Positions 1-64,000 are shown, counted from the first letter of the stretch. The stretch is DNA of 64,000 nucleotides from Bacteroidota bacterium (GCA_024640885.1 JAHEEC010000009.1:2773-66772), one strand, 5' to 3'. Numbers and translations: made by a program. Notes: generated by a model not told the origin, from the sequence alone.

Positions 1-152
1 CGGATTCCCGTATAAATAGGAGTTCTCATCCTTGAACTTGATTTGCTCTTTATACTCTTTGGCGCATTTCTTTTGATACTGAAGTATGGTCATGGCTGTA
101 ATTTGAGTGAATGTCCCTCAACAAATTACAACATTCTTACCAAATATGCATC

Positions 153-1241
153 TCATTGGGGTTTAAAACAGAATGCCCCCGGAGCGATTCCCACCCTGAA
201 CGAATCCACCGGAGATCCATCAGGCCTGTAGCGGATTACCATCCCCCTCTGGACATAGTCAATGGCATCGGCCACATATATTTCCGAGCTCACCGGATCC
301 ACATCGAGGCCGTAATACCCCCCCGAAACCGCTGCTCCATCAGGCGCCGGGATGAAGAGTTCGGGCGCTTCGTTCCCGGAGATTTCCATCCGGTAGACAT
401 GGCTGTTCAGGAAATAGAGGGTGTCGCCTGTCCCATTGATCTTCAGATCCCTGGGTTGCTCCCCGGCCGCAAACCGGAAGACCTGCTCCACATGGCGTGA
501 ACCTGCCCGGATCTTCAGCAACCCGGCCTCCTCCACACCGTAGGGGCTCCCTTCATAACCCCCATCGGTCAGCACCCACAGGCTATTGTCCCTGTCCAGT
601 ACAAGGGAGTTGGGTTGTTTAAGCACCTGGATTGAATCGACCACCTGGTCGGTTTCAGTATTGATCACCAGGATCTTATTATCGAAGCTCCAGCAATTGG
701 TATAGAGATATTTATCAAACATGACCATCTGTTCTGTAGGGTGCTGGTTGAATCCTCCTCCTCCGCTCCTTACCTCTATGGATCCGGTGATCTCGCGGGT
801 CACCGGGTTCACGATGGCGATGGACCGGGCATAGAGATCGGTCACATAAGCTTTGGAGTCGTTGATGAAATGAATGTACCTCGGTGAGGTCAATCCGGTG
901 ATCTTACCTACAAATTCAAAGGTCCGGGTATTGATGATATAGATCTTCCCGCTGTTGTTGATCACGATATAGCCCAGGCTGTCCCTGATGTTCATGGAAA
1001 AGGCCACATCCCCTAGGGGAAGGGCATTTGTATCATAAAAAATATCCTGTAATACCTCTCCTTTCTCGCTGTTGTAATAGGAGAGGGAGGCATTCCCGTA
1101 CATGAAATTCCCTTCACAAACCACGAATACCCCGCCCACGTCTCCATCATTCCCGGGGCGGTTCAATCCCCAGAATTCGTCATCTTCCATGCAGGAGTTG
1201 AGCATGGCAAGAGCCAGCAGCCATATGACCCCGTATTTCAT
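153..1241 (-). CDS. Beta-propeller (YncE/YVTN-like) surface lipoprotein; candidate BtuG-like B12-capture protein
   Basis: The ORF runs 153-1244, but the first ATG is at 1241 (1244 is TTG). It has a signal peptide plus lipobox LALAMLNS|C, followed by acidic MEDDE, which resembles the Bacteroidetes surface-lipoprotein export signal. Repeated blade-like strands (GYIVINNSGKIYIIN, AYVTDLYARSIAIVN, KILVINTETD, LWVLTDGG, IYVADAIDY) match YncE/YVTN propellers. It is the last gene of the riboswitch-controlled operon, about 10 nt after the TonB receptor. Confidence 0.7.
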   Translation of the reverse strand: MKYGVIWLLALAMLNSCMEDDEFWGLNRPGNDGDVGGVFVVCEGNFMYGNASLSYYNSEKGEVLQDIFYDTNALPLGDVAFSMNIRDSLGYIVINNSGKIYIINTRTFEFVGKITGLTSPRYIHFINDSKAYVTDLYARSIAIVNPVTREITGSIEVRSGGGGFNQHPTEQMVMFDKYLYTNCWSFDNKILVINTETDQVVDSIQVLKQPNSLVLDRDNSLWVLTDGGYEGSPYGVEEAGLLKIRAGSRHVEQVFRFAAGEQPRDLKINGTGDTLYFLNSHVYRMEISGNEAPELFIPAPDGAAVSGGYYGLDVDPVSSEIYVADAIDYVQRGMVIRYRPDGSPVDSFRVGIAPGAFCFKPQ

Positions 1242-1251
1242 CAAAGCAGTA

Positions 1252-3249
1252 TCATATCGTCATCATAATCACCAGGTAAAAATTCCTGCCGGGCATGGGC
1301 CTGTAGAGAATGGAGTGATAGGACTCATTGAAAAGATTATTTATTTTCAATTCTGTGCTAAATGCCACTTTTTTAATCCTGAATACCCTCCCCGCTGCCA
1401 CATCATTCATGAAATAGGGATAAAACCTGATCCGTTGAGTCGGGTCATTGCTCGTGGTGGTGTATCTTTCGCTGAAAGCGTTGTACTGGTATGTGACGGA
1501 CCATTTCCCCCAGGAGAGGTGCATCATCAGGTTGCCTGAATGAAGCGGGATGTACACCAGCTGCTTTCCATAGGACTCATCATTCCCGTCCGCCGGATCT
1601 CCGTAATTGACTGACTTTGTATAGCCATATGTCCCTGCAACCCGGTAACCCAGCGGCCCGAGGCGACCCTGCAACCGGGTGTAATACTCCACTCCAGTGG
1701 AGAGTACCCTCCTGATATTCTTCGGTTCCCAGAAACCCATGTAGGACGGGATCCAGAGGATCCAGTTCTGGATCTCCGACCGGTAAGCCGTGACCTCGGT
1801 TATCAACCTCTGGCCGGCAAAGAGCAACTGGTACTCAAGGCCCGCTTCCATGCTCAATCCCTCTTCGGGCAGCAGGGCCGGATTTCCTCCGGGGACCCAG
1901 TAAAGATCGTTGAGGCCGGGTTGGTGGAAATTCCTGCTCACATTGCCTTTCAGGATGAGATCGATCCCCTTCAAAATGCGGTAATCCATGCCCAGATAAG
2001 GGATCAGTGGTGTTCGCCTCCCATCCACCAGGTCCTGGCGAACCATCAGGTTCAGGTTCAGCCGCCCGGCAAATCCTTTGCGAATGGCCATGAAGAGGGA
2101 ACCCTCACTCCGCCTTTGATCATATCCGGCCCCACTGACCGAATCCCGGGATGAAACCTGGTGCAGGTTCATATCCAGAGAAACTTCGATGGCCAGATCC
2201 ATTTCAAAGTCACGGGTGTAGGATAGGGTATTGAAAAGACTCCGCTGCTGACTGACCGATTGAATGGACGGGATGATCCCGAGGCCGGGTACCTGGTTTT
2301 TTTGCACATAATTGAGCTCCTTGCCCGAATAGCCGCTGCGTAAAAGGAGCTTGTCCCTCGAGCCATAATATTTCCAGTCTGCCACCACCCTGTGGTCTGT
2401 ATCCTGCTGGTTATTCAGGTTTGAATAGTCCGCTCCCTCATAACTGGTAGGACGCGGGATGGAGCGGTCTGCGAACTGGCCCCAGTATTTAAGGGAGAGG
2501 ATCTGGTTGGTTCGGGGCCTGTAATAGACCTCCTGCAAAATGCCATACCTGGAAAAAGCTGCGTTTTGATTGGTTTCCCGTGGATGTACAACCTGACCGG
2601 TCAACGGGTCCAGGGTTCCAATCCCCCTGTTTACGAATTGAAAATCATTCCTGGAATAATTATAATAGATCCTGGTACTTGCCTGTATCCTGTCATTACC
2701 CACTTTAAACCGGGCGAACTCATCCAGGGTCCCGTAGCTGCCTATGCCCTGAATGTATTTAAAGGGTGTCTGATTGTCCCAGTTCACAATATTCTGAATT
2801 TGGATGGCTCCTCCGATCCCGCCACTCCGTTCGGCGATGGAAGCCGACCCGTGTTTCAGGCTCAGTTCATCAATGACATAGACGGGGATGAGGGAAAAAT
2901 CGACCATTCCGGCCATGGGCGTATTGATATCAATGCCGTTCCATTTCACCTGGGTATGGGAAGGCGCAGTACCCCGGAAGGATGCCGTGGCCAATGCCCC
3001 CCGGCCGTGGTTCCTGATGAAAACCGGGGTGTTTTCAGACAGCAGGTCCGAAAGTGAAAGTGTCATCTTTTCGCCCAGCACAAGGGTGTCAAGCACAGAC
3101 TCCTTCATTCCTGCCTTCTCCTTCTCAAAAATCCTTTCCGCATTTACCTCCACGCCCCTGATGTGGAATATGGAGTCACGCATGCCCTGGGCCAGGATCC
3201 CGGGTGAGATCATGCATAAAGTGGCCATTATGGTCCATCTCCTTTTCAT
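1252..3249 (-). CDS. btuB: TonB-dependent outer-membrane receptor, BtuB-like (cobalamin)
   Basis: 665 aa with signal peptide MKRRWTIMATLCMISPGILAQ. Plug-domain motifs are present (LSDLLSENTPVFIRNHGRGALATASFRGTAPSHTQVKWNGIDINTP), followed by a long Tyr/Gly/Asn-rich beta-barrel region. The size is BtuB-like rather than SusC-like, and it sits in an operon behind a cobalamin riboswitch. Confidence 0.8.
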   Translation of the reverse strand: MKRRWTIMATLCMISPGILAQGMRDSIFHIRGVEVNAERIFEKEKAGMKESVLDTLVLGEKMTLSLSDLLSENTPVFIRNHGRGALATASFRGTAPSHTQVKWNGIDINTPMAGMVDFSLIPVYVIDELSLKHGSASIAERSGGIGGAIQIQNIVNWDNQTPFKYIQGIGSYGTLDEFARFKVGNDRIQASTRIYYNYSRNDFQFVNRGIGTLDPLTGQVVHPRETNQNAAFSRYGILQEVYYRPRTNQILSLKYWGQFADRSIPRPTSYEGADYSNLNNQQDTDHRVVADWKYYGSRDKLLLRSGYSGKELNYVQKNQVPGLGIIPSIQSVSQQRSLFNTLSYTRDFEMDLAIEVSLDMNLHQVSSRDSVSGAGYDQRRSEGSLFMAIRKGFAGRLNLNLMVRQDLVDGRRTPLIPYLGMDYRILKGIDLILKGNVSRNFHQPGLNDLYWVPGGNPALLPEEGLSMEAGLEYQLLFAGQRLITEVTAYRSEIQNWILWIPSYMGFWEPKNIRRVLSTGVEYYTRLQGRLGPLGYRVAGTYGYTKSVNYGDPADGNDESYGKQLVYIPLHSGNLMMHLSWGKWSVTYQYNAFSERYTTTSNDPTQRIRFYPYFMNDVAAGRVFRIKKVAFSTELKINNLFNESYHSILYRPMPGRNFYLVIMMTI

Positions 3250-3250
3250 C

Positions 3251-4675
3251 TTACTCTTTCAGGAGCTTAACCCGGTCCAGCCTGTGGCCCCGGTCAACGG
3301 TGACCAGGTACCATCCTTTCGGCAACCCTTTAAGATCAATGGGGCTCTCCCCGTCATAGGCGGCAAGGTGCAGCATGCACCTGCCGGCAGCATCATAGAA
3401 GGAAACGGCTGCCCTGCGCACGCCGGCAATCTTTGTATAACTATGCGCCGGGTTGGGGAAGGGCAATACATCCCCGGCGTTCTCTTCAATGGCCCCCGCC
3501 CAGGTTCCATCCATCCTGACCCGGGTGGTGACTGTGCAACGTATTTCGGGGCGGCCTGCCAGTGCAGCGGTCAGCACCAGCTCTCCGGGTAACTGCACCG
3601 TGAGCAATCCTGATCCGTCCACCGAGGTCCCGTCCATCTGGCTGCTCCAGTCAATTGCCGCACCGGGCTGAAGCCGGCCACGGTTATAAACGAATGCCTC
3701 AAGCTGGAATGCAGGACCCTCGATTTCAGGGGGAAGATCCCTGATGACGATCACCTCCTCTTCACCGGTAACGGATCCATCTTCAGCTACATCCACAGCG
3801 CCTGTGATTTCTGTGGAGAGCTCCCCCACCCAACCCCCGGAGGAGTGCACTGCATTCTGAACCTTCACGAAATGAATGCGATCGAGGGTCACATAATTCC
3901 CATGGCTGTCCACGGCCCAGTCAATATCCATGGCATCCCCCCCCGAATTCTCCAGCTCCACCGTATACGGATTATCGGGCAGGGTATAGGGTGCCGAACC
4001 ACGCACCTGGTTGTCCGCATACCCGAAGCTCCTTCTCCTTGAGGTGATTCCCGGGACATCTCCAATACCCACCACCGCTTCAATGGAACTTCCCCCAAGC
4101 GTGTACTCCACCCGGGGAATAGAGGGGAACGAATCAATATGAGGATAATAGGTCTGAAGATGAACATTGTTGGCGGGGAGAATGCCGCTTTGACCCTCAT
4201 TGTCACTCCAGGGGACATCCCGGGCCACGCTATCTCCAGGGTTGGTATAGGTTACCTGGTAATTTCTTGAGGAGGAGGAAAAATGATAATCACTTCCGGC
4301 CAGTTCATACCAGGTATCATCCGGGGATCCATTTCCGTTCTCATCCTTCATGACCCATACCACCCCGGGCTCTGACCAGTGTTCCAGGGGATTCCCGAAA
4401 ATGGTAAAGTCCACACCGAAAGGATTGTCGGGATGATTCTCCACCGGCTGCCCGAACCGGAAGACCACATACCCGCCATAGGACCCCAGGCAAAGGGTTC
4501 CGTCCGCTTTTCCCACAATTGAAGCAGCCGAAGACGGGGTCCCCCATGGTCCGCTGTTGATAAATTGACCCGGCGCTGGCACGTATTCAAGCACCCCGGA
4601 GATAAACTGGGACTTGACCATGGAAAAGTTTATGGCCAGCAGGAGCAGGGTAGCACTATACCGAAGCCTGTTCAC
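3251..4675 (-). CDS. T9SS-sorted cell-surface protein of unknown function (B12 locus accessory)
   Basis: 474 aa. The GTG start at 4675 gives Sec signal MNRLRYSATLLLLAINFSMVKS|Q. The last ~75 aa (PFPNPAHSYTKIAG...LPKGWYLVTVDRGHRLDRVKLLKE) fit the type-A T9SS C-terminal sorting domain. It is packed 1 nt from both neighbours. I recognise no catalytic motif. Confidence 0.65.
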   Translation of the reverse strand: MNRLRYSATLLLLAINFSMVKSQFISGVLEYVPAPGQFINSGPWGTPSSAASIVGKADGTLCLGSYGGYVVFRFGQPVENHPDNPFGVDFTIFGNPLEHWSEPGVVWVMKDENGNGSPDDTWYELAGSDYHFSSSSRNYQVTYTNPGDSVARDVPWSDNEGQSGILPANNVHLQTYYPHIDSFPSIPRVEYTLGGSSIEAVVGIGDVPGITSRRRSFGYADNQVRGSAPYTLPDNPYTVELENSGGDAMDIDWAVDSHGNYVTLDRIHFVKVQNAVHSSGGWVGELSTEITGAVDVAEDGSVTGEEEVIVIRDLPPEIEGPAFQLEAFVYNRGRLQPGAAIDWSSQMDGTSVDGSGLLTVQLPGELVLTAALAGRPEIRCTVTTRVRMDGTWAGAIEENAGDVLPFPNPAHSYTKIAGVRRAAVSFYDAAGRCMLHLAAYDGESPIDLKGLPKGWYLVTVDRGHRLDRVKLLKE

Positions 4676-4676
4676 G

Positions 4677-5972
4677 CTAATGGATTTGTATCATTTCGCT
4701 CATTACTCCCCGGTCCCCTCTCGCCCTGAGAAGGTAGCTCCCGGCTGGAAGTCCCGCCAGATCGATCACTTCACCGGGTACCAGGTGCCTGTTTTCAAAG
4801 ATGAGTGCCCCCGACATGTTATAGATCGTCACATCCAGGGTTTCTGCCCTGTTCCCTCCGATCTTGAACCGGCCACTGCCGGGATTGGGATAGACCAGCA
4901 GGGATCCCTCCCTTTCACCTTTCGGGAAGGGACTACCGGAAGAGACCGCACCTGGCTCCACGAAGAAGTTATCCGCACAAAAGAACGCGGGAGTATTCAT
5001 TCCCCAGTCACCCATATCCGACGAGGCCAGGTCAAAAACCAGGCTATCCACCTCGCCCAGCGCAGTGAGATCCACCCACTGCCAGGTCTTCACTATGTAA
5101 TCCCTGGTATCATCTTCAAACCTGAAGTCGGCCAGGTAGAATTCAACCGGATCCCCGGGCAGGCCATCCGCATATCCCCATATAATTACCTTGAAATAAT
5201 CGGGATCGCTTTCATCGCTTCCCCCGAATTTCTTGCTGTAATCATCTCCGTTTTCCATGGAGAGTGCAGCATATGTGCTGTTTGTAATAAAAAAGCCCTC
5301 CACCCCATGCGCCATGCCATCAGAAAAACTCAGCACGGGTGGTCCGAACAGATATGCCACGCCATATTTATTTCCTGTGTGGGTCGGGCCGGAAAATCCA
5401 GCCCCGGTGATGGCACTGTACTGGTTTACGAATCCCGGAGTGGTGTGATCCGAGATATTGGAATAGGCCCATCCGTGCCACGAAAACCAGTCTGTATCAT
5501 AGACGTTGTGAAAATTTACACCGCCCGACTTAAAGAAGCCTGACGCATCGGATCCGTTCCAAAAAGTCTCAGGGTCCAGGGAGAGGTCCTCAAAATCGGA
5601 CACCACAAAATCACCGGTGATTTCGGGTTGAACCCCCACAAGGGTTTTTACGACGAGTTCATTTCCCGCATGGCTTGCTTTCAGGTAGATATTGGTCTGA
5701 CCGGGGGCCAGGAAATCGACCACCATCTCCTGTCCGTTGATCATCACCTTTGCAACCGATGGGTCTGTGTTTTCCACGATCTCAAAGGCCAATGCATCGG
5801 GATCATCCGGACCGGTGAAATGGTTGCCCAGGTCCACAATTGCATCTTCTGCTGTTTCCAGACCGCTGAATACCGGCAATGGAGAGGTCACCACCGGCAA
5901 TGAATCATTCTGTGCGGAACCTGCAATTACCAGCAGGAACGAACCTGTCATGCTAAGGAATAACTTTCTCAA
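4677..5972 (-). CDS. DUF4465-like protein with T9SS C-terminal domain (BtuH-like candidate B12 binder)
   Basis: 431 aa. The TTG start at 5972 gives signal MRKLFLSMTGSFLLVIAGSAQ. The core FEDLSLDPETFWNGSD...FHNVYDTDWFSWHGWAYSN...NQYSAITGAG...KYGVAY...FFITNSTYAALSMENGD..SKKFGG...DYFKVIIWG matches my memory of DUF4465. The C-terminal LLVYPNPGSGRFKI...LPAGSYLLRARG...IQIH is a T9SS CTD. It is the first gene after the riboswitch. Confidence 0.7.
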   Translation of the reverse strand: MRKLFLSMTGSFLLVIAGSAQNDSLPVVTSPLPVFSGLETAEDAIVDLGNHFTGPDDPDALAFEIVENTDPSVAKVMINGQEMVVDFLAPGQTNIYLKASHAGNELVVKTLVGVQPEITGDFVVSDFEDLSLDPETFWNGSDASGFFKSGGVNFHNVYDTDWFSWHGWAYSNISDHTTPGFVNQYSAITGAGFSGPTHTGNKYGVAYLFGPPVLSFSDGMAHGVEGFFITNSTYAALSMENGDDYSKKFGGSDESDPDYFKVIIWGYADGLPGDPVEFYLADFRFEDDTRDYIVKTWQWVDLTALGEVDSLVFDLASSDMGDWGMNTPAFFCADNFFVEPGAVSSGSPFPKGEREGSLLVYPNPGSGRFKIGGNRAETLDVTIYNMSGALIFENRHLVPGEVIDLAGLPAGSYLLRARGDRGVMSEMIQIH

Positions 5973-6079
5973 AAGGGCTGCAATTTTTAATATCCATTAA
6001 AATTTACAGCGGGCGATGGTGAGGCAGGACCAATGACATGATTTGATCAGCTTCCCGTTCACCGCGGGCTGCGAAACTC

Positions 6080-6268
6080 AGGGTATCACTGGCAGGTCTT
6101 CTGACTTGTCCGGGCTCCTGAACCTTCCCATTCCTGAACGCTTTTTGCGCAATCAGAACAGTGGTTGACATCAGAAGCCGTGCGGCCACGGGATTGGCCT
6201 GGATTCACAGCAGCGGGAACTGTTACCGATTCTAACGGTATTCCCTATTAATTCCCCCGATTTATCGG
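6080..6268 (-). promoter_or_regulatory. Cobalamin (B12) riboswitch
   Basis: The minus-strand RNA contains the conserved core AGGGAAUACCGUUAGAAUCGGUAACAGUUCCCGCUGCUGUGAAUCC. It also has CCACUG...GGGAAGG and the B12 box AGUCAGAAGACCUGCC (plus-strand 6091-6106). It lies directly upstream of the DUF4465/TonB-receptor operon. The exact ends and the P1 helix are not resolved by eye. Confidence 0.85.
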
Positions 6269-6307
6269 GATCTGGAAACCAATGATGGAATAAAAGTAAG
6301 GAAAATT

Positions 6308-6640
6308 TTAACACCCCGGACCCTTGCAGCACTCAAGGTTTTCCATGAATTGTCTGAACAGCCGGTCAAGTTCTTCAATCTTCTCTGTATTCAGGCAGTA
6401 ATTCACTTTCACACCGCTGATCTCACCCTTGATCAACCCGATGCCCCGAAGTTCGGCCAGGTGCTGATTGACGGTGGTCCGGCTCAGGGGCAGTTCGTCA
6501 GAAAGATCCCCGGTCATGCATATCTTGGACTGGGCCAGGTAATTGAGGATGGCCAGCCGGGCAGGATGGGCCAGGGCTTTAAAAAATGCGGACGCTTCCT
6601 GCAGCTCCCTGTCAAATAATTCTGTTTTGGCCATGGGCAT
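6308..6640 (-). CDS. ArsR/SmtB-family metalloregulator-type transcriptional repressor
   Basis: 110 aa with a winged-HTH core ALAHPARLAILNYLAQSKICMTGDLSDELPLSRTTVNQHLAELRGIGLIKGE typical of ArsR/SmtB. The C-terminus ends in a Cys cluster, LECCKGPGC. Confidence 0.85.
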   Translation of the reverse strand: MPMAKTELFDRELQEASAFFKALAHPARLAILNYLAQSKICMTGDLSDELPLSRTTVNQHLAELRGIGLIKGEISGVKVNYCLNTEKIEELDRLFRQFMENLECCKGPGC

Positions 6641-6730
6641 AAGGTTAAATTTATGACGTAAATATACGACATATATATAATCCGGGGCAACACAAGTAAG
6701 AATTTACCGGATCACAGGTTTATAAGGTGT

Positions 6731-7804
6731 TCAATTGGCTGAAACCCAGGTAACGTATAATTTGTATCCCAGCGACAACAGGATGGCCCCGAGGAAAAGC
6801 CCGATAAAACCGAAGGCCATGAAACCTCCGATGGCCCCCAGGAAGATGACCAGCATGGGGACCTTTGCTCCTTTTCCCATAATCATCGGTTTCAGGTAAT
6901 TATCCGACAGTCCCGAGATCAGAAAAAAGAGAGACCATAGGACTGCCGGCACAGGATCCCTGAAAGCAAAGAGGTAAATGATCAGGGGTACATTGAAAAG
7001 CAACACCGGCAGCTGTGCAATGGTCATGATCAGGATCACGATGATCCAGACTGCGGCCAGGGGAATCCCGGCAATGATCAATCCCAATCCCATCAATGTC
7101 GTCTGTATAACCGCCACTCCCAGCACACCGGCAGCCACGCTGCGAATGGTCAGCAAAGAGATGTTTAAAAACTCTTCACCCCTTTCGCCGGCCAGCCTGT
7201 TGAAGATCCTTTTGCCCGATTCGGAACCCTTTTCAAAGAAAATGAGGAAAATACCCGCCATAATGATGGAGACAGCAAACTGGAGTACACCGATCCCGGT
7301 ATTTGCCAATGCGCCAAGCATCTTCTCCCCCCAGCTCACTATTTGTGGCATAAACCCCTTTATGGATTCCCCGAAATTTTGTGCCAGGTGAAACCACCGA
7401 TCATAAAGCCATTCCCCGATCAGCGGCCAGTCACTCACCGCTTCAGAAGGTTCAGGGATCATGATGTTACCTTCCCTGATGCCATCTGCCAGGAACCTGA
7501 CCCCCACCACCAGCTGATTCACCAGCCAGATGCTGGGAAGGACCAGCAGGGAGAGTGCCACAATCATGATCACCAGGGATGAAATTTTGTACCGATTCCC
7601 GAACCACCGGTTCATCCTCTGGAAAACGGGGAACAGGATAATGGAAATGATCACTCCCCACAACAGGATGCTGAGGAAGGGCCTGACGATCTTGAAACAG
7701 AGAAAAATAATCAGGAAGAGGACCCCTACCTTCAGAATGGTATCGATGGTGGTATTGACAATAAAGCCCTGTTTCCTGTCGGACTGATCTGGTTTATTTG
7801 CCAT
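6731..7804 (-). CDS. AI-2E family (PerM/UPF0118) transporter
   Basis: 357 aa with about 8 hydrophobic segments. The conserved C-terminal region LAAVWIIVILIMTIAQLP...GLSDNYLKPMIMGKGAKVPMLVIFLGAIGG is typical of the AI-2E family. Confidence 0.85.
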   Translation of the reverse strand: MANKPDQSDRKQGFIVNTTIDTILKVGVLFLIIFLCFKIVRPFLSILLWGVIISIILFPVFQRMNRWFGNRYKISSLVIMIVALSLLVLPSIWLVNQLVVGVRFLADGIREGNIMIPEPSEAVSDWPLIGEWLYDRWFHLAQNFGESIKGFMPQIVSWGEKMLGALANTGIGVLQFAVSIIMAGIFLIFFEKGSESGKRIFNRLAGERGEEFLNISLLTIRSVAAGVLGVAVIQTTLMGLGLIIAGIPLAAVWIIVILIMTIAQLPVLLFNVPLIIYLFAFRDPVPAVLWSLFFLISGLSDNYLKPMIMGKGAKVPMLVIFLGAIGGFMAFGFIGLFLGAILLSLGYKLYVTWVSAN

Positions 7805-7857
7805 GGTATGAATGATATATATTTAACGAAGATAGATAAACTGTATTGATGCCCTCT

Positions 7858-7865
7858 TATATTTG
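7858..7865 (+). promoter_or_regulatory. Candidate Bacteroidetes -7 promoter box (TAnnTTTG)
   Basis: TATATTTG lies 28 nt upstream of the ATG at 7893, in the divergent intergenic region. With only six fixed bases, chance matches are expected. Confidence 0.25.
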
Positions 7866-7892
7866 TAATGATAAACAACGAAATACAGAAAA

Positions 7893-8807
7893 ATGATCAC
7901 CAGAAGGAAAGCCTTATCAGCCATGGCCCTGGGATCCGCAGGCCTTGTGCTTCCCCGGCCGGTCATCCCGCAGCGTGCCCCCGGTCCGGATCGATTTCGT
8001 TATTGCCTGAACACCAGCACGATCAGGGGACAGGATCCCGGCCTTCCCGGAACCATTGAAATTGCTTCCAGGGCAGGATTTGAGGGTATCGAAGTCTGGA
8101 TCAATGATCTGCAAAAGTACCTGGAATCGGGTCTCTCGGCTCAATCCCTGAAAAGAATCCTGGATGATCATGGCATCCGGGTGGAGAGTGCCATCGGGTT
8201 TGCCCCCTGGCTCGCTGACAGAGGTGATGGATTCCTGCAGATGGAGCGGGAGATGGAAATGCTTTCACAAATTGGCTGCACCAGGATTGCCGCACCGCCG
8301 GCCGGGCTGGACGGGGAAGAATCCCTGGATCTCTTCAAGGCGGGTGAGAAATATGCAAAACTCCTGGAGCTGGGAAGAAAAACGGGGGTGATGCCACAGC
8401 TGGAATTCTGGGGTACCTCCCCCCACCTTTGGCACCTGGGACAGGCCCTGATGGTTGCTGCGGTGGCAGATGACCCTGACGGGAGGATCCTCCCGGACGT
8501 CTACCATATGTTCAGGGGCGGATCCGGGTTCCACGCCCTTGGTCTGCTGGATGGAAAGCTCATCGAAGTGTTCCATATGAACGACTACCCCGGGGACAAG
8601 CCCAGGGAGACACAGGGTGATGCGGACCGTGTCTATCCCGGTGACGGGGTTGCTCCCCTCCGGCAGATCCTGACCAGCCTCAGGGAAATGGGAGGGGAAA
8701 AGGTGCTTTCACTTGAACTGTTCAATGTTAAATTGTGGAATGATGATCCCCTCGAGGTCGCAAAAACCGGGCTCATGAAAATGAAGAAAGCTGCGGCCGG
8801 CATATGA
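7893..8807 (+). CDS. Sugar phosphate isomerase/epimerase (xylose-isomerase-like TIM barrel) with Tat-type signal
   Basis: 304 aa. The N-terminus MITRRKALSAMALGSAGLVLP is twin-arginine-like. The body (GFEGIEVW, RIAAPPAG, QLEFWG, EVFHMNDYP, LSLELFN) fits the AP-endonuclease-2/xylose-isomerase-like TIM barrel family. Confidence 0.75.
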   Translation: MITRRKALSAMALGSAGLVLPRPVIPQRAPGPDRFRYCLNTSTIRGQDPGLPGTIEIASRAGFEGIEVWINDLQKYLESGLSAQSLKRILDDHGIRVESAIGFAPWLADRGDGFLQMEREMEMLSQIGCTRIAAPPAGLDGEESLDLFKAGEKYAKLLELGRKTGVMPQLEFWGTSPHLWHLGQALMVAAVADDPDGRILPDVYHMFRGGSGFHALGLLDGKLIEVFHMNDYPGDKPRETQGDADRVYPGDGVAPLRQILTSLREMGGEKVLSLELFNVKLWNDDPLEVAKTGLMKMKKAAAGI

Positions 8808-8836
8808 GGGACTGTTCACAGAACGGGATTTTTCTC

Positions 8837-8844
8837 TATTTTTG
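8837..8844 (+). promoter_or_regulatory. Candidate -7 promoter box (TAnnTTTG) inside a 7-bp inverted repeat
   Basis: TATTTTTG ends 22 nt upstream of the ATG at 8866. It is embedded in CTATTTT-TGT-AAAATAG (8836-8852). Confidence 0.3.
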
Positions 8845-8865
8845 TAAAATAGAGCCTTTGGGTCA

Positions 8866-9255
8866 ATGAAAGGGAAAAAGCAAATATCACTGCTGCTTGC
8901 GATCTGTTTCTCAGTTTACCTGGGCCACAACCTGATCCCACACCATCACCACACCGAAACAATAAACCAGGCTGGTGCCAGTGACTGTCCCGTACACCAC
9001 GAGGACCATCATGATCCGGGGGGCCATCCCATGCACTGCCATGCCTTCAACAGTGTGGATATGCTCAAATACAGCACATATGAAGTGAATGAGCCAATTC
9101 AGGAGGTTGATCAACTGACCGCGCTGTTCACGGATCTGTCGCTGGAAAAACCGGCAGATCTGAAGGTCCGGCTTTATACCTCCCGGAAAATCCCGGATCC
9201 AACGGCGGAGTACCCTGGCGGTAACTCCCTGAGGGCACCTCCCGTTTCCGTATAA
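8866..9255 (+). CDS. Small His-rich membrane-anchored protein preceding RND operon (HYC_CC_PP-like architecture)
   Basis: 129 aa. An N-terminal hydrophobic helix ISLLLAICFSVYLGHNL is followed by IPHHHH, CPVHHEDHHDPGGHPMHCHAF and a C-terminal LRAPPVS. It lies 76 nt upstream of the MFP-RND-OMF genes, on the same strand. Confidence 0.6.
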   Translation: MKGKKQISLLLAICFSVYLGHNLIPHHHHTETINQAGASDCPVHHEDHHDPGGHPMHCHAFNSVDMLKYSTYEVNEPIQEVDQLTALFTDLSLEKPADLKVRLYTSRKIPDPTAEYPGGNSLRAPPVSV

Positions 9256-9331
9256 TCCTTCCCATTTCAACATTTTGCATAAATATCCGCATACCGGCCG
9301 TATGCTTACTTATTATTAAAATTTCGAGATC

Positions 9332-10837
9332 ATGTATAAAATAGGAATACTCATATTCCTGGTAACCGCATTCGCATGCGGGCACAGCTCCGAAGAAGCG
9401 GACCTCCACCAGGATGACCTGCATTTGCACGGTGAAGAATCGTCCCGGGCCACGCTCTTTGCCGGAAATACAGAATTCTATGTTGAACATGCCCCGCTGG
9501 AAACCGGGGAAGAATCAGCGTTCCTGGTTCATTTGACAAACCTGAAATCCTACAAGCCTTACCTGTCTGGGACCGTCTCCATCCAGCTGGATGGGGTTAC
9601 TGCATCATCGGATCTCCCCGTCAGTCCGGGGATTTTTGAGATTCCCTTTGTGCCGGCCAGGGGCGGTGAATTTGAGATTTCCTATACATTCACTTCGGAG
9701 GGCTCCGCCACAACAGTATCGGATCATGTCCTGGTCCTGCAGGAGCAACCCGGGTCGCCGGAGCAAGCAGGCGATTCACATGCCGGCCTCAACGAAGTTG
9801 AGCCAGGTGAGATCACATTCACCAAGGAGCAGGCATGGAAAAGCCCCTTCATGGTGGAACGCATTGAACCTGTTCCATTCTACGCGGTCCTCCCTACCAG
9901 TGGAGAGATCCTTGCCGTGCCAGGAGAGAAAAAAAGTGTGGCTGCCAGTGGCCGGGGCATCGTTCACTTTTTAAACACAGATCTGGTGCAGGGCTCGCCG
10001 GTAACCAGGGGTCAGGTACTCTTCACACTCCAGAGTGAAACAATGATCGAAAACAACGTGGAACTTCAATACCGGGAATCTCTGAACAACTATGAAAAGA
10101 GCCGGAGTGATTATGAGAGGCATGCCCTCCTCTTCGCACAGGGGGTCATTTCGGAGCGCCAGTTCATCGAGACCAGAGCCAGGTTCACTTCCGACAGCCT
10201 GCGCTTCTCAAGCCTGGCTGCCAACACATCGGGCAGTGGTCTGAATGTCTATGCTCCTGTTTCGGGGACCATCCATGAGCTTAATGTATCGGAGGGAGGC
10301 TATATTGAAACCGGGGAGCTCATGGTCACCATTTCTGCCAACCGGAAACTCCTGATCCGGGCCGATCTTTCCCAACAGTTCTACGGTCAGATCGGAATGA
10401 TAGAATCTGCCAATTTCCGGCCAGCATATACAGACAGGGTTTACTCCATAGAAGAGGTGAACGGCAGGTTGCTGGCCGCAGGGTCCTCCGTGGCAGAAAA
10501 CGATCACTATTTGCCGGTGATCTTTGAAGTTGAAAATGATGGAAGTTTGCTTGAAGGAGCCTTCACAGAGGTTTTCCTGAAGACATCCCCCAAACAAGAT
10601 GTGATCGTCTTACCCTATGAGGCGGTATCAGAAGAGCAGGGGGGACACTTTGTGTATGTCCAGGTGACCGGAGAGAGTTTCACAAAAAGGGCGGTGACCC
10701 CTGGCAATAGTGATGGCAGGCTGGTGGAGATCGCCCTGGGGCTGGAGCCGGGAGAAAGGGTGGTTACCCGCGGTGTGATGCTTCTCAAGGCATCCTCCAT
10801 GGTTACAACCGTGGCAGGTGATGGTCACAATCATTAA
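9332..10837 (+). CDS. Efflux RND periplasmic adaptor (MFP) lipoprotein with N-terminal extra domain
   Basis: 501 aa with lipobox LVTAFA|C. The N-terminal ~170 aa is a beta-rich extension. It is followed by a typical MFP hairpin/barrel region (VLPTSGEILAVPGEKKSVAASGRGIV..., ERQFIETRARF, VYAPVSGTIHELNVSEGGYIETGELMVTI, VLPYEAV, FVYVQ). Confidence 0.85.
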   Translation: MYKIGILIFLVTAFACGHSSEEADLHQDDLHLHGEESSRATLFAGNTEFYVEHAPLETGEESAFLVHLTNLKSYKPYLSGTVSIQLDGVTASSDLPVSPGIFEIPFVPARGGEFEISYTFTSEGSATTVSDHVLVLQEQPGSPEQAGDSHAGLNEVEPGEITFTKEQAWKSPFMVERIEPVPFYAVLPTSGEILAVPGEKKSVAASGRGIVHFLNTDLVQGSPVTRGQVLFTLQSETMIENNVELQYRESLNNYEKSRSDYERHALLFAQGVISERQFIETRARFTSDSLRFSSLAANTSGSGLNVYAPVSGTIHELNVSEGGYIETGELMVTISANRKLLIRADLSQQFYGQIGMIESANFRPAYTDRVYSIEEVNGRLLAAGSSVAENDHYLPVIFEVENDGSLLEGAFTEVFLKTSPKQDVIVLPYEAVSEEQGGHFVYVQVTGESFTKRAVTPGNSDGRLVEIALGLEPGERVVTRGVMLLKASSMVTTVAGDGHNH

Positions 10838-10848
10838 ATCCGGGAATC

Positions 10849-13800
10849 ATGCTCAACAGAATCATACAATATTCCCTGAATAACAGGATGCTGATCGTCT
10901 TTCTTTCCATCATGCTTCTTGCAGGCGGATTAATTACGGTTAGAGAAATGGAAATCGATGTATTTCCCGACCTCACCGCCCCCACGGTAGTGGTGCTTAC
11001 CGATGCCCATGGCATGGCGGCTGAGGAGGTGGAGACCCTGGTCACCTTTCCCATCGAGTCCTCACTCAACGGGGCCACCGATGTGAGGAGGGTTCGTTCA
11101 AGCTCATCCTATGGATTTTCCATTGTGTGGGTTGAATTCAAATGGAACACCGATATTTACAGGGCCAGGCAGATTGTGAGTGAAAAGCTTCCGACCATCG
11201 CTGCACTTCTTCCCAAGGAGATTGAAACACCCATCCTGGCTCCCCAGACCTCTGTCATGGGCGAGATCATGCTGGTCTCCCTCACCTCGGATTCGCTTAC
11301 CATGTTTGACCTGAGAACCATTGCAGACAAGCAGGTGAGGCAGCGCCTCCTGTCGGTCACCGGTGTTGCCCAGGTGGTGGTCATGGGGGGGTTGCCCAAA
11401 CAGTACCAGATCCTGGCTGATCCCCGGAAAATGAAATATCATGATGTATCCCTCAGGGAACTGACCGGTGCCGCAGAAAATACCAACAGCAATGCCTCGG
11501 GTGGATTTATAAACCAGCATGGCCAGGAATACATTGTCAGGGCCACCGGCCGTTCCAGGGATCCCCGGGAGATTGGAACATCCGTGATCAAGATCAGGAA
11601 TGAAAATCCTGTAAAGATCCTGGATGTGGCAGAGGTGAAGATCGGACATCCCGATAAGATCGGGGATGCCTTCCTCAACCGCTCGCCCGCTGTGATCATG
11701 ACCATTTTGAAACAACCCAATATCAATACCCTCGTATTGACCGAGGAGGTGGAGAAGGCCCTCGATGCCCTGGGCACCTCACTCCCTGAGGGGGTGGAGA
11801 TCAATTCCGGGATATTCAGGCAGGCCGATTTCATCAATACGGCAGTGAGCAACGTATTCCGGGTTCTTTTAGAAGGAGGTGTGTTTGTCACGATCATTCT
11901 GTTCCTTTTTCTCCTTAACGTAAGGACCACCCTGATCTCGCTTGTGGCCATCCCCCTCTCACTATTGCTTTCCATTATCACCCTGAGGTTGCTGGGACTC
12001 ACAATCAACACCATGTCCCTGGGTGGCATGGCCATTGCCATTGGAGCCCTGGTGGATGATGCGATCATCGATGTGGAGAATGTATTGAAACGGCTGAAAC
12101 AGAATTACAGAAAGCCGAAAGAGGATCAGGAGGGTACCCTGCAGGTAATTTACAAAGCCTCGGTGGAAATCAGGTCATCCATTGTCCAGGCCACGCTGAT
12201 CATCATCGTGGCCTTCATCCCCCTTTTCTTCCTGGCAGGAATGGAAGGCCGCATGCTGAAACCACTGGGGATCACTTTTATTGTTTCCCTGATAGCCTCC
12301 CTGCTGGTGGCGCTCACCCTGACCCCGGTTCTTTCCAGCTATATGCTTACCACCCCGAAACAACTTTCCCGGGATGAAAGGGGGGGCAATATTTTCGTCC
12401 AGAAACTGAATACCTGGTATGGGAAAGCCCTGGGTACATTCCTGAAATTCAGGCATATGGTAATTATCACATCCTCCGGGTTGCTGGTGCTTGCCATCTT
12501 CATGTTCTTCAGATTCGGGAGCTCTTTTTTACCTGAATTCAACGAGGGTACACTCACCATCACAGCCATTACCCTGCCTGGGATATCGCTGGAGGAGAGC
12601 AACCGGATCATGGACCGGATCGATGCTGAACTCCTGGAGATCGCTGAGATAAAATATGTGAGCCGACGTACCGGCAGGGCCGAACTGAATGAACACAGCC
12701 ACGGAGGATCAAATTCTTCAGAGATCGATGCACCTTACCTGCTCTCCGAAAGGAATTACGAAGTGTTTATGGATGAAGTGAGGGACAGGCTCACAGGAAT
12801 TCCCGGTATCAACCTGAATATCGGTCAGCCACTTGGTCACCGAATCGACCATATGCTGTCCGGTACAAGGGCCAGCATTGCCATTAAACTTTTCGGAAAA
12901 GACCTTGGGACCATGTACAGGGTGGCAAACGAAGTGAAAGAGACCATTTCCGGAATCCCCGGATTGGTAGACCTGAATGTGGAGCAGCTGGTTGAGATTC
13001 CGCAGCTTCAGATAAGGCCCAGGAGGGAAATGCTGGCCAGATATGGGATCCCTCAAAATGATCTGACGCGTTTCGTGGAAACCGCCATCGCAGGGGAAAA
13101 GGTGGCTGAAGTATACGACGACAACCTGAACTTTGACCTTATTGTCAGGTACGACGAGCGGTTTCGCAACAGCATGGAATCCATTGAAAATAGCCTTATG
13201 GATACACATGAGGGGTATAAGGTCCCCCTGATGTATGTGGCCGACGTGGTCTCCACCAGCGGTCCGAACACCATTAACCGTGAGAATGTGCAGCGTAAAC
13301 TGGTGATCTCTGCCAATACAGCCGGCCGCGACCTGGGAAGTGTGGTTTCTGAAATTCGTGAGGCCATTGGCAATGGGGTCTCTCTCCCCAATGGATACAG
13401 GATCGAATACGGTGGCCAGTTCGAAAGTGCAAAAAATGCCACTACGACCCTGCTCATCACTTCGCTTCTCGCCATTCTTGTGATTTTTGTGATCCTGTTC
13501 CAGGAATTCAGGAGCGGAAAGCTGGCTGGGGTCATCCTGCTAAACCTTCCGTTGGCTTTAATCGGTGGTGTGGTGGCCATCAAACTGACATCCGGGGTCA
13601 TCAGCATCCCTTCGATCATCGGGTTTATCACACTTTTTGGGATAGCCACCAGGAATGGGATTCTCCTGGTATCCAGGTACAGCCATCTGCGCAGTGAGGG
13701 ATGGGGATTGCGGGAAACCATTCTCCAGGGATCGGTGGACAGGCTCAATCCGATCCTGATGACCGCACTGGCCTCAGCGCTGGCGCTGATCCCCCTGGCC

Positions 13801-13935
13801 ATGGGAGGAGATAAGCCGGGGAACGAGATACAGAGCCCCATGGCTGTAGTCATCCTCGGGGGTCTGGTCACCTCCACCCTTCTTAACCTGATCGTCATCC
13901 CTTCCGTCTATTATATACTTGAAAAGAGAAAATGA
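10849..13935 (+). CDS. CusA/CzcA-family heavy-metal efflux RND transporter (system 1)
   Basis: 1028 aa with canonical HME-RND organisation (12 TM segments and two large periplasmic loops). The TM4 signature AIGALVDDAIIDVEN (about 12021-12082) resembles the E. coli CusA type AVGAMVDAAIVMIEN rather than the Czc-type DFG..DGA..VEN. Confidence 0.95.
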   Translation: MLNRIIQYSLNNRMLIVFLSIMLLAGGLITVREMEIDVFPDLTAPTVVVLTDAHGMAAEEVETLVTFPIESSLNGATDVRRVRSSSSYGFSIVWVEFKWNTDIYRARQIVSEKLPTIAALLPKEIETPILAPQTSVMGEIMLVSLTSDSLTMFDLRTIADKQVRQRLLSVTGVAQVVVMGGLPKQYQILADPRKMKYHDVSLRELTGAAENTNSNASGGFINQHGQEYIVRATGRSRDPREIGTSVIKIRNENPVKILDVAEVKIGHPDKIGDAFLNRSPAVIMTILKQPNINTLVLTEEVEKALDALGTSLPEGVEINSGIFRQADFINTAVSNVFRVLLEGGVFVTIILFLFLLNVRTTLISLVAIPLSLLLSIITLRLLGLTINTMSLGGMAIAIGALVDDAIIDVENVLKRLKQNYRKPKEDQEGTLQVIYKASVEIRSSIVQATLIIIVAFIPLFFLAGMEGRMLKPLGITFIVSLIASLLVALTLTPVLSSYMLTTPKQLSRDERGGNIFVQKLNTWYGKALGTFLKFRHMVIITSSGLLVLAIFMFFRFGSSFLPEFNEGTLTITAITLPGISLEESNRIMDRIDAELLEIAEIKYVSRRTGRAELNEHSHGGSNSSEIDAPYLLSERNYEVFMDEVRDRLTGIPGINLNIGQPLGHRIDHMLSGTRASIAIKLFGKDLGTMYRVANEVKETISGIPGLVDLNVEQLVEIPQLQIRPRREMLARYGIPQNDLTRFVETAIAGEKVAEVYDDNLNFDLIVRYDERFRNSMESIENSLMDTHEGYKVPLMYVADVVSTSGPNTINRENVQRKLVISANTAGRDLGSVVSEIREAIGNGVSLPNGYRIEYGGQFESAKNATTTLLITSLLAILVIFVILFQEFRSGKLAGVILLNLPLALIGGVVAIKLTSGVISIPSIIGFITLFGIATRNGILLVSRYSHLRSEGWGLRETILQGSVDRLNPILMTALASALALIPLAMGGDKPGNEIQSPMAVVILGGLVTSTLLNLIVIPSVYYILEKRK

Positions 13936-15116
13936 TGAATGCACGAAATATAGTTTCCCTGTTCTTTGGCTTCGGCACATTCATATGCGCTGCCGGACAG
14001 CTCCCGGCCCCCGATACTTTGTTCAGCAAAGTGCTGGAGAATAACAAATCCCTTAGGGTTGCCAGGGAAGCATACCAGGTAAGTATACTGGAAGCGGGAA
14101 CCGGCAATACGCCTGCGGATCCCCTAGTGGAAATCGGTTACCTCTATGGCAAGCCTTCCGACTTGGGGAACCGGTTGGATATACGGGTGAACCAGCAGGT
14201 GGATTTTCCCACCACCTACATCCACAGATCCAATGTCAGGAAGATAAGGAACACCAAGGCGGAGCTTGAGTATGCCATTGCCCGGCAGGAGATTTTGCTT
14301 CGGGCCAAACAGCTGTGGATTGAACGGATCCATCTGAACCAGCAGGAGAAGATGCTCCTGACAAGGCTCCAGCAGGCAGAGATCATTCACGAGCACTTCA
14401 AGAAAAAGCTTGCTGCAGGAGAGGTGGACCTCCTGACCTTCAACCAGTCGACCCTCCAGCTGGCTGCCACCGAAAGTGAGTATGACCGGGTGCTTTCAGA
14501 GGTAAGAGGCAACCAGCTGGCCCTGGATGAGATCTCAGGAGGCTCAGGGGTGGAAATCGGGGATACCCTGTTTCCCGCCCCGGTCACGATTATCCCTGAT
14601 TCCCTGCTCCGGGATTACATGCAGGAGCCCGCATTACAACTGCATACCCGTGAACTTCAATTGAAAGAGGAGCAAAAAAGCCTGACGGTCAGCCAGCACC
14701 TGCCAAAAATTTCAGCCGGGTACTATTCCGAATCTGTCCTGGACCAGCAGTTCAAAGGTTTTCAGGTGGGCATTACCGTGCCCCTCTGGGAAAATGCCAA
14801 CCGCATTAAAATGGCGAAATCAGAAGTGGCCTTTGCCGAAGCAGACGCCAACCGGTATACCTACCTGCAGGGGAAGGAAATCAGGAAAAAGCTGGATCAG
14901 CTGGAGAGCTTGAAATCCAGGGCCCTGAAACTGGAAGAAGCGCTCGGGGAAGGGAACAGTGCCGGTTTACTGGCTCTGGCACTAAGGGGCGGAGAGATCT
15001 CCCTGACAGAGTATTTCTATGCCTCCGATCTCTATTTTCGGAACGAACAGCTGCTGCTTGATTACAAAAGGGACCAGTTGCTGATGGAAGCGGAGTTGTT
15101 GAAGCTCTATCTTTAG
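13932..15116 (+). CDS. TolC-family outer membrane efflux protein
   Basis: 394 aa. It overlaps the RND stop by 4 nt (ATGA). It has a signal peptide and two OEP-like coiled repeats (SLRVAREAYQVSILEAGTG...; EVAFAEADANRYTY...). Confidence 0.85.
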   Translation: MMNARNIVSLFFGFGTFICAAGQLPAPDTLFSKVLENNKSLRVAREAYQVSILEAGTGNTPADPLVEIGYLYGKPSDLGNRLDIRVNQQVDFPTTYIHRSNVRKIRNTKAELEYAIARQEILLRAKQLWIERIHLNQQEKMLLTRLQQAEIIHEHFKKKLAAGEVDLLTFNQSTLQLAATESEYDRVLSEVRGNQLALDEISGGSGVEIGDTLFPAPVTIIPDSLLRDYMQEPALQLHTRELQLKEEQKSLTVSQHLPKISAGYYSESVLDQQFKGFQVGITVPLWENANRIKMAKSEVAFAEADANRYTYLQGKEIRKKLDQLESLKSRALKLEEALGEGNSAGLLALALRGGEISLTEYFYASDLYFRNEQLLLDYKRDQLLMEAELLKLYL

Positions 15117-15126
15117 GAGGCGGTCC

Positions 15127-15972
15127 TTAGGAGATCTCCTCAATACACAGGCTGGTGATCAATTCGGAGGAAGATATTCCCCGGAAGGTGCCAGTGACGG
15201 GCATGGTATGCTCATAAGAGGTGCTGGCGGCAACAGGAATATGTGTGTTACCCGCCAACAGGCCATTGGTGGGATCGAATCCGATCCAGCCAGCCCCCGG
15301 CAGATAAGCTTCAAGCCAGGCGTGCAATTCATATTCCGGAGTCTCCTTGGGGATGTAATAATACCCGCTCACAAATCTCGTCGCGATACCATAATGCCTT
15401 AAAATCTGGATCTCCATCCATGCCAGATCCCTGCAGGAGCCCTTTTTCTGCTCAAAGGTAATTTGGGGATGATTGGGGACACCCTCCATCCGCGTTACAA
15501 CCTCAAAATCTGTATGTATTTGCCTGGTAAGGTTCGTAATGAAGGGTGCTGTTTTAGATTGGGATTCCTTCAGCAGGATATCCCCAAAATCAATGATGAA
15601 TTGTGAAATTACTTCCGTTTTAAGATTGGGCCGCACCATGGGCGCTATGGAATCCGGATATATAAACGGGATCTCTTCATAATCCAACGGATATATGAGG
15701 AAATTGAAGGGGTTCACTTCCCTGGTATTAATGATGGAGGAGGCCTCTATATTCAACCTGTCTGTCATCTGGTCGAACCAGGCAAACTGAACCAGGTTAT
15801 TCTCCTGGTCTTTAATTTCCTTGATCCCAGCAGGGGCCGGGAACACCTTAAGATCATATGATTCCACCCCAATATATGAAGTACTGGCTGGTCTGAATCT
15901 CAGATAATGAGGTTCAAGAAAGATTTCCGTCCCAAACCGGTACCCGGTTTTGTGTGCAATCCTCAACCTCAT
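15127..15972 (-). CDS. Transglutaminase-family protein (Bact_transglu_N + transglutaminase core)
   Basis: 281 aa. The N-terminus MRLRIAHKTGYRFGTEIFLEPHYLRFRP is the typical bacterial TGase N-domain. The catalytic core has GSCRDLAWMEIQILRHYGIATRFVSGY (Cys), HAWLEAYLPGAGWIGFDPTN (His/Asp). Confidence 0.9.
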   Translation of the reverse strand: MRLRIAHKTGYRFGTEIFLEPHYLRFRPASTSYIGVESYDLKVFPAPAGIKEIKDQENNLVQFAWFDQMTDRLNIEASSIINTREVNPFNFLIYPLDYEEIPFIYPDSIAPMVRPNLKTEVISQFIIDFGDILLKESQSKTAPFITNLTRQIHTDFEVVTRMEGVPNHPQITFEQKKGSCRDLAWMEIQILRHYGIATRFVSGYYYIPKETPEYELHAWLEAYLPGAGWIGFDPTNGLLAGNTHIPVAASTSYEHTMPVTGTFRGISSSELITSLCIEEIS

Positions 15973-15978
15973 GCTGCT

Positions 15979-16743
15979 TTATTCATAGACTGTGTCTTCA
16001 TCAAGGGTCACTTCGTGCTCTTCAGCCCTTGAGAACAACTTCTCCATCCAGGCCTCAGGCAAATCATCAATTGACTTATTCAACAAATTATTCCAGAGTT
16101 TGGACAACTTCTGGAGCTCTTCTTTTTTATATCTCTTCTCGATAATTTCGTAGGAATCTTTCGGATAGTAGACCACATCAATTGGATAATCCACATCATT
16201 TGCACTGATGCGGGTCGCATCAAAGGAAAGGAATCCGGCCTTCAATGCAAACTCCATCGTGGAGGTGTATCGAACCGACCTGTCAAGGATAGGCTTCCCA
16301 TACCCGTTATTGCCGATAATGACAAAAGGTGAACCTTCTGAAATCTCCACCCAGTTGCCTTCGGGATACAAAAGATAGATCTTATGTTCCTCATCGTCCT
16401 GCAGCTGTCCTCCCACGATGGCAAAAAGGTTAAAACTGAGCCCTGCCTCTTTTAAAGAGGACTTGTCTTCGCTGGCAGCCCGTTTCACCTGGTTTGAAAA
16501 AGCATTGACCGCTTTATACAGTTTGTTGAACGATTCATCGTCCTGATCAATAATTTCACGGAAATAGGTGAGCGCCTTGTCCCTCACCGAGCGCAAACCG
16601 GAAGTCATAATGAAAAAGGAGTGGTTCTGCTTATTTACAGTGAATACCTTTTTCGCCCTTGTGGTTTCACTGCCAGAGGTAATCCTGGTGTCAGAAATTC
16701 CTACAATTCCTGATTTTACTTTGATCCCTAAACAATACGTCAT
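15979..16743 (-). CDS. Proteasome-type (Ntn, T1) peptidase, Anbu-like
   Basis: 254 aa beginning M-TYCLGIKVKSGIVGISDTRITSG. Thr is directly after Met, with no propeptide, and Asp is at mature position 17. The size and operon partners (ATP-grasp, alpha-E, TGase) match the described Anbu operon. Confidence 0.8.
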   Translation of the reverse strand: MTYCLGIKVKSGIVGISDTRITSGSETTRAKKVFTVNKQNHSFFIMTSGLRSVRDKALTYFREIIDQDDESFNKLYKAVNAFSNQVKRAASEDKSSLKEAGLSFNLFAIVGGQLQDDEEHKIYLLYPEGNWVEISEGSPFVIIGNNGYGKPILDRSVRYTSTMEFALKAGFLSFDATRISANDVDYPIDVVYYPKDSYEIIEKRYKKEELQKLSKLWNNLLNKSIDDLPEAWMEKLFSRAEEHEVTLDEDTVYE

Positions 16744-16754
16744 GAAATACCAGA

Positions 16755-17726
16755 TTATATAGATAAGTTTCTTTTGGATAGATTTTCAATGGAAAAAAAG
16801 GTTTCGTGGACAGAAAGGGAAACCTCATTCAGTTTCTCCTGGAAGTTATCGAGGAATTCATGCAATCCTGAACTGAAAATTTCATCAATATCTGAATATT
16901 CAAGCCCGGATCTTAACATTCCCAATTGTTTTTGGGCCGAATTGGCACCTCCTCCCGCACTCCCTGCAATGATATTCAGTGATTGTTCCGCATGTATCAA
17001 ACAACTTAGCATGGCCCTGGGAAAAATCGTATCCAGCACCAGAAACTGCGAGATGCCCACAGGCGTAAGTTTTCCATTCTTTTTACGATACATATCATAG
17101 GCACTCACCGACTTCAGCAGTGCAGTCCACTGCAGCAAATCTATGGGTGATCCCACTGCCTCGGGATTTGGCAGAAGCATGTGGTATTTGACATCGAGAA
17201 CCCTGGAGGTTTTATCTGCACGTTCCATCAATTGTCCCATCTTTCCAAAATGCCACCCAAGGGTCCTGGAAATCGTGGCATCAAGAATTCCGTAAAGCAG
17301 CTGGCAACCCTTTTTTATCTCTGTAAAGAAACTCCTTGGATCCTTTTTTTTCCACAGTTCCCTTTCATGCCCGGTCTTGACCAGCAAATACATGGAGTTT
17401 AACTGCTCCCATACTTCCCTGGTTATTTCGGATCTGACGGTCCGTGCATTTTCCCGTGCCTTGATCAGGGAGTTGTATATTGAATTGGGATTATTGAGAT
17501 CAAACCCAAGAAAATAGACGACCTTTTTCTTTTCCGCTTTGCCATAGAGCGATTCATAGAGTTTCCAATCTCCGGTGGTTACCACCAGCGGCCTCCATTG
17601 TTCGGAAAGTTCAGGCGGCAACTCCAGGGATAAATTAAAGTTTACATCCAAAAACCTGGCATAATTTTCTGTCCGTTCCACATACCTGTTCATCCAGTAT
17701 ATGGCATCTGCAACCCTACTGAGCAT
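16755..17726 (-). CDS. Alpha-E domain protein
   Basis: 323 aa. MLSRVADAIYWMNRYVERTENYARFLDV is the hallmark N-terminus of alpha-E (DUF403) proteins. It overlaps the upstream ATP-grasp gene by 11 nt. Confidence 0.85.
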   Translation of the reverse strand: MLSRVADAIYWMNRYVERTENYARFLDVNFNLSLELPPELSEQWRPLVVTTGDWKLYESLYGKAEKKKVVYFLGFDLNNPNSIYNSLIKARENARTVRSEITREVWEQLNSMYLLVKTGHERELWKKKDPRSFFTEIKKGCQLLYGILDATISRTLGWHFGKMGQLMERADKTSRVLDVKYHMLLPNPEAVGSPIDLLQWTALLKSVSAYDMYRKKNGKLTPVGISQFLVLDTIFPRAMLSCLIHAEQSLNIIAGSAGGGANSAQKQLGMLRSGLEYSDIDEIFSSGLHEFLDNFQEKLNEVSLSVHETFFSIENLSKRNLSI

Positions 17727-19176
17727 TTTTCACCTCTTTCGTTTTATTTAGCACCCAGGTATCCTTGCTGCCCCCTCCCTGGGATGAATTTACCACCAGT
17801 GACCCCTTCTTCAGGGCAACGCGAGTGAGGGCCCCCGGAATAATCTTGATCTCCTTCCCGTAAAGCACATAGGGCCTAAGGTCCACATGCCTCCCTTCAA
17901 TGGTTTCATCGGTCAAGGTGGGGACCGTGGAGAGGTTAATCACTGGCTGGGCAATATAGTTCCTTGGATTGCTCCTGATCCTTTCGATGAACATCTTCTG
18001 CTCTTCCCTGGTGGATTGCGGCCCTATAAGCATCCCGTAACCGCCTGAAGCATCGGTCTGTTTTACAACCAGCTTGCCGATGTGCTCGGTTACATATTTT
18101 AAATCTGATTCCTCTGCGCATATGTAGGTATGCACGTTTGGCAGGCTGATTTCCTCACCCAGGTAGTATTTAACAATCCTTGGAATATAGGCGTACACAG
18201 CCTTATCATCAGCCACGCCGGTGCCGGGTGCATTCACCAGGGTCACCCTGCCTTTTTTATAGGCATTGAATAATCCCGGAGTACCCAGCATTGAATCTTT
18301 TCGGAATGCGGCAGGATCAATGAAATCGTCGTCAACCCGCCTGTAAATCACATCCACCCGTTTCAAACCCCTGGTGGTGATCTTGTATACATAATCATCC
18401 ACCACTACCAGGTCCCTTCCTTCCACCAGCTCGGCACCCAGTTGCTGGGCCAGGTAGGAATGTTCAAAATAGGCCGAATTATAGATTCCCGGGGTCAAAA
18501 CTGCGATGGATGCCGGAGAAGCGGGAGATACGGACTCAAGCATGTCCCTCAGAAAGTGCGAATAATTGTAGACGGGTCTGACATTTAATTTTTCAAATAA
18601 TTCCGGAAAGGTACGTTTCAGGATCTCCCTGTTCTCAAGCATATAAGAGACCCCCGATGGACACCGCAGGTTATCCTCCAACACATAATACTGTCCATTA
18701 TCTCCCCGAACCAGGTCAGTACCCGTAATATGACTCCAGACGCCTTCAGGCGGTTTTAATCCTGCACACTGTTTTAAATAGGTGGCGCTGGAGAGGATCA
18801 GCTCTTTGGGTATTATTTTATCTTTAATTACTTTCTGATCATTGTAGATGTCATCAATAAACAGGTTCAGTGCCTGAATCCTCTGCTTCAGGCCGGCTTC
18901 CAGATAATCCCAATCTTCGCTGCTTATGATCCTGGGTATGATATCGAGATGCAGGATCCTTTCAATTCCCTGGTTGTCGCTGTAGACATTAAAGGTCATT
19001 CCCATGGAGAGTTGAGCCCGGTCCGTAGCATGCTGAAGAGAATTCAGTTTTTTCCACCCAATTTTCTGGATCCGATCCATAAAATGTTGATAATGTGGGC
19101 GTACCGATCCGTTCTCCATGAACATCTCGTTGTAGAGACCCTTCTCGGTATTTTGTTCAAATTTTAATTCGGGCAT
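17716..19176 (-). CDS. Circularly permuted type-2 ATP-grasp protein
   Basis: 486 aa with conserved blocks VRPHYQHF, GMTFNVYSD..GIERILHLDIIPRII, RCPSGVSYMLENR, VLTPGIYNSAYFEHSYLAQQLGAELVEGRDL, VDVIYRRVDDDFIDP, NAPGTGVADDKAVYAYIP, VVKQTDASGGYGMLIGP. These are typical of the CP_ATPgrasp_2 family that precedes alpha-E genes. Confidence 0.85.
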   Translation of the reverse strand: MPELKFEQNTEKGLYNEMFMENGSVRPHYQHFMDRIQKIGWKKLNSLQHATDRAQLSMGMTFNVYSDNQGIERILHLDIIPRIISSEDWDYLEAGLKQRIQALNLFIDDIYNDQKVIKDKIIPKELILSSATYLKQCAGLKPPEGVWSHITGTDLVRGDNGQYYVLEDNLRCPSGVSYMLENREILKRTFPELFEKLNVRPVYNYSHFLRDMLESVSPASPASIAVLTPGIYNSAYFEHSYLAQQLGAELVEGRDLVVVDDYVYKITTRGLKRVDVIYRRVDDDFIDPAAFRKDSMLGTPGLFNAYKKGRVTLVNAPGTGVADDKAVYAYIPRIVKYYLGEEISLPNVHTYICAEESDLKYVTEHIGKLVVKQTDASGGYGMLIGPQSTREEQKMFIERIRSNPRNYIAQPVINLSTVPTLTDETIEGRHVDLRPYVLYGKEIKIIPGALTRVALKKGSLVVNSSQGGGSKDTWVLNKTKEVKNAQ

Positions 19177-19355
19177 TGCTCTTCTGTTTTTGGTCCCGTC
19201 TTCACCGGATAAACCACTTCATCCACGATGTGACCTTATATATGACATAATTTTGTCCCTTTTGTTAGAGCTGGACCCATAAAACTTTCAGGAATCAATC
19301 CATACAGAACCATGATCAGGGCAGGAGGCTGACCATGCCAGGAGGTACGCAATTC

Positions 19356-20420
19356 TTATAGCCACTTCTTCCGCCGGAAGTAGATCAACAACCCGCCCCC
19401 CACAATGATCACCACAATCCAGAAGCCCAGGTAGCCGTATTTAAACTTCAGTTCGGGGATAAATTCGAAATTCATCCCGTAAATGCCTGCAATGAAAGTC
19501 AGGGGAATGAAGATGGATGCAAAGATGGTAAGCACCTTCATCACCTCGTTGGTGCGGTTGCTGACGTTGGTATGGTAAATATTCAGGTGGTCGGAGATCA
19601 TTCCGTTATAGAGTTCAATGGCATCGGAGGCCTGGATCACCAGCTCGTTAAGATCCCTCAAATAATGGAGATACTTCTCGTCGAACATGGTGTGATCGGA
19701 ACGTAAAAAATGGCTCATCAGTTCTTTTACAGGCCTCACCGATTTCCTGAGATAGGATAATTCTGTTTTGTACTTATAAATTTCCTCCACCAGCGTTTTG
19801 TCCGGACGACTGAATAACCGCTCTTCAAGGGCTTCGATATTCCGTCCGAGGGTCTCCACAATGATGATATAGTTGTCCACAATGGTATCCAGCAGCGCAT
19901 AGGAGAGATAGTCGGGGTCGATAAGCCTGGCCCGCTTCTTGGTATTTCGAATGCGTTCCCTCACCGGGTTAAAGACATCCCCGACCTGTTCCTGCAGGGT
20001 AAGCACATACCTGTGTCCCACGATCAGGGAAAATTGCTCCGCAGATATCAGTCTTGCTTCCTCATCATACTTCAGCATTTTCAGGATGAATGCATCGTAG
20101 TCGTCGCCATCATCATATTTAGGCAGCTGGTCCGTATTCATGATATCCTCCAGCAACAGGGGATGCAGCTCAAAAATCTCACCCATTCTCCGGATCATCT
20201 CCAGGTCATGAATTCCATAGATGTTGATCCACGACGTCCCTTCTGAGTTTAGGCAAACCGCTGCCTCCTCAATGGATCCCAGGTCCTTTTCGACCAGGTT
20301 TTCCGCATCAAATTCCATTAACCTGATTACCGGATTCTCCATCTTCTGGTTCCCGATCAACACCAGGGACCCCGGCATCTGACCTTTGGCTGCTATTCTG
20401 TCTTTGATGAATCTTGCCAT
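19356..20420 (-). CDS. corA: Magnesium/cobalt transporter CorA
   Basis: 354 aa, colinear with my memory of Thermotoga CorA (AAKGQMPGSLVLIG, HPLLLEDI, GDVFNPVRERIRN). It has the C-terminal TNEVMKVLTIFASIFIPLTFIAGIYGMNFEFIPEL with the GMN motif. It overlaps the upstream MscS gene by 28 nt. Confidence 0.95.
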   Translation of the reverse strand: MARFIKDRIAAKGQMPGSLVLIGNQKMENPVIRLMEFDAENLVEKDLGSIEEAAVCLNSEGTSWINIYGIHDLEMIRRMGEIFELHPLLLEDIMNTDQLPKYDDGDDYDAFILKMLKYDEEARLISAEQFSLIVGHRYVLTLQEQVGDVFNPVRERIRNTKKRARLIDPDYLSYALLDTIVDNYIIIVETLGRNIEALEERLFSRPDKTLVEEIYKYKTELSYLRKSVRPVKELMSHFLRSDHTMFDEKYLHYLRDLNELVIQASDAIELYNGMISDHLNIYHTNVSNRTNEVMKVLTIFASIFIPLTFIAGIYGMNFEFIPELKFKYGYLGFWIVVIIVGGGLLIYFRRKKWL

Positions 20421-21271
20421 GGCTGCGTGTTTTTATAAACGATGGTGCGGTAAGGGAACGGGATCTCGATCCCGTTTTGATCAAACTCCTCCTTAAAGGC
20501 TTTATAGAGGTCCGTCTTCAGGTTAAACCCGGTAGGATGGTCCCTTGTCCAAACAAAGGCCCTCAGGTTGACCGATGAATCTCCAAATCCGATCACCCGG
20601 ACTATCACGGGGGGGACCTTATCCAATTTTTCTTCTTCGTTCCGGTTGTCAATAAAGTCCGGGTGATTCATTGAAACCCTCTGCATGATCTCCATGGCCT
20701 TATCGATATCCGAATCATAGCTGATCCCCACCTCGATGAAGTTGCAGATGGTTTCATCCACAATGCTTGAATTGATGAGAATTTCGGAACTGATCACCGA
20801 GTTCGGGATGATCATCCTGCGGTTTTCATAGGTCCGGATCACGGTATGCCTGAGGGTGATATCCTCGACCCTACCCTTCGGCAGGGATCCCACATCAATG
20901 ACATCGTTTACCCTGAAGGGCTTAAAAATAACGATGAACACACCGCTTACAATGTTTGAAAAAGCCTGTTGAGAGGCAAAGAGGGCAATGGCTGTCAGGA
21001 TCCCTGCCCCTGCAAACATGGTCAGGCTGAGGGTCTTCAGCATAGGAATGGTGTAAAATATGAAGATGACCGCTCCTGTGAATACAAAAAAGGAGACCGC
21101 ATTCTTCAGAAAATTGAACTGGGTGGGATCCACCCTCAAATTTTTGGAAGAGGCCCTGATGAAACGGTTGATCAGGACCCTGAAGATCTTCGATATCACA
21201 AAAGCTGCCACCAGTGTGGCAGCCGAAATAATGGTATATTTTACAATGGGGATGGTAAATATCTCCTTCAT
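20393..21271 (-). CDS. Mechanosensitive ion channel (MscS) family protein
   Basis: 292 aa with 3 N-terminal TM segments. The MscS beta-domain follows: FSNIVSGVFIVIFKPFRVNDVIDVGSLPKGRVEDITLRHTVIRTYENRRMIIPNSVI. Confidence 0.85.
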   Translation of the reverse strand: MKEIFTIPIVKYTIISAATLVAAFVISKIFRVLINRFIRASSKNLRVDPTQFNFLKNAVSFFVFTGAVIFIFYTIPMLKTLSLTMFAGAGILTAIALFASQQAFSNIVSGVFIVIFKPFRVNDVIDVGSLPKGRVEDITLRHTVIRTYENRRMIIPNSVISSEILINSSIVDETICNFIEVGISYDSDIDKAMEIMQRVSMNHPDFIDNRNEEEKLDKVPPVIVRVIGFGDSSVNLRAFVWTRDHPTGFNLKTDLYKAFKEEFDQNGIEIPFPYRTIVYKNTQPWQDSSKTE

Positions 21272-21303
21272 CCGATCTTGAATCTTACAATTTTGCCCCT
21301 AAA

Positions 21304-22473
21304 TTAATCATTAGTTTCTTCTACCCATAAATTGTATGCTCCTTCAGTCAAAATCCCCGATAAATCCTGATCCAAAATTTCCACGTACCCATCCTGGGTA
21401 ATTCCGGTATGAACCTGTACTTTTCTAAAACTTAATTGATCGGCAGTCTCTTCTGACAGGACCATCACATAATCCTGATCCCGCTGCCTGACCAGGGCCT
21501 GTTCGGGGATGGCCAGCGCCTCGTGCCGGTGGGTAATGATCCGCGCCTCCACATATAGATTGTTGACCAATCCTTCAGAGTTTCCGATCTGTGCCAGGCA
21601 GGCGATGGTCCGGGTATCGGGATCGATGGAACCTCCCAGGTGGCTGATGGTGGCCTCATACTCCCTTTCCGGATGATCCGGAACATAGAAGCGAACAGGC
21701 TGTCCCTCCATGATATCTGCCAGGTCGTGTTCAAATACCTGGAGTTTAAGCTGAAGGTTTTTCGTATCCACCAATTCCAACAGGGTCTCCTGCGTTTCCA
21801 CTGCCTGTCCCAGCACCAGATCCTGCCTGGTGATCACACCCCGGATGGGGGCCCTAACCGATATATGGGGGGTGATCGATCCCTGTTCAATCATCGAAGG
21901 ATCAATTTGAAGCATGCGCAAACGGGCCTTAAGTCCCTCCACCCTTGCTTGCATGCTCCTGAAATCACTCTCTGTTTTAAGAAAATCCTTCCTGGCCACA
22001 ATGGCATCCTGGGAGAGGGCTTTCAGCCGCTCATAATCTGCGGCCAGCAGGTTCAACTGATTGAATGCCTCCGCGTACTCCTGCTGTATGAGGATGATCT
22101 CATTCCCTTCCAGTGAGAACAGTACCTCCCCCCTGTTCACCAGCTCCCCGGGATTGTGGTTGATTTTCATTATCCTTCCCGGTACCAGCGAAGAGATCTT
22201 TGCGCTTCCTGAAATGGTGGAAACCACATTTCCGTTGGCGTTGACCTCGAGGCTGAAAATCCGGGATCCGGGATCCCCCACTTTCATCCCCGATGATTCA
22301 AACTGGGTCCTGGTGAGCTTCAGGATTCCTGCCTGATCCAACAGCAGGGTTTCTCCCTGTACACCGGCTCCCTGGTTCTCACCGGCTCCCTTGTTGCAGG
22401 ATGCCACCCCAATCAGGGCCGGAATTGAAAAGAGAAGCAGGTGATATCTGATACGGATTGCATGCATGGTCAT
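21304..22473 (-). CDS. Efflux RND periplasmic adaptor (MFP) lipoprotein (system 2)
   Basis: 389 aa with lipobox GVAS|C. MFP blocks are present (VSTISGSAKISSLVPGRIMKINHNPGELVNRGEVLFSLEG, coiled hairpin, VRAPIRGVITRQDLVLGQAV, ALAIPEQALV, YVMVL). It starts 5 nt after the RND-OMF ORF. Confidence 0.85.
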   Translation of the reverse strand: MTMHAIRIRYHLLLFSIPALIGVASCNKGAGENQGAGVQGETLLLDQAGILKLTRTQFESSGMKVGDPGSRIFSLEVNANGNVVSTISGSAKISSLVPGRIMKINHNPGELVNRGEVLFSLEGNEIILIQQEYAEAFNQLNLLAADYERLKALSQDAIVARKDFLKTESDFRSMQARVEGLKARLRMLQIDPSMIEQGSITPHISVRAPIRGVITRQDLVLGQAVETQETLLELVDTKNLQLKLQVFEHDLADIMEGQPVRFYVPDHPEREYEATISHLGGSIDPDTRTIACLAQIGNSEGLVNNLYVEARIITHRHEALAIPEQALVRQRDQDYVMVLSEETADQLSFRKVQVHTGITQDGYVEILDQDLSGILTEGAYNLWVEETND

Positions 22474-22478
22474 TGTGG

Positions 22479-25400
22479 TTATTCAAGTGTCATGAAATTG
22501 ATCTCAAGGGCTAATTCATTGTAGAGATAAAGATTCTCCAGGTAGTTCAACTCAATCTCCACTGCACTGTCAATGCTCTGGACCAACCTGAAAAAATCGA
22601 TCTCCCCGGCAGCGTAGCTTTGTTGCGCGGATCGGATCAGTTCCGAGGAAAGCTCCCTCCCGGTCTGTTCATAGAATTGAATGACCTCCCGGTGTTTCAT
22701 CATCCCGGAGGTTAATTCGGCAACCCGGCTTTCATACTTCCGGATATAATTTGTTTGCATACTGGCGTTGGCCTCCAATGCCAGTTGTTTGGCTTTTACC
22801 CTGGCTCTTTGCTCTCCAAAAAATAGGGGAACGCCCAGGCCAACTTCGAAGCCCTGGTAGTGCCTGGCGCCCTCATACCGGTTGGTCCCGTTGAAATACT
22901 GGAGCGTTACATCGGGTAACAATATGTTCTTCTCCACCTTCATTTCCGCATCCTGCTTCAGGGCACTGTTCTGCAGATAATGAAATCCCGGGTCGGAGGT
23001 TACACCACCCGGATTCAATGCGATCTCATGAAGCGGCTCCCCAGGCAATACGAAGAGGCTGTCGTATTGCATGAGCGTGGCCAGGTTTGCATAGGCTATA
23101 TCAATGTCGTGTTGCAGCTGCATCTGGCTGAGCATGATCCGGTCATGTTTCGAACGTGCAATGAGCATCTCCAGGTAGGTGGTTTCTCCCTGGTCAAAGC
23201 TTGCCTCTGCTGCTGAGGTAAAACGCATGTAAATGCTATCCACCATGTTGTATGCCCGTTGCCTGTTCTGAAGATAGATGGCATTATAATATCTTTTGGC
23301 CACATCCCGGGTCATCTGCCTTTTCTTTTGCTCCAGTTCGTCCAGGGCCATGGAATAGGCCATGGAATAGGCATTTTTCTGGGCAAAATAGAGGGTGGGA
23401 AAATCAAACCGTTGCTCCCCTCCAATCACCCCGATGGGGTAATCGTTAGCTGCCACATTGTTTTCATCGTAGTTGTAGCGAATGATTGTTTTATCGATGG
23501 CAAAAGCTGTTTTGATCAGGGCCTTGCTCTCTTCAGCCTTCAGCCGGTAGGCCTCCAGTTCACTGTTATTGCTGTAGGTGAGTTCCAGTGCTTCCTGCAG
23601 GGATATTTCACGCGGGGTATTCCCGGCCACTGTACCAGGTTGTGCATTGGCCAGTGCCGGAAGGCAAAGAATCATGCCAAGGATCATCCAGAGTTTCATG
23701 GGTATTTCTTTGGCCCTTTTCAACTTTGGGGGCCACAGTTGTATGCCCATCACATCATCCACCAGGGCATAGAGCAGGGGCAGGGCAAGCATGGTCAGCA
23801 GGCTGGAAGTGACCAGGCCCCCGATCACCACCGTGGCCAGGGGGCGCTGCACCTCGGCCCCGGCCGAGGTGGAGATGGCCATGGGCAGAAATCCCATGGC
23901 CGCTGCCGATGCGGTCAGTAACACGGGACGCAGGCGTTCACGGGTTCCTTTCAGGATCCGCTCCTTCATATCGGTGATGCCCTGCTCTTTCAGGTCATTC
24001 AGGTGCTCGATCAGGACGATCCCGTTCAGTACGGCGATCCCAAAGAGGGCAATGAAGCCAATACCTGCAGAAATACTGAATGGCATGCCCCTGATCCACA
24101 GAAGGAAAACACCACCCACGATGGAAAGGGGGACAGCGGTAAATACCAGGATGGCCTCCTTGAAAGAACTGAAGGCAAAGTGGAGAAAAATAAAGATGAG
24201 CAACAAGGCGATTGGAACAGCCACCTTCAATCTTCTTGAAGCATTTTTCAGGTTTTCGAACTGCCCGCCGTAATCGATGTAATATCCTGCAGGGAGCTCC
24301 AGTTTCTCACTCAGGATGGGTTCGATATCCGCCACAACCGATTGAAGGTCCCGGTTTCGGACGTTGACGCTGACCACCACCCTCCTGCGCGTATTATCCC
24401 TGGATATTTTTGCCGGGCCCGAAGAGTATTCGATGGTCGCCAGTTCCTCCAGGGGGATCTGTCCTCCATGGGGCAGCGATACCGGAAGGTTCCTGATATG
24501 TTCAATATCGACCCGGTATTCAGGGAGCAACCGCACCACAAGGTCAAATCTCCTCTCCCCTTCAAAAATACTTCCTGCAATAGCGCCCCCGAAAGCCATG
24601 GTTACATATCTGTTCAGCTCCTCAATGGATTGGCCATAATAGGCCACTTTGTTGCGCCTGTACTTCACACTCATCTGTGGCAGACCTGCCGTTTTCTCCA
24701 AAATGATATCGGCCGCCCCGGGTACCCCGGTGATCAGTTGCTTGACCTCCTGTGCTTTCGCGGCAAGGATCTCAAGGTCGTCCCCGAAGATCTTGATGGC
24801 CAGGTCGGCCCTCACACCGGTGATCAGTTCATTAAACCGCATTTCGATGGGCTGGGTGAACTCATAATCGATTCCGGGAATGACAGTCAATGCCTCCTTG
24901 AAACGATTGGCCAGTTCCTCCTTGCTGCCGGCAGATACCCATTCTTCCCTGGGGATCAGCTTGATAATCATATCGATCTCCTCCATGGACATGGGATCGG
25001 TGGGCACTTCTGCAGCCCCGATCCTGCACACGATCTGGTCCACCTCCGGAAACTTTTCCATCAGAATGTTCTCCATCCGGGTGGTCAGTTCCACGGTTTT
25101 TGAAAGTGAAGTACCCGTTTTCAATACCGGCTGGATCACAAAATCACCTTCATCCAGGGTAGGCACAAATTCACCTCCCATCCTTGAGAAAATGATCCCT
25201 GTGAGGACCAGGGAAGCCAATGCCATGCCGAATATGACCCCCTTGTGGTCATAGGACCACCGGATGACAGGATCGTAGGACCGGTAAAAGAGCCTCATAA
25301 GATAACGGGTGAGGAAAAATTGTTTCTCCTTTCCGGGTTTCAGGAATACAGAAGAAGCCACAGGAAGCCAGGTGAGGCCAAAAAACATGGCCCCAAGCAG

Positions 25401-26864
25401 TGCAAATGAAAATGAGAGGGCCATGGGCCTGAACATCTTTCCTTCAACCCCGCTCAGCGAAAGCACAGGAATAAAGACGATCAGGATGATCAATTGTCCG
25501 AAGATGGCCGAATTGATCATTTTTGACGCCCCGTCAAAGGTGATCCTGTCCATCAGGCTCTGTTTTTCATCCCCCTGCCGGATCTCAATATTGGCCCGGT
25601 TCATGGTCAGTTTCACAGCAATATACTCCACGATGATCACCGCCCCGTCAATAATGATCCCGAAGTCAAGCGCACCAAGGCTCATAAGGTTAGCGTCAAT
25701 GCCAAAAATGTACATCATGGAAATGGTGAAAAGAAGGGAGAGTGGAATCAGGGAGGCGATGACCAGTCCCGAGCGAAGGTTGCCCAGCAACAGCACCACG
25801 ATCACAAATACGATCAGACAACCAAAGAGGAGGTTCTCAAAAACGGTCCTGGAGGTTTTGGAGATAAGTTCACTCCGTTCAAGGATCGGGTTGATAAAAA
25901 CCCCTTCCGGAAGGGTATTCTGTACTTCAGCCACACGGGCCTTCACCGCTTCGATCACATCGTTGGAATTGGCACCCTTCAGCATCATGATCTGACCCAG
26001 CACCTTTTCCCCTTCGCCATTCGCCGTAATGGCTCCAAAGCGATTGGCACTGCCAAAGCGCACCGTGGCCAGATCCTTCACCAGGACCGGGACCTCCCCG
26101 GTATTGGCAACCACCACATTTTCCAGGTCCTCGATGGAAGTGACAAGCCCGTCACCCCTTATGAAATAACTCTGGTTCTGTTTCTCAATGTAGGCCCCCC
26201 CAGTCACACTGTTGTTATTCTGTACCGCATTAAACACTTCCAGGAGGTTGATTCCCATTCCTTTTATCTTCTCGGGGTTGATGGCCACCTCGTATTGTTT
26301 TAAATAACCTCCCCAGGTATTTACCTCCACCACCCCCGGGATACCGGAAAGCTGACGCTTTACCACCCAGTCCTGCATGGTGCGGAGCTCCATGATTGAA
26401 TATTTTCCCTCATATCCGGGTTTGGTATCCAGGATATACTGGTAGATCTCCCCAAGCCCGGTGGTGATCGGCCCCATTTCCGGGGTTCCAAAACCTTCAG
26501 GAATATTGGCGGTTGCGGTTTTGATCTTTTCGGCGATCAACTGCCGTGGGAGATAGGATCCCAGCTTATCTTCGAACACAATGGTCACCACGGAAAGACC
26601 GAATTTGGAGATGGACCGTATTTCGGTGACACCCGGAAGATTGGACATTTCCAGCTCAACCGGGTAGGTAATGAACTGCTCCACATCCTGGGTGGACAGG
26701 CTGGTGGAAGTTGTGATCACCTGGACCTGGTTGTTGGTGATATCCGGAACGGCTCCCACGGGGATCTGGAATATGGAATAGACCCCAAATCCCGCAATGA
26801 AAAGGGTCAACAAAAGGACAATCAGCTTGTGATTAATGCTTAGATTAATGATCCGGTTCAGCAT
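22479..26864 (-). CDS. czcA: Czc-type HME-RND transporter fused in frame to a TolC-like outer membrane factor
   Basis: This is a single 1461-aa ORF. Residues 1 to about 1040 form a complete RND pump with TM4 signature DFGIIIDGAVIIVEY (25622-25680, Czc type). A basic linker WPPKLKRAKEIP follows. Residues 1056-1074, MKLWMILGMILCLPALANA|Q, form a signal-peptide-like segment (23643-23699). Residues 1075-1461 are a TolC/OEP-like protein (SLQEALELTYSNNSELEAYRLKAEESKALIKTAF...). There is no stop codon between the two parts. Confidence 0.85.
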   Translation of the reverse strand: MLNRIINLSINHKLIVLLLTLFIAGFGVYSIFQIPVGAVPDITNNQVQVITTSTSLSTQDVEQFITYPVELEMSNLPGVTEIRSISKFGLSVVTIVFEDKLGSYLPRQLIAEKIKTATANIPEGFGTPEMGPITTGLGEIYQYILDTKPGYEGKYSIMELRTMQDWVVKRQLSGIPGVVEVNTWGGYLKQYEVAINPEKIKGMGINLLEVFNAVQNNNSVTGGAYIEKQNQSYFIRGDGLVTSIEDLENVVVANTGEVPVLVKDLATVRFGSANRFGAITANGEGEKVLGQIMMLKGANSNDVIEAVKARVAEVQNTLPEGVFINPILERSELISKTSRTVFENLLFGCLIVFVIVVLLLGNLRSGLVIASLIPLSLLFTISMMYIFGIDANLMSLGALDFGIIIDGAVIIVEYIAVKLTMNRANIEIRQGDEKQSLMDRITFDGASKMINSAIFGQLIILIVFIPVLSLSGVEGKMFRPMALSFSFALLGAMFFGLTWLPVASSVFLKPGKEKQFFLTRYLMRLFYRSYDPVIRWSYDHKGVIFGMALASLVLTGIIFSRMGGEFVPTLDEGDFVIQPVLKTGTSLSKTVELTTRMENILMEKFPEVDQIVCRIGAAEVPTDPMSMEEIDMIIKLIPREEWVSAGSKEELANRFKEALTVIPGIDYEFTQPIEMRFNELITGVRADLAIKIFGDDLEILAAKAQEVKQLITGVPGAADIILEKTAGLPQMSVKYRRNKVAYYGQSIEELNRYVTMAFGGAIAGSIFEGERRFDLVVRLLPEYRVDIEHIRNLPVSLPHGGQIPLEELATIEYSSGPAKISRDNTRRRVVVSVNVRNRDLQSVVADIEPILSEKLELPAGYYIDYGGQFENLKNASRRLKVAVPIALLLIFIFLHFAFSSFKEAILVFTAVPLSIVGGVFLLWIRGMPFSISAGIGFIALFGIAVLNGIVLIEHLNDLKEQGITDMKERILKGTRERLRPVLLTASAAAMGFLPMAISTSAGAEVQRPLATVVIGGLVTSSLLTMLALPLLYALVDDVMGIQLWPPKLKRAKEIPMKLWMILGMILCLPALANAQPGTVAGNTPREISLQEALELTYSNNSELEAYRLKAEESKALIKTAFAIDKTIIRYNYDENNVAANDYPIGVIGGEQRFDFPTLYFAQKNAYSMAYSMALDELEQKKRQMTRDVAKRYYNAIYLQNRQRAYNMVDSIYMRFTSAAEASFDQGETTYLEMLIARSKHDRIMLSQMQLQHDIDIAYANLATLMQYDSLFVLPGEPLHEIALNPGGVTSDPGFHYLQNSALKQDAEMKVEKNILLPDVTLQYFNGTNRYEGARHYQGFEVGLGVPLFFGEQRARVKAKQLALEANASMQTNYIRKYESRVAELTSGMMKHREVIQFYEQTGRELSSELIRSAQQSYAAGEIDFFRLVQSIDSAVEIELNYLENLYLYNELALEINFMTLE

Positions 26865-26965
26865 GCTGGAGTGTTTTCAGTCATTCGAATGCCTGTAAAA
26901 GCATATTAAAATTACTCAAAACAACCACATGGACCACAACGATCCGGGCAATAATTGGGCAGTTA

Positions 26966-27874
26966 TTATAAAAAAGGAATAAACCGGGGTACCCGCTTTT
27001 TGTAGGCTTCATAATCCGGGTATTTTCCCGAAGAGATGGCTTCGCTGAAATTGCTGCTACCCCAGAAGAGCAGCACCAGCAGGATTGCACCCATCACGGA
27101 CCAGTTGATCCAGATCCCGGTTGCAGATACACTGAAGAAATAGATGACGATCCAGATGGCCTGCTCCGCACTGTAATTGGGATGGCGCACCATGCCCCAT
27201 AATCCGGTATCCACAAATCCCTTCTTAAACCGGTCAGGAAGGTCTCCGCCGCCGGCCTTCAGGCTCTTTTTCTCCTTGTGAAAGTTCCATTGTTGCTGAT
27301 CGGCCACTGTCTCCGCGATGACAAGCAAGATGATCAGTACGGCAAGGATATAATCGGCCCACCCCAGGGGTTTTCCTCCCATGCTTTTCAGGGCGGGAAG
27401 GGTGATGAGCAATACAAGCCCGAGCTGGTAGAGGGAGATGAACAGGAGGTTAAAGAGGGCCCATTTCCACCTGGCCGCAAATTCCGGTTTGCTTCTCAGC
27501 ACCGGCCAGCGGTAATCCTCTTCACCGCTCCAGAACTTCAGCGAATAACCACCCCTTCTTGAAAAGTTATAGGACAGCCTGATCCCCCATACAGATACCA
27601 CCGCGGCAATCAACAGGAGCCTTGGTTCGAACCCCGACTCCACGCAAATGATCCAGACGTACACCATGGGCAGGATGCTCCAAAGTTTATCCACCTGGCT
27701 GTGGTTATTGCTGATAGAACTTACTGTAAAACAGAGCGCTGCGGCAACCAGGTACACAATCACAAGGTGCATGAGCACAGATTTCTGGGCCACCCCCAGG
27801 GGCTCATCGAAAGTAAAGGCAAGGACCGGGATCACGATGATGGTCACCAGCAGGAAGAGAACGGTTTTCCACAT
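26966..27874 (-). CDS. DUF1295 / steroid 5-alpha-reductase-like membrane protein
   Basis: 302 aa, polytopic. The C-terminal block GLWGMVRHPNYSAEQAIWIVIYFF is typical of the DUF1295/ICMT-like family. Confidence 0.7.
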   Translation of the reverse strand: MWKTVLFLLVTIIVIPVLAFTFDEPLGVAQKSVLMHLVIVYLVAAALCFTVSSISNNHSQVDKLWSILPMVYVWIICVESGFEPRLLLIAAVVSVWGIRLSYNFSRRGGYSLKFWSGEEDYRWPVLRSKPEFAARWKWALFNLLFISLYQLGLVLLITLPALKSMGGKPLGWADYILAVLIILLVIAETVADQQQWNFHKEKKSLKAGGGDLPDRFKKGFVDTGLWGMVRHPNYSAEQAIWIVIYFFSVSATGIWINWSVMGAILLVLLFWGSSNFSEAISSGKYPDYEAYKKRVPRFIPFL

Positions 27875-27993
27875 TTTTAAAGCAGTTTAGGGTTAATGCA
27901 ACCCCATGTTTTTGGAAACAAGGGCAAACAAAAATAACAATTGATTTGAATTTTGGATGCGAGGGGGTGATGTGGCAAGCAACCATATTCTGT

Positions 27994-28001
27994 TATCTTT
28001 G
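27994..28001 (+). promoter_or_regulatory. Candidate -7 promoter box (TAnnTTTG)
   Basis: TATCTTTG lies 12 nt upstream of the ATG at 28013, in the divergent intergenic region. Confidence 0.25.
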
Positions 28002-28012
28002 GTTCTTTACTC

Positions 28013-31012
28013 ATGAAAGCACCTCAGATGAAACCGATCCTGACCATCCTTTTACTGGCCTCATTCGGGGCATTATTTTCCCAGGTTCCCGATGGGGGCA
28101 CCATGCTCAATTCCGAATCAGGCACCACCTACCAGAGTTTCGGCAACTCCACACTCACCGAAGTGGCGGTGACCGGACAGCCCTTTACCCAGGCCCTCAG
28201 GGTGGCTGTGGGAAGCAATGTATCCAATGCATGGGATGCACAACTCAAATTTCCAGCGGCGGCCGGAATTGAAGAAAATGACGTGGTCCTGGTGGCCTTT
28301 TATGCAAGAACCGTCTCTTCCATCCAGGAGACCGGGGAGGGAGAGGTGACGGTCTGTATCGAGGAGAATGTGAGCTACGCCAAGGAGCTCTATTATAAAA
28401 TTTCCATAGGCCAGGAGTGGAAAGAGTATTACGCCCCTGTGCAGATCACCAATACCCTTGATGCCTCATCCGTCAGTTATCTTTTCCACATTGGATATCC
28501 GTCCCAGACCATTGAGGTGGCCATGGTCAGGTTTCTCAATTATAAGAATACCAGGACCCTGGCTGAAATGCCCATTACCGAGATCACCTATATCGGCCAG
28601 GCACCCGATGCCTCCTGGAGGGCCCCGGCCGAGGAGCGGATCAACCAGATCCGGAAAGGGCGTGCCGACCTTGTGGTCTATGATGCACAGGGCCAGCCTG
28701 TCCAGGGCGCCGAGATCTCCATCGAGATGGTCAGTCACCAGTTTGGTTTCGGCACTGCCATTGCCGCCGGCACCTTTAACAGCAATGCCACCTACAGGGA
28801 GAAGGTGCTGGAGCTGTTCAATGAGGTGGTCTTCGAGAACGACCTGAAGTGGCCCCAGTTCGATCCAAACAGCAGCAATAATGCGCTCAATCTTGCATTC
28901 GATACCCTTGAGGCCCACCAGATCGGGGTGAGGGGCCACAATGTGATCTGGCCATCATTCAGAAACTGCCCCTCCTCTCTTGAGGCTTTGAGGGATAACC
29001 CTGTGGCCTTGAAAAATGCCATTGATAAACGCATCGACGATGTGACCGGCTTCACCAGCGGCAGGCTTATTGACTGGGATGTGATCAATGAACCTTATTC
29101 AGAACACGATCTCATGGACATCCTGGGAGATGAGGCCATGGCTGACTGGTTCAAAAGGGTGAGAAGATCGGACCGCAGGGCGAAACTTTACCTAAACGAT
29201 TATTCCATCCTGAGCGCCGGTGGTATCAACAAGAACCACCAGGATTACTATTACAATGTGATCCGATATATTGACAGCCTGGGCGGCGGGATTGAGGGGA
29301 TCGGCCTGCAGGGACATTTCGGAAGCGAGCTCACTCCCATTGCCCGGGTATATGAGATCCTTGAGAGGTATGCGGCCCTCGGGAAGGAGATGAAGATCAC
29401 CGAGCATGACATTGACCTGGTCCAGCGAGGGGTCCAGGCCGATTATACCCGTGATTTCATGACCATCCTGTTCAGCCACCCTTCGGTGAAATCCCTCCTG
29501 GTATGGGGATTCTGGGAGGGCCGGCACTGGAGGCCCGAAGCCGCTTTCTTCAGTGAAGACTGGAGCATCCGTCCCCATGGCCAGGTGTGGCAGGAGATGA
29601 TCTTTAACCGGTGGTGGACCCCTGCCATTGATGAATTATCGGGGGACCAGGGTGAGGCCGCTTTTGAAGGATTCCTGGGCACCTATGCATACACCGTTTC
29701 GGCCGGGGGGATGGAACGCAAGGGAACATTTACCCTTGATCATTCCTTCCAGAGCGGGGAGTCCAACCAGATTGTCATTTCCCTGGATCCATCGGTTCCC
29801 AATGAGGCGGTCATCGTCCCCTCCAGGCCCGGATTCCTTTGCCAGGGGGAACAGGTCACCCTTCAGGCCCCCGAAGGGACCGGCCTGGAGTATGCCTGGT
29901 ACCGGAACGATACACTGCTCAACGATCAATCCTCCGGGCTCCTCACAGGGACGGCCGGAAGCTATTCGGTGAAAGTAACCAAAAGCGGACTGGAACTTTT
30001 TTCTGCCCCTTACGTGCTGGAAGTGAGGGCCATGCCAGAATCCTCCATCGCTCTCTCGGGAAATCCCGCCCTATGCATGGGGGAGGGCATCACGCTGAGC
30101 ACCGACCCGGCAGTGGGCATACAGTATGAATGGATGGACGGCACCGTCAGGATCCAGGAACAGGTAACATCCATTGAAGTATTCGAACCGGGCCATTACA
30201 CTCTGGTCGCCAGCTCCAACGGATGCGAGGCCCTCTCCGGAACCGTGGAAGTCACTGTGGGACCCCTCTACGATATTCCCATCGAAGCCCTTGGGGATCT
30301 CTCTATATGCGAAGGTGAGGAAGTGGTATTGAGGACCGTTCCCGAACCGGGAAAGATCTATACCTGGAGAAACGGGGACTCCATTGTGGAAGCCGATAAT
30401 TTCCGGATTCATGCAAGTACGGGCGGTGCGTATCGCGTCTCCAGCATTACGGGAGGGTGTCAAAGCATTTCCGAGCCATTGAATGTGCAGGTCCTCCCTC
30501 TGCCGGAAGCCGTCATCACCTATACGGGTGACCTATCCCTCTGCCCGGGCACCACCCTGACCCTTGAGGCAAACACGGGAGCAGGCCTGGCCTATGCATG
30601 GCTGAAGGGTGAAACCGCCCTTGAAACCGTTGATCCTTTCCTTGAGGTGGGTGAAGGGGGAAGCTATACCCTGTTGACCGGCAACGCGGGATGTACCGCG
30701 ACCTCTGAGCCTGTGGTTGTTTCCCTGCTTTCTCCTGAAGATGCCCTCTGCACCACCGGCATTGATATGAACCCGGTGGGAGCCAGGATCTTTCCAAATC
30801 CCTTTAAAGGGAGTTTCCAGCTGGAACTGGATTCCCCTTCCCTTGCGGGTACCCGTCTTGAGATATTTGATGCCATGGGGAGACTGGTCGTAATAAATGA
30901 AGTGGTACCTGGAACGTCGCTGGTTCATGTGGCCCTTGCAGATCAGGGTATGTTCCTGGCGCGGCTTTACCGGGGAAGGGAATTTTACACTTTTAAGCTC
31001 ATCGCAGAGTAA
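28013..31012 (+). CDS. GH10 endo-1,4-beta-xylanase with N-terminal CBM-like domain, four Ig-like repeats and T9SS CTD
   Basis: 999 aa with a signal peptide. GH10 blocks are present: [31 protein letters not shown] (acid/base Glu) and ITEHDID (nucleophile Glu). Four ~78-aa repeats carry C.GE.v.L......G..Y.W (about 29815-30740). The C-terminal [14 protein letters not shown]...[10 protein letters not shown]...FKLIAE is a T9SS CTD. Confidence 0.85.
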
Positions 31013-32150
31013 CCGGTTTACGCGATCCGGCAGTGTGGGTCCTTCTTGCGCAGTGGGGCAGGTGATTGCCCGGCAGATCCCTGAATCCCATCTCCACGCA
31101 GGATTCAGGATCACAACAGGTGTAGCACACCCGTTTATAGGCTTGAAAATCAGATAATTCCACATCCGGAGAGAGAAAATCATCTTTCAGGGGTTCCTTC
31201 CTTAAAAGATCGGTGCTGAGGTATTTCTTGTTGTCGTCGGGAAAGACGGTGACAACGATCTTTTCCGGCCCGATGATCTGCTGGACCATCAGGGCCCCCA
31301 GAAAATTCGCCCCCGAGGATATCCCCACCCCGATCCCCAGCTGCCTGGCCAGCTTCTGTGCCATTAGGATGGCATCTCCATCATCCACACTCATCACCGG
31401 GTCAAGTTGATGGAGATCCATAATCTCCGGAACGAATTCATCGGAGATCCCCTGGATGCGATGCCTGCCCACCTTGCAACCGGTGGAAAGCGTGGGTGAG
31501 TTGGCCGGCTCCAGCGGGTATATCCGGATGGAAGGAGCTTGCTCTTTCAGGTACTTTCCCACCCCCATGATGGTTCCCCCGGTTCCCACTCCCGCCACAA
31601 AAGCATCGGGGATGAGTGACCGGAAACGCAATTGCCACCACAGTTCCGGACCGGTGGTCAGGTAGTGGGCTTCCACATTGTCTGCATTGGAAAACTGGCT
31701 GGGTAGAAATACACCCCCCGTGCCGCCTGCCTGGCTTTTCGCCAGGTCAATGCTCGCCAGAAAGCCCCCCTCCTCTTTGGATACCGGCCTGACCTCTGCC
31801 CCAAGGCTTTTCATCAGGTTGATCCGTTCCTCACTCAACCAGTCCGGCATGAAAATGCAAACACGGTGCCCAAGAGCCCTTCCCAGGGCAGAAAAACTGA
31901 TCCCGGTATTCCCGCTTGTGGCCTCAAATATGGAGTCTCCTGCCTTCAACCTTCCCTGGAGGTAAGCTTTACGCATGATATGAAATGCCATCCTGTCTTT
32001 GATGCTCCCGGTCATATTCAGGTGTTCGGCCTTGGCATAAATGGACCGCGGTTCACCTCTGAAGGTGAAGTTGATCCTGAGCATCGGCGTGTTCCCGATC
32101 AACGCGCCGAGTCCCCATAGACGCTTCTCCTGGGCTGTTTCAATCTCCAT
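30999..32150 (-). CDS. PLP-dependent cysteine synthase family protein with Cys/His-rich C-terminal extension
   Basis: 383 aa. It has the PLP-lysine motif [11 protein letters not shown], the SGNTG loop, [14 protein letters not shown] and a C-terminal [15 protein letters not shown] as in CysK/CysM. About 60 extra residues then contain [10 protein letters not shown]...HLPHC. Its 3' end overlaps the xylanase 3' end by 14 nt (convergent). Confidence 0.85.
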
Positions 32151-32357
32151 ATTGGAATTCTGTTTTCAGATTAACCGGAGGAATGTAAGATAATGATAAT
32201 CACGCTCCGGATTCCCCCTGAAAGGTGCATTTTTTGTGCTTTGTGACAGCAAAGCCTGTGGATTTTAATCCTTTTTTAATCTCATTTTCATGGTTGATTC
32301 ACATTGCAATGGATGTTTTCATATACTTTTACCCCTTCATTTCATATTTTGCAATTC

Positions 32358-33287
32358 ATGAGGGAAAAAATATTGTTATTCGTTTTTGCGCTGCTTCTTA
32401 TATCGTGTGAACAGGAGGCCCAGGAGCCTGAATTTTCGAGGGCTCCGGTGGATATCAATGCTTTGCCCTTGCAACTGGGACTGGACAGCGTTCAATCGCT
32501 CAGGACCCTGATCGATCCTGCCTTCCAGGCCGACCTCGAACGAACGATCAATTCCAATGCAAAATGGAAAAGGCTGGTGGAGCAGCGGAGAATGGCAGTT
32601 GGCCTGGTGGATCTGAGCGATCCGTACCACCCCATATACGCCAGGATGAACGGCAATGTGATGATGTATGCCGCCAGCCTGCCCAAGATCGCCATCCTGC
32701 TGGCCACCATGGACGCCCTTGAAAAGGGAGAGCTGGAGGATACACCCGAAATAAGAGAGAAAATGCACCTGATGATCAGCCGTTCCAGCAATACGGCCTC
32801 CACTGAATTGATGGACATGCTGGGGTACGAAAAGATTGAAAGTGTGCTGACCGATCCGAAATATGATCTTTACGATGAAGATTACGGGGGAGGCCTCTGG
32901 GTTGGGAAACGATATGCCAAGACCGGTGAGCGCTATCCTGACCCGCTGAGGGGAATCAGCCACGGTGCAACCGTCACACAGGTATGCCGTTACTATTACC
33001 TGATGGCCTATGGTAAACTGATCAGTTTCGATCGTTCAAAAGAGATGCTAGATTTAATGGCAAATCCCGAACTTCATCATAAATTTGTAGCTAACCTGGA
33101 AAAGATCGCCCCACAAGCCAGGCTTTACAGGAAGTCAGGTACCTGGAAAAACTATCATGCAGATTCTGTGCTGGTATGGGGTCCGGAGCGAAGGTATATC
33201 CTGGTGGCATTGCTGGAAGATACAGACGGCGAGAAGATCCTTCGTGACCTGGTTTTGGTGGCAGATAACCTGCTGAAGACAAGATAA
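32358..33287 (+). CDS. Class-A beta-lactamase-fold serine hydrolase lipoprotein
   Basis: The ATG at 32358 gives lipoprotein signal MREKILLFVFALLLIS|C followed by EQEAQEPE. The ORF-track start at 32304 is TTG and adds a non-signal extension. Motifs are S-x-x-K (AASLPKI), S-x-N (RSSNTAS) and K-S-G (RKSGTW). Confidence 0.65.
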   Translation: MREKILLFVFALLLISCEQEAQEPEFSRAPVDINALPLQLGLDSVQSLRTLIDPAFQADLERTINSNAKWKRLVEQRRMAVGLVDLSDPYHPIYARMNGNVMMYAASLPKIAILLATMDALEKGELEDTPEIREKMHLMISRSSNTASTELMDMLGYEKIESVLTDPKYDLYDEDYGGGLWVGKRYAKTGERYPDPLRGISHGATVTQVCRYYYLMAYGKLISFDRSKEMLDLMANPELHHKFVANLEKIAPQARLYRKSGTWKNYHADSVLVWGPERRYILVALLEDTDGEKILRDLVLVADNLLKTR

Positions 33288-33324
33288 TCAATAGGATGGG
33301 CGGTGACTGAGCCCCCGTGGATCA

Positions 33325-36174
33325 ATGATATTTCAAATAGATAACCTAAAGGATCTATTTCAAAAGACCTTCGATGTTCGGGAAGGAGAATTCCGCAGGG
33401 CTTTTCTGATGCAGCTGAATATATTTCTGCTCATCTCCACACTGCTGATCATCAAACCCACCATTAATTCTCTCTTCCTGACCAATGTGGGCATTGAAAA
33501 ACTGCCCCTTGCCTTTATCCTTGTGGCAGTGGTGGCAGGAATTATCATGTCCTTCTATTCCCGGTGGCTTAGGGCCTATTCCCTGGAGAGGGTCATCCAC
33601 TATACCCTGCTTGTTTCAGTGGGGACCATCACCCTGTTTGCATTGTTGCTCCGGCTTAATTACGTGGAAAAATGGGTACTCTATTTATTCTACGTATGGG
33701 TATCGGTTTTCGGGGTATTGTCAGCGTCACAATTCTGGATTTTTGCAAACATCGTATTCAATGCACGGGAAGCCAAAAGACTGTTTGGCCTTATCGGCAG
33801 CGGAGCCATCGTCGGCGGCATTTTCGGGGGCTACCTCGCCTCTTTGCTTGCCCCGTTGATGGGAAGTGAAAACCTTCTCTTCGTAGGTGCATTGATGCTG
33901 CTCATCGGCATGTTTGTCAACAAGGCCATCTGGAAAAGCCCTGAATTTGCAAGCAAGTCCTTTGGCAGGCAAAAAAGGCGGATGGACAAAATGGCCACGC
34001 GCCCCCTTCGGCTGATCAGGGACTCCAGGCACCTCACATACCTTGCCCTGATTACGGTGTTTGCTGTGCTGGTGGCGCGGCTGGTGGATTACCAGTTCAG
34101 TGCCATCTCTTCAGCCAAAATCGCCGATGAAGATGAACTGACTGCATTTTTTGGGTTCTGGTTCTCCAACTTTAATATAATCTCTCTCCTGATCCAGCTT
34201 TTTCTCACCCGGAGGGTAGTGGGGGTATTCGGTGTGGGGCTCTCCCTCTATATCCTCCCCTTCGGCCTGATGATCGGGGCCCTCGCGGTCTTCTTCGTGC
34301 CCGGGCTCTGGTCAGCCATTTTCATCAAATCTGTGGACGGCAGCCTGAAACAATCCATCAACAAATCGGCAGTGGAGTTGCTTGCCCTTCCACTCCCAAC
34401 CGATGTGAAGAACCAGGCCAAGAGCTTTATCGATGTGGTGGTGGACAGCCTGGCCACCGGACTTAGTGGCATTATTCTGGTGACCCTGGTCAACGGGCTC
34501 GATCTCTCGGCCCGTTTTATCAGCCTCTCCATTCTCCTGATGATTCTCCTATGGTTCTATTTCGCCACAAAGGTGAGAAAGGAGTATATCTTGCTGTTCA
34601 AGTACAAACTCAAACAATTCCGCACAGACAATCAGCGAACGTTGATGGATATCTCCGAAGAATCGGTTTTCGGAGGGCTCCAGAAGGTTCTTGAGACCGG
34701 TACACACAAGCAGATCCTCTATGTGCTCCATAAAACCGATGACATATGGCATGAGAAACTTTTCCAGAGCCTTCGGAACCTCCTGAAACACGATGTCCCT
34801 GAAATAAGGGCCGAAGCATTGAGGAAGTTGTATCACTATAAAACCGAAAATATTGTCAATGAGGTCAACCTGATGGTCCACGACAAAGACTATCACGTGA
34901 AGGTGGCTGCCATTGAATACCTCATAGAACACTCCCCCGGACAAAGAAATGGAATCATCACCAAGTATCTGAACGACAAGGATTACCGGGTTAGTGGCGC
35001 CACTTTATTAAGCCTGGTGAATGAGATCAGGGACAACCCCGAATTGAAGGAGTATTTTCAACTGGAGAACCTGATCCGCGAGAGACTGGGCAGGATTAAG
35101 AAAACCACCGATCCGGAAGAGCTCACCTTCAGGACCGTCAACATCCTGAGGATCATTGGACGGGCCGGGCTACCGAAATTTTATCCTTTCATCCACGAAT
35201 CCTTTCACTCAAAGAACCGGGAAATAGGAAAACAAGCCATCTTATCGGCTGGCCAGACCCTGGACCGGGAATTTATCCCGGTCCTGTTGGGCTTTCTCAG
35301 GGATAAAAAGACAGAGGAGAGTGCCATCCTATCGCTGGCAGGTTTTGAGAATGACCTGTTCGGACATCTGGAAATGTTGTTGAGCGGACCCGAATGGGAT
35401 GCGGTTGTGATCCTTCAGATCCCAAAAGTGCTCGAACGGATCGGAACGCAACAATCTGTGAACTTTCTTTTTACACTGCTTGATTCCGGGGATATGGAGG
35501 TGAGATCCCAGGCCCTAAACTCCTTGATAAAACTGAAAATAGAATACCCCCATCTCCTGTTTAATAAAAAACAGATCATTCATTCCATCCTGGAAGAGGC
35601 GAAACTTCATCTCGACACACTGTCAGCGCTCTATGTACAACAAAAAGGGATGAAACAGGATCATCAGGTCCCCTCCGCAGCAAGTGAAAGTGAAATCTAT
35701 GAGGCAAGGAAGAACCTGATCGCCTTACTGGAGCAGGGTCTGGATGACAACCTGGAGAGGATATTTAAATTATTGGAACTCAAATATCCTCCGGATGAAA
35801 TTGATACAGTGTACCAGAATATCAAGAGTGAAAAATCCGATCTCCGGGTCAACGCCATCGAATTCCTGGACAACCTGCTGGAGGTCAATTTGAAGAAGAT
35901 CCTCATCCCGATCATTGAAACGGTCATGGTCGATACGGTCACCCAGGAGACCCTGAAGAATCTTAACATCAGGATCACCAGCCAGTTCGATTGTCTTGAT
36001 ATGTTGCTCCGCGGAAAGGACGATCAGCTGAAGATCGCCGTATTTAAGCTGGTTTCGACACTCCGGGATAATCAGTATGCCGCCCTTGTCAGGCCATACG
36101 CTGATCACCGCAACCCGAAACTCAGATCATCTGCCCTCCGGACCCTTAAGTTGCTGGAGAACCCGAGCTCTTAA
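33325..36174 (+). CDS. TLC (Npt1/Npt2 ATP:ADP antiporter)-like / MFS-type transporter fused to a C-terminal HEAT-repeat domain
   Basis: 949 aa. The N-terminal ~430 aa has 11-12 hydrophobic segments. Its start (REGEFRRAFLMQLNIFLLISTLLIIKPTINSLFLTNVGIEKLPLAFILVA) resembles nucleotide-transporter (TLC) family N-termini. The C-terminal ~500 aa has at least 8 HEAT-like units (HDVPEIRAEALRKL, HDKDYHVKVAAIEYL, NDKDYRVSGATLLSL, DSGDMEVRSQALNSL, SEKSDLRVNAIEFL, DHRNPKLRSSALRTL). Confidence 0.6.
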   Translation: MIFQIDNLKDLFQKTFDVREGEFRRAFLMQLNIFLLISTLLIIKPTINSLFLTNVGIEKLPLAFILVAVVAGIIMSFYSRWLRAYSLERVIHYTLLVSVGTITLFALLLRLNYVEKWVLYLFYVWVSVFGVLSASQFWIFANIVFNAREAKRLFGLIGSGAIVGGIFGGYLASLLAPLMGSENLLFVGALMLLIGMFVNKAIWKSPEFASKSFGRQKRRMDKMATRPLRLIRDSRHLTYLALITVFAVLVARLVDYQFSAISSAKIADEDELTAFFGFWFSNFNIISLLIQLFLTRRVVGVFGVGLSLYILPFGLMIGALAVFFVPGLWSAIFIKSVDGSLKQSINKSAVELLALPLPTDVKNQAKSFIDVVVDSLATGLSGIILVTLVNGLDLSARFISLSILLMILLWFYFATKVRKEYILLFKYKLKQFRTDNQRTLMDISEESVFGGLQKVLETGTHKQILYVLHKTDDIWHEKLFQSLRNLLKHDVPEIRAEALRKLYHYKTENIVNEVNLMVHDKDYHVKVAAIEYLIEHSPGQRNGIITKYLNDKDYRVSGATLLSLVNEIRDNPELKEYFQLENLIRERLGRIKKTTDPEELTFRTVNILRIIGRAGLPKFYPFIHESFHSKNREIGKQAILSAGQTLDREFIPVLLGFLRDKKTEESAILSLAGFENDLFGHLEMLLSGPEWDAVVILQIPKVLERIGTQQSVNFLFTLLDSGDMEVRSQALNSLIKLKIEYPHLLFNKKQIIHSILEEAKLHLDTLSALYVQQKGMKQDHQVPSAASESEIYEARKNLIALLEQGLDDNLERIFKLLELKYPPDEIDTVYQNIKSEKSDLRVNAIEFLDNLLEVNLKKILIPIIETVMVDTVTQETLKNLNIRITSQFDCLDMLLRGKDDQLKIAVFKLVSTLRDNQYAALVRPYADHRNPKLRSSALRTLKLLENPSS

Positions 36175-36214
36175 CCTTTTTTCAACCAACGGCAGTATAT
36201 CGATCAGGATAACG

Positions 36215-37489
36215 CTATTTTCTTACTGCCTGGTCGATCCTTGCTGCCAGGGCATTATGGTCCGATGATGAATTCTTTTTCAATACATTGGACATCAACG
36301 CCACCATATAGGTGGTTCCATCGGGATGTTCTACGATGATGACCGAATTCATGTAATTACTTACGTTCCCCATGTATTTTGCACAGGTATACCCCTCCTC
36401 CTGCTTGCACTGGTACATACTTCCCGATTTGAAATAGACCGATGCGTTGGTCAGGGACCATGAAGAGGCATACCTGATGCGGGTGGCCGTCATGTAAAGG
36501 AGCCTTTTAATCTCAAGGCTCGATGGTTCATCCACGATCTTTCCCCGTTCAAGGGCCACCAGGTACTTCATCAGTCCATAGGGGCTTGCAGAACTTCCCC
36601 CGGAGCCGGGAACGATCTTTTTGGCCTCTCCCGTAAACAAGCTTCCAAGTTTCCACTCATCCCTGGTAATCCCGGCCTCATTGACAGGAGTGTTCACCAC
36701 TTCAACGGCCAGTTCTGAGAGCTGGCTCCGTGATATTTTGCTGAAATAGAGGTCGGCTTCCTCCTCGGAAAGGGAGGTGTAGCCCGATCCGAAAACGTGC
36801 ATCAGGATGGTTTCTCTCCAAATAACGTTGGCCGCACCATTATTACTGGCCGACAGCATGTGATCGACCCATTCATAGAGTGAAAAGATATCACTCTCCC
36901 TTACTGTCCTTCTGACCATTTTTTTGTCCACGGTATCAAAGACCGGGACCACATGTTCGTCATAGACGGCCCACTTCCCCCCCTTTACCAATCTGTTCTT
37001 CAGCAACTCCTGCCTCTTTTCAAAGGACTCCGGGTAGATCTTCTGCAATTCATTGAACAGGCCGGCCACCACCACCAGCTTTCCCACACTGCCCGGTTGA
37101 AATTGTTTCTTCTCCTGTGTACAGGCATACCTCATGGGACGACCGGGAGTAACATCCATTACAGTCATTGAATAACTCTCATGCAGGTTGGGGAAAATTG
37201 CATCGATGGATTTCTGCAGTTTCGGATCCACCGCAGGAAATGTACTGAGGCTGTCCCCCCTGCTTCCGGTCAGCTTCAGTTTTATATCAACGGTCGGGAG
37301 GAAGGCCCCTTTGGCAGGGAGGTTGGCCTTGATCTCGCCTTTCATGACAAGCTGCAGGTAAAGCAGCCGCCTGATCCCGGTCCAGGCATATCCATCAATG
37401 GGATAGGCCAGGAGACCCCGGGGGACCACCATTCCCACAATAAACACCAACAGGAGGATCCTCTCCCTGATTTTCAACATCTTTCTCAT
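36215..37489 (-). CDS. Class-A beta-lactamase-fold serine hydrolase, secreted
   Basis: The ATG at 37489 gives signal MRKMLKIRERILLLVFIVGMVVPRGLLA|YP. The ORF-track start at 37519 is TTG and would overlap the upstream gene. Motifs are S-x-x-K (PGSVGKLVV), S-x-N (SASNNGA) and K-S-G (FKSGSM). It starts 10 nt after the PEP-utilizer-like gene. Confidence 0.6.
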   Translation of the reverse strand: MRKMLKIRERILLLVFIVGMVVPRGLLAYPIDGYAWTGIRRLLYLQLVMKGEIKANLPAKGAFLPTVDIKLKLTGSRGDSLSTFPAVDPKLQKSIDAIFPNLHESYSMTVMDVTPGRPMRYACTQEKKQFQPGSVGKLVVVAGLFNELQKIYPESFEKRQELLKNRLVKGGKWAVYDEHVVPVFDTVDKKMVRRTVRESDIFSLYEWVDHMLSASNNGAANVIWRETILMHVFGSGYTSLSEEEADLYFSKISRSQLSELAVEVVNTPVNEAGITRDEWKLGSLFTGEAKKIVPGSGGSSASPYGLMKYLVALERGKIVDEPSSLEIKRLLYMTATRIRYASSWSLTNASVYFKSGSMYQCKQEEGYTCAKYMGNVSNYMNSVIIVEHPDGTTYMVALMSNVLKKNSSSDHNALAARIDQAVRK

Positions 37490-37499
37490 CTGAATTGTT

Positions 37500-40418
37500 T
37501 CATGGTATATTTTGTTCAATTTCCTTCTGGATGGAGATCATCATCTGATCGCGATACTCCGGATCCAGGGAATTCAGGTACTCCGATGCTGCCGCATTTT
37601 TGTTTTCCACAAAGGGTCGCACCTGGAAGAGCCACAGCTTGTTCTCTTTGAATCCCAGCTCAATATCAAAGGGCCCTGATGTCTCTATACCCGGTGCACG
37701 GGGCAACAGCTCCCTGACCTGCCCGGCAATCTCCCTGAGGGATTCCAGGTTCTCCTGGTTCAGCACCCGGGTTTCAAAGGTGGCAAATTCTCTTTTGGAG
37801 CCTCCTGTCTCCGGTAAACTGATAAAAGAGGGTTCCCGGGCAGGGGAGAGCAGGACCTGGCCGCCGTTGTGTTCCAGCAACCAGGATTCAGCCGCCTGAC
37901 CCTCCACAGCCCCGCCGGCTCCCCGGTTGAATGCGACAGTCAGGTCTTTTTCATCCTGGTTGCTGATGCCCCTGGTTACCATCACCCCCGAATAATCCAC
38001 ATCCACCGAGGGAATGACCAGGATCGACGGAAATACATTTTCAGGGTTCAACAGGTACTGCTGGCGCCACTTGTAGCTTCGTTCAGTGTATGGAGATGCC
38101 CATACATCCCTGATGCCCTGGGCTATTGCGCCGGTATCCACCACATTGAACAGGGTCAGGTTCAGTCCCGCCCCGGTGAAATCTTTCAGGTCCTCCATGT
38201 TTGTATCACTCCTGAGAAAGACCGGAATTTGACCCATTTCCTTTCCGAAAACATCAAGGAAGCTGTTCCTGAGGTCATCCATGAACTCTTCCCTGAACCT
38301 GATCTGGCTGATGGATTTCCTGAAAACTGCCATCTCTGCCAGCAGGTAAGCATCCGTTTCATCCTTTCCGGCCCCTTCCCTGATCATCTGGTCGGCCCTG
38401 TCGAAAACCTGGTTCAGGTATTGCCAGTAGGAGAGTTCCTGCCCCGGCATCATCTGGTCCAGGTGCATCCTGAAGATCCCGAAGGGGATGACAATCCCCT
38501 CGACCACATGCTCCGGGAACATCCGCTTCAACTGCCCAAGGTTGGCAGCCTTTGGACCGCAAATGATTCCTGAGGATCGCGCGGAAACATGCCGGAGATT
38601 GACAATGGTTTTTTGTTCAAGGTCAATTTTATGCACCGGCACAGAGACTTTTTCCTGGGCCCGCTTGCGGATCTCAATGAGCTTTTGCTCCTCACGGGTA
38701 ATCTGATCACGGGGTTTCAGGATCACTGAACCTCCCGGGGAAACCGCATAAAACACAGTCTCTCCCGAAAATTCTTTTAAATCTTCCAGGTTTTGTGGTG
38801 TGATGACCGCATTGGGAATCCCCAGGTTGCGGGCCAGCAGCTGTACATGGGAAACCATGTTCCCTTCTGATACTGTGGCGATACCGGCCACCGGTTTCAG
38901 GTCAGACGGCGGTTTATCGAAAATATAGATCTTCTCCCTGTCCACTTCCATATTTTCTGCCATACCGGTCACCACCACAAGTTCGCCGGTGGCGTATCCG
39001 GGGTTCAATCCCCTGATGGAGTTCTGCCCGCGAATCCCCATGACATGGTTGGATGCTGGCCTGTATTCCAGCATTTGATCTGCAAGATTCTCCACCACGG
39101 TTCCGGTGTATAGCAAAAGGGAGGATCTGACCCTGTCGTCAAGGAATCCATAGGCCATCGGTTCAAATCCACCAAAGAGGTCCATCACACTGCCGTAATG
39201 GGCCCTGAACATACCAATGCCCCACTCGGTCATCCTCCGTCCCGTTTCAAAGAAACGCACCAGGAATTCAAGGGAGACCTCCTCTTCCGCAGGGACCATG
39301 AGCGGGGAAGCGACCTGATCCCATTCCCACAACTCCATATAGCCACAGCCGGCAGCAGCCATCCCAAGGTTCCGGATGGTTTCAAGATGATCCCCGATGG
39401 TGTTCATCCCGTACCCCGACAACTCCCGTAACAATATATCTTCCAGTGCAATGGACAGATCCATTGCGGCAAGCCTCGCTTTCGGACCCGGGAGGGAGAG
39501 GATCCCCTGCCTCAGCTCAAGAAGCATGCGGGATAATCCGGCAATTCTCTCGCTGCCATCCCTGAGGTTGTTGTATTCTGAGATAAACATCGCCACAGAT
39601 TCCCTCAGTTCAGCATCTTTTGGGAACTGGTTCACAAAAGCTTTCAGTGCATTTATATTGACCGGCTTATACAATGTTTTCATGTCACTGATCAGCTTAT
39701 CAAACATCTTCAGCTGCTCCCCGCCAAGCTCCTTTCTGTATTTCTCCCTGAACAGTTCAACCTTGCCAATATCCGTGGCATCCGGTTGTCCATGTATTTT
39801 GACCCTGATATCAAGAAATGCGGGTAAGGTATCGGAGATAATCTTGGAGACTGCACGTATTTCCTGGGTCAGGTTGTTGTCCCCCTGATGCGGAAGGTCC
39901 CTCAGGGACTGCCGGATCAGAAAATAACTTTCTTCGATGAACCGGTTATCTGCCAATACCCATTGATAAAACTCCACTCCCCATGTCTCCTCATCTTCCG
40001 CCTGGAAGGCTCCCCTGTAAAACTGTGCTCTTCTCAGCACCCAGCCATTGTCAATGGCCTGAAGGTATTTCTCCAGCTGGTACTGCTTCAGGCGGGAATG
40101 ATTGAATTCAGGATCCCAGAAATCAGGGTATGGGGTTGTGGAGAGGATCTGCCCGAGAAAAACATGGTTGCTCTGGGAGAGGGCAACCACCTCATCCTTA
40201 TGTCTTGCCCTTTGCACTCCACCTGGTTCGGGACATCGCTCCTGCGGGGGAAGGATCGTTCCATCCTTACAGTACCACCGGATCTCTTTATAGGGTCCCT
40301 TGATATCTTTCTTATATGCTTCAACCCTTCTTGTAATTTCTTCATTACCAACTTTTTGTGCATGAAGCGGAAAAATCAGCAGGTAAAAAAGGAGTACCAG
40401 GGAAATTGTTGATCTCAT
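37500..40418 (-). CDS. Signal-peptide-bearing PEP-utilizer (swivel His) + PPDK_N ATP-grasp phosphotransferase with permuted domain order
   Basis: 972 aa.
- aa 1-20 form a Sec signal, MRSTISLVLLFYLLIFPLHA|Q.
- aa 21 to about 465 form an unassigned domain containing one Cys pair, YCKDGTILPPQERC.
- aa about 465-545 form the PEP-utilizer mobile domain, with GNMVSHVQLLARNLGIPNAV (His524, nt 38847-38849; compare PPDK GGMTSHAAVVAR).
- aa about 600-940 form the PEP/pyruvate-binding ATP-grasp (CGPKAANLGQL, VFLRSDTNMEDL..GAGLNLT, ILVIPSVDVDYSGVMVT, FDIELGF..KLWLFQVRP). Confidence 0.75.
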   Translation of the reverse strand: MRSTISLVLLFYLLIFPLHAQKVGNEEITRRVEAYKKDIKGPYKEIRWYCKDGTILPPQERCPEPGGVQRARHKDEVVALSQSNHVFLGQILSTTPYPDFWDPEFNHSRLKQYQLEKYLQAIDNGWVLRRAQFYRGAFQAEDEETWGVEFYQWVLADNRFIEESYFLIRQSLRDLPHQGDNNLTQEIRAVSKIISDTLPAFLDIRVKIHGQPDATDIGKVELFREKYRKELGGEQLKMFDKLISDMKTLYKPVNINALKAFVNQFPKDAELRESVAMFISEYNNLRDGSERIAGLSRMLLELRQGILSLPGPKARLAAMDLSIALEDILLRELSGYGMNTIGDHLETIRNLGMAAAGCGYMELWEWDQVASPLMVPAEEEVSLEFLVRFFETGRRMTEWGIGMFRAHYGSVMDLFGGFEPMAYGFLDDRVRSSLLLYTGTVVENLADQMLEYRPASNHVMGIRGQNSIRGLNPGYATGELVVVTGMAENMEVDREKIYIFDKPPSDLKPVAGIATVSEGNMVSHVQLLARNLGIPNAVITPQNLEDLKEFSGETVFYAVSPGGSVILKPRDQITREEQKLIEIRKRAQEKVSVPVHKIDLEQKTIVNLRHVSARSSGIICGPKAANLGQLKRMFPEHVVEGIVIPFGIFRMHLDQMMPGQELSYWQYLNQVFDRADQMIREGAGKDETDAYLLAEMAVFRKSISQIRFREEFMDDLRNSFLDVFGKEMGQIPVFLRSDTNMEDLKDFTGAGLNLTLFNVVDTGAIAQGIRDVWASPYTERSYKWRQQYLLNPENVFPSILVIPSVDVDYSGVMVTRGISNQDEKDLTVAFNRGAGGAVEGQAAESWLLEHNGGQVLLSPAREPSFISLPETGGSKREFATFETRVLNQENLESLREIAGQVRELLPRAPGIETSGPFDIELGFKENKLWLFQVRPFVENKNAAASEYLNSLDPEYRDQMMISIQKEIEQNIP

Positions 40419-40524
40419 CTATTCAGGGTTAAAAAAAAGTCACATCATATCTGGTGCAAATTAGCCACTTTTTAGGTAGCATCAAATCCCATTTATGATG
40501 TGACATCCCAGAGACAGGTCCGGT

Positions 40525-41394
40525 TTACTTTAACCGGATCTGAATACTCCCCATATATTGTTTCCCGTCATATACATTGATCCGGTACAACCCCCTGGTC
40601 AATTTCTCCTCGGGTTTGTAAGTGAGCTCCGTTCTTTTTGCAAGCGTTTTCCCTGCAATCGTCCCTCCCGAAAGACTGGCCATCAGATCACTGTCGCGTT
40701 CCTCTACCCTGACCGAGGCGTACTCGTTGTCCACACTTGAGATCTCCATCCCTTCAGGGGTCAGGATCTTAAAGTAAAGATTCTCTCCAAACCCTACAGG
40801 CACGTCAAAACTGGTTACAATTGTATTTGCCCTGCGGGCCGCCACGGTCGGTCTGCTGTTTTTTCCTTTCAGGGCCTCAATCTGGTAATTATCGGCCAAC
40901 ATCGACTCCAGCATGGCATTTTTCAGGGCCAGGAATTCATTGTTTGTTTTCATGGACTCAAGCTGTTCACCTAATGCGCTGTATTCAGTCAGGAGTTGAT
41001 CATAGTTCGCATTCAGTGCATCAATTTCCCCTTCCATTGTGATCCGCAAAGCTTCGAGTTCCGCATTCTTCTTTTTCAGTTCATTCATGGAAGCTTTTTC
41101 TGCTATCAGGGTTTTGATTTCAAGCTCTTTTTGTGCCAGCTTTGCACTGGTTTCCGCTACAATCTTATCCAAATTGGCATTTTTTCCCTTCAAAGAATTA
41201 AGCTGTTTTTGAAATTCAACCATTGATCTATCAAGGTCAAGTTTTTCAGAAAGCAGAGCCTCAGCCCTGATTTTCTCCCTGGCAAGTTTATTCTTCTGAG
41301 AACTGTTGTTGTAAACAAACAGCCCTGCAAAAATCAAAGCAATCACCGACACCACTGCGAGAATGGTCCGGTTTCTGGTACTTTTTGTTTCCAT
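40525..41394 (-). CDS. Membrane-anchored coiled-coil protein, function unknown
   Basis: 289 aa. An N-terminal TM segment (ILAVVSVIALIFAGLFVY) is followed by ~150 aa of heptad-rich K/E/L sequence and a ~100-aa beta-rich C-terminal domain. Confidence 0.5.
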   Translation of the reverse strand: METKSTRNRTILAVVSVIALIFAGLFVYNNSSQKNKLAREKIRAEALLSEKLDLDRSMVEFQKQLNSLKGKNANLDKIVAETSAKLAQKELEIKTLIAEKASMNELKKKNAELEALRITMEGEIDALNANYDQLLTEYSALGEQLESMKTNNEFLALKNAMLESMLADNYQIEALKGKNSRPTVAARRANTIVTSFDVPVGFGENLYFKILTPEGMEISSVDNEYASVRVEERDSDLMASLSGGTIAGKTLAKRTELTYKPEEKLTRGLYRINVYDGKQYMGSIQIRLK

Positions 41395-41515
41395 TTTCTT
41401 GTTTTTAGGTGATATAAGTTAATTCTTTGGTCCAAAGATATTTGCTCATCATGAAGGTGGGATTAAGATGAGATTAGAAAAGAATTAAATTGAAAGGATC
41501 GTCCTCGGAAAATGG

Positions 41516-42892
41516 TCAGGAAAGGTCAATCGCCGGGAAAGAAATTGCTGCCTGGGTTCCCTGATTTATGACTGAACTGATGGTGATTTTGCCGTCATGT
41601 AAAGTGACTATTTTATTAACCAGCGAAAGTCCGATCCCATGGCCCTTGATCCCAATGGCATTTTTTGCCCGATAGAAAGGCTGAAAGATCATATTGATCT
41701 CTTCTTCAGGGATCCCGATCCCTTTGTCCGAAATCTGAATGATCACCTGGTGGTTCTGATAACTGAAGAATACTTCTGCAGTATGATCCTCGGAATATTT
41801 GCATCCATTTTCCATGAGGTTGCCCAGGGCGGTTTTCAGGAGGAGCTCGTTCCCCCTGATGACGAGATTGTGTTCATTGTCGATCTCCTCAGAAAAATGA
41901 ACCGGCACCCTGTTCTGATCATGCATCTTCAGGATCTCCTTCCTTGCGTGCCATAGCACTTCATCTATGCGGACGGGGCCAAAATCGGCGGGGGGAGTGT
42001 CAGAATTGGTCTGGGCAAGAAGCAGGAGCCGATCTGAAATTTGATTCAGGTTCTTCATGTCATCCAGCAAGGAAAGGATGGTTTTCCTGTATTCTTCATT
42101 GCTCCTGGCCTTTAAAAGTATCACCTCCAGCTGTCCGGTGATCACTGTCAGCGGGGTCCGCAATTCATGGGAAGCGTTGGCAATAAAATTCTTCTGCGTC
42201 TCAAATGCGATCTCAAGCCTGTCAAGCATCCTGTTGAATGTTTGGGCAAGCTGGCTGATCTCATCCTTTCCAATTCCCTCATAAACCCGGGCATGCAGGT
42301 TGGACACTTCAATGGCTTCCACCTGTGACATGATGTTGGAAATGGGATCCAGGGCACGTGTTGCAAAAATCCTGCCCGAGAAGAAGACGATGATCAGGGA
42401 AACAAAAAAAACAATGAGCAGAATAAGTCTCAAACGCACCAACTTATTCAGTCCGAAAATATCAGTAGCAGCGGCGAAAACGACGAACCTGTCATACTGG
42501 CCGGTATAAAACTGACCCACGATTTCATAGGGCTTCTGTTTCATTCTGATCTCCCCCTGGAGCCTCACGTCATCGATGGACTCCTGGGTAATTTCCAGCA
42601 ACTGGTACTCATCGGTACTGTAAATGACCTGGTTCTGATAATCGTAAATGACAATCTTTTCGTTTGGCAGGCTCAATGGGCTGTTCAATTCAATTCTTTT
42701 AAGCAGGTCTGCGTCAATCTCATCGAATTCTATCAACAGCTGGGCTGCCATGGTTGCCTTGCTGCCAAGGCGATCAAAAAAGTCATCCTTCCTGGTTCGG
42801 GAAAAGGATAAATAGATGGTGAGGGAGGAAAAAAAGAGGATCACCGCCACGATGGCGATGAACTGGTACAACAACTTTTTTCTGATCTCCAT
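41516..42892 (-). CDS. Two-component sensor histidine kinase (periplasmic sensor, HAMP, HisKA, HATPase_c)
   Basis: 458 aa with two TM segments flanking a ~135-aa periplasmic domain. It has the H-box NASHELRTPLTVI, N-box NLMENGCKYS and G-boxes ISDKGIGIP / GHGIGLSLV. Its start overlaps the RR stop (TAATG). Confidence 0.9.
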   Translation of the reverse strand: MEIRKKLLYQFIAIVAVILFFSSLTIYLSFSRTRKDDFFDRLGSKATMAAQLLIEFDEIDADLLKRIELNSPLSLPNEKIVIYDYQNQVIYSTDEYQLLEITQESIDDVRLQGEIRMKQKPYEIVGQFYTGQYDRFVVFAAATDIFGLNKLVRLRLILLIVFFVSLIIVFFSGRIFATRALDPISNIMSQVEAIEVSNLHARVYEGIGKDEISQLAQTFNRMLDRLEIAFETQKNFIANASHELRTPLTVITGQLEVILLKARSNEEYRKTILSLLDDMKNLNQISDRLLLLAQTNSDTPPADFGPVRIDEVLWHARKEILKMHDQNRVPVHFSEEIDNEHNLVIRGNELLLKTALGNLMENGCKYSEDHTAEVFFSYQNHQVIIQISDKGIGIPEEEINMIFQPFYRAKNAIGIKGHGIGLSLVNKIVTLHDGKITISSVINQGTQAAISFPAIDLS

Positions 42893-43569
42893 TATGGCTC
42901 ATTAATGCAATACCCCAAACCGATCCTGGTCTGGATCAGCTTGGTCTCAAAATCCTTATCAATTTTCTTTCTTAAAATATTGATATACACATCAATGACA
43001 TTTGTGCCTGTATCAAAGGTGATGTCCCACACTTTTTCTGCAATTTCAGAACGGGAGACCACCCTTCCCTGGTTTTTCATCAGAAATTCAAGCAGGGCGA
43101 ATTCCTTTGAGGTGAGTTCAATCTGTTTATCCCCCCTTTTGGCCAGTTTTTTATCAAGATCAAGTTCAAGGTCCGCTATTTTGATCCGCGAAGATGTCTG
43201 ATGAAGACCCGTAGAGCGTTTGGTGAGTGCCTTGATCCTGGCCAGTAGTTCGGCAAACTCAAAGGGTTTTACCAGGTAATCGTCTGAACCTGCATCAAAT
43301 CCGGCCACTTTATCTTCGGTGGTCCCCAGTGCCGTAAGCATCAGTACCGGGGTCTGCACCCCTGATTGCCGGATCCGGTTACAAAGCTCCAACCCGTTGA
43401 TATAGGGCAGGATCACATCGAGGATGAGCAGGTCATAATTCCCCTTTATCGCGAGCCTTTCTCCCATTTGCCCGTCATAGGCAACTTCGGTTTCATATCC
43501 CTGCTCCTCCAGTCCTTTCTTGATGAAATCCACCACTTTGGGTTCATCTTCCACAAGGAGGATTTTCAT
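42892..43569 (-). CDS. OmpR-family response regulator transcription factor
   Basis: 225 aa. The receiver has MKILLVEDE...DLLILDVILP (phospho-Asp)...LTALG...KPF. A winged-helix output domain follows (LTSKEFALLEFLMKNQGRVVSRSEIAEKVW...IQTRIGLGY). Confidence 0.95.
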   Translation of the reverse strand: MKILLVEDEPKVVDFIKKGLEEQGYETEVAYDGQMGERLAIKGNYDLLILDVILPYINGLELCNRIRQSGVQTPVLMLTALGTTEDKVAGFDAGSDDYLVKPFEFAELLARIKALTKRSTGLHQTSSRIKIADLELDLDKKLAKRGDKQIELTSKEFALLEFLMKNQGRVVSRSEIAEKVWDITFDTGTNVIDVYINILRKKIDKDFETKLIQTRIGLGYCINEP

Positions 43570-43612
43570 AACACCTTTTTATCACTCAAAAGTAGGGAAA
43601 AATTATTACTGC

Positions 43613-44527
43613 TCACTCTCCCATGGCCTGGGCAGGTTCCAGCAGCTGAAAGAACTGTTCCAGCTCGGGGAGGATGATGATCTCGGTCCTCCTGTTCACC
43701 TGCCTACCCTGGGGTGATTGATTGCTATCCTTGGGCACATATTCAGACCTTCCGCCTGCCGTCATTCTTTCAGGGGAAATCCCGTGCTTCGTCTGTAAAT
43801 TCCGGACCACTGAGGTAGCCCTCTTCACACTTAAATCCCAGTTGTCCACCATACATCCTGTCGAGATCGGGACATTATCCGTATGACCCTCCACCAGGAT
43901 TTCAAGTTCATTGTAGTCATTTAAAACCCTGGCGATCTTTCCAAGCACACCTTCAGCAAGGGGGCTTATTTCAGCGCTTCCTGATTTAAACAGGAGTTTA
44001 TCGGAAATGGAAATGTAGACCACCCCTTTCTTCACTTCGATGTTGATATCCTCATCCCCCACATCAATAAGGGAACGTTTCAGTTTCATGACAAGGGCCA
44101 GGTTCAGGGAATCCCTCTGACGGATCGAGGAGGTCAGGTCTTTAATGTACTTGTTTTGTTCGTTCAAAGCCTCCAGGGATTTTTTGATGCTTTCGGCCCC
44201 GGACTTGCTCACCACCGACAGGTCAGCCAGCCTGTCCAGGAGGTTGGTATTGGTATTTCTGAAATATTCCAGCTGTTGCCCCTGGAAGGCCACGCTGTTC
44301 CTTTCATTCTCCAGCTGCATCTCCAGCTGCATAATTGTACTGGAAAGCTCTTCGTTCTCCTTTCCCAGCAAATTCTTACTCTCCAGGCATTTCGCCAGTT
44401 CATTCATACTTTCCTGGGATCTGTATTGCTCCTGGGTCAGCATTTTTTTACTTACACAGGATGAAAACATCAGTCCTGAAAGAAGCAGGATTATGATTGC
44501 CCGGTTCACGGGAAGTAGTCTGGACAT
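43613..44527 (-). CDS. OmpA-family lipoprotein with N-terminal coiled coil
   Basis: The ATG at 44527 gives MSRLLPVNRAIIILLLSGLMFSS|C. A coiled-coil segment is followed by the OmpA_C-like domain (FKSGSAEISP...ILVEGHTDNVPI...NWDLSVKRATSVVRNL...GRQVNRRTEIIILP). Confidence 0.85.
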   Translation of the reverse strand: MSRLLPVNRAIIILLLSGLMFSSCVSKKMLTQEQYRSQESMNELAKCLESKNLLGKENEELSSTIMQLEMQLENERNSVAFQGQQLEYFRNTNTNLLDRLADLSVVSKSGAESIKKSLEALNEQNKYIKDLTSSIRQRDSLNLALVMKLKRSLIDVGDEDINIEVKKGVVYISISDKLLFKSGSAEISPLAEGVLGKIARVLNDYNELEILVEGHTDNVPISTGCMVDNWDLSVKRATSVVRNLQTKHGISPERMTAGGRSEYVPKDSNQSPQGRQVNRRTEIIILPELEQFFQLLEPAQAMGE

Positions 44528-44594
44528 TATCTGTAGAATTAAAGTTAATGCCACAAAATTACCGGCAGGCAATTAAGAAATGATGAAGACGCTA

Positions 44595-44639
44595 TTAAAA
44601 CTAAATTAAAAAGGGCAATAAAAGGAGGATGGCCCTTTT
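44595..44639 (-). terminator. Candidate rho-independent terminator after the HMA gene
   Basis: The minus-strand RNA has stem AAAAGGGC (44632-44639), a 15-nt loop and GCCCUUUU (44609-44616). It is followed by the U-rich UAAUUUAGUUUUAAU and begins 26 nt after the stop at 44665. Confidence 0.45.
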
Positions 44640-44664
44640 GAGTCACCCTCCTTTACACTTGTTC

Positions 44665-45036
44665 CTAATGCTGGTGCATAGTGGATCCGTGGGCACTTTC
44701 CGTGCTCATCCTTTCATAATGGCAGCAACCGGGCAGGTCGTCATAGACCTCATCACTGGCTTTATGCAATCTGGTATCATGACCGGCATTGGCGATGGCC
44801 ATATGTACCTGGTGAATATCGACCTTGGGGTCAAAGGTGACCTCGATCATCTTGGTCTCCTTATCCCAGTTGGCAGCAGAAACACCATCCACAGATTTTG
44901 CGGCCTTTTCGATCCGTGTTTTGCACATCCCGCAGTTTCCGGCCACTTCGAACGATTCCTTTTTCTCATTTTGCCCCATTACTGTGGAGAGTCCCAACAC
45001 CAGTATGGTAATTGCGCTTAAGATTCTTGTTTTCAT
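44665..45036 (-). CDS. Secreted heavy-metal-associated (HMA) domain protein
   Basis: 123 aa with a signal peptide. The HMA fold has the metal motif AGNCGMCKTRIEKAAKSVDGV. The C-terminal tail has CCHYE and several His/Met residues. Confidence 0.8.
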   Translation of the reverse strand: MKTRILSAITILVLGLSTVMGQNEKKESFEVAGNCGMCKTRIEKAAKSVDGVSAANWDKETKMIEVTFDPKVDIHQVHMAIANAGHDTRLHKASDEVYDDLPGCCHYERMSTESAHGSTMHQH

Positions 45037-45054
45037 GTGTATTGATTTTAATGG

Positions 45055-45600
45055 TTATTTATTTTTTATTCCATGGAAATTCATGTAAAAGGGTGTGGTC
45101 TGATCCATCATATGGAATGCGTAAGAAAAGGTTCCATCTACCCTGTTAAATCCGCCAAAATGCAAGTCCCCATCGTGGTGCTCATCCTTCATATGATGCG
45201 TCCATTCCGTTTCCCCGGTCCTCATATCGCCCATCATACCTCCCGACATGTGCCCTTCCCCGTAACTGTGGCCGTAAGTATGCTCGAAATCAGCACCCGT
45301 CAGGCATACCATCACACTGTCATGATTTTCAAAATAGTAAAGCATCAGCGTGGTGTCTATTTCACTCCCGTAACAGTGTACCTCAACCTGGCTGCTGTCC
45401 ATCACAGAAACTACTGCAATGCCATCATCCGTGTCATGGATCTCTGCAGATGTGGAGGTTAGCGATGCCGATTTCGAGAAGGATCCAGTATAAACGCCTT
45501 CAATGTCATAGATTGACTGATCCTTTGAATTGTCGCAGGATGACACAGCCAGGAACATGGCCAGAGGCACAAATCCAATAAAAAACCCTGTTGTTCTCAT
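45055..45600 (-). CDS. His/Met-rich periplasmic lipoprotein (putative Cu-binding), unknown family
   Basis: 181 aa with lipobox LAVSS|C. The C-terminal half reads HTYGHSYGEGHMSGGMMGDMRTGETEWTHHMKDEHHDGDLHFGG. It lies between cusB-like and the HMA gene on the same strand. Confidence 0.55.
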   Translation of the reverse strand: MRTTGFFIGFVPLAMFLAVSSCDNSKDQSIYDIEGVYTGSFSKSASLTSTSAEIHDTDDGIAVVSVMDSSQVEVHCYGSEIDTTLMLYYFENHDSVMVCLTGADFEHTYGHSYGEGHMSGGMMGDMRTGETEWTHHMKDEHHDGDLHFGGFNRVDGTFSYAFHMMDQTTPFYMNFHGIKNK

Positions 45601-45675
45601 CGTATTTATATTTATTGTTATTATTAGAACTTCATTTATATAAACTGAAATGCACTTTTTTAGGCTGTATTCGCT

Positions 45676-47493
45676 TTAAAACTCCAGGGTCTCCCTGGTC
45701 TCTCCGCACCCCAGCATGGCATCCCCGAAATATGGATTTTTAATCTCCTTGAACGTGCTCAGCCAGAAAGCCCCTGTATCGCCGTTGGCCATAGGACAAT
45801 ACTGGTAGTAAACCGTTCCACGGGATAATCCAAACACTTTGACTGTGTTGTAAAAAGTGCTGTTGAAAGCCGCGAACTCCCGCCTCTGGGATTCTATTTC
45901 CCCGGTACCGGCTATCCTATCAACGGATCCCTTTAATGATTCAACCTGCTTCATCCATTTCATGTGGGCCTCTCCTTTCAGCAGTCCCATATCCACCCTG
46001 TCCAGATTCTCTCCTAATTTTTTTGCAAGCCTGCCAACCTCGCCGGCATCCGATAAGACAAAAGCATCTTTCATCGGGATATAGGCGTCATAGACCCGTT
46101 GCAACTGGGCCTTAAACTCGTCATTCACCCTGGTTGGATCCTTCTGGGCATCGCCGGCGGGCTCCATGGCCATCGAGCCATGGTCATGCCCGGTAGAAAC
46201 GCGCCCACCCTGGGGATTCATCATGCTTGTCTTTCCTTCCAGCTGTGCGGAGGCGTCAATCTTAAAGACTCCGTTCACAGCAATCTCTTCACCCGAAGTG
46301 AGTCCCTCTGCCACCACATAGAAATCACCGGCCTCCGGTCCCAGGGTGATCTCCCGGTAAAGAAATGTAGGTGAACTCCTGCCGGGGACCTTCACATAGA
46401 CCACCGCACGTTTACCTGTCCAGAGGATGGAGGATTTGGGGATCAACAACTGGTTTGCTCCGGCAGCCATCCTTGAGTGCAGCTTTCCCCTGGCAAACAT
46501 TTCCGGCTTCAGGAGGCCGCTTCCATTGGGCAGTTCGATCCTCACCCCTGCTACCCGTGTGCCGGGATCGATATACGGATCAATATATGTGACCCTCCCT
46601 TCATAGGATTTGCCCGGCAGGGACTGGAATGTCAGCTCAATGAGATCCCCTTTGCTGATCCATGGAAGGTCGCTTTCATAGGCATCGAAAACCACCCATA
46701 CACCTGAGAGGTCTGTTACCTGGAAAAGGGATGATCCTTCCTGCACATAGTCACCCTGGGCCACATGCCTCTCCATGATGGTCCCTGTGATGGGGGAGTG
46801 AATATCGAAATAGAGCATGGGTTCACCCCCCTGCTCGATGGATTCGATCTGCTCATCGGAGAGGTCCCACAGTTTGAGTTTGGTCCTGGCCGCCTTGTAA
46901 AGCGACGGCCTTGTCTCCCTGAGCACCATTGCTTCAATAAGCTCCTGCTGGGCCGAGACCAGGTCAGGTGAATAGATGGTTGCCAGTTTTTCCCCTTTGT
47001 TTACCTGCTGCCCCGTAAAGTTCACGAACAGTTTTTCGATCCGGCCCCCGAACCTGGCAGTGATCTCTGCCATATTCCGCTCATCGGCCTGAACCTTTCC
47101 CTGCAGGGATACAACCCTTTGGGGTGCTCCCGGGCCGACGATCATGGTCTGGATCTCTGCCAGTTTCGCAGCCGACTCGCTCATCATAATTTCATTGGGG
47201 TCCGCCCCTGAACTGGAAGACTCCAGGGAGGTGACCGGTATAAGGTCCATGGCACAAATTGGACACTTGCCCGGTTTATCCTGCCTGATCTGGGGATGCA
47301 TGGAACAGGTCCATACGGAGGGTGTTTCCGATGGATGGTCATGCCCATCCACCACCTCCGCCTGGTTGATCTGGGCTTTCTCCTCCTTTGAAGGATGGAA
47401 GAACAACCATCCCAGGAACAATCCCGTGACCAGGACCACAAGCATTGACCTGTAATTCTCTTTGATGCTTTGAATTGTGTTTTTCATGATCAT
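45676..47493 (-). CDS. cusB: CusB-like RND adaptor with N-terminal heavy-metal-binding domain and C-terminal DUF3347-like domain
   Basis: 605 aa.
- The N-terminus has WTCSMHPQIRQDKPGKCPICAMDL, the Cys4 HMBD motif seen on Bacteroidetes/other CusB and P-type ATPases.
- The central part has MFP blocks (VQADERNMAEITARFGGRIEKLFVNFTGQQVNKGEKLATIYSPDLV, IHSPITGTIMERHVAQGDYV, LLIPKSSIL, VVYVK).
- The C-terminal ~140 aa (LQRVYDAYIPMKDAFVLSD...YYQYCPMANGDTGAFWLS) resembles DUF3347. Confidence 0.85.
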   Translation of the reverse strand: MIMKNTIQSIKENYRSMLVVLVTGLFLGWLFFHPSKEEKAQINQAEVVDGHDHPSETPSVWTCSMHPQIRQDKPGKCPICAMDLIPVTSLESSSSGADPNEIMMSESAAKLAEIQTMIVGPGAPQRVVSLQGKVQADERNMAEITARFGGRIEKLFVNFTGQQVNKGEKLATIYSPDLVSAQQELIEAMVLRETRPSLYKAARTKLKLWDLSDEQIESIEQGGEPMLYFDIHSPITGTIMERHVAQGDYVQEGSSLFQVTDLSGVWVVFDAYESDLPWISKGDLIELTFQSLPGKSYEGRVTYIDPYIDPGTRVAGVRIELPNGSGLLKPEMFARGKLHSRMAAGANQLLIPKSSILWTGKRAVVYVKVPGRSSPTFLYREITLGPEAGDFYVVAEGLTSGEEIAVNGVFKIDASAQLEGKTSMMNPQGGRVSTGHDHGSMAMEPAGDAQKDPTRVNDEFKAQLQRVYDAYIPMKDAFVLSDAGEVGRLAKKLGENLDRVDMGLLKGEAHMKWMKQVESLKGSVDRIAGTGEIESQRREFAAFNSTFYNTVKVFGLSRGTVYYQYCPMANGDTGAFWLSTFKEIKNPYFGDAMLGCGETRETLEF

Positions 47494-48734
47494 TTTCCCA
47501 TTAAATAGTTGATAAAAGAGATGGCGGCCTGCTTGTCGGTCCTGGCCTTTTCCAGTTCGACCCCGTATTCAAGCCACATCCTCTCCATCCTGAGGATCTC
47601 TTCAAAATTCGTACTCCCGGTGGTATACTCTGTCTCAAGCAGGGTCAGGGACCTGGATGCCAGTTCTCGTTGTGATTCGAACAGAACGATCCTTCGCCCG
47701 GCATCACGGTATTCCTTCCATGCCCTTTCCTGGATGGTCTCCAGCATGTTTATTTTCTCTGATTTCTCCGCTTCCCTTGCTTCCTGTAGATAGACCACCT
47801 CGTTGACCATGGCCCGGTACTTGTTCCTGTAAAGGGGAATGGAAATGCCAACCATGGGGAACATGATGGCATCGGTGCCTGCCATTTGATCGGGCCCCTT
47901 TCCGATGACTGTGTATTCTATCCCCAGCATAAACGCCGGTTTTCCCTCCTTTTGAACAAGCTCTTTTCTGAAAGCCAGGGCCTCCTGCTCCAGGGAAAGG
48001 GCAAGCAAACCGTGGTTCCTGGCCTGGATTGAGTCCTGCACCTGCTCCATGGACCACAGAAGATCGTCCTCCCACAATACGCCGGGAGTCACGATTGGCT
48101 GGCCACGCTCTGCGTTCAGCAGGTTATTGAACATCACTTCCAGCAAATGCTCCTGGTCCACCAGCAGTGCCAGTTGATTCTCCATCTCCCCGATCTCCAT
48201 CTGGATGCGGTATTCATCCAGCACCGAGACCTTGCCTGCTTCAATCTTGATCCGCGCCAGGTTATGGAATACACCGAGCAGCCTAAGATTATCCCTGGCC
48301 AGATCCATGGCCCTCCTGCTAAAATAGAGGTCATAATAGGTGGATCTCACCTGGTTGAACAGCTCTGATCTCTTTTCCAGGAATACTTCATACTTCGATT
48401 TGGCATTCTGACTGGCTTCATCCTCCCTGGCCTGCAAAGTGCCAAACCACGGGAACATCTGGGAAGCCTCCAGTTTAAAGCGCTGGGGGCCCATCCTGGT
48501 CTCCATGGGAGTGATGAAATAGGAAAATGCCAGCTGCGGGTCGGGAAGTGCCCTGACCTGGGGTGCCATTTCCAGCGCGGCCATGTACTCGTTGAAGGCA
48601 CTCCTCAACCCGGGATTGTGCTCTGCTGCGGTCACAAGGTATCGCTCCAGATCCTCCTGGGCCGTTAGTACAGTGGAGATCAGCAATGCACCCAATGACA
48701 TTATATAGATGATTCTCTTCATGATCTTATGCAT
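47490..48734 (-). CDS. TolC-family outer membrane efflux protein (system 3)
   Basis: 414 aa with a signal peptide and OEP-type repeats (DLERYLVTAAEHNPGLRSAFNEYMAALE...). It overlaps cusA-like by 8 nt and cusB-like by 4 nt. Confidence 0.85.
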   Translation of the reverse strand: MHKIMKRIIYIMSLGALLISTVLTAQEDLERYLVTAAEHNPGLRSAFNEYMAALEMAPQVRALPDPQLAFSYFITPMETRMGPQRFKLEASQMFPWFGTLQAREDEASQNAKSKYEVFLEKRSELFNQVRSTYYDLYFSRRAMDLARDNLRLLGVFHNLARIKIEAGKVSVLDEYRIQMEIGEMENQLALLVDQEHLLEVMFNNLLNAERGQPIVTPGVLWEDDLLWSMEQVQDSIQARNHGLLALSLEQEALAFRKELVQKEGKPAFMLGIEYTVIGKGPDQMAGTDAIMFPMVGISIPLYRNKYRAMVNEVVYLQEAREAEKSEKINMLETIQERAWKEYRDAGRRIVLFESQRELASRSLTLLETEYTTGSTNFEEILRMERMWLEYGVELEKARTDKQAAISFINYLMGK

Positions 48735-51700
48735 TGATTTGCTTCATTTCACGCCTGATCCTTCCCTCCTGCCACAAACTGTACAATACGGGTACTACGA
48801 ACATGGTGAGTATCTGTATGGTCATTCCCCCGATCAGGGGTATGGCCATGGGAACCATTACATCAGATCCCTTCCCCGTAGAGGTCAGCACCGGGAGCAG
48901 GGCGATGATGGTGGTGGCTGTGGTCATCATGGCCGGACGAACCCTCTTTGAACCGGCTTCCAGGATAAGGGCCCTGAGCTCTTTCACGGTCCCGGGCCTG
49001 TTCTTATCCATTAATTGCTTGATGTAAGTGCTGATCAGGACCCCGTCATCGGTGGCCACCCCGAACAGGGCAATAAATCCCACCCAGACAGCCACACTGA
49101 TGTGAATGGTGTGCACCTGGAACATCTCCTTCAGCCCGATCCCTGCCAGTGATCCATTCATAAACCATGGTTGACCGTAAAGCCATAGAAGGATAAATCC
49201 ACCGGAAATGGCCACGAAGATACTTGTAAAGATCAGGGCGGTGGAGACCACCGACCTGAACTGCAGGTAGAGGATCAGAAAAATCAGGAGCAGCGATATG
49301 GGCACCACCACCATGAGTCTTTTGGTGGCCCTGACCTGGTTTTCGTAGCTCCCCGTAAAGAGGTAACTAACCCCGGCTGGTAATTTAAATACTCCCGATT
49401 CAATAAGAGATTCCAGGTGAACCTGTGCATTTTCCACCACATCCACTTCGGCGTACCCCTCCTCCTTATCAAAGATGACATACCCCACAAGGAAGGTATT
49501 TTCACTTTTTATCATCTGCGGACCTCGCACATACTGGATATCCACCAGCTCTCCCAGGGGCACCTGCACTCCTGTGGGGGTGGGGACAAGGATGGTCTTA
49601 AGATCCTCCGGATTATCCCTCAGTTCACGCGCATAACGGATACGGACCGGGAATCTTTCCCTTCCTTCCACGGTGGAAGTCAGTTCCATCCCGCCCACAG
49701 TTCCGCTAAGCACCTCCTGGATATCCACCACGTTCAGACCATACCTGGCAATGGCTTCCCGGTTGATCTCCAGCTCGATATAGGGTTTCCCAACCTCCCT
49801 GTCTGCGAAAACCGACATGGGCAGGATGCCCTCAACCTCTTTCAGGTGCTTTTCCAACTCAAGCCCGACGCTTTCGATGGTCTCCAGGTCCGGCCCGAAT
49901 ACCTTGATCCCCATGGGCGCACGCATTCCTGTCTGAAGCATGACCAGCCTGGTGGCAATGGGTTGTAATTTAGGTGCCGAGGTGAGACCGGGGATGGTGG
50001 CCTGGCTGATGATCTCATCCCATATATCATTGGGGGATTTGATATGATCCCGCCATTGCCTGAAATATTCGCCATTTTTATCCTCCACAAGCATCCGCTG
50101 CTCCACCGGCCTGAATTCCTCCTCATCCGGATTATAGGTGGTTCCATCCGCAAGTTCAAATGCCCCCTTCTTATCCACCTTGAAACGCATCCGGTGTCCT
50201 TTTTCATTGAGGATGTACTCCGGTTTATAATTGATCAGGTTCTCATACATGGAGGTGGGAGCAGGATCAAGGGCCGAATTTACCCGTCCCCATTTTCCAA
50301 TGGCACTCTCTACCTCTGGAATATCAGCGACCCTTTTGTCCAGGATCCCGATCACATCCAGGTTCTCCTGGATGCCCGAATGGGGCATTGTGGTCGGCAT
50401 CAGGAGGAAAGAACCTTCATCCAGGTCCGGCATAAACTCCTTCCCCAGTCCGGGCATCCAGGTTTCCAGTTTCTGATACACAACGGTCTGTTTGACAGCC
50501 CGGGGCATGAATCCAAAGATCGTGTCGGCACCCTGCCAGGCCAATATTCCAAACAGGATAAGGAATCCAGGAGCCACAAGGAATTTCCAGGGATTCTGCA
50601 GGGCCCATCTCAATATCCTGGGATAAAAGTAGACAATGGCCGAAAGCACGCCCAGTACAGTACCCACCAGCAGGGCTACGAAAAGAAAATTCACAAAAAA
50701 TGAATTCTGGGCTCCCAACGGCATCCACACCCTGGAGAGAAAGAAGACAATGATGATCGCTGTAATGAGGATATTGATCTGGTTCACCCTGGATTTCCCA
50801 GCTATTTTCAATCGCTCCCCGAAGAGATGATTCAAACCATAAAGCGTGAGGGCCAGGGCTATATAATATCCTGTCACAGCGGTGATGACGATGCCAGCCA
50901 CAACCATGGCCATGTTCAGGATCTTCCTGTACCTCTGCCTGTCCATCCTGATTGAAAAGACCATATGGGCCAGGGTGGGGATGATGATCAGGCCAATGAC
51001 CAGGGCCGAAACCATAGTAAAGGTCTTCGTAAAAGCAAGGGGTTTAAATAATTTTCCTTCGGCAGCCTGAAGTGCAAATACGGGCAGAAAGCTCACCACT
51101 GTGGTTGCAATTGCCGTGATGACCGCCCCGGCCACTTCGATGGTGGATTCATAGACCACATTCAAAAGTTTCGCGCCCCGGGCACCCCTGTTCCCGGGAT
51201 CCTCAAGGTGCCGTATCATGTTTTCGGTAAATACGATCCCCACATCCACCATCACCCCGATGGAGATAGCAATTCCGGAGAGTGCCACAATGTTGGCATC
51301 CACTCCAAATTTCCGCATGGTGATGAAGGTGATCAGAACTCCCAGTGGCAACAGGCTGGAGATAAGGAAAGATGCCCTCAGGTTAAGTACCAGCACGATC
51401 ACAACCAGGATGCTGATGAGCAGTTCCAGGGAAATGGCCTCTTCCAGCGTTCCCAGTGTCTCCTTGATCAACCCGGTGCGGTCGTAAAAAGGAACAATGG
51501 TCACCCTGGAGACGGTCCCGTCTGCCAGGGTTTTTGAGGGAAGGCCGGGTGCGATCTCATCGATTTTTTCCTTCACGTTACCAATGGTTTCCAGTGGATT
51601 GGCCCCATAACGTGCCACCACTACACCTCCCACTGCCTCTGCACCCCCCTTATCCAATCCGCCCCTGCGGGTGGCCGGACCGTAATTTACCCTGGCCACA

Positions 51701-52533
51701 TCCTTGAGCCGGATGGGTACATTGTCCTTCACAGCCACCACACTCTTTTCCAGGTCCTGCAGATTCTGGATATAGCCGGTAGCCCTGACCAGATATTCTG
51801 CCTTGTTGAACTCGATGGTCCGGGCCCCGATATCCTGGTTGCTGTTCTTTACTGCCCCCATGATCTGTGACACATTTACCCCATAGGCACGCATGGCGGC
51901 AGGATCTATATCCACCTGGTACTCTTTCAGAAATCCACCGATGGAAGCCACCTCAGCAACACCACTGGCCGAGGTCAATGAATAGCGTACGTAGAAATCC
52001 TGGATGGTGCGCAGCTCCTGGGGATCCCAACCTCCTGTCGGACGCCCTTCCCTGTCCCTGCCTTCCAGGGTATACCAGAAGACCTGTCCCAGGGCCGTTG
52101 CATCCGGACCAAGTGCAGGGGTTACCCCTTCGGGAAGCATCCCCTCAGGCAATGAATTCATTTTTTCCAGGATCCGTGTCCTGCTCCAGTAAAATTCCAC
52201 ATCCTCGTTAAAAATGATGTAGATGCTGGAAAACCCGAACATGGAGTTGCTGCGAATGGTCTTTACACCTGGAATGCCTAACAGGGACGTGGTTAACGGA
52301 TAGGTGACCTGGTCCTCAATATCCTGGGGGGAACGTCCGGGCCAATCTGCATATACGATCTGCTGGTTCTCCCCGATGTCGGGAATGGCATCCACGGGAA
52401 CCGGATCCCTGGGGAAAATCCCGGTTTTCCAGTCAAAAGGCGCCGTTACCACCCCCCAGCCGATAAACATCAGCAATATGATCATGGTTACCAGCCTGTT
52501 TTCCAGGAAGAACCTGATTGCTTTATGTAACAT
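48727..52533 (-). CDS. cusA: CusA-type heavy-metal efflux RND transporter, long form with extra TM and periplasmic insertions
   Basis: 1268 aa with an HME-RND fold. The TM4 signature is SIGVMVDVGIVFTEN (about 51222-51283). An insertion of ~110 aa with 3-4 hydrophobic segments lies between TM6 and TM7 (aa about 535-645). An insertion of ~80 aa lies in the second periplasmic loop (aa about 765-845). Confidence 0.9.
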   Translation of the reverse strand: MLHKAIRFFLENRLVTMIILLMFIGWGVVTAPFDWKTGIFPRDPVPVDAIPDIGENQQIVYADWPGRSPQDIEDQVTYPLTTSLLGIPGVKTIRSNSMFGFSSIYIIFNEDVEFYWSRTRILEKMNSLPEGMLPEGVTPALGPDATALGQVFWYTLEGRDREGRPTGGWDPQELRTIQDFYVRYSLTSASGVAEVASIGGFLKEYQVDIDPAAMRAYGVNVSQIMGAVKNSNQDIGARTIEFNKAEYLVRATGYIQNLQDLEKSVVAVKDNVPIRLKDVARVNYGPATRRGGLDKGGAEAVGGVVVARYGANPLETIGNVKEKIDEIAPGLPSKTLADGTVSRVTIVPFYDRTGLIKETLGTLEEAISLELLISILVVIVLVLNLRASFLISSLLPLGVLITFITMRKFGVDANIVALSGIAISIGVMVDVGIVFTENMIRHLEDPGNRGARGAKLLNVVYESTIEVAGAVITAIATTVVSFLPVFALQAAEGKLFKPLAFTKTFTMVSALVIGLIIIPTLAHMVFSIRMDRQRYRKILNMAMVVAGIVITAVTGYYIALALTLYGLNHLFGERLKIAGKSRVNQINILITAIIIVFFLSRVWMPLGAQNSFFVNFLFVALLVGTVLGVLSAIVYFYPRILRWALQNPWKFLVAPGFLILFGILAWQGADTIFGFMPRAVKQTVVYQKLETWMPGLGKEFMPDLDEGSFLLMPTTMPHSGIQENLDVIGILDKRVADIPEVESAIGKWGRVNSALDPAPTSMYENLINYKPEYILNEKGHRMRFKVDKKGAFELADGTTYNPDEEEFRPVEQRMLVEDKNGEYFRQWRDHIKSPNDIWDEIISQATIPGLTSAPKLQPIATRLVMLQTGMRAPMGIKVFGPDLETIESVGLELEKHLKEVEGILPMSVFADREVGKPYIELEINREAIARYGLNVVDIQEVLSGTVGGMELTSTVEGRERFPVRIRYARELRDNPEDLKTILVPTPTGVQVPLGELVDIQYVRGPQMIKSENTFLVGYVIFDKEEGYAEVDVVENAQVHLESLIESGVFKLPAGVSYLFTGSYENQVRATKRLMVVVPISLLLIFLILYLQFRSVVSTALIFTSIFVAISGGFILLWLYGQPWFMNGSLAGIGLKEMFQVHTIHISVAVWVGFIALFGVATDDGVLISTYIKQLMDKNRPGTVKELRALILEAGSKRVRPAMMTTATTIIALLPVLTSTGKGSDVMVPMAIPLIGGMTIQILTMFVVPVLYSLWQEGRIRREMKQINA

Positions 52534-52691
52534 GTCTTGTCTAATTTAGAACTCTGAACCAATCATTCTGAGAACTGATGATCCCGTTTGCAGGGGTGCG
52601 GAATGCAGGCGATCCGGGATTTAATCGCGTACAGGAAGAATGGATGGATCAAAGCATGATCCTCCCGCGCATTCTTCCAAAACTGAACAGG

Positions 52692-53108
52692 CTAAATCAG
52701 AAATGTCTGGATTTCAGAGAGTACCACCTCCCGGCACGGGGGTGGCTCTTTGTACCAGGGGGCCGATCCTGCAAGGATTGGCTGAGCACCCTGGAATTTA
52801 TAAGGAGTAGACAGCGTGAGCAATAAATCAAAGTCAGCCACATGGTCCAATTCAAAGGAGAAGGCGGTGGCCACATAATCATCCGTGTCCCCCACCTGCA
52901 GGGACTTATCCAGGCAGTGCCCCCCGTTGCTGACCTCATTGCCCGGGTGGCACATTTCCTGCCCGCCCTTATCACAACAGCTCTTTGCCGGTGAGAAGAG
53001 GGCAAGATCGATCAGTTGGTTATGGCAATAGTGCATGTTGACCGTAAATCCTGTGACGGAAATAAGGATCATGCCTGCAACTGAAATATGTATGAGCTTC
53101 TTGATCAC
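52692..53108 (-). CDS. HYC_CC_PP-like small membrane-anchored Cys/His protein
   Basis: 138 aa with a GTG start at 53108. An N-terminal TM segment (HISVAGMILISVTGFTV) is followed by MHYCH, SCCDKGGQEMCHPG and GGHC, with a C-terminal EPPPC. It lies 158 nt upstream of cusA-like on the same strand. Confidence 0.65.
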   Translation of the reverse strand: MIKKLIHISVAGMILISVTGFTVNMHYCHNQLIDLALFSPAKSCCDKGGQEMCHPGNEVSNGGHCLDKSLQVGDTDDYVATAFSFELDHVADFDLLLTLSTPYKFQGAQPILAGSAPWYKEPPPCREVVLSEIQTFLI

Positions 53109-53122
53109 GTCTTAAACCTCGC

Positions 53123-53130
53123 CAAAATTA
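53123..53130 (-). promoter_or_regulatory. Candidate -7 promoter box (TAnnTTTG)
   Basis: The minus strand reads TAATTTTG, ending 15 nt upstream of the GTG start at 53108. Confidence 0.25.
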
Positions 53131-53181
53131 CCAATAAAACAAAGCAACAGGGAAAATAGTTGCGGTGATCATGTTAAAAAA

Positions 53182-53712
53182 TCATAAAACCCTCTGGTTT
53201 TTTCCCTCCAGGTAGGTCATGAAAGTTTCGCCATCCTGGGACATTTCAAATGTGGTCAGGATGGTTTTATCTTCAATAAAAGTGTAGGTCAAACGAAACA
53301 CAGGTACTCCGGGAGCCTGACTGCTTGTGAACCGGATGGATTGATCTGAAGAGGAGATGGTGTAATTAATGATATGCCCCTCATTGTCAAAGTATATGGC
53401 ATTTTCCGGCATTCCCGATTCACCGGGATATACGATCATCAGATCCTCATGGACCATCGCTGGTCCGCGCTCGTTTTCAGGGAATTCGGTATGGTTTCTC
53501 CTGACAAGGATCCTCTGATCCAGCGCCAGGTTGAAAGAAAAAGATCCGCTTCCTTCGCCGGGATCGCCGCTTCCTTCGCCGACCCACTCTCCCATTAACC
53601 AGTCCCACTGTGCCCAGGAGGGGTCTTGCTGTCCATGACACATTACAGAAAGTCCTGAAAGCGCAATGATCATCAATGTGGTTCCGCGGGCTGCGTTCGT
53701 TACTTTTCTCAT
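53182..53712 (-). CDS. Secreted hypothetical protein
   Basis: The ATG at 53712 gives signal MRKVTNAARGTTLMIIALSGLSVMC. The ORF-track start at 53730 is TTG. The body is beta-rich with a WLMGEWVGEG motif. I recognise no family with confidence. Confidence 0.45.
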   Translation of the reverse strand: MRKVTNAARGTTLMIIALSGLSVMCHGQQDPSWAQWDWLMGEWVGEGSGDPGEGSGSFSFNLALDQRILVRRNHTEFPENERGPAMVHEDLMIVYPGESGMPENAIYFDNEGHIINYTISSSDQSIRFTSSQAPGVPVFRLTYTFIEDKTILTTFEMSQDGETFMTYLEGKNQRVL

Positions 53713-53776
53713 TTTTGGCACCATTATCAAAGCGTTGATTCAGTTGCCAAGATAAGCAAAAGTGTGTTTTCCTCCC

Positions 53777-55312
53777 TTACATCTTGCCCATTACGTAATC
53801 TGACAGGCGAATGGAGAGGGACACCAGGGTCAGGGTGGGATTGGGGGCCCCTGAAGTGGTAAAACAACCCGAACCGGCCACATGGAGGTTCTGGATACCG
53901 TGCACCTGGCAGTTGGCATCCACCACCCCTTTTTTAGGATCCTCGCTCATCCGCGTGGTTCCCATATGATGCCAACCTCCGTTGGTATCGTCAGGGAAAG
54001 TGTAGTTATTTTCGTCACGTAAAAACTCCAGCAGTTTTACCCGGCCCAATCCTGCGATACCCATTTGCTGGCCGAGCAATTCATATATTTTCCTGATGCT
54101 GCGTTTGTCCAGTGGGGTAAACTCCCAGTTTAAACTGGCCCTGGGTACTCCCAGTCCATCCTTTTCACTCCCCAGGGTAACCCTGGAATTCGGATTGGGT
54201 GCCTGCTCGATGCGGGTATTGAGCATATAGGCCCGTTGAATACTGCCGGTCCCCTCCTTCTCGGCTTCGGCACCTGCCCGGTCCCACTCCGCGAACATAT
54301 TTTTTGCGGATTCCCTTGGATCTTCGTTTTGCCAGACCTCCATCCTTTGCTTAACATGCTTTGCAAATACAAGCGGCGCAAAAGAAGCAGTGCCATTGAG
54401 AATTTTAAATTGTTCCTGGGTCTCCTCTGTGATGGCCAGCTCGGCGGAGGCCCTGGTGACCCCGTAACTCCAATTGTAAAGATCCGTGGGAAAGGGCTTT
54501 GTAAGCCAGAGTTCTGCCGAGGACACCTCCAGGTGCTCCATAAAATAGCGCCCCACCACATCGTTCTGATTCCCAAGTCCCGCGGGTGCCTGTTTGTTGG
54601 AAGCAAGCAACATCCTTGCATTTTGAATGGCCCCGCAGGCCAGGATAAAGTGTTTTGCCCTGACCGTATGTGTTTTTCCCGAATGGTCCCTGGTCTGGGC
54701 CTCCCTGATGGAATTCACCCCTTCGCTTGCTTCCAGGTTGACCACATTGGCGTAAGTATACAAATGGATATTCCTGGCTTTCAGGATTGTCTCCCGGTAT
54801 AAATTTCCGAACCTTGCGGTACTGAACTGCCACATTTTGTTCCATACCACCTTGTCGTCAAGGGGGAAGGGATTTAAATTGGGAATCTCTTTCCTCCAGT
54901 AATCAAAGGAATACTCATAGGGTCCCAGCCCAAGGGTTTTGTGGGCCCGGGCGTAGAATGGGTCAAGGTCCTCCTTTACAATGGGCCATCCGCTGTGAGG
55001 AACCCAGTCACGTTTCCTGAAGTCCACATGATCAAGGGGGGAACACATCCCGGCCCAGTGTCCCGTTGTTCCTCCAAAGTACCTCAGGCGGCTTGATTTA
55101 AGCGGGAAGTATTTCTGTCCGGTGGTCTTCCCTCCATTCAGATCCTGGACCTGGTCATCGTATTCGAATCCGCCCCCTTCAAGGAGGATCACCTTATAGG
55201 GCGAGTTCATCCACTCAAGGGCGATACTGATTCCGGCGGTACCGGCTCCCACAATACAAATATCTCCCTCAATAATCGATTTATTGTTTAATTTTCTGGC
55301 ATCGATATGCAT
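53777..55312 (-). CDS. GMC-family FAD-dependent oxidoreductase
   Basis: 511 aa. The N-terminal dinucleotide fold is DICIVGAGTAGISIAL...ILLEGGG. The C-terminal GMC signature region is GGWHHMGTTRM...VVDANCQVHGIQNLHVAGSGCFTTSGAPNPTLTL. Confidence 0.9.
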   Translation of the reverse strand: MHIDARKLNNKSIIEGDICIVGAGTAGISIALEWMNSPYKVILLEGGGFEYDDQVQDLNGGKTTGQKYFPLKSSRLRYFGGTTGHWAGMCSPLDHVDFRKRDWVPHSGWPIVKEDLDPFYARAHKTLGLGPYEYSFDYWRKEIPNLNPFPLDDKVVWNKMWQFSTARFGNLYRETILKARNIHLYTYANVVNLEASEGVNSIREAQTRDHSGKTHTVRAKHFILACGAIQNARMLLASNKQAPAGLGNQNDVVGRYFMEHLEVSSAELWLTKPFPTDLYNWSYGVTRASAELAITEETQEQFKILNGTASFAPLVFAKHVKQRMEVWQNEDPRESAKNMFAEWDRAGAEAEKEGTGSIQRAYMLNTRIEQAPNPNSRVTLGSEKDGLGVPRASLNWEFTPLDKRSIRKIYELLGQQMGIAGLGRVKLLEFLRDENNYTFPDDTNGGWHHMGTTRMSEDPKKGVVDANCQVHGIQNLHVAGSGCFTTSGAPNPTLTLVSLSIRLSDYVMGKM

Positions 55313-55319
55313 GGTTCAA

Positions 55320-55703
55320 TTAATTTGATTGTGTGAGGGAAAAAAGGGCGCATTGCCGCGCCTCTGTGACAGAAAGGAACCAACCATCCACCATCACCAC
55401 GCTTCCAGATATAAAATCCTGGTGGATCTTCTCGTTTAAAAAAGCATCCTGACCACCGTCATCCCGGGAATCGCCATCCAGGATAAGTTTGGCCAGTTTC
55501 TTCTCGCTATCCTCACTGGAATATAGTTTCCTGTAACTCTCTCCTGTTTCCTTTAATGTTTCCGGATCAAGGATCAGGGAAAGGAGTTGAGGGGTTGCCA
55601 GCGATTCATCATAAGATGATGGGCTGCATCCGTGATAGATCATGGGTATCCCGACAGCCACGGCGCCCAGGGCGGTGAATTGGATAAAGTTTCGTCTGTT
55701 CAT
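55320..55703 (-). CDS. Tat-signal small subunit (gluconate 2-dehydrogenase subunit-3-like) partner of the GMC oxidoreductase
   Basis: 127 aa with twin-arginine signal MNRRNFIQFTALGAVAVG. It lies 7 nt upstream of the GMC gene, a common pairing in Bacteroidetes. Confidence 0.65.
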   Translation of the reverse strand: MNRRNFIQFTALGAVAVGIPMIYHGCSPSSYDESLATPQLLSLILDPETLKETGESYRKLYSSEDSEKKLAKLILDGDSRDDGGQDAFLNEKIHQDFISGSVVMVDGWFLSVTEARQCALFSLTQSN

Positions 55704-55860
55704 ACTAAATGAAGTGAATGAGGCAGTTAATCGGCATATTTACACTTTTTGGGAGATTTTGTTCCGTGGATGATCTTAATTAACATGAATTTGTGAGACC
55801 ACTGGCTCTTGATACTGACTCATCAAATCAAAAACGGATTACCTTGTAAAAAAATCGGAA

Positions 55861-56091
55861 ATGAGATTCACATGGTTTAAAAAAGTCGGCTGGATCTACC
55901 TGCCAGTTTCGGTGGCCGGGGTCATCCTCACCCTCGGGGTGGTTGCATTTTGTGTGACCGTTTTCCTGGCGGTTGACAGAAACTCCCACTCCGTATCTGA
56001 TACATTGTATGGGATCTTCCCATATTTTGTATCTGCATTTACGGTCCTTTTCTGGATCGCCCATCATAGTTCACCCGTCAAGGAAAAATAA
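55861..56091 (+). CDS. Small two-TM membrane protein, hypothetical
   Basis: 76 aa with two clear hydrophobic helices (WIYLPVSVAGVILTLGVVAFCVTVFLAV; LYGIFPYFVSAFTVLFWIA) and an ATG start. There is no other support. Confidence 0.4.
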   Translation: MRFTWFKKVGWIYLPVSVAGVILTLGVVAFCVTVFLAVDRNSHSVSDTLYGIFPYFVSAFTVLFWIAHHSSPVKEK

Positions 56092-56152
56092 TCCCATAAC
56101 TTTTCCCGGGATCAATTGTTATTGATTGGACATATTTCAATCACAAAAAGGT

Positions 56153-56716
56153 ATGAAACGGAGGGGATTTATGCTTGCAGCTGTTCATTTGCTACCCATT
56201 GCCGCCTTTGCAAAGGCCCGAACCAGGACCGGTACTGGTCCCGTCAGGGGATTCAGGGTGAAGTCAGGGGAGGCGAGGTTCGGGGGCCACTTCAAAATGA
56301 AAGGGGTTACCCTTAACCTCCTGGATCTGAAGATATCATCCACTGACACCAACGGAGATCTGGCACTCTTCGAGCAGAACGGAGTTACCCCTAAGGGGGG
56401 GCCCCCATTGCATATTCATCTTTACCAGGATGAGTTTTTCTATATCGTTGAGGGAGAATATCTGTTTCAGTTGGGGGAGGAGAAATATCCCATGAAAAGG
56501 GGAGATACCATATTCCTGCCCAGGAATGTTCCCCATGGGTTTATTCAACTTTCAGATCAGGGAAAGGTGATTGTGGCCTATATGCCTGCGGGAAAAATGG
56601 AAGGCTTTTTCAGGACAACGGATTCCTGGACCTCTCCTCCTTCCCTGCAAGAGATAGAAAAAGCCTTTGAAATGCATGGCATGAAGGTGGTCGGGCCGCC
56701 ATTGAAGGTGGATTAG
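56153..56716 (+). CDS. Cupin-domain protein with Tat/Sec-like signal
   Basis: The ATG at 56153 gives MKRRGFMLAAVHLLPIAAFA. The ORF-track start at 56126 is TTG. The cupin motifs are GGPPLHIHLYQDEFFYIVEGE and GDTIFLPRNVPHGF. Confidence 0.7.
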   Translation: MKRRGFMLAAVHLLPIAAFAKARTRTGTGPVRGFRVKSGEARFGGHFKMKGVTLNLLDLKISSTDTNGDLALFEQNGVTPKGGPPLHIHLYQDEFFYIVEGEYLFQLGEEKYPMKRGDTIFLPRNVPHGFIQLSDQGKVIVAYMPAGKMEGFFRTTDSWTSPPSLQEIEKAFEMHGMKVVGPPLKVD

Positions 56717-56745
56717 ACGGTCTTCCCTGCTGAATACCCTGCCGT

Positions 56746-57168
56746 CTAGTGGAAAACCAGCACCGCCAGGATGACGATGGCCAACCCTGTGATGAAAGTG
56801 ATCTTACCCAGTGACCTTATTCGCTTGAGCTGCACTTCAGGATCCCCATTTCTGGCTTTCCTGGATGCCACACCGATGATCCCGATGGTCACCGTAAGGG
56901 TCAGCACAAGGACCAGCTTGGCGATTAACAGGGGTTGGGCCGGTAAAAGTTTCCAGAACGGGGTCATCAGATAAAACCCGGTGATTATGCTCAGGGTAAG
57001 CCCGATATGTCCCATGGTGCCCAGGCTCAGGGAATTCAATGCAAATTTAACCGCCTCCTCCTTTCCCAGCCTGGAGCCTGCTTTTCCAAGGAACAGGTAG
57101 GCAAAACTGGTCCCAAGTCCCATGGTCAGACCGAGCAAATGGATGATCAACATTGTTTCTCTCATCAT
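56746..57168 (-). CDS. Four-TM membrane protein, hypothetical
   Basis: The ATG at 57168 (MMRETMLIIHLLGL...) gives a 141-aa protein with four hydrophobic segments. The 39 residues upstream in the ORF track are non-membrane and lack support. Confidence 0.5.
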   Translation of the reverse strand: MMRETMLIIHLLGLTMGLGTSFAYLFLGKAGSRLGKEEAVKFALNSLSLGTMGHIGLTLSIITGFYLMTPFWKLLPAQPLLIAKLVLVLTLTVTIGIIGVASRKARNGDPEVQLKRIRSLGKITFITGLAIVILAVLVFH

Positions 57169-57350
57169 CTTGATATTTGGAAAATAATTTGGCGGGAAAG
57201 TAGTAAAAAGAGGTCTTTTATATGAGGATGCGTTTGTTAAAAAAATATTAATTCCTCCTGGTTGCACATGCTTAATTTCGGACAAATGGAGCTTTTTTTT
57301 TCTAGTTTAGAATTTCTGAGCTAAATTCAATCCCTTTAAAATTGCCGCAC

Positions 57351-58601
57351 ATGAAATTATTTATACTATCTGGAATCACCCTGCTGTTATTAAACTGGCC
57401 CCTGGGCGCTCAGACAATCAGCGAGTGGAGGATGGACCACAGAACCGGGGTCACTTCTGAATCAGGATTGCTCACATCCTGGCCCGAATCGGGTCCTGAA
57501 CTGCTGTGGACCAACCTGGAACTCCCCAAGGGTTTTTCATCCCTTTCCTTTGGTGGCAATTCCATGTTTCTTACAGGGATCGATGGGAAAACTGACATCC
57601 TGGTGGCGCTGGATCTCCATGGCAATATCAAATGGAAAACGGCTTTTGGACGCTCCTGGACACAATCCTATCCCGACAGCCGGGGTACACCGACGGTGGA
57701 AAACGACCGGGTTTATGTGGCCAGCGGTTCCGGGGACCTGGCCTGTGTGAATGCCTCCTCCGGCCAGATCATTTGGGCCTATAAGGCCAGTGAAATTCAC
57801 AAAGGCACCTTTGGATCGTGGGGAATTGCCGAATCACTAATTCTGGATGGCGATCAACTCTATTTTACACCGGGTGGACCGGAAACCACCACCATCGCAC
57901 TGGATAAAAACAGTGGCAGGCTAATCTGGGCATCGGAGAGCCTCAATGACAATCCGGGATACGTATCCCCCATCCTGGTCAGTCATGAAGGCAGAAAGCT
58001 CCTGATCAATGTGATCGCCAGCTATGTATATGCCATTGATCCCTCCACGGGTTCTATTGTCTGGAGGTTTAAACACCTTGATGTGAATGACAAGGCGGAT
58101 GCGGGTGCCAAATCAATCAAATGTGTGACCCCGTTGTATCATGATGGAAAGATCTATGTGACCGGCGGATATGACCACGGGGGGATCATGCTGGATCTCG
58201 TCGACGGCGGGAATAATGTGAAAATTGCGTGGATCGACGAGGTACTCGATGTGCATCACGGTGGGGTTGTGCTTTTGAACGGTTATCTGTATGGCGCCAA
58301 CTGGCTCAATAACGGCATGGGCAACTGGTGCTGCCTTGAATGGGAAACGGGTAAAAAGATGTATGAGGAGCGCTGGAACTGCAAAGGTTCCATCATCTCA
58401 GCCGAAGGCATGCTCTATATCTATGATGAAAAACGTGGCAACGTAGGGCTGGTACGGGCCAACCCTGAAAAATTCGACCTTGTGAGTACGTTCAGGATCA
58501 CTGAAGGATCCGGGCCTTACTGGTCCCACCCATCCATCCACAACGGGGTGCTCTATCTCCGGCATGGCAATGCACTGATGGCCTATCAAATCAGGAAATG
58601 A
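57351..58601 (+). CDS. PQQ-like (BamB-type) beta-propeller repeat protein, secreted
   Basis: The ATG at 57351 gives signal [21 protein letters not shown] (57342 is TTG). Repeated blades are present: [78 protein letters not shown]. Confidence 0.75.
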
Positions 58602-60427
58602 AATACCTCTTCCTCTGTTCGCTTCTCTTCCTGCCCATTCTTTCCCAGGGTCAGATCGGAGTCAATATAAGCCTGCCGGAGCGGGGGGGCACATACATTG
58701 ACGTGGCCAGGGAGAATTATCGGTGGACGAGCCTTGCCACCGGATCTGCGGTAACGGCCGCAGAGGTGGATTCAAAAGGCTGGCCGGTGGTTGATGCCCA
58801 GTACATTGTTGATTTCAGACCGGTGGCAGAATGGATCAATTCCATAGACGATCCCCAGGTGTACCGCCTGGATGTGAGCGGCACCTGGAAATGTTCATTT
58901 CACGGGGAGGGCTCCGTCACTTCAGCAGCAGAAGGCAGCGTAAAAAACCTGGGCTTTGATGCCGGTAACAATCTCACTTCATTTGATTTTGTGGTTCCCG
59001 CGGCATCAAAAGGCCTCTTTTTGATCAACTTTACCAACACCCGGAGAACACCACAGAGCAGCCTCCAGACCGGCTTCACTGATTTTAAAATGCTCCGTCC
59101 GGGTTACGAAAATGATGACAGCCTGTTTCTTGCTCCTTTTCTGGCATTATTTGACTCGGTGGCCTTCGAAGCGATCCGCTATATGGTATTTTCAGGGACC
59201 AATGGCAGGGATCCCAATTATCCTGCAGAGATTGAATGGAGCAATCGGAAACTTCCCGGTGATGCCTCCCAGGATGCATTGCCCACCATTGATAAATCAG
59301 AAGGCGCCTGCTGGGAGCATGTCATCGAGATCGCCAACAGAACCAATACCGATCCTTGGATCAATGTGCCTGTTTCTGCCAGTTCCGACTATGTGACACA
59401 GCTGGCCATCATGTTCAGGGATCATCTGAGCCCGGGACTGAAAATCTATGTTGAAAGCAGCAACGAGGTCTGGAACTCGGCCCCCGGTTTTGAACAAACC
59501 CTTTACAACAGCCAGCAGGCTGCCGCACTGGGTCTCACAGACATTCAAAACCATGCCCGTCGAACCGCTGAACTGGCTGAAATTTTCCAATCGGTTTTTG
59601 GTCAGGCCTCCCTGAACGAAAAAATCCGGGTGACGCTCTGCTACCATCAGCCCATGCTTAAATGGTCGGTCATCCCCATGCTGGAATACATTCGTGATCA
59701 TCATGGGGCTCCCTCAGATTTATTATGGGCCATTGGATGCCAGACCTATTTTTCGGGAGGGCACGAGGCAGGTGAATCCGTTCAGCATATCCTGGATGAT
59801 TGCCACACCTCCATTACCCAGCAGATTGACGAAACGGGAGGCACCAATGAAGCAGGCCGAAAGCAATGGATAGCCACAGCAGCAGCATGGAATTTGCCGG
59901 GAGGATTTGTATCCTATGAAGGTGGCCCGGATCATGGAGGTGGAAGTACAGATAATATTGCAAACAGGATTTTGGCCGAGCGAAGCGAAGGGATGTACGA
60001 TGTGATGCAATATAACCTGAAAGAGGCATTTATTGATCTGGGAGGCACGCTGGCCATGCAATTTACACTTACCGGTGCGTACAACCGCTATGGCTGCTGG
60101 GGATTAACAGACGATGTATCCATTCCCCACCGAAATTACAAGCTCGCATCCGTCCGGGACTTACTTTCGGGCACCACCCTGATAGGAAGCCACATCCAGC
60201 CGGGTAAAATCAATATTTATCCGGTCCCTTCCAGTGGAACTGTTCATTTTGAAATGGAGAATGCCGGGGTATACAGGCTTCGAATATTTGATACCCTTGG
60301 CAAAGAGGTATATACCCAGCAGGGATTCGGCCAGGAGATCACCTGGACCACCTCCCAGACCGGTTTGTATTCCTATTTGCTTCTGCAGAATGGAAAACCC
60401 GCTTCCGGATCAATTCTTATTGATTGA
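58598..60427 (+). CDS. T9SS-secreted putative clan GH-A (TIM-barrel) glycoside hydrolase, family unassigned
   Basis: 609 aa. It overlaps the upstream stop by 4 nt (ATGA) and has a signal peptide. The candidate acid/base is VESSNEVWN and the candidate nucleophile is FVSYEGGPD. The C-terminal [16 protein letters not shown]...[12 protein letters not shown]...ILID is a T9SS CTD. Confidence 0.55.
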
Positions 60428-60481
60428 AATAAAATCCTTTTATTAAGCGGTTTTCCCCTGATCCATTTATTCACGCCGCTC

Positions 60482-62209
60482 CTAAGGCTGGCCCGGGGTC
60501 TGTTGGCCGGGCTGATCCTTTGGCCAGTATTCCCGGGGAATAGCCATGGCATTCCCATCCCTGGAGGACCTGTAATGAGGTGACATGATCTCGACCCCGG
60601 CCTCATTGAACCCATCCTGGATATGTTGATGCAATTCTGAGTATATGGCAGGCTGCAAGGAGGGTTCCATGGTATGAGCGTTGAGCTGATAGGTCACGTA
60701 AAAATCATCAAGACTCGTCTGCAGTACAAACGGTCGTGGATCTGACTGGATGTACCCGGTCTTCAGCGCGGCGTCAATGAGCAACTGGTGCACCTGTCTC
60801 CAGGGTGCATCATATCCGATGGTAACCGAGGTAAAAAGGATGATACCATCATGATTCTTTGAGGTGCTGTAGTTGACCACGCTTGATGCCAGGATGCTTG
60901 AATTCGGGATGGTGATGTACTCTTTTTTGGGGGTCCTGAGCCTGGTGACGAATGGGGTCTTTTCGGTCACATCCCCAAGGATCTCGCCTATTTTGATCCT
61001 GTCCCCAATCTTAAAAGGCCTCATATATGTAATCACCAGTCCGGCCACAATGTTCCCGATGATGGAAGATGATCCCAGCGAGAAAACGATCCCCAGGAAT
61101 ACCGATACTCCTTTGAATACCGCAGAATCTGATCCGGGCAGATAGGGGAAAATGACCACAAACATAAATGCCAGCACCAGGATCTTTATGATGTTGTAGG
61201 TGGGTTTCGCCCAATCGGGGAAAAAACCCGGGATCTTCAGATTTTCATTCTGGATCTCTGAGGATAAGAAATTGAGAAATTTTAATAAATACCTTGTAAT
61301 GATAACAATCACTATGATCGTGAACAGTTCGGGGATGTAACTGATTAATGACCCACCTATTTTCTTCAGTGGATTCAGGATATATCCGAATAATGCTTCG
61401 GCAATGCGTTGCGTGGCCGGAAATATGGAAAACAAGATGGGTATGGAGAGGTACAACAGCAGGATAATTATTAAATACCGAACCATTTTCGAGAGAAACA
61501 GGATCCCGATCATCTCCCTCTCAGAGTTGAGGATCTCATAATTCTTGATCCTGATTCCATTGAACCATTCCTCACGTTTGCCCTGCAGGTATATATTGAT
61601 CTTCCTCCTGAATAACAGGTTAAGACCGCGGATGAGGATCACCTGGAGGAAGATCACCAGTACTGTAAGCCCTGACTGCTTCAACAGGAATAAAATGCTC
61701 CTGTTCCTTTTGAACGACTGTATGTCGCTGGTAAGAGCCTGCATGTAGCGCTCAGCGATGGCCATCTTTGTCTCGCCGAACCATGCTGCATCAAGATCGG
61801 TTATGCTGAGAATGATCCGGTCCTTGTAGGTCATATCAACACTGTGGCCATGATCCAACAGCGCAAGTGAATCTTTTTTGACCTGGTATTCCCTGTATAA
61901 CCTGTCAAGCCTTTTGCTGATCACCCCGGCCCGCTCTTCCGGAGTAGCGGAGCCATAGTTGGTATAGATAAAAAAGAGGGTATCCCTATAGGGTACGATA
62001 GGGTACCCCTTTAACTGTGTTCCCGATCGGGGATTCTCATTCAGCATTTGAATATTCCAGGCAGAATCGACCGGAATTGTTACCTGGGCAGAATCGACCG
62101 GAATTGTTACCTGAGCGGTATCCCCAGCCGAACCTCGAACTGACATGTAAATTGCCATTATAAACAATATCCCCATCAGATATCTCAATGGCACATTGAT
62201 CGCTTGCAT
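60482..62209 (-). CDS. Large MscS-family mechanosensitive channel protein
   Basis: 575 aa with an N-terminal signal and periplasmic domain, then about 5 TM segments. The MscS core follows: IIGNIVAGLVITYMRPFKIGDRIKIGEILGDVTEKTPFVTRLRTPKKEYITIPNSSIL. Confidence 0.8.
   Translation of the reverse strand: MQAINVPLRYLMGILFIMAIYMSVRGSAGDTAQVTIPVDSAQVTIPVDSAWNIQMLNENPRSGTQLKGYPIVPYRDTLFFIYTNYGSATPEERAGVISKRLDRLYREYQVKKDSLALLDHGHSVDMTYKDRIILSITDLDAAWFGETKMAIAERYMQALTSDIQSFKRNRSILFLLKQSGLTVLVIFLQVILIRGLNLLFRRKINIYLQGKREEWFNGIRIKNYEILNSEREMIGILFLSKMVRYLIIILLLYLSIPILFSIFPATQRIAEALFGYILNPLKKIGGSLISYIPELFTIIVIVIITRYLLKFLNFLSSEIQNENLKIPGFFPDWAKPTYNIIKILVLAFMFVVIFPYLPGSDSAVFKGVSVFLGIVFSLGSSSIIGNIVAGLVITYMRPFKIGDRIKIGEILGDVTEKTPFVTRLRTPKKEYITIPNSSILASSVVNYSTSKNHDGIILFTSVTIGYDAPWRQVHQLLIDAALKTGYIQSDPRPFVLQTSLDDFYVTYQLNAHTMEPSLQPAIYSELHQHIQDGFNEAGVEIMSPHYRSSRDGNAMAIPREYWPKDQPGQQTPGQP
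62060..62113 (-). repeat. Perfect 27-bp tandem duplication inside the MscS-like CDS
   Basis: GGCAGAATCGACCGGAATTGTTACCTG occurs at 62060-62086 and again at 62087-62113. The duplication is in frame and encodes QVTIPVDSA twice in the N-terminal periplasmic region. Confidence 0.95.
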
Positions 62210-62235
62210 GGGCAGATTTCTCTATGATTTCAGTT

Positions 62236-62295
62236 AAGACGAAAAGCGGGGGAAAGGTAACCTGTGTCGTAACCTGCAATCTTCAAATTTCCCCC
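62236..62295 (-). terminator. Candidate terminator hairpin after pfk
   Basis: An 8-bp GC-rich stem, GGGGGAAA (62248-62255) with TTTCCCCC (62288-62295), starts 7 nt after the stop. It is followed on the minus-strand RNA by GCUUUUCGUCUU. The 32-nt loop is unusually long, which weakens the call. Confidence 0.3.
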
Positions 62296-62301
62296 ATTGC
62301 T

Positions 62302-63564
62302 TCATTCAAACCGCTCAGGCTGGCCGGTGGCGGCAAGGGTGGCATTCCAGCCGGTGCCCTCCGGGTCCATGGTCTTTTTCCTGCTTGTAAGCAATTCGAT
62401 GGGAACGTGGATGAACTGGTTGTGCAGGTAACCGATCACAAGGCCTGTTTTACCTGACATTGCCGCGTGCACGGCATTCCGTGCGAACAGGTCGCAGAGG
62501 ACCGAATCCTCGTTATTGGCGGGACTGCTGCGTACCATGTAGCTGGGATCAAAGTAACGCATCACCACGGGAATCTTCTCCTCCTTAAAATAGGTTTCGA
62601 TCTGTTCCCGCAGGTAGAGGCCGATGTCCTTTAATTTCAGGTTCCCGGATGCGTCACGTTCGGGTTCAGCATGCTCCAGGAGGTCCTGGCCCGCTCCTTC
62701 AGCCACCACGATAACTGCATGAGCCCTGTCCAGGATCCGCGCCTTCAGAACCGCCAGAAACCCTTTGGCCCCCTCCAGTTTAATTGGCACCTCCGGAACC
62801 AGGGCAAAGTTCACATCCTGGCTGGCGATGGTGGCCCCTGCGGTGATGAATCCGGCATGTCGGCCCATTAATTTAACCAGCGAGATTCCGTTCTCCACGC
62901 TACGGGCCTCGGTGTGGGCCCGGTCCAGCACCTTGGCCGCCTCCTCCACAGCCGTACTATAGCCAAAAGTACGTGATACAAAGGCCACATCGTTGTCGAT
63001 GGTCTTGGGGATTCCCACCACCGACAACTCATATCCCCGCTTCTTTGCCTCCTGGTACAGCGCGTTTCCGCCGCGCTGGGTGCCGTCCCCACCCACGGTA
63101 AAGAGGATGTTCACCCCGCGATTGATCAGATTGTCCACGGCCCGCCCTATGTCCACCGGACCGCGGGAGGTCCCCAGCATGGTACCCCCCTCCTTATGGA
63201 TCCCATCCACCTTTTCCGGGGACAGCACCACCGGTTCTTTCCCCTTCAGCGGATCCAGACCTATGTAGCCTCCCCGAAATCCAAGCACCTCCTTTACCCC
63301 GTATGCGTGATGCAGTTCAAGGAAGAGAGAGCGGATCACATCGTTCAAACCCGGGCAAAGGCCTCCGCATGTGACGATCCCTGCCCGCGTATGTTTCGGA
63401 TCAAAAAATATCTTTCCCCGGGGCCCGGCCAGCTCAAAAGACAATTGATCTGCCTCCACAGGCAGCTGCCCCTGCAGAATACTTTCCGGGATACGAAGAT
63501 GATCGTCAACGAAATGTCTTTTGGGTGATTTAATGCGGGGTTCACCCAGCACAGTAATATTCAT
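62302..63564 (-). CDS. pfkA: 6-phosphofructokinase (long type; GGDG motif suggests ATP-dependent)
   Basis: 420 aa with PFK blocks AGIVTCGGLCPGLNDVIR, ILFTVGGDGTQRGG, VVGIPKTIDND and KLMGRHAGFI. Confidence 0.9.
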   Translation of the reverse strand: MNITVLGEPRIKSPKRHFVDDHLRIPESILQGQLPVEADQLSFELAGPRGKIFFDPKHTRAGIVTCGGLCPGLNDVIRSLFLELHHAYGVKEVLGFRGGYIGLDPLKGKEPVVLSPEKVDGIHKEGGTMLGTSRGPVDIGRAVDNLINRGVNILFTVGGDGTQRGGNALYQEAKKRGYELSVVGIPKTIDNDVAFVSRTFGYSTAVEEAAKVLDRAHTEARSVENGISLVKLMGRHAGFITAGATIASQDVNFALVPEVPIKLEGAKGFLAVLKARILDRAHAVIVVAEGAGQDLLEHAEPERDASGNLKLKDIGLYLREQIETYFKEEKIPVVMRYFDPSYMVRSSPANNEDSVLCDLFARNAVHAAMSGKTGLVIGYLHNQFIHVPIELLTSRKKTMDPEGTGWNATLAATGQPERFE

Positions 63565-63626
63565 TTTGGTTTCCTTAATGTTAATCTCAAATACATGCCC
63601 GTAATAATCACCAGCGGTTCAATTTG

Positions 63627-64000
63627 CTATTGCAGGTTCATTTTCCTTGATTCAGTGAATCTGCCCGCAGTCATTTTATAAAAATAGATCCCACTTGGAA
63701 GATCGTTTCCTTCAAACCGGACAGAATGATTTCCGGCCGGCAGGGTTTCTTCAATTAAATTCATGATTTTTTGCCCGTTGGAATTGAAGATTTCAATGGA
63801 CACATTTTCAGTTCTTGCCAGGTAAAAATCTATTGCTGAAGAGGGATTAAAGGGATTCGGATAATTCTGATGGAGCGCAAATATCGCCGGCTCCTCTTCG
63901 CGTGCCCTGCCTGAAACACTGGTAACCGGTGGTTCGGCTGCAAATTTAAATCTTTCGACCCGGAATAATTCTCCTGTTCCGGTCCCTGTAAAACGCAGGT
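63627..64000 (-). CDS. 3' end of a T9SS-secreted protein (partial, runs off window)
   Basis: My own translation of the minus strand gives ...IFALHQNYPNPFNPSSAIDFYLARTENVSIEIFNSNGQKIMNLIEETLPAGNHSVRFEGNDLPSGIYFYKMTAGRFTESRKMNLQ*, with the stop at 63627-63629. This is a textbook type-A T9SS CTD. It is absent from the ORF track because there is no start codon in the window. Confidence 0.7.
   Translation of the reverse strand, partial: LRFTGTGTGELFRVERFKFAAEPPVTSVSGRAREEEPAIFALHQNYPNPFNPSSAIDFYLARTENVSIEIFNSNGQKIMNLIEETLPAGNHSVRFEGNDLPSGIYFYKMTAGRFTESRKMNLQ

What the first reader, a model, noticed from the sequence alone, without database searches (positions are those of the whole stretch)
22479..26864. 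In-frame fusion of an inner-membrane Czc-type RND pump to a TolC-like outer-membrane factor
There is no stop codon between the RND part and the OMF part. The RND part ends ...LPLLYALVDDV. It is followed by a basic linker, GIQLWPPKLKRAKEIP. Next comes MKLWMILGMILCLPALANA|QPG (nt 23699-23643) and then a complete OEP-type protein.

The topology works on paper. The RND C-terminus and the basic linker would be cytoplasmic. The hydrophobic segment would act as TM13 running in-to-out. The A-N-A site would face the periplasm, where signal peptidase I could release the OMF.

Alternatively, the OMF is translated independently from Met1056. In system 3 of this same window the RND and OMF genes lie in the same order and overlap by 8 nt out of frame, which suggests an easy route to fusion.

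I recall that very long (~1450 aa) CzcA annotations exist in Bacteroidota, but I cannot verify that here. I am not aware of any work on the biogenesis of such a fusion.
Basis: partly seen in the sequence, partly recalled or inferred. Interest (0 to 1): 0.7.

Follow-up and report, generated by a model that had tools for sequence, protein, structure and literature searches.

The report
Metal pump and exit channel polyprotein
One 1461-codon gene encodes both an inner-membrane metal-efflux pump and its outer-membrane exit channel, joined by what looks like a buried, cleavable signal peptide; the arrangement is real, conserved in hundreds of Bacteroidota-group species, labelled in databases only as "CzcA", and I found no study of it.

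Summary
ORF 22479..26864(-) is an uninterrupted 1461-aa fusion. A complete CzcA/ZneA-type RND pump (aa 1-1035) is followed by a complete TolC-fold outer-membrane factor (aa 1075-1461). A lipoprotein adaptor gene lies directly downstream.

It is not an assembly artefact:
- At least 118 full-length homologues (64-79% identity) are fused.
- All 150 best 50%-identity cluster representatives span the junction.
- A DNA scan seeded with the OMF half alone found one reading frame across the junction in 75 of 77 informative species genomes (Bacteroidota, Ignavibacteriota).

The junction keeps the properties of a signal peptide rather than its sequence. It has a net-positive linker after TM12, about 16-17 uncharged residues usually containing Pro or Gly, small residues at -3/-1, and a nearly invariant Gln at +1. 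This fits the Bacteroidetes "Q-rule" for signal peptidase I substrates.

Met1056 lies in a 6-residue insertion found only in this sequence. 54 of 72 loci have no in-frame ATG there, so independent translation is not the family's mechanism.

Best reading (confidence about 0.8, inferred and not demonstrated): a polyprotein is split by signal peptidase I at A1074|Q1075 into a 118-kDa 13-helix pump and a 44-kDa channel. I found no paper on this. It is a new variant of a known kind.

The parts
22479..26864 (-). Whole fused ORF, 1461 aa (162.7 kDa), stop codon at 22479-22481
23760..26864 (-). HME-type RND pump core, aa 1-1035, with 12 hydrophobic peaks in the usual RND layout
   Evidence: Pfam ACR_tran 5-1035. 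TIGR00914 at 1140 bits. Closest solved structures are ZneA 4k0e (E 1e-192) and CusA 3k07 (E 7e-179). Hydropathy peaks.
25623..25667 (-). TM4 charge-relay motif DFGIIIDGAVIIVEY (aa 400-414), the DFG-DGA-VE pattern of divalent-cation (Czc/Zne-like) pumps
   Evidence: DFG-DGA-VE[FY] in 116 of 118 homologues. The meaning of the motif rests on my own knowledge (Nies 2003 classification), not on a test here.
23694..23768 (-). Predicted cytoplasmic linker after TM12 (aa 1033-1057, ALVDDVMGIQLWPPKLKRAKEIPMK). It contains the conserved GIQLWP[PL]+FKR-like motif and basic residues, and serves as the n-region of the internal signal peptide.
   Evidence: the stretch from the TM12 end to the last charged residue has mean net charge about +3 and is never negative. 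In the 50%-cluster representatives, net charge from the TM12 end to the cleavage site is positive in 141 of 142.
23643..23693 (-). Hydrophobic h-region plus c-region of the internal signal peptide, i.e. 'TM13' (aa 1058-1074, LWMILGMILCLPALANA)
   Evidence: 13th hydropathy peak at aa 1054-1072. Across homologues the uncharged span is usually 16-17 residues, with Pro or Gly at -7..-4 in 163 of 186.
23640..23645 (-). Predicted signal peptidase I site A1074|Q1075 (A-N-A|Q)
   Evidence: -1 is A, S or G in 111 of 118 and 175 of 186. Q at +1 was located in all 118 close homologues and in 142 of 145 diverse representatives. This matches the Q-rule (PMC5837995).
22482..23642 (-). Predicted mature outer-membrane factor, aa 1075-1461 (387 aa, 44.4 kDa), starting QPGTVAGNTPR...
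   Evidence: Pfam OEP in two stretches. AlphaFold2 pLDDT 86. Foldseek matches to TolC, CusC, SilC and OprM at probability 1.0. Masses.
21304..22473 (-). Periplasmic adaptor (MFP, CzcB-like), 389 aa, with a lipoprotein signal (…IGVASC). It starts 5 nt after the stop codon of the fusion gene.
   Evidence: Pfam HlyD_D23 and TIGR01730. Sequence. An MFP lies directly downstream in 72 of 75 related loci.

Best explanation
The gene encodes a polyprotein of a tripartite heavy-metal (probably divalent-cation) efflux system.

1. The ribosome makes one 1461-aa chain.
2. The 12-helix RND pump inserts into the inner membrane with its C-terminus in the cytoplasm.
3. A short basic linker follows, then a signal-peptide-like hydrophobic segment that inserts in-to-out as a 13th helix. 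This segment starts Sec-dependent translocation of the 387-aa C-terminal domain.
4. Signal peptidase I cuts after A-N-A1074.
5. This releases an OMF with N-terminal Gln1075, which is probably cyclised to pyroglutamate as in other Bacteroidetes SPase I substrates.
6. The OMF then travels to the outer membrane and trimerises into a TolC-like channel.
7. The pump keeps the linker and the signal peptide as a C-terminal 13th helix (118 kDa).
8. The lipoprotein adaptor encoded next door bridges the two.

The fusion would enforce 1:1 synthesis of two proteins that both work as trimers.

Shown here: the open frame, both complete domains, conservation of the fusion and of signal-peptide features, and the lack of a conserved internal start codon.

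Inferred: the topology, cleavage by SPase I, pyroglutamate formation, outer-membrane targeting, the metal substrate and the stoichiometry benefit.
For: (1) Continuous ORF with complete RND and OMF halves.

(2) The fusion is conserved and therefore selected:
- 118 full-length homologues of 1446-1497 aa at 64-79% identity, including the finished genome of Ignavibacterium album JCM 16511.
- All 150 best 50%-identity cluster representatives span the junction, down to 29% identity.
- A scan of GTDB species genomes seeded only with the OMF half found 356 relatives. Of the best 80 loci, 75 have a single-frame match across the junction, 3 are contigs truncated at the OMF, and 2 (L054, L072) carry frameshifts all along the gene. 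No locus shows an otherwise intact gene with a stop in the linker.

(3) The junction conserves properties, not sequence. It has a net-positive linker and an uncharged span of usually 16-17 residues, which is too short for a stable TM helix but typical of h+c regions. Pro or Gly sits at -7..-4 in 163 of 186. The -1 residue is A, S or G in 175 of 186. The -3 residue is small or aliphatic. Q is at +1.

(4) Q at +1 is the Bacteroidetes SPase I signature (PMC5837995, PMC10653852). I. album itself has a Q-value of 77%. The two stand-alone OMFs in this window have N-terminal signal peptides ending AAG|Q and LTA|Q. A rare stand-alone relative, P0253, carries the same kind of peptide at its N-terminus (…HGASA|QQ).

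(5) No conserved internal start codon exists.

(6) Only 3-20 residues separate Q(+1) from the first conserved OMF helix (LSLxEAlxxAxxNN). By my knowledge of AcrAB-TolC and CusC geometry, that is too short to keep an outer-membrane-inserted channel tethered to the inner membrane.

(7) The split layout exists in the same window. System 3 reads …PVLYSLWQEGRIRREMKQINA* and overlaps MHKIMKRIIYIMSLGALLISTVLTA|Q by 8 nt, with gene order RND-OMF-MFP. A single frameshift would reproduce the fused layout.
Against: - No protein-level data of any kind. Cleavage, localisation and function are inferred.
- No trained predictor (SignalP, DeepTMHMM) was available, so the site rests on rule-based features and conservation.
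- In this particular sequence a lineage-specific insertion creates M1056 in an A-rich context. Some internal initiation in this organism cannot be excluded.
- Part of the homologue evidence comes from gene calls. These are biased towards intact ORFs, although the DNA-level scan addresses that.
- The only bacterial precedent I know for SPase I splitting a polytopic membrane polyprotein is the B. japonicum FbcH cytochrome b/c1 precursor. I recall it from memory and could not check it here.
Confidence: 0.8

Rival explanations
1. The two proteins are made separately. The OMF is translated independently from an internal start (Met1056 here), and the open frame across the junction is tolerated but irrelevant.
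For: This sequence has an ATG at aa 1056 followed by K and a hydrophobic stretch, so it looks like a normal N-terminal signal peptide. The upstream codons are A-rich. Neighbouring systems in the window use overlapping stop and start codons.
Against: Met1056 lies in a 6-aa insertion unique to this sequence. The closest homologues, at 79% identity, lack it. Only 22 of 118 homologues have any Met at -30..-13, at scattered positions. At the DNA level 54 of 72 loci have no in-frame ATG there and 21 of 72 have no ATG, GTG or TTG. If the frame were irrelevant, stops and frameshifts should accumulate in the linker. Instead, 75 of 77 informative loci keep one frame.
Confidence: 0.05
2. The fusion is not cleaved. 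The hydrophobic segment is a permanent 13th TM anchor, and the OMF-like domain stays covalently attached to the pump, either as a periplasmic cap or somehow spanning to the outer membrane.
For: Nothing here measures cleavage. RND-superfamily fusions that stay intact do exist, for example SecDF in Thermus (PMC8277102). RND and OMF are both trimers, so a covalent 1:1 complex is conceivable.
Against: Conserved small residues at -1/-3 and Gln at +1 would have no reason to persist in an uncleaved anchor. The uncharged span is shorter than a normal TM helix and is usually broken by Pro or Gly. Only 3-20 residues separate the site from the first OMF helix. That is far too few to reach from the inner membrane to where an OMF N-terminus sits in assembled pumps (my knowledge of TolC, CusC and AcrAB-TolC structures). 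The OMF half keeps all four beta-strands of an outer-membrane barrel protomer.
Confidence: 0.08
3. Sequencing or assembly artefact, or a recent pseudogene-like accident: a missed stop or frameshift has joined two ordinary genes.
For: Adjacent RND and OMF genes that overlap by 4-8 nt occur in this same window. A single indel error could therefore fuse them.
Against: The same fusion, with homologous junction architecture, occurs in hundreds of independent assemblies and a finished genome from two phyla.
Confidence: 0.01

Closest known systems
CzcCBA / ZneCAB heavy-metal RND efflux systems of Cupriavidus metallidurans (ZneA structure 4K0E)
   Same: The RND half is a full-length HME pump. TIGR00914 scores 1140 bits, ZneA is the best solved match at E 1e-192, and the TM4 DFG-DGA-VE motif is present. 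It is partnered with a CzcB-like adaptor and a TolC-fold OMF.
   Different: There the three components are separate genes (order C-B-A) and the OMF has its own N-terminal signal. Here RND and OMF form one ORF (order A::C-B) and the signal peptide is internal. The substrate was not tested.
CusCFBA of E. coli (CusA 3K07, CusC 3PIK)
   Same: CusA is the second-best solved match (E 7e-179). CusC and SilC are among the best structural matches for the OMF half.
   Different: CusA has the A-x-G…D…E TM4 variant typical of Cu/Ag pumps, and system 1 of this window looks like that type. The fused pump has the divalent-type DFG-DGA-VE motif. CusC is a lipoprotein, whereas the fused OMF has no conserved Cys or lipobox. 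Labels such as 'putative silver efflux pump' on homologues are therefore doubtful.
Bradyrhizobium japonicum FbcH cytochrome b/c1 polyprotein (from my own memory: Thony-Meyer et al., PNAS 1991; not checkable here)
   Same: A polytopic inner-membrane protein is followed in one ORF by an internal signal peptide and a periplasm-exposed partner. The two are separated by signal peptidase, giving two subunits of one complex in 1:1 ratio.
   Different: There both products stay at the inner membrane. Here the released product would be an outer-membrane beta-barrel/alpha-barrel channel that must still cross the periplasm and be assembled in the outer membrane.
Bacteroidetes 'Q-rule' SPase I substrates (PMC5837995, PMC10653852)
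   Same: n-h-c organisation, small residues at -3/-1, and Gln at +1 that becomes pyroglutamate. The stand-alone OMFs of this window follow it too.
   Different: The Q-rule was described for N-terminal signal peptides. Here the signal lies about 1040-1075 residues into the chain, after 12 TM helices.
Uncleaved RND-superfamily fusions such as SecDF of Thermus thermophilus (PMC8277102)
   Same: Gene fusion joins partners of one membrane machine.
   Different: Those fuse two inner-membrane halves that remain one chain. No cleavage signal is present and only one membrane is involved.

Membership tests
HME-RND pumps (CusA/CzcA family, TIGR00914 / PF00873) | Full-length match to the family model above the curated cut-off | tested here: met
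   TIGR00914 at 1140.2 bits against a cut-off of 701.45, aa 1-1035. PF00873 at 916.7 bits, profile positions 1-1020 of 1021.
HME-RND pumps (CusA/CzcA family, TIGR00914 / PF00873) | 12 TM helices with two large periplasmic loops (after TM1 and TM7) | tested here: met
   Kyte-Doolittle peaks fall at 14-32, 345-419 (three TM helices), 452-507 (two), 542-560, 881-952 (three), 981-999 and 1012-1035. The hydrophilic stretches are aa 33-344 and 561-880. The alignment to ZneA and CusA runs end to end.
HME-RND pumps (CusA/CzcA family, TIGR00914 / PF00873) | TM4 acidic proton-relay motif (DFG-DGA-VEN in divalent-cation pumps) | tested here: met
   DFGIIIDGAVIIVEY at aa 400-414. DFG-DGA-VE[FY] in 116 of 118 homologues. 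The last residue is Y or F rather than N. The meaning of the motif is from my own knowledge.
HME-RND pumps (CusA/CzcA family, TIGR00914 / PF00873) | Proton-driven export of metal cations | not testable with these tools
   Needs genetics or transport assays.
Outer membrane factors (TolC/OEP, PF02321) | Two OEP repeats | tested here: met
   PF02321 at 73.6 bits (cut-off 22), two stretches. The sequence is very divergent: no PDB chain is found by sequence or profile search.
Outer membrane factors (TolC/OEP, PF02321) | TolC protomer fold: 4 beta-strands plus long coiled helices in a twofold repeat | tested here: met
   AlphaFold2 pLDDT 86.2. Elements: H15-25, H27-44, E53-59, E70-79, H82-150, H156-191, H218-239, E244-253, E262-270, H276-344, H350-382. 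Foldseek matches TolC, CusC, SilC, OprM and VceC at probability 1.00, TM 0.65-0.73.
Outer membrane factors (TolC/OEP, PF02321) | Own N-terminal Sec signal peptide (SPase I or lipoprotein type) | tested here: not met
   The signal-like segment is internal (aa ~1040-1074), after 12 TM helices. It is functionally equivalent on paper, but its position differs from every described OMF that I know of.
Outer membrane factors (TolC/OEP, PF02321) | Trimeric channel located in the outer membrane | not testable with these tools
   Needs fractionation or structure determination.
Signal peptidase I substrates following the Bacteroidetes Q-rule | Positively charged n-region, short hydrophobic h-region, polar c-region | tested here: met
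   The stretch from the TM12 end to the last charged residue has mean net charge about +3. The uncharged span is usually 16-17 aa, with Pro or Gly at -7..-4 in 163 of 186. Net charge from the TM12 end to the cleavage site is positive in 141 of 142 diverse representatives.
Signal peptidase I substrates following the Bacteroidetes Q-rule | Small residues at -1 and -3, Gln at +1 | tested here: met
   A-N-A|Q in the window. -1 is A, S or G in 175 of 186. -3 is A, S, G, V, L, I or T in 181 of 186. Q(+1) was located in 118 of 118 and in 142 of 145.
Signal peptidase I substrates following the Bacteroidetes Q-rule | Actual cleavage and pyroglutamate N-terminus | not testable with these tools
   No proteomic data. 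The supplements of PMC5837995 hold no entry for such proteins.
Tripartite RND efflux operon | Adaptor (MFP) gene adjacent to the pump and channel genes | tested here: met
   The MFP at 21304..22473 starts 5 nt after the stop codon. An MFP lies directly downstream on the same strand in 72 of 75 loci.

The most novel reading that the evidence does not exclude
This may be a natural bacterial polyprotein that spans two membranes in its fate. An outer-membrane channel would be born as the C-terminal domain of a 12-helix inner-membrane transporter and released by signal peptidase I at an internal Q-rule site. The spent signal peptide, together with the conserved GIQLWP[PL]+FKR linker, would stay on the pump as a functional 13th helix. 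Pump and channel would then be made in strict 1:1 ratio at the same translocon. As far as I could find, this mode of efflux-pump biogenesis has not been described or tested experimentally.
Probability: 0.45. Interest if true: 0.7.

Novelty: new variant of a known kind. Interest (0 to 1): 0.55.

Why it matters
1. Annotation. Hundreds of these proteins are named only 'CusA/CzcA family heavy metal efflux RND transporter' or 'silver efflux pump'. The channel gene is therefore invisible to resistome and metal-resistance surveys, and these operons look as if they lack an OMF.

2. Cell biology. The fusion offers a natural system for asking how Sec, signal peptidase I, periplasmic chaperones and the outer-membrane assembly machinery handle an outer-membrane protein that emerges after 12 TM helices. 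It also allows a test of whether co-synthesis helps a trans-envelope machine to assemble.

3. Evolution. The same window holds the unfused layout, with the same gene order and 4-8-nt overlaps. A single frameshift can convert an N-terminal signal peptide into an internal one. The result has been kept across two phyla.

4. Speculation. In Bacteroidota, which make little use of Shine-Dalgarno-based translational coupling, fusion may be a way to guarantee equimolar synthesis.

Tried and rejected
- **PDB by sequence.** Searches with the OMF half as a single sequence and as a 10-sequence profile gave no significant hit. The fold assignment needed AlphaFold2 plus Foldseek.
- **Literature.** The terms combined CzcA/CzcC/RND/OMF/TolC with fused, fusion, single polypeptide, internal signal peptide, polyprotein, and the Pfam domain names. 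None returned a paper on a natural RND-OMF fusion. Hits for 'fused' were reporter fusions, fused adaptors or SecDF. This is absence from the held open-access library, not proof that the fusion was never described.
- **FbcH precedent.** The paper is not held, so the precedent is cited from memory only.
- **Q-rule supplements.** The Q-rule paper's supplements contain no RND or CzcA entries.
- **Stand-alone relative P0253.** Its context is a 1.7-kb contig without DNA available. It shows only that the gene is not fused there.
- **Lipoprotein OMF.** Considered and rejected. There is no conserved Cys, and the local M-I-L-C does not fit a lipobox.
- **First junction parser.** On the diverse representatives it failed for about a third of the sequences. 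I replaced it with an alignment-anchored parser.
- **Loci scored 'STOP upstream'.** All six such loci have their stop or frameshift away from the junction, either inside the RND part or, in L072, inside the OMF part. L033 and L074 have a single disruption and L010 and L058 several. L054 and L072 are frameshifted throughout.

Full report
**Observation**

The window has one ORF at 22479..26864 on the minus strand. It is 1461 codons long with an ATG start. Reading the DNA and its translation shows no stop between the end of the RND part (…LPLLYALVDDV), the linker MGIQLWPPKLKRAKEIP, the segment M1056-KLWMILGMILCLPALANA-1074, Q1075-PGT… and the C-terminus.

- Pfam places ACR_tran on aa 5-1035 and OEP, in two stretches, on the C-terminal part.
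- NCBIfam TIGR00914 (CusA/CzcA) covers aa 1-1035 at 1140 bits against a cut-off of 701.
- Hydropathy gives the usual 12 RND peaks plus a 13th at aa 1054-1072, and none in the last 387 residues.

**Both halves are complete**

The RND half aligns end to end with ZneA (4k0e, E 1e-192) and CusA (3k07, E 7e-179). Its TM4 carries DFGIIIDGAVIIVEY. The DFG-DGA-VE pattern is present in 116 of 118 homologues. From my own knowledge of the HME classification, this pattern marks divalent-cation pumps rather than Cu/Ag pumps.

The C-terminal half is too divergent for sequence searches of the PDB. An AlphaFold2 model of aa 1075-1461 has pLDDT 86 and pTM 0.78. It shows the twofold OMF pattern of short helix, two strands, long helix and helix. 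Foldseek matches TolC, CusC, SilC, OprM and VceC at probability 1.00 and TM 0.65-0.73.

The next gene (21304..22473, minus) starts 5 nt after the stop codon. It encodes a CzcB-like adaptor with a lipoprotein signal, …IGVASC.

**Not an artefact**

A protein search returned at least 118 full-length clusters of 1446-1497 aa at 64-79% identity, with 100% coverage and both Pfam domains in nearly all of them. They come from Bacteroidales, Prolixibacteraceae and Lentimicrobiaceae, and include the finished genome of Ignavibacterium album JCM 16511. The sources name them merely 'CusA/CzcA family…', 'CzcA' or 'putative silver efflux pump'.

An exhaustive search of 50%-identity representatives with aa 851-1461 gave 150 best hits. 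All of them span the junction, down to 29% identity.

To avoid bias from gene callers, I scanned one genome per GTDB species using patterns from the OMF half only. This found 356 relatives. Among the best 80 loci:
- 59 have at least 900 codons open upstream in the OMF frame.
- 15 are open up to the contig end.
- 75 show a single-frame tblastn match across aa 1030-1085.
- 3 are contigs that begin in the OMF.
- 2 (L054, L072) are frameshifted all along the gene.

No locus has an otherwise intact gene with a stop in the linker. The taxa include Marinilabiliaceae, Cyclobacteriaceae, Flavobacteriales, Sphingobacteriia, Melioribacter (Ignavibacteriota) and a Chlorobiota MAG. The adaptor gene follows directly in 72 of 75 loci.

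**What the junction conserves**

In close homologues a motif TGIQLWP[PL][KR]FKR follows TM12. In distant homologues it disappears, but the physicochemical pattern stays:
- The linker is net positive. Its mean net charge is about +3, and it is positive in 141 of 142 diverse representatives.
- An uncharged span follows, usually of 16-17 residues, with Pro or Gly at -7..-4 in 163 of 186.
- The -1 residue is A, S or G in 175 of 186.
- The -3 residue is small or aliphatic.
- Gln is at +1. I located it in all 118 close homologues and in 142 of 145 representatives, and two of the three misses are parser failures.
- Only 3-20 poorly conserved residues follow before the conserved first OMF helix, LSLxEAlxxAxxNN.

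Conservation of properties rather than sequence is how signal peptides behave. Gln at +1 is the 'Q-rule' of Bacteroidetes signal peptidase I substrates (PMC5837995, PMC10653852). That paper gives I. album a Q-value of 77%.

The two stand-alone OMFs in this window have N-terminal signal peptides ending …CAAG|Q and …VLTA|Q. A rare stand-alone relative, P0253, begins MCRKNYSLLMIVAACFFVFHGASA|QQ.

**Internal initiation**

Met1056 lies in a six-residue insertion (MKLWMI) that only this sequence has. Homologues at 79% identity go straight from the basic cluster into LLLLLIP…. Only 22 of 118 homologues have any Met at -30..-13, and at no fixed position. In the DNA of 72 fused loci, 54 have no in-frame ATG there and 21 have no ATG, GTG or TTG.

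Independent translation therefore cannot be how the family makes its OMF. In this one organism it could add a minor second route.

**Mechanism**

The best-supported reading is a polyprotein.
1. The 12-helix pump inserts with its C-terminus in the cytoplasm, as in all solved RND pumps.
2. The basic linker stays inside.
3. The hydrophobic segment inserts in-to-out and starts translocation of the 387-aa domain.
4. Signal peptidase I cuts at A1074|Q1075 (nt 23643|23642).
5. The products are a 118.3-kDa pump that keeps the signal peptide as a 13th helix, and a 44.4-kDa OMF. The OMF goes on to the outer membrane.

An uncleaved tether is unlikely for three reasons. The cleavage-site residues are conserved. 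The hydrophobic span is short and is usually interrupted by Pro or Gly. The 3-20-residue spacer also cannot reach from the inner membrane to where an OMF N-terminus lies in assembled pumps; this last point rests on my own knowledge of the structures.

None of the protein-level steps is demonstrated here.

**Origin**

This window holds two unfused systems.
- System 1 comprises an MFP at 9332..10837, a Cus-like RND at 10849..13935 and an OMF at 13932..15116. The RND has AIG-DDA-VEN in TM4 and is 32% identical to the fused pump. RND and OMF overlap by ATGA.
- System 3 comprises an RND at 48727..52533, an OMF at 47490..48734 and an MFP at 45676..47493. This is the same gene order as the fused operon, with an 8-nt overlap. 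The RND ends …PVLYSLWQEGRIRREMKQINA* and the OMF starts MHKIMKRIIYIMSLGALLISTVLTA|Q.

One frameshift there would produce exactly the fused layout: TM12, then a basic tail, then a signal peptide.

**Comparison and novelty**

The parts are ordinary: an HME-RND pump, an OMF and an MFP. The encoding is not. The OMF's signal peptide is internal, which no described OMF has to my knowledge.

The closest mechanistic precedent I know is the B. japonicum FbcH cytochrome b/c1 polyprotein, which is split by signal peptidase. I recall it from memory and the paper is not held. In that case both products stay at the inner membrane.

Ten literature searches found no paper on a natural RND-OMF fusion. A large review of tripartite pumps mentions only other kinds of fusion. 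The architecture is plainly present in public databases, so this window is one member of a large, unstudied class rather than a unique find.

I rate it a new variant of a known kind, with interest 0.55.

Noticed in passing
window 23721-23753 (-), aa 1038-1048; homologue alignments: A strongly conserved motif, TGIQLWP[PL][KR]FKR, follows TM12 in most fused homologues down to ~40% OMF identity. The most distant ones lose it. Signal-peptide function alone does not explain its conservation. It might be an interfacial element of the retained 13th-helix hairpin, or a Pro-Pro translational pause. Neither idea was tested.
   Followed up: partly
window 45676-52533 (-): System 3 has an unusually long RND protein (1268 aa, ACR_tran split into 3 stretches). 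It overlaps an OMF gene (414 aa) by 8 nt, and that gene in turn overlaps by 4 nt a 605-aa adaptor carrying a heavy-metal-binding domain (HMBD) and DUF3347. An OmpA-family gene and a two-component system (42892-43569, 41516-42892) lie downstream. The gene order matches the fused operon.
   Followed up: partly
window 9332-15116 (+): System 1 comprises a 501-aa adaptor, a 1028-aa RND with the Cus-like TM4 motif AIG-DDA-VEN, and a 394-aa OMF that starts in an ATGA stop/start overlap. With it, the 64-kb window carries three metal-type RND systems.
   Followed up: partly
homologues P0093 and others: Database names for the fused proteins describe only the pump half ('CusA/CzcA family…', 'multidrug transporter AcrB', 'Putative silver efflux pump'). 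The 'silver' label conflicts with the divalent-type TM4 motif.
   Followed up: partly
window 28013-31012 (+): A 999-aa GH10 xylanase-like protein has Ig-like CHU_C domains and a T9SS C-terminal sorting domain (Por_Secre_tail). This fits a Bacteroidota origin for the window.
   Followed up: no
window 33325-36174 (+): A 949-aa protein combines a TLC ATP/ADP-transporter-like membrane domain with HEAT repeats. I did not look further into this architecture.
   Followed up: no
window 19356-21271 (-): Directly downstream of the adaptor gene, on the same strand, lie an MscS-like channel gene (20393-21271) and a CorA-type Mg/Co transporter gene (19356-20420). They overlap each other by 28 nt and may belong to the same metal/ion-homeostasis cluster.
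   Followed up: no
loci L010, L054, L058, L072: Several 'MFD…' and other MAG assemblies show the fused gene broken by multiple frameshifts spread along its length. This looks like long-read indel error rather than biology, and it is a caution for automated counts of fused versus split genes.
   Followed up: partly

Follow-up and report, generated by a model that had tools for sequence, protein, structure and literature searches.

A predicted exported dikinase in a conserved gene cluster with an NTT-type transporter and two serine enzymes in Bacteroidota

The most informative feature of this locus is a conserved cluster, missing from the first-pass annotation, in which the gene of a His-swivel/ATP-grasp dikinase with a predicted export signal is accompanied by those of two exported serine enzymes and of a nucleotide transporter of the NTT family. 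The features are listed here with their positions in the window, that is, the whole analysed stretch of 64,000 nucleotides.

32358..33287, plus strand: BL2b, a lipoprotein serine enzyme of the beta-lactamase/PBP fold, about 309 aa, with the lipobox LLISC (Pfam Beta-lactamase2, E 2e-16)
33325..36174, plus strand: NTT transporter (TLC, ATP/ADP-translocase family) with C-terminal HEAT repeats, 949 aa (Pfam TLC and HEAT_2)
36215..37489, minus strand: BL2a, an exported serine enzyme of the beta-lactamase/PBP fold, about 420 aa (Pfam Beta-lactamase2, E 2.6e-7)
37500..40418, minus strand: predicted exported His-swivel/ATP-grasp dikinase, 972 aa, with an ATG start and the stop codon at 37500-37502
37503..38618, minus strand: C-terminal ATP-grasp domain (PPDK_N) of the dikinase, aa 601-972, from Pfam, Foldseek and invariant residues
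38619..39023, minus strand: phosphohistidine swivel domain, aa 466-600, with the His524 codon at 38847-38849
39024..40358, minus strand: N-terminal domain, aa 21-465, about 445 aa, with secondary structure from the AF2 model
40359..40418, minus strand: predicted Sec/SPase I signal peptide, aa 1-20, with the cut at HA/QK and Gln21 at +1, from homologue statistics
40457..40463, minus strand: TAATTTG, read from the sequence 38 nt before the dikinase ATG and matching the Bacteroidetes -7 promoter motif

Translation confirms that the open reading frame previously annotated at 37500-40418 is real, and the minus strand, which had not been given, is added here. The motifs quoted for its product are all present: the N-terminus MRSTISLVLLFYLLIFPLHA followed by QK, the phospho-His motif GNMVSHVQLLAR at residues 519-530, which contains His524, CGPKAANLGQL at 620-630 and FQVRPF at 931-936. 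The layout that had been read from them, a signal peptide, an unknown domain, a swivel-His domain and a C-terminal ATP-grasp, is borne out in all four parts. By its conservation and its profile E-values the feature is far beyond chance. [quoted passage not shown]

The C-terminal region is indeed an ATP-grasp of the PPDK_N type (PF01326), which covers aa 621-946 with an E-value of 1.1e-21 (78 bits; cut-off 27). Its best Foldseek match is the ATP-binding domain of rifampicin phosphotransferase (RPH), 5hv6 (TM 0.84-0.85, E ~1e-12), and 5hv1, 2ols and 1kbl also match. For the His domain, the single sequence gives a weak hit to Pfam PEP-utilizers at aa 507-547 (E 0.004, 17.1 bits, cut-off 23.1). 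With a profile of 51 family sequences, the His domain of PEP synthase 8a8e (residues 385-467) is matched by aa 470-549, and its ATP-grasp (residues 106-369) by aa 690-946. In this alignment the SH of the dikinase is placed on TSH, and His524 falls on the catalytic His of PEP synthase, as its assignment to a PEP-utilizer domain had predicted. His524 is invariant among the 51 close family members, and likewise in an alignment of 40 sequences that covers both clades of the family, which are only 30-33% identical to each other. The motif EGNxxSHVQLLARNLGIPN is almost invariant in both clades, and PF00391 is on record for many distant members. Across the 40 sequences the ATP-grasp residues K623, R736, E742, D743, D918, E920, Q932 and R934 are also invariant; in the family profile D918/E920 line up with the PEP synthase motif DIE, and Q932/R934 with its QSR. 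The DxE...QxR residues and the GxK Lys presumably have the roles they have in PPDK. By its ATP-grasp and His domain the protein can be assigned to the His-swivel superfamily of PpsA, PPDK, GWD and RPH.

Is the domain order new? Since the His domain (470-549) lies ahead of the ATP-grasp (690-946) in the 8a8e alignment, the order is reversed. The permutation noticed in the first-pass annotation thus holds relative to PpsA, PPDK and RPH, but it is not new, for the plant glucan, water dikinase (GWD) has the identical order of an all-helical central domain, a His domain that pivots, and an ATP domain (PMC13553574). Like the dikinase, GWD1 (EC 2.7.9.4) and phosphoglucan, water dikinase (PWD) have an all-alpha domain of about 440 aa, a very short link, a phosphohistidine domain and a C-terminal PPDK_N. 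The GWD His motif has SHV...ARN in common with the dikinase, and neither the GWD central domain nor the dikinase N-terminal domain has a clear PDB equivalent. The dikinase differs from GWD and PWD in having no CBM45 or CBM20 modules, with the helical domain directly after the signal peptide, and in bearing a bacterial Sec signal where GWD has a transit peptide. Against Pfam it gave no match to GWD1_pHisD (PF22973, E<=1), Ig_N_CWD1 or DUF7067; PF22973 is on record for true GWD fragments. At two algal GWD loci, the ATP-domain HMM of the family matches with E-values of 2.5e-5 to 1e-3, the His HMM reaches only E ~0.03 on the His exons, and the N-domain HMM found nothing upstream of those exons in six-frame translations, where intron-split genes lower the sensitivity. 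The GWD structures 9HA9 and 9QVI are absent from the PDB sequence and fold results for the N-terminal domain, and may post-date the libraries. Unlike in GWD, nothing points to an alpha-glucan as the acceptor.

RPH and the Bacillus phenolic phosphate synthetase (BsPPS) follow the same three-module logic of an ATP-grasp, a helical substrate domain and a swivel His, by which phosphate is transferred to a hydroxyl. The RPH order (ATP-grasp, substrate domain, His) and that of the dikinase (substrate domain, His, ATP-grasp) are circular permutations of each other. However, the two substrate domains have no detectable fold similarity, RPH is cytoplasmic while the dikinase is predicted to be exported, and the NCBIfam RPH model gives the dikinase 45.2 bits where its cut-off is 999. 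The ATP-grasp and His domain of PpsA (EC 2.7.9.2) and PPDK are homologous to those of the dikinase, with the DxE...QxR motif and the GxK Lys conserved. A PEP/pyruvate TIM-barrel (PEP-utilizers_C, PF02896) was not detected in the dikinase at E<=1, and the protein ends about 25 residues past the ATP-grasp; the PpsA equivalogs of NCBIfam give 89.4 bits (cut-off 883) and 85.1 bits (cut-off 598). These equivalog scores are at about 10% of their cut-offs. The database name "phosphoenolpyruvate synthase" for this family is a misannotation.

By analogy, the N-terminal domain is the presumed acceptor-binding module. In the AF2 model it consists of a short beta-hairpin motif with Cys50 and Cys62, followed by about 22 helices. 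Pfam gave no match for aa 1-465, either in this protein or in 22 homologues, and aa 21-465 have no PDB sequence match and no PDB fold match in a search with the AF2 model (best E 0.12). The domain is confined to proteins that have the dikinase architecture and a length of about 970 aa (475 clusters at 50% identity). Its conserved motifs are RGPYxxIRWxCxDG...C, DxGWxxRxAxxYRGAxQxEDEE and LRVKIHGQP, and the 40-sequence alignment shows G41, P42, W48, G53, Q69, W126, Y134, R135, G136, Q139, E143, R205, H209 and P212 to be invariant across clades. The cysteine pair noted earlier is present and conserved, with no exception in the close clade and at least 90% conservation across the family; it is not the only cysteine of the domain, as had been stated, for there is also Cys358, which is not conserved. 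Cys620 sits in the ATP-grasp.

Is the protein exported? Its N-terminus has a positive n-region, a hydrophobic h-region, small residues at -1 and -3, and Gln at +1. A hydrophobic core is kept at the N-terminus of 112/112 close-clade homologues and 108/110 from the distant clade, so it is not skipped by a later start, and 109 of the 112 have K or R ahead of it. A small residue followed by Gln comes after the core in 104/112 (93%) of the close clade versus 31/110 (28%) of the distant clade. A +1 Gln that is common in the Bacteroidota-type dikinases and rare in the others matches the Q-rule of Bacteroidetes signal peptides, which is phylum-specific (PMC5837995). There is no second in-frame Met within the first 150 codons. 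Every named host of the family, from several diderm phyla, is a diderm. Export is better supported because of the lineage-specific Gln and the exported partner proteins described below. The dikinase is likely a Sec-exported and catalytically active enzyme, and sequence rules would place it in the periplasm. Upstream of the gene, TAATTTG matches TAnnTTTG, the Bacteroidetes -7 promoter motif; in 27 of 79 loci a match lies in the 120 nt that precede the dikinase start, versus 4.8% of random windows.

Of the families formed by 1090 ORFs of 80 Bacteroidota loci, just four are conserved, occurring in 80, 77, 69 and 61 loci, while the next is found in at most 9. Counting the 53 well-flanked loci (at least 9 kb of flank at both sides), all four genes are present in 50, and the compact gene order is identical in 59 of the 63 loci that hold all four. 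BL2a adjoins the dikinase in 79/80 loci and in 53/53 well-flanked ones; it lies directly downstream, and the two probably share an operon. Its start is ambiguous (TTG 37519, ATG 37489 or ATG 37480), and a signal peptide is followed by the conserved mature sequence YPIDGY. BL2b lies upstream of the NTT gene in the same orientation, with a gap of 38 nt, and its homologues have a signal peptide or a lipobox. Both enzymes match Pfam PF13354 with the active-site motifs in the correct order, and these are invariant in 31 sequences each: SxxK, SxN and KSG in BL2a, and S107xxK110, S143xN145 and K259SG in BL2b.

The 949-aa neighbour is a genuine NTT homologue. Pfam TLC (PF03219) gives 56.6 bits, with the cut-off at 21 (E 2.7e-15), HEAT_2 is also matched, and there are about 12 TM segments. 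The TM domain (aa 66-418) matches the structure of the Arabidopsis plastid ATP/ADP carrier, 9j3j (E 2.8e-11), as well as 9j3n (E 1.2e-7), and has in common with 9j3j the motifs FWxFAN...EAK...G.GA and K..K..IDVV. With 42 bits against a cut-off of 387, TIGR00769 is so distant a match that the sequence does not reveal the substrate. Characterised NTTs carry NAD and other nucleotides too. The transporter gene is present at 51 of the 53 well-flanked loci; no linked NTT was found at the other two, nor at the Desulfocurvibacter africanus locus. The architecture is exactly that of the NTT-HEAT fusion transporters surveyed by Major, Embley and Williams in 2017, with Bacteroidetes among the taxa (Table 1, 43 sequences); the survey found the clade in cyanobacteria and chlamydiae as well, assigned it no function, and gave no link to an exported dikinase (PMC5381601).

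The linkage persists in the distant clade, for which seven loci were sampled (Desulfobacterota, Myxococcota, Gammaproteobacteria and three MAGs). Here the genes come in shuffled orders and no HEAT repeats occur, yet a transporter together with at least one serine enzyme is present in 6/7 and at least one Beta-lactamase2 gene in 7/7. A TLC gene is found in five (Desulfonema, a Gammaproteobacteria bacterium and the three MAGs), and the Myxococcota locus has an MFS-like transporter fused to a cNMP-binding domain. Since the distant modules use NTTs without HEAT, the linkage of the dikinase is with the NTT core. A gene with a 5'-nucleotidase domain lies near one distant-clade module (L086), a single occurrence.

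How might such an enzyme work outside the cytoplasm? The periplasm is classically taken to contain no ATP. The best reading, to which we give about equal weight for and against, is a periplasmic "X, water dikinase" that would run on ATP exported by the NTT and work within a four-gene envelope module. By analogy with PpsA, PPDK, GWD and RPH, the C-terminal ATP-grasp would bind Mg-ATP, the beta-phosphate would pass to His524 and the gamma-phosphate to water or Pi. The His domain would then swing to the N-terminal helical domain and phosphorylate the bound acceptor, giving AMP, Pi and the phosphorylated acceptor. The likeliest acceptor might be a hydroxyl- or carboxyl-bearing molecule of the periplasm or envelope that is also a substrate of both serine enzymes, to which the dikinase may be physically or functionally coupled. 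The inner-membrane NTT would export cytoplasmic ATP in exchange for AMP or for ADP with or without Pi, thus fuelling the dikinase; that it does supply this ATP is a suggestion we make with some reserve, putting it just short of an even balance. By the positive-inside rule the HEAT repeats of the Bacteroidota transporter would be cytoplasmic, and they could regulate it. There is a mismatch in that the dikinase would release AMP while classical NTTs swap ATP for ADP (+Pi). Plastids, the compartment of GWD, rely on an NTT to bring in ATP during darkness or where the tissue is not green. Another ATP-dependent Gram-negative enzyme with a signal peptide raises the same question of a periplasmic ATP source; it is unrelated to the dikinase in fold and chemistry, has no dedicated transporter linked to it, and its ATP was proposed to be extracellular.

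Other explanations should be considered. The cluster might be a periplasmic module for detoxification or antibiotic inactivation, in which the dikinase phosphorylates a xenobiotic hydroxyl, the two beta-lactamase-like enzymes break down the same compounds, or related ones, by hydrolysis, and the transporter brings ATP or removes products. Structurally, the ATP domain matches best the RPH structures 5hv1 and 5hv6, RPH and BsPPS transfer phosphate to hydroxyls of small molecules, and both partners are Beta-lactamase2 proteins with intact catalytic motifs. We consider it unlikely nonetheless. The module is vertically conserved in the 589 or more species, with stable order, and neither mobile-element genes nor any others are conserved at its flanks, so a housekeeping function fits better than resistance. 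The low RPH score given above also argues against it, as does the lack of any RPH chain among the fold matches of the N-terminal domain, which leaves no similarity to the rifampin-binding domain. Beta-lactam activity of the two serine enzymes is doubtful as well, because the closest solved beta-lactamases are very remote (best E 0.8 and 0.01).

What if the transporter worked in the other direction? It might import nucleotides for salvage, with the periplasmic dikinase either running in reverse (for instance AMP, Pi and an energy-rich phospho-compound giving ATP) or acting on a nucleotide-related substrate, such as extracellular nucleotides scavenged ahead of uptake. Every NTT so far characterised takes nucleotides into the compartment that bears it (PMC5381601). 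It is established that PPDK-type reactions are reversible, and the 5'-nucleotidase-domain gene near L086 would fit, although it was seen only once. On the other hand, the periplasm is not known to contain any plausible high-energy phospho-donor, the two serine enzymes would be left without a role, and in an energised free-living cell an inside-negative membrane potential makes electrogenic ATP4-/ADP3- exchange favour export of ATP, as is established for mitochondria. Salvage is improbable. It is far less probable still that the hydrophobic N-terminus is a cytoplasmic-face anchor or a start-site artefact and the protein an ordinary cytoplasmic PEP-synthase-like dikinase whose linkage is incidental. 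Such a view agrees with the database name and with the usual location of ATP-dependent enzymes, and the Lys at +2 past the predicted cleavage is not ideal for a Sec substrate. But it runs against the single in-frame Met of the first 150 codons, a segment kept with K or R on its N-terminal side in about 98-100% of homologues, the phylum-specific Gln, the conserved Cys50/Cys62 pair, the exported partners, the missing TIM-barrel with the low PpsA scores, and a linkage that survives shuffled gene order across phyla.

Returning to the preferred reading of a periplasmic dikinase fuelled through the NTT, the cluster suggests delivery of ATP to a compartment usually assumed to be ATP-free. A more general scenario is possible, but we offer it tentatively, with the balance tipped against it: many free-living diderm bacteria may keep a dedicated periplasmic ATP supply, in which an NTT exports ATP and the dikinase phosphorylates an envelope or periplasmic molecule alongside two PBP-like serine enzymes. 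If this holds, it would be the first Gram-negative periplasmic pathway of ATP-fuelled phosphorylation with its own energy supply line, and the NTT and NTT-HEAT transporters of free-living bacteria would gain their first functional assignment.

Which genes accompany the dikinase, the 972-aa His-swivel/ATP-grasp protein, in other genomes? To survey this, the neighbours in the window were compared by tblastn with 80 Bacteroidota dikinase loci, and 1090 ORFs were clustered de novo. Exactly four families are conserved across these loci, and this four-gene genomic context is the main new finding here. In the window the module covers 32358-40418.

Genes of the module in the window, and the number of Bacteroidota loci in which each family occurs
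32358-33287, plus strand: Beta-lactamase2-like lipoprotein (BL2b; family length about 307 aa), 61/80 loci
33325-36174, plus strand: 949-aa ATP/ADP-translocase-family transporter fused to HEAT repeats (NTT-HEAT; family length about 940 aa), 69/80 loci
36215-37489, minus strand: Beta-lactamase2-like protein directly downstream of the dikinase (BL2a; family length about 420 aa), 77/80 loci
37500-40418, minus strand: dikinase, the only long ORF at these coordinates, ATG start, 972 aa, 80/80 loci

The next commonest family reaches at most 9 of the 80 loci, and no conserved neighbour beyond the four genes was found among the 1090 ORFs. Of the 53 loci flanked by 9 kb or more on each side, 50 contain the complete set, and the same compact convergent arrangement recurs in 59 of the 63 loci holding all four genes. 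The SxxK, SxN and KSG motifs are invariant in both serine enzymes, BL2a and BL2b; their families carry signal peptides or lipoboxes and lie very far from all solved structures. Outside Bacteroidota, the gene association survives shuffled order and loss of HEAT. The distant clade (26-33% identity; Desulfobacterota, Myxococcota, Gammaproteobacteria and Tectomicrobia) has at least one Beta-lactamase2 gene at all 7 sampled loci and a TLC gene in the cluster at 5 of the 7. In place of TLC, the Myxococcota locus has a fusion of an MFS-like transporter with a cNMP-binding domain, and Desulfocurvibacter africanus is the only one of the 7 without a linked transporter. A PADLOC search for membership in anti-phage defence matched only generic HEAT repeats.

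Extra neighbours were seen at two distant-clade loci. One module includes a 5'-nucleotidase C-domain protein (L086:15639-17210), and the other locus (L087:1-2599, 13938-17452) has two tandem TLC paralogues, with Peptidase_S13 (PBP4-type) and class C beta-lactamase-family genes a few kb upstream. Such neighbours may be a sign of nucleotide turnover and of peptidase chemistry at the cell wall.

The dikinase gene lies on the minus strand, since a plus-strand reading of 37500-40418 gives only stops in translation. Its product contains the segments that the first-pass annotation had picked out, with the same numbering: the signal-like N-terminus MRSTISLVLLFYLLIFPLHA followed by QK, the phospho-His motif GNMVSHVQLLAR with His524 inside, and the ATP-grasp motifs CGPKAANLGQL (620-630) and FQVRPF (931-936). 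The single Cys pair proposed there stands in part; Cys50 and Cys62 are present, but so are Cys358 and Cys620. The C-terminal ATP-grasp was recovered as Pfam PPDK_N at aa 621-946 (E 1.1e-21), and aa 602-943 align to the N-terminal 340 residues of the NCBIfam PpsA and RPH models, with scores about 10-fold under the cut-offs. The Pfam PEP-utilizers match is sub-threshold (aa 507-547, E 0.004), and the His domain was settled by a profile of 51 homologues compared with PEP synthase 8a8e. In this alignment the ATP-grasp of 8a8e (residues 106-369) pairs with aa 690-946 and its swivel domain (residues 385-467) with aa 470-549, the segment holding His524; SH of the dikinase is matched to TSH of PEP synthase. 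The His domain precedes the ATP-grasp, so the order is reversed relative to PpsA. No PEP/pyruvate TIM-barrel match was found in the dikinase with Pfam. Family members P0026, P0086, P0108, P0274 and P0370 are publicly named 'phosphoenolpyruvate synthase'; because the PEP/pyruvate domain is missing and the family reaches about 10% of the PpsA equivalog cut-offs, this name is a systematic misannotation.

An AlphaFold2 model from the family alignment was usable (pLDDT 80.7, pTM 0.77). The chain begins with a signal helix and a short beta motif at Cys50/Cys62; some 22 helices then extend to aa 450, and a beta-rich His domain (aa 469-585) and an alpha/beta ATP-grasp (aa 600-950) follow. When the whole model was searched against the PDB with Foldseek, the ATP-grasp alone was matched, best by the RPH ATP-binding domain 5hv6 (TM 0.84-0.85, E ~1e-12) and further by PEP synthase 2ols and PPDK.

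Is the family able to use ATP? Invariance was judged on an alignment covering the close clade (Bacteroidota-type homologues) and the distant clade. His524, K623 of the GPK motif, and R736, S737, E742 and D743 of the RSDTNxED motif are invariant in both. The same holds for D918, E920, Q932 and R934, which align with DIE...QSR of PEP synthase and which we take to correspond to the PPDK Mg/ATP ligands D321, E323, Q335 and R337. By these residues the family looks competent for ATP use.

The domain order is not new, and in this respect the first-pass interpretation, largely right otherwise, has to be amended. In a 2026 structural study of potato GWD1, the "central domain" is entirely alpha-helical (about 444 aa, 20 helices), lacks a clear counterpart in the PDB and is joined to the His domain by four residues; the ATP-binding domain at the C-terminus is a homologue of those in PPDK and RPH (PMC13553574). 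The dikinase resembles this core minus the two CBM45 modules and plus a signal peptide. Sequence comparison gives no support for placing the dikinase in the GWD family. Pfam GWD1_pHisD has no match in the dikinase, and it does mark genuine GWD fragments (single-exon, retrieved via a duplicated GWD motif). The dikinase-family HMMs were also applied to six-frame translations of two algal GWD loci, where intron-split genes lower the sensitivity. The ATP-domain HMM matches downstream exons (E 2.5e-5 to 1e-3), the His HMM reaches E ~0.03 at best on the His exons, and the N-domain HMM has no match upstream of the His exons at these two loci, at the same reduced sensitivity. The GWD central-domain structures 9HA9 and 9QVI were absent from both PDB searches and may be more recent than the libraries. 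The order is that of RPH circularly permuted, and no relation between the two substrate domains could be detected. A circularly permuted RPH sharing the substrate domain was rejected: the order fits, but the rifampin-binding domain fold is not matched.

What, then, is the N-domain (aa 21-465)? It has no Pfam match across 23 family members, and neither NCBIfam nor PDB sequence matches were found. Modelled alone (pLDDT 70.8), it has no significant Foldseek match to PDB folds (best E 0.12, TM ~0.12). The ALPK1 N-domain and importins were discarded as homologues, being weak helical-repeat noise (E >= 0.12, TM about 0.12-0.15). At 50% identity, a scan of 1.84 billion representative proteins yielded no more than 475 clusters with this domain. 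Proteins with a complete domain are nearly all about 970 aa long and carry it at residues ~25-480, so it is tied to one architecture. In the both-clade alignment its universally invariant residues gather in three motifs, none of which lies beyond the first 210 residues.

Conserved motifs of the N-domain
Motif 1: RGPYxxIRWxCxDG...C...GGxQ
Motif 2: DxGWxxRxAxxYRGAxQxEDEE
Motif 3: LRxKIHGxP

The AlphaFold loops of lowest confidence, aa 40-44, 129-138 and 208-211 (~39786-40301, minus strand), are the RGPY, YRGAxQ and KIHG motifs. Conserved yet low-confidence loops are as would be expected of flexible substrate-binding loops in such a model, and by analogy the N-domain looks like a novel predicted acceptor-binding domain.

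Whether the enzyme leaves the cytoplasm was judged from its N-terminus. In the 120 closest homologues with a complete N-terminus, without exception, the n-region is basic and is followed by a hydrophobic core and then by a small residue and Gln. The hydrophobic core is present in 112/112 sequences of the close clade and 108/110 of the distant clade, K/R ahead of it in 109/112 and 99/110, and a small residue then Gln past it in 104/112 and 31/110. A +1 Gln in SPase I substrates is a Bacteroidetes-specific feature (PMC5837995). Its conservation in the dikinase family is lineage-restricted, which argues strongly, if indirectly, that cleavage is real. Cys50 and Cys62 are conserved in homologues, and the named hosts are diderm without exception. 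Maribacter, Flagellimonas, Winogradskyella and Algibacter are among the cultured carriers. An ordinary cytoplasmic enzyme with a mispredicted signal seems very improbable; no alternative in-frame Met was found for the dikinase start. We consider with good confidence that the dikinase is exported and active.

The rest of the window is as follows.

Other features in the window
22479-26864, minus strand: 1461-aa ORF in which a complete RND pump of AcrB type (ACR_tran, aa 5-1035) is combined with an outer-membrane efflux protein (OEP) domain (aa 1299-1457)
28013-31012, plus strand: GH10 xylanase-like protein, 999 aa, with CHU_C-associated Ig domains
40457-40463, minus strand: TAnnTTTG motif, 38 nt upstream of the dikinase ATG
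40525-41394, minus strand: 289-aa protein (single TM segment at the N-terminus, long coiled coil), immediately upstream of the dikinase
within 41516-52533, minus strand: two-component system (HAMP/HisKA kinase, OmpR-type regulator) and an OmpA-family protein
within 41516-52533, minus strand: RND efflux set of a membrane-fusion protein (heavy-metal-binding domain, DUF3347), an OEP and a 1268-aa ACR_tran
58598-60427, plus strand: 609-aa ORF without a Pfam match at E<=1e-5

The 1461-aa ORF reflects an unusual RND-OMF fusion or else a frameshift or stop that was missed, and the other RND set is probably for heavy-metal efflux. None of the genes of 41516-52533 is conserved beside the dikinase in other genomes. 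The coiled-coil protein has weak DUF8428/DUF8429 matches, and its gene is restricted to the nearest relatives (1/80 loci and two contigs with an identical dikinase). A scan of the cluster for sigma-70 promoters and terminators gave counts no better than chance. In 27/79 loci TAnnTTTG, presumably the Bacteroidetes -7 box, lies in the 120 nt ahead of the dikinase start; 4.8% of random windows contain it. The Por_Secre_tail match of the GH10 protein is weak and sub-threshold (23.3 bits vs 27) and hints at a type IX secretion sorting domain at its C-terminus. This hint, the promoter motif and the Gln rule support a Bacteroidota origin of the window.

What reaction might the module perform? NTT-HEAT fusions are a recognised clade in free-living bacteria whose function is not known (PMC5381601). 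We found no paper tying them to a dikinase, and literature searches on dikinases of the periplasm, GWD-like enzymes in bacteria and a connection between NTT and dikinase gave nothing relevant. The best-supported reading, by analogy, is that the dikinase would be a periplasmic "X, water dikinase". ATP would bind the C-terminal ATP-grasp, and its beta-phosphate would pass to His524, the carrier that would deliver it to an acceptor bound by the helical N-domain; these steps are proposed because the mechanism is established for PpsA, PPDK, RPH and GWD. The conserved NTT neighbour would offer the ATP source that an exported dikinase needs. NTT-HEAT has about 12 TM segments and a Pfam TLC match, and its aa 66-418 match the Arabidopsis plastid ATP/ADP carrier 9j3j (E 2.8e-11), with signature motifs common to both; the positive-inside rule would place the HEAT domain in the cytoplasm. 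Electrogenic ATP/ADP exchange in an energised cell would run outward, as in mitochondria. The TIGR00769 match is far under the cut-off (42 bits vs 387), so that substrate and direction are not readable from sequence. Supply of ATP by the NTT is a tentative idea, to which we give nearly an even chance.

The same genes might instead form a xenobiotic-inactivation module, which we think unlikely, or serve nucleotide salvage or a reverse reaction, to which we give little credence. For the periplasmic dikinase, the two PBP-fold partners suggest, as speculation, that the acceptor could be an envelope molecule also undergoing acyl-enzyme chemistry.

In the textbook view the periplasm is free of ATP, and the systems of envelope biogenesis (Lol, Lpt, BAM, LpxT) are understood within that constraint. 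The matter of periplasmic ATP was already open, as is seen from Lig E, an ATP-dependent ligase targeted to the periplasm. By its sequence, the dikinase is a predicted exported enzyme whose acceptor domain is novel; its four-gene module, which includes an ATP/ADP-translocase homologue, is deeply conserved. Since the family is seemingly competent for ATP use, carries a signal for export, has members in hundreds of species and is gene-linked to this homologue, the assumption of an ATP-free periplasm becomes directly testable. The linkage also gives the first concrete functional hypothesis for NTT/NTT-HEAT in free-living bacteria, a question open since 2017, and a widespread "PEP synthase" misannotation is flagged. 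One predicted acceptor-binding domain and two PBP-fold enzyme families are new, and they may mark an envelope modification not yet known.
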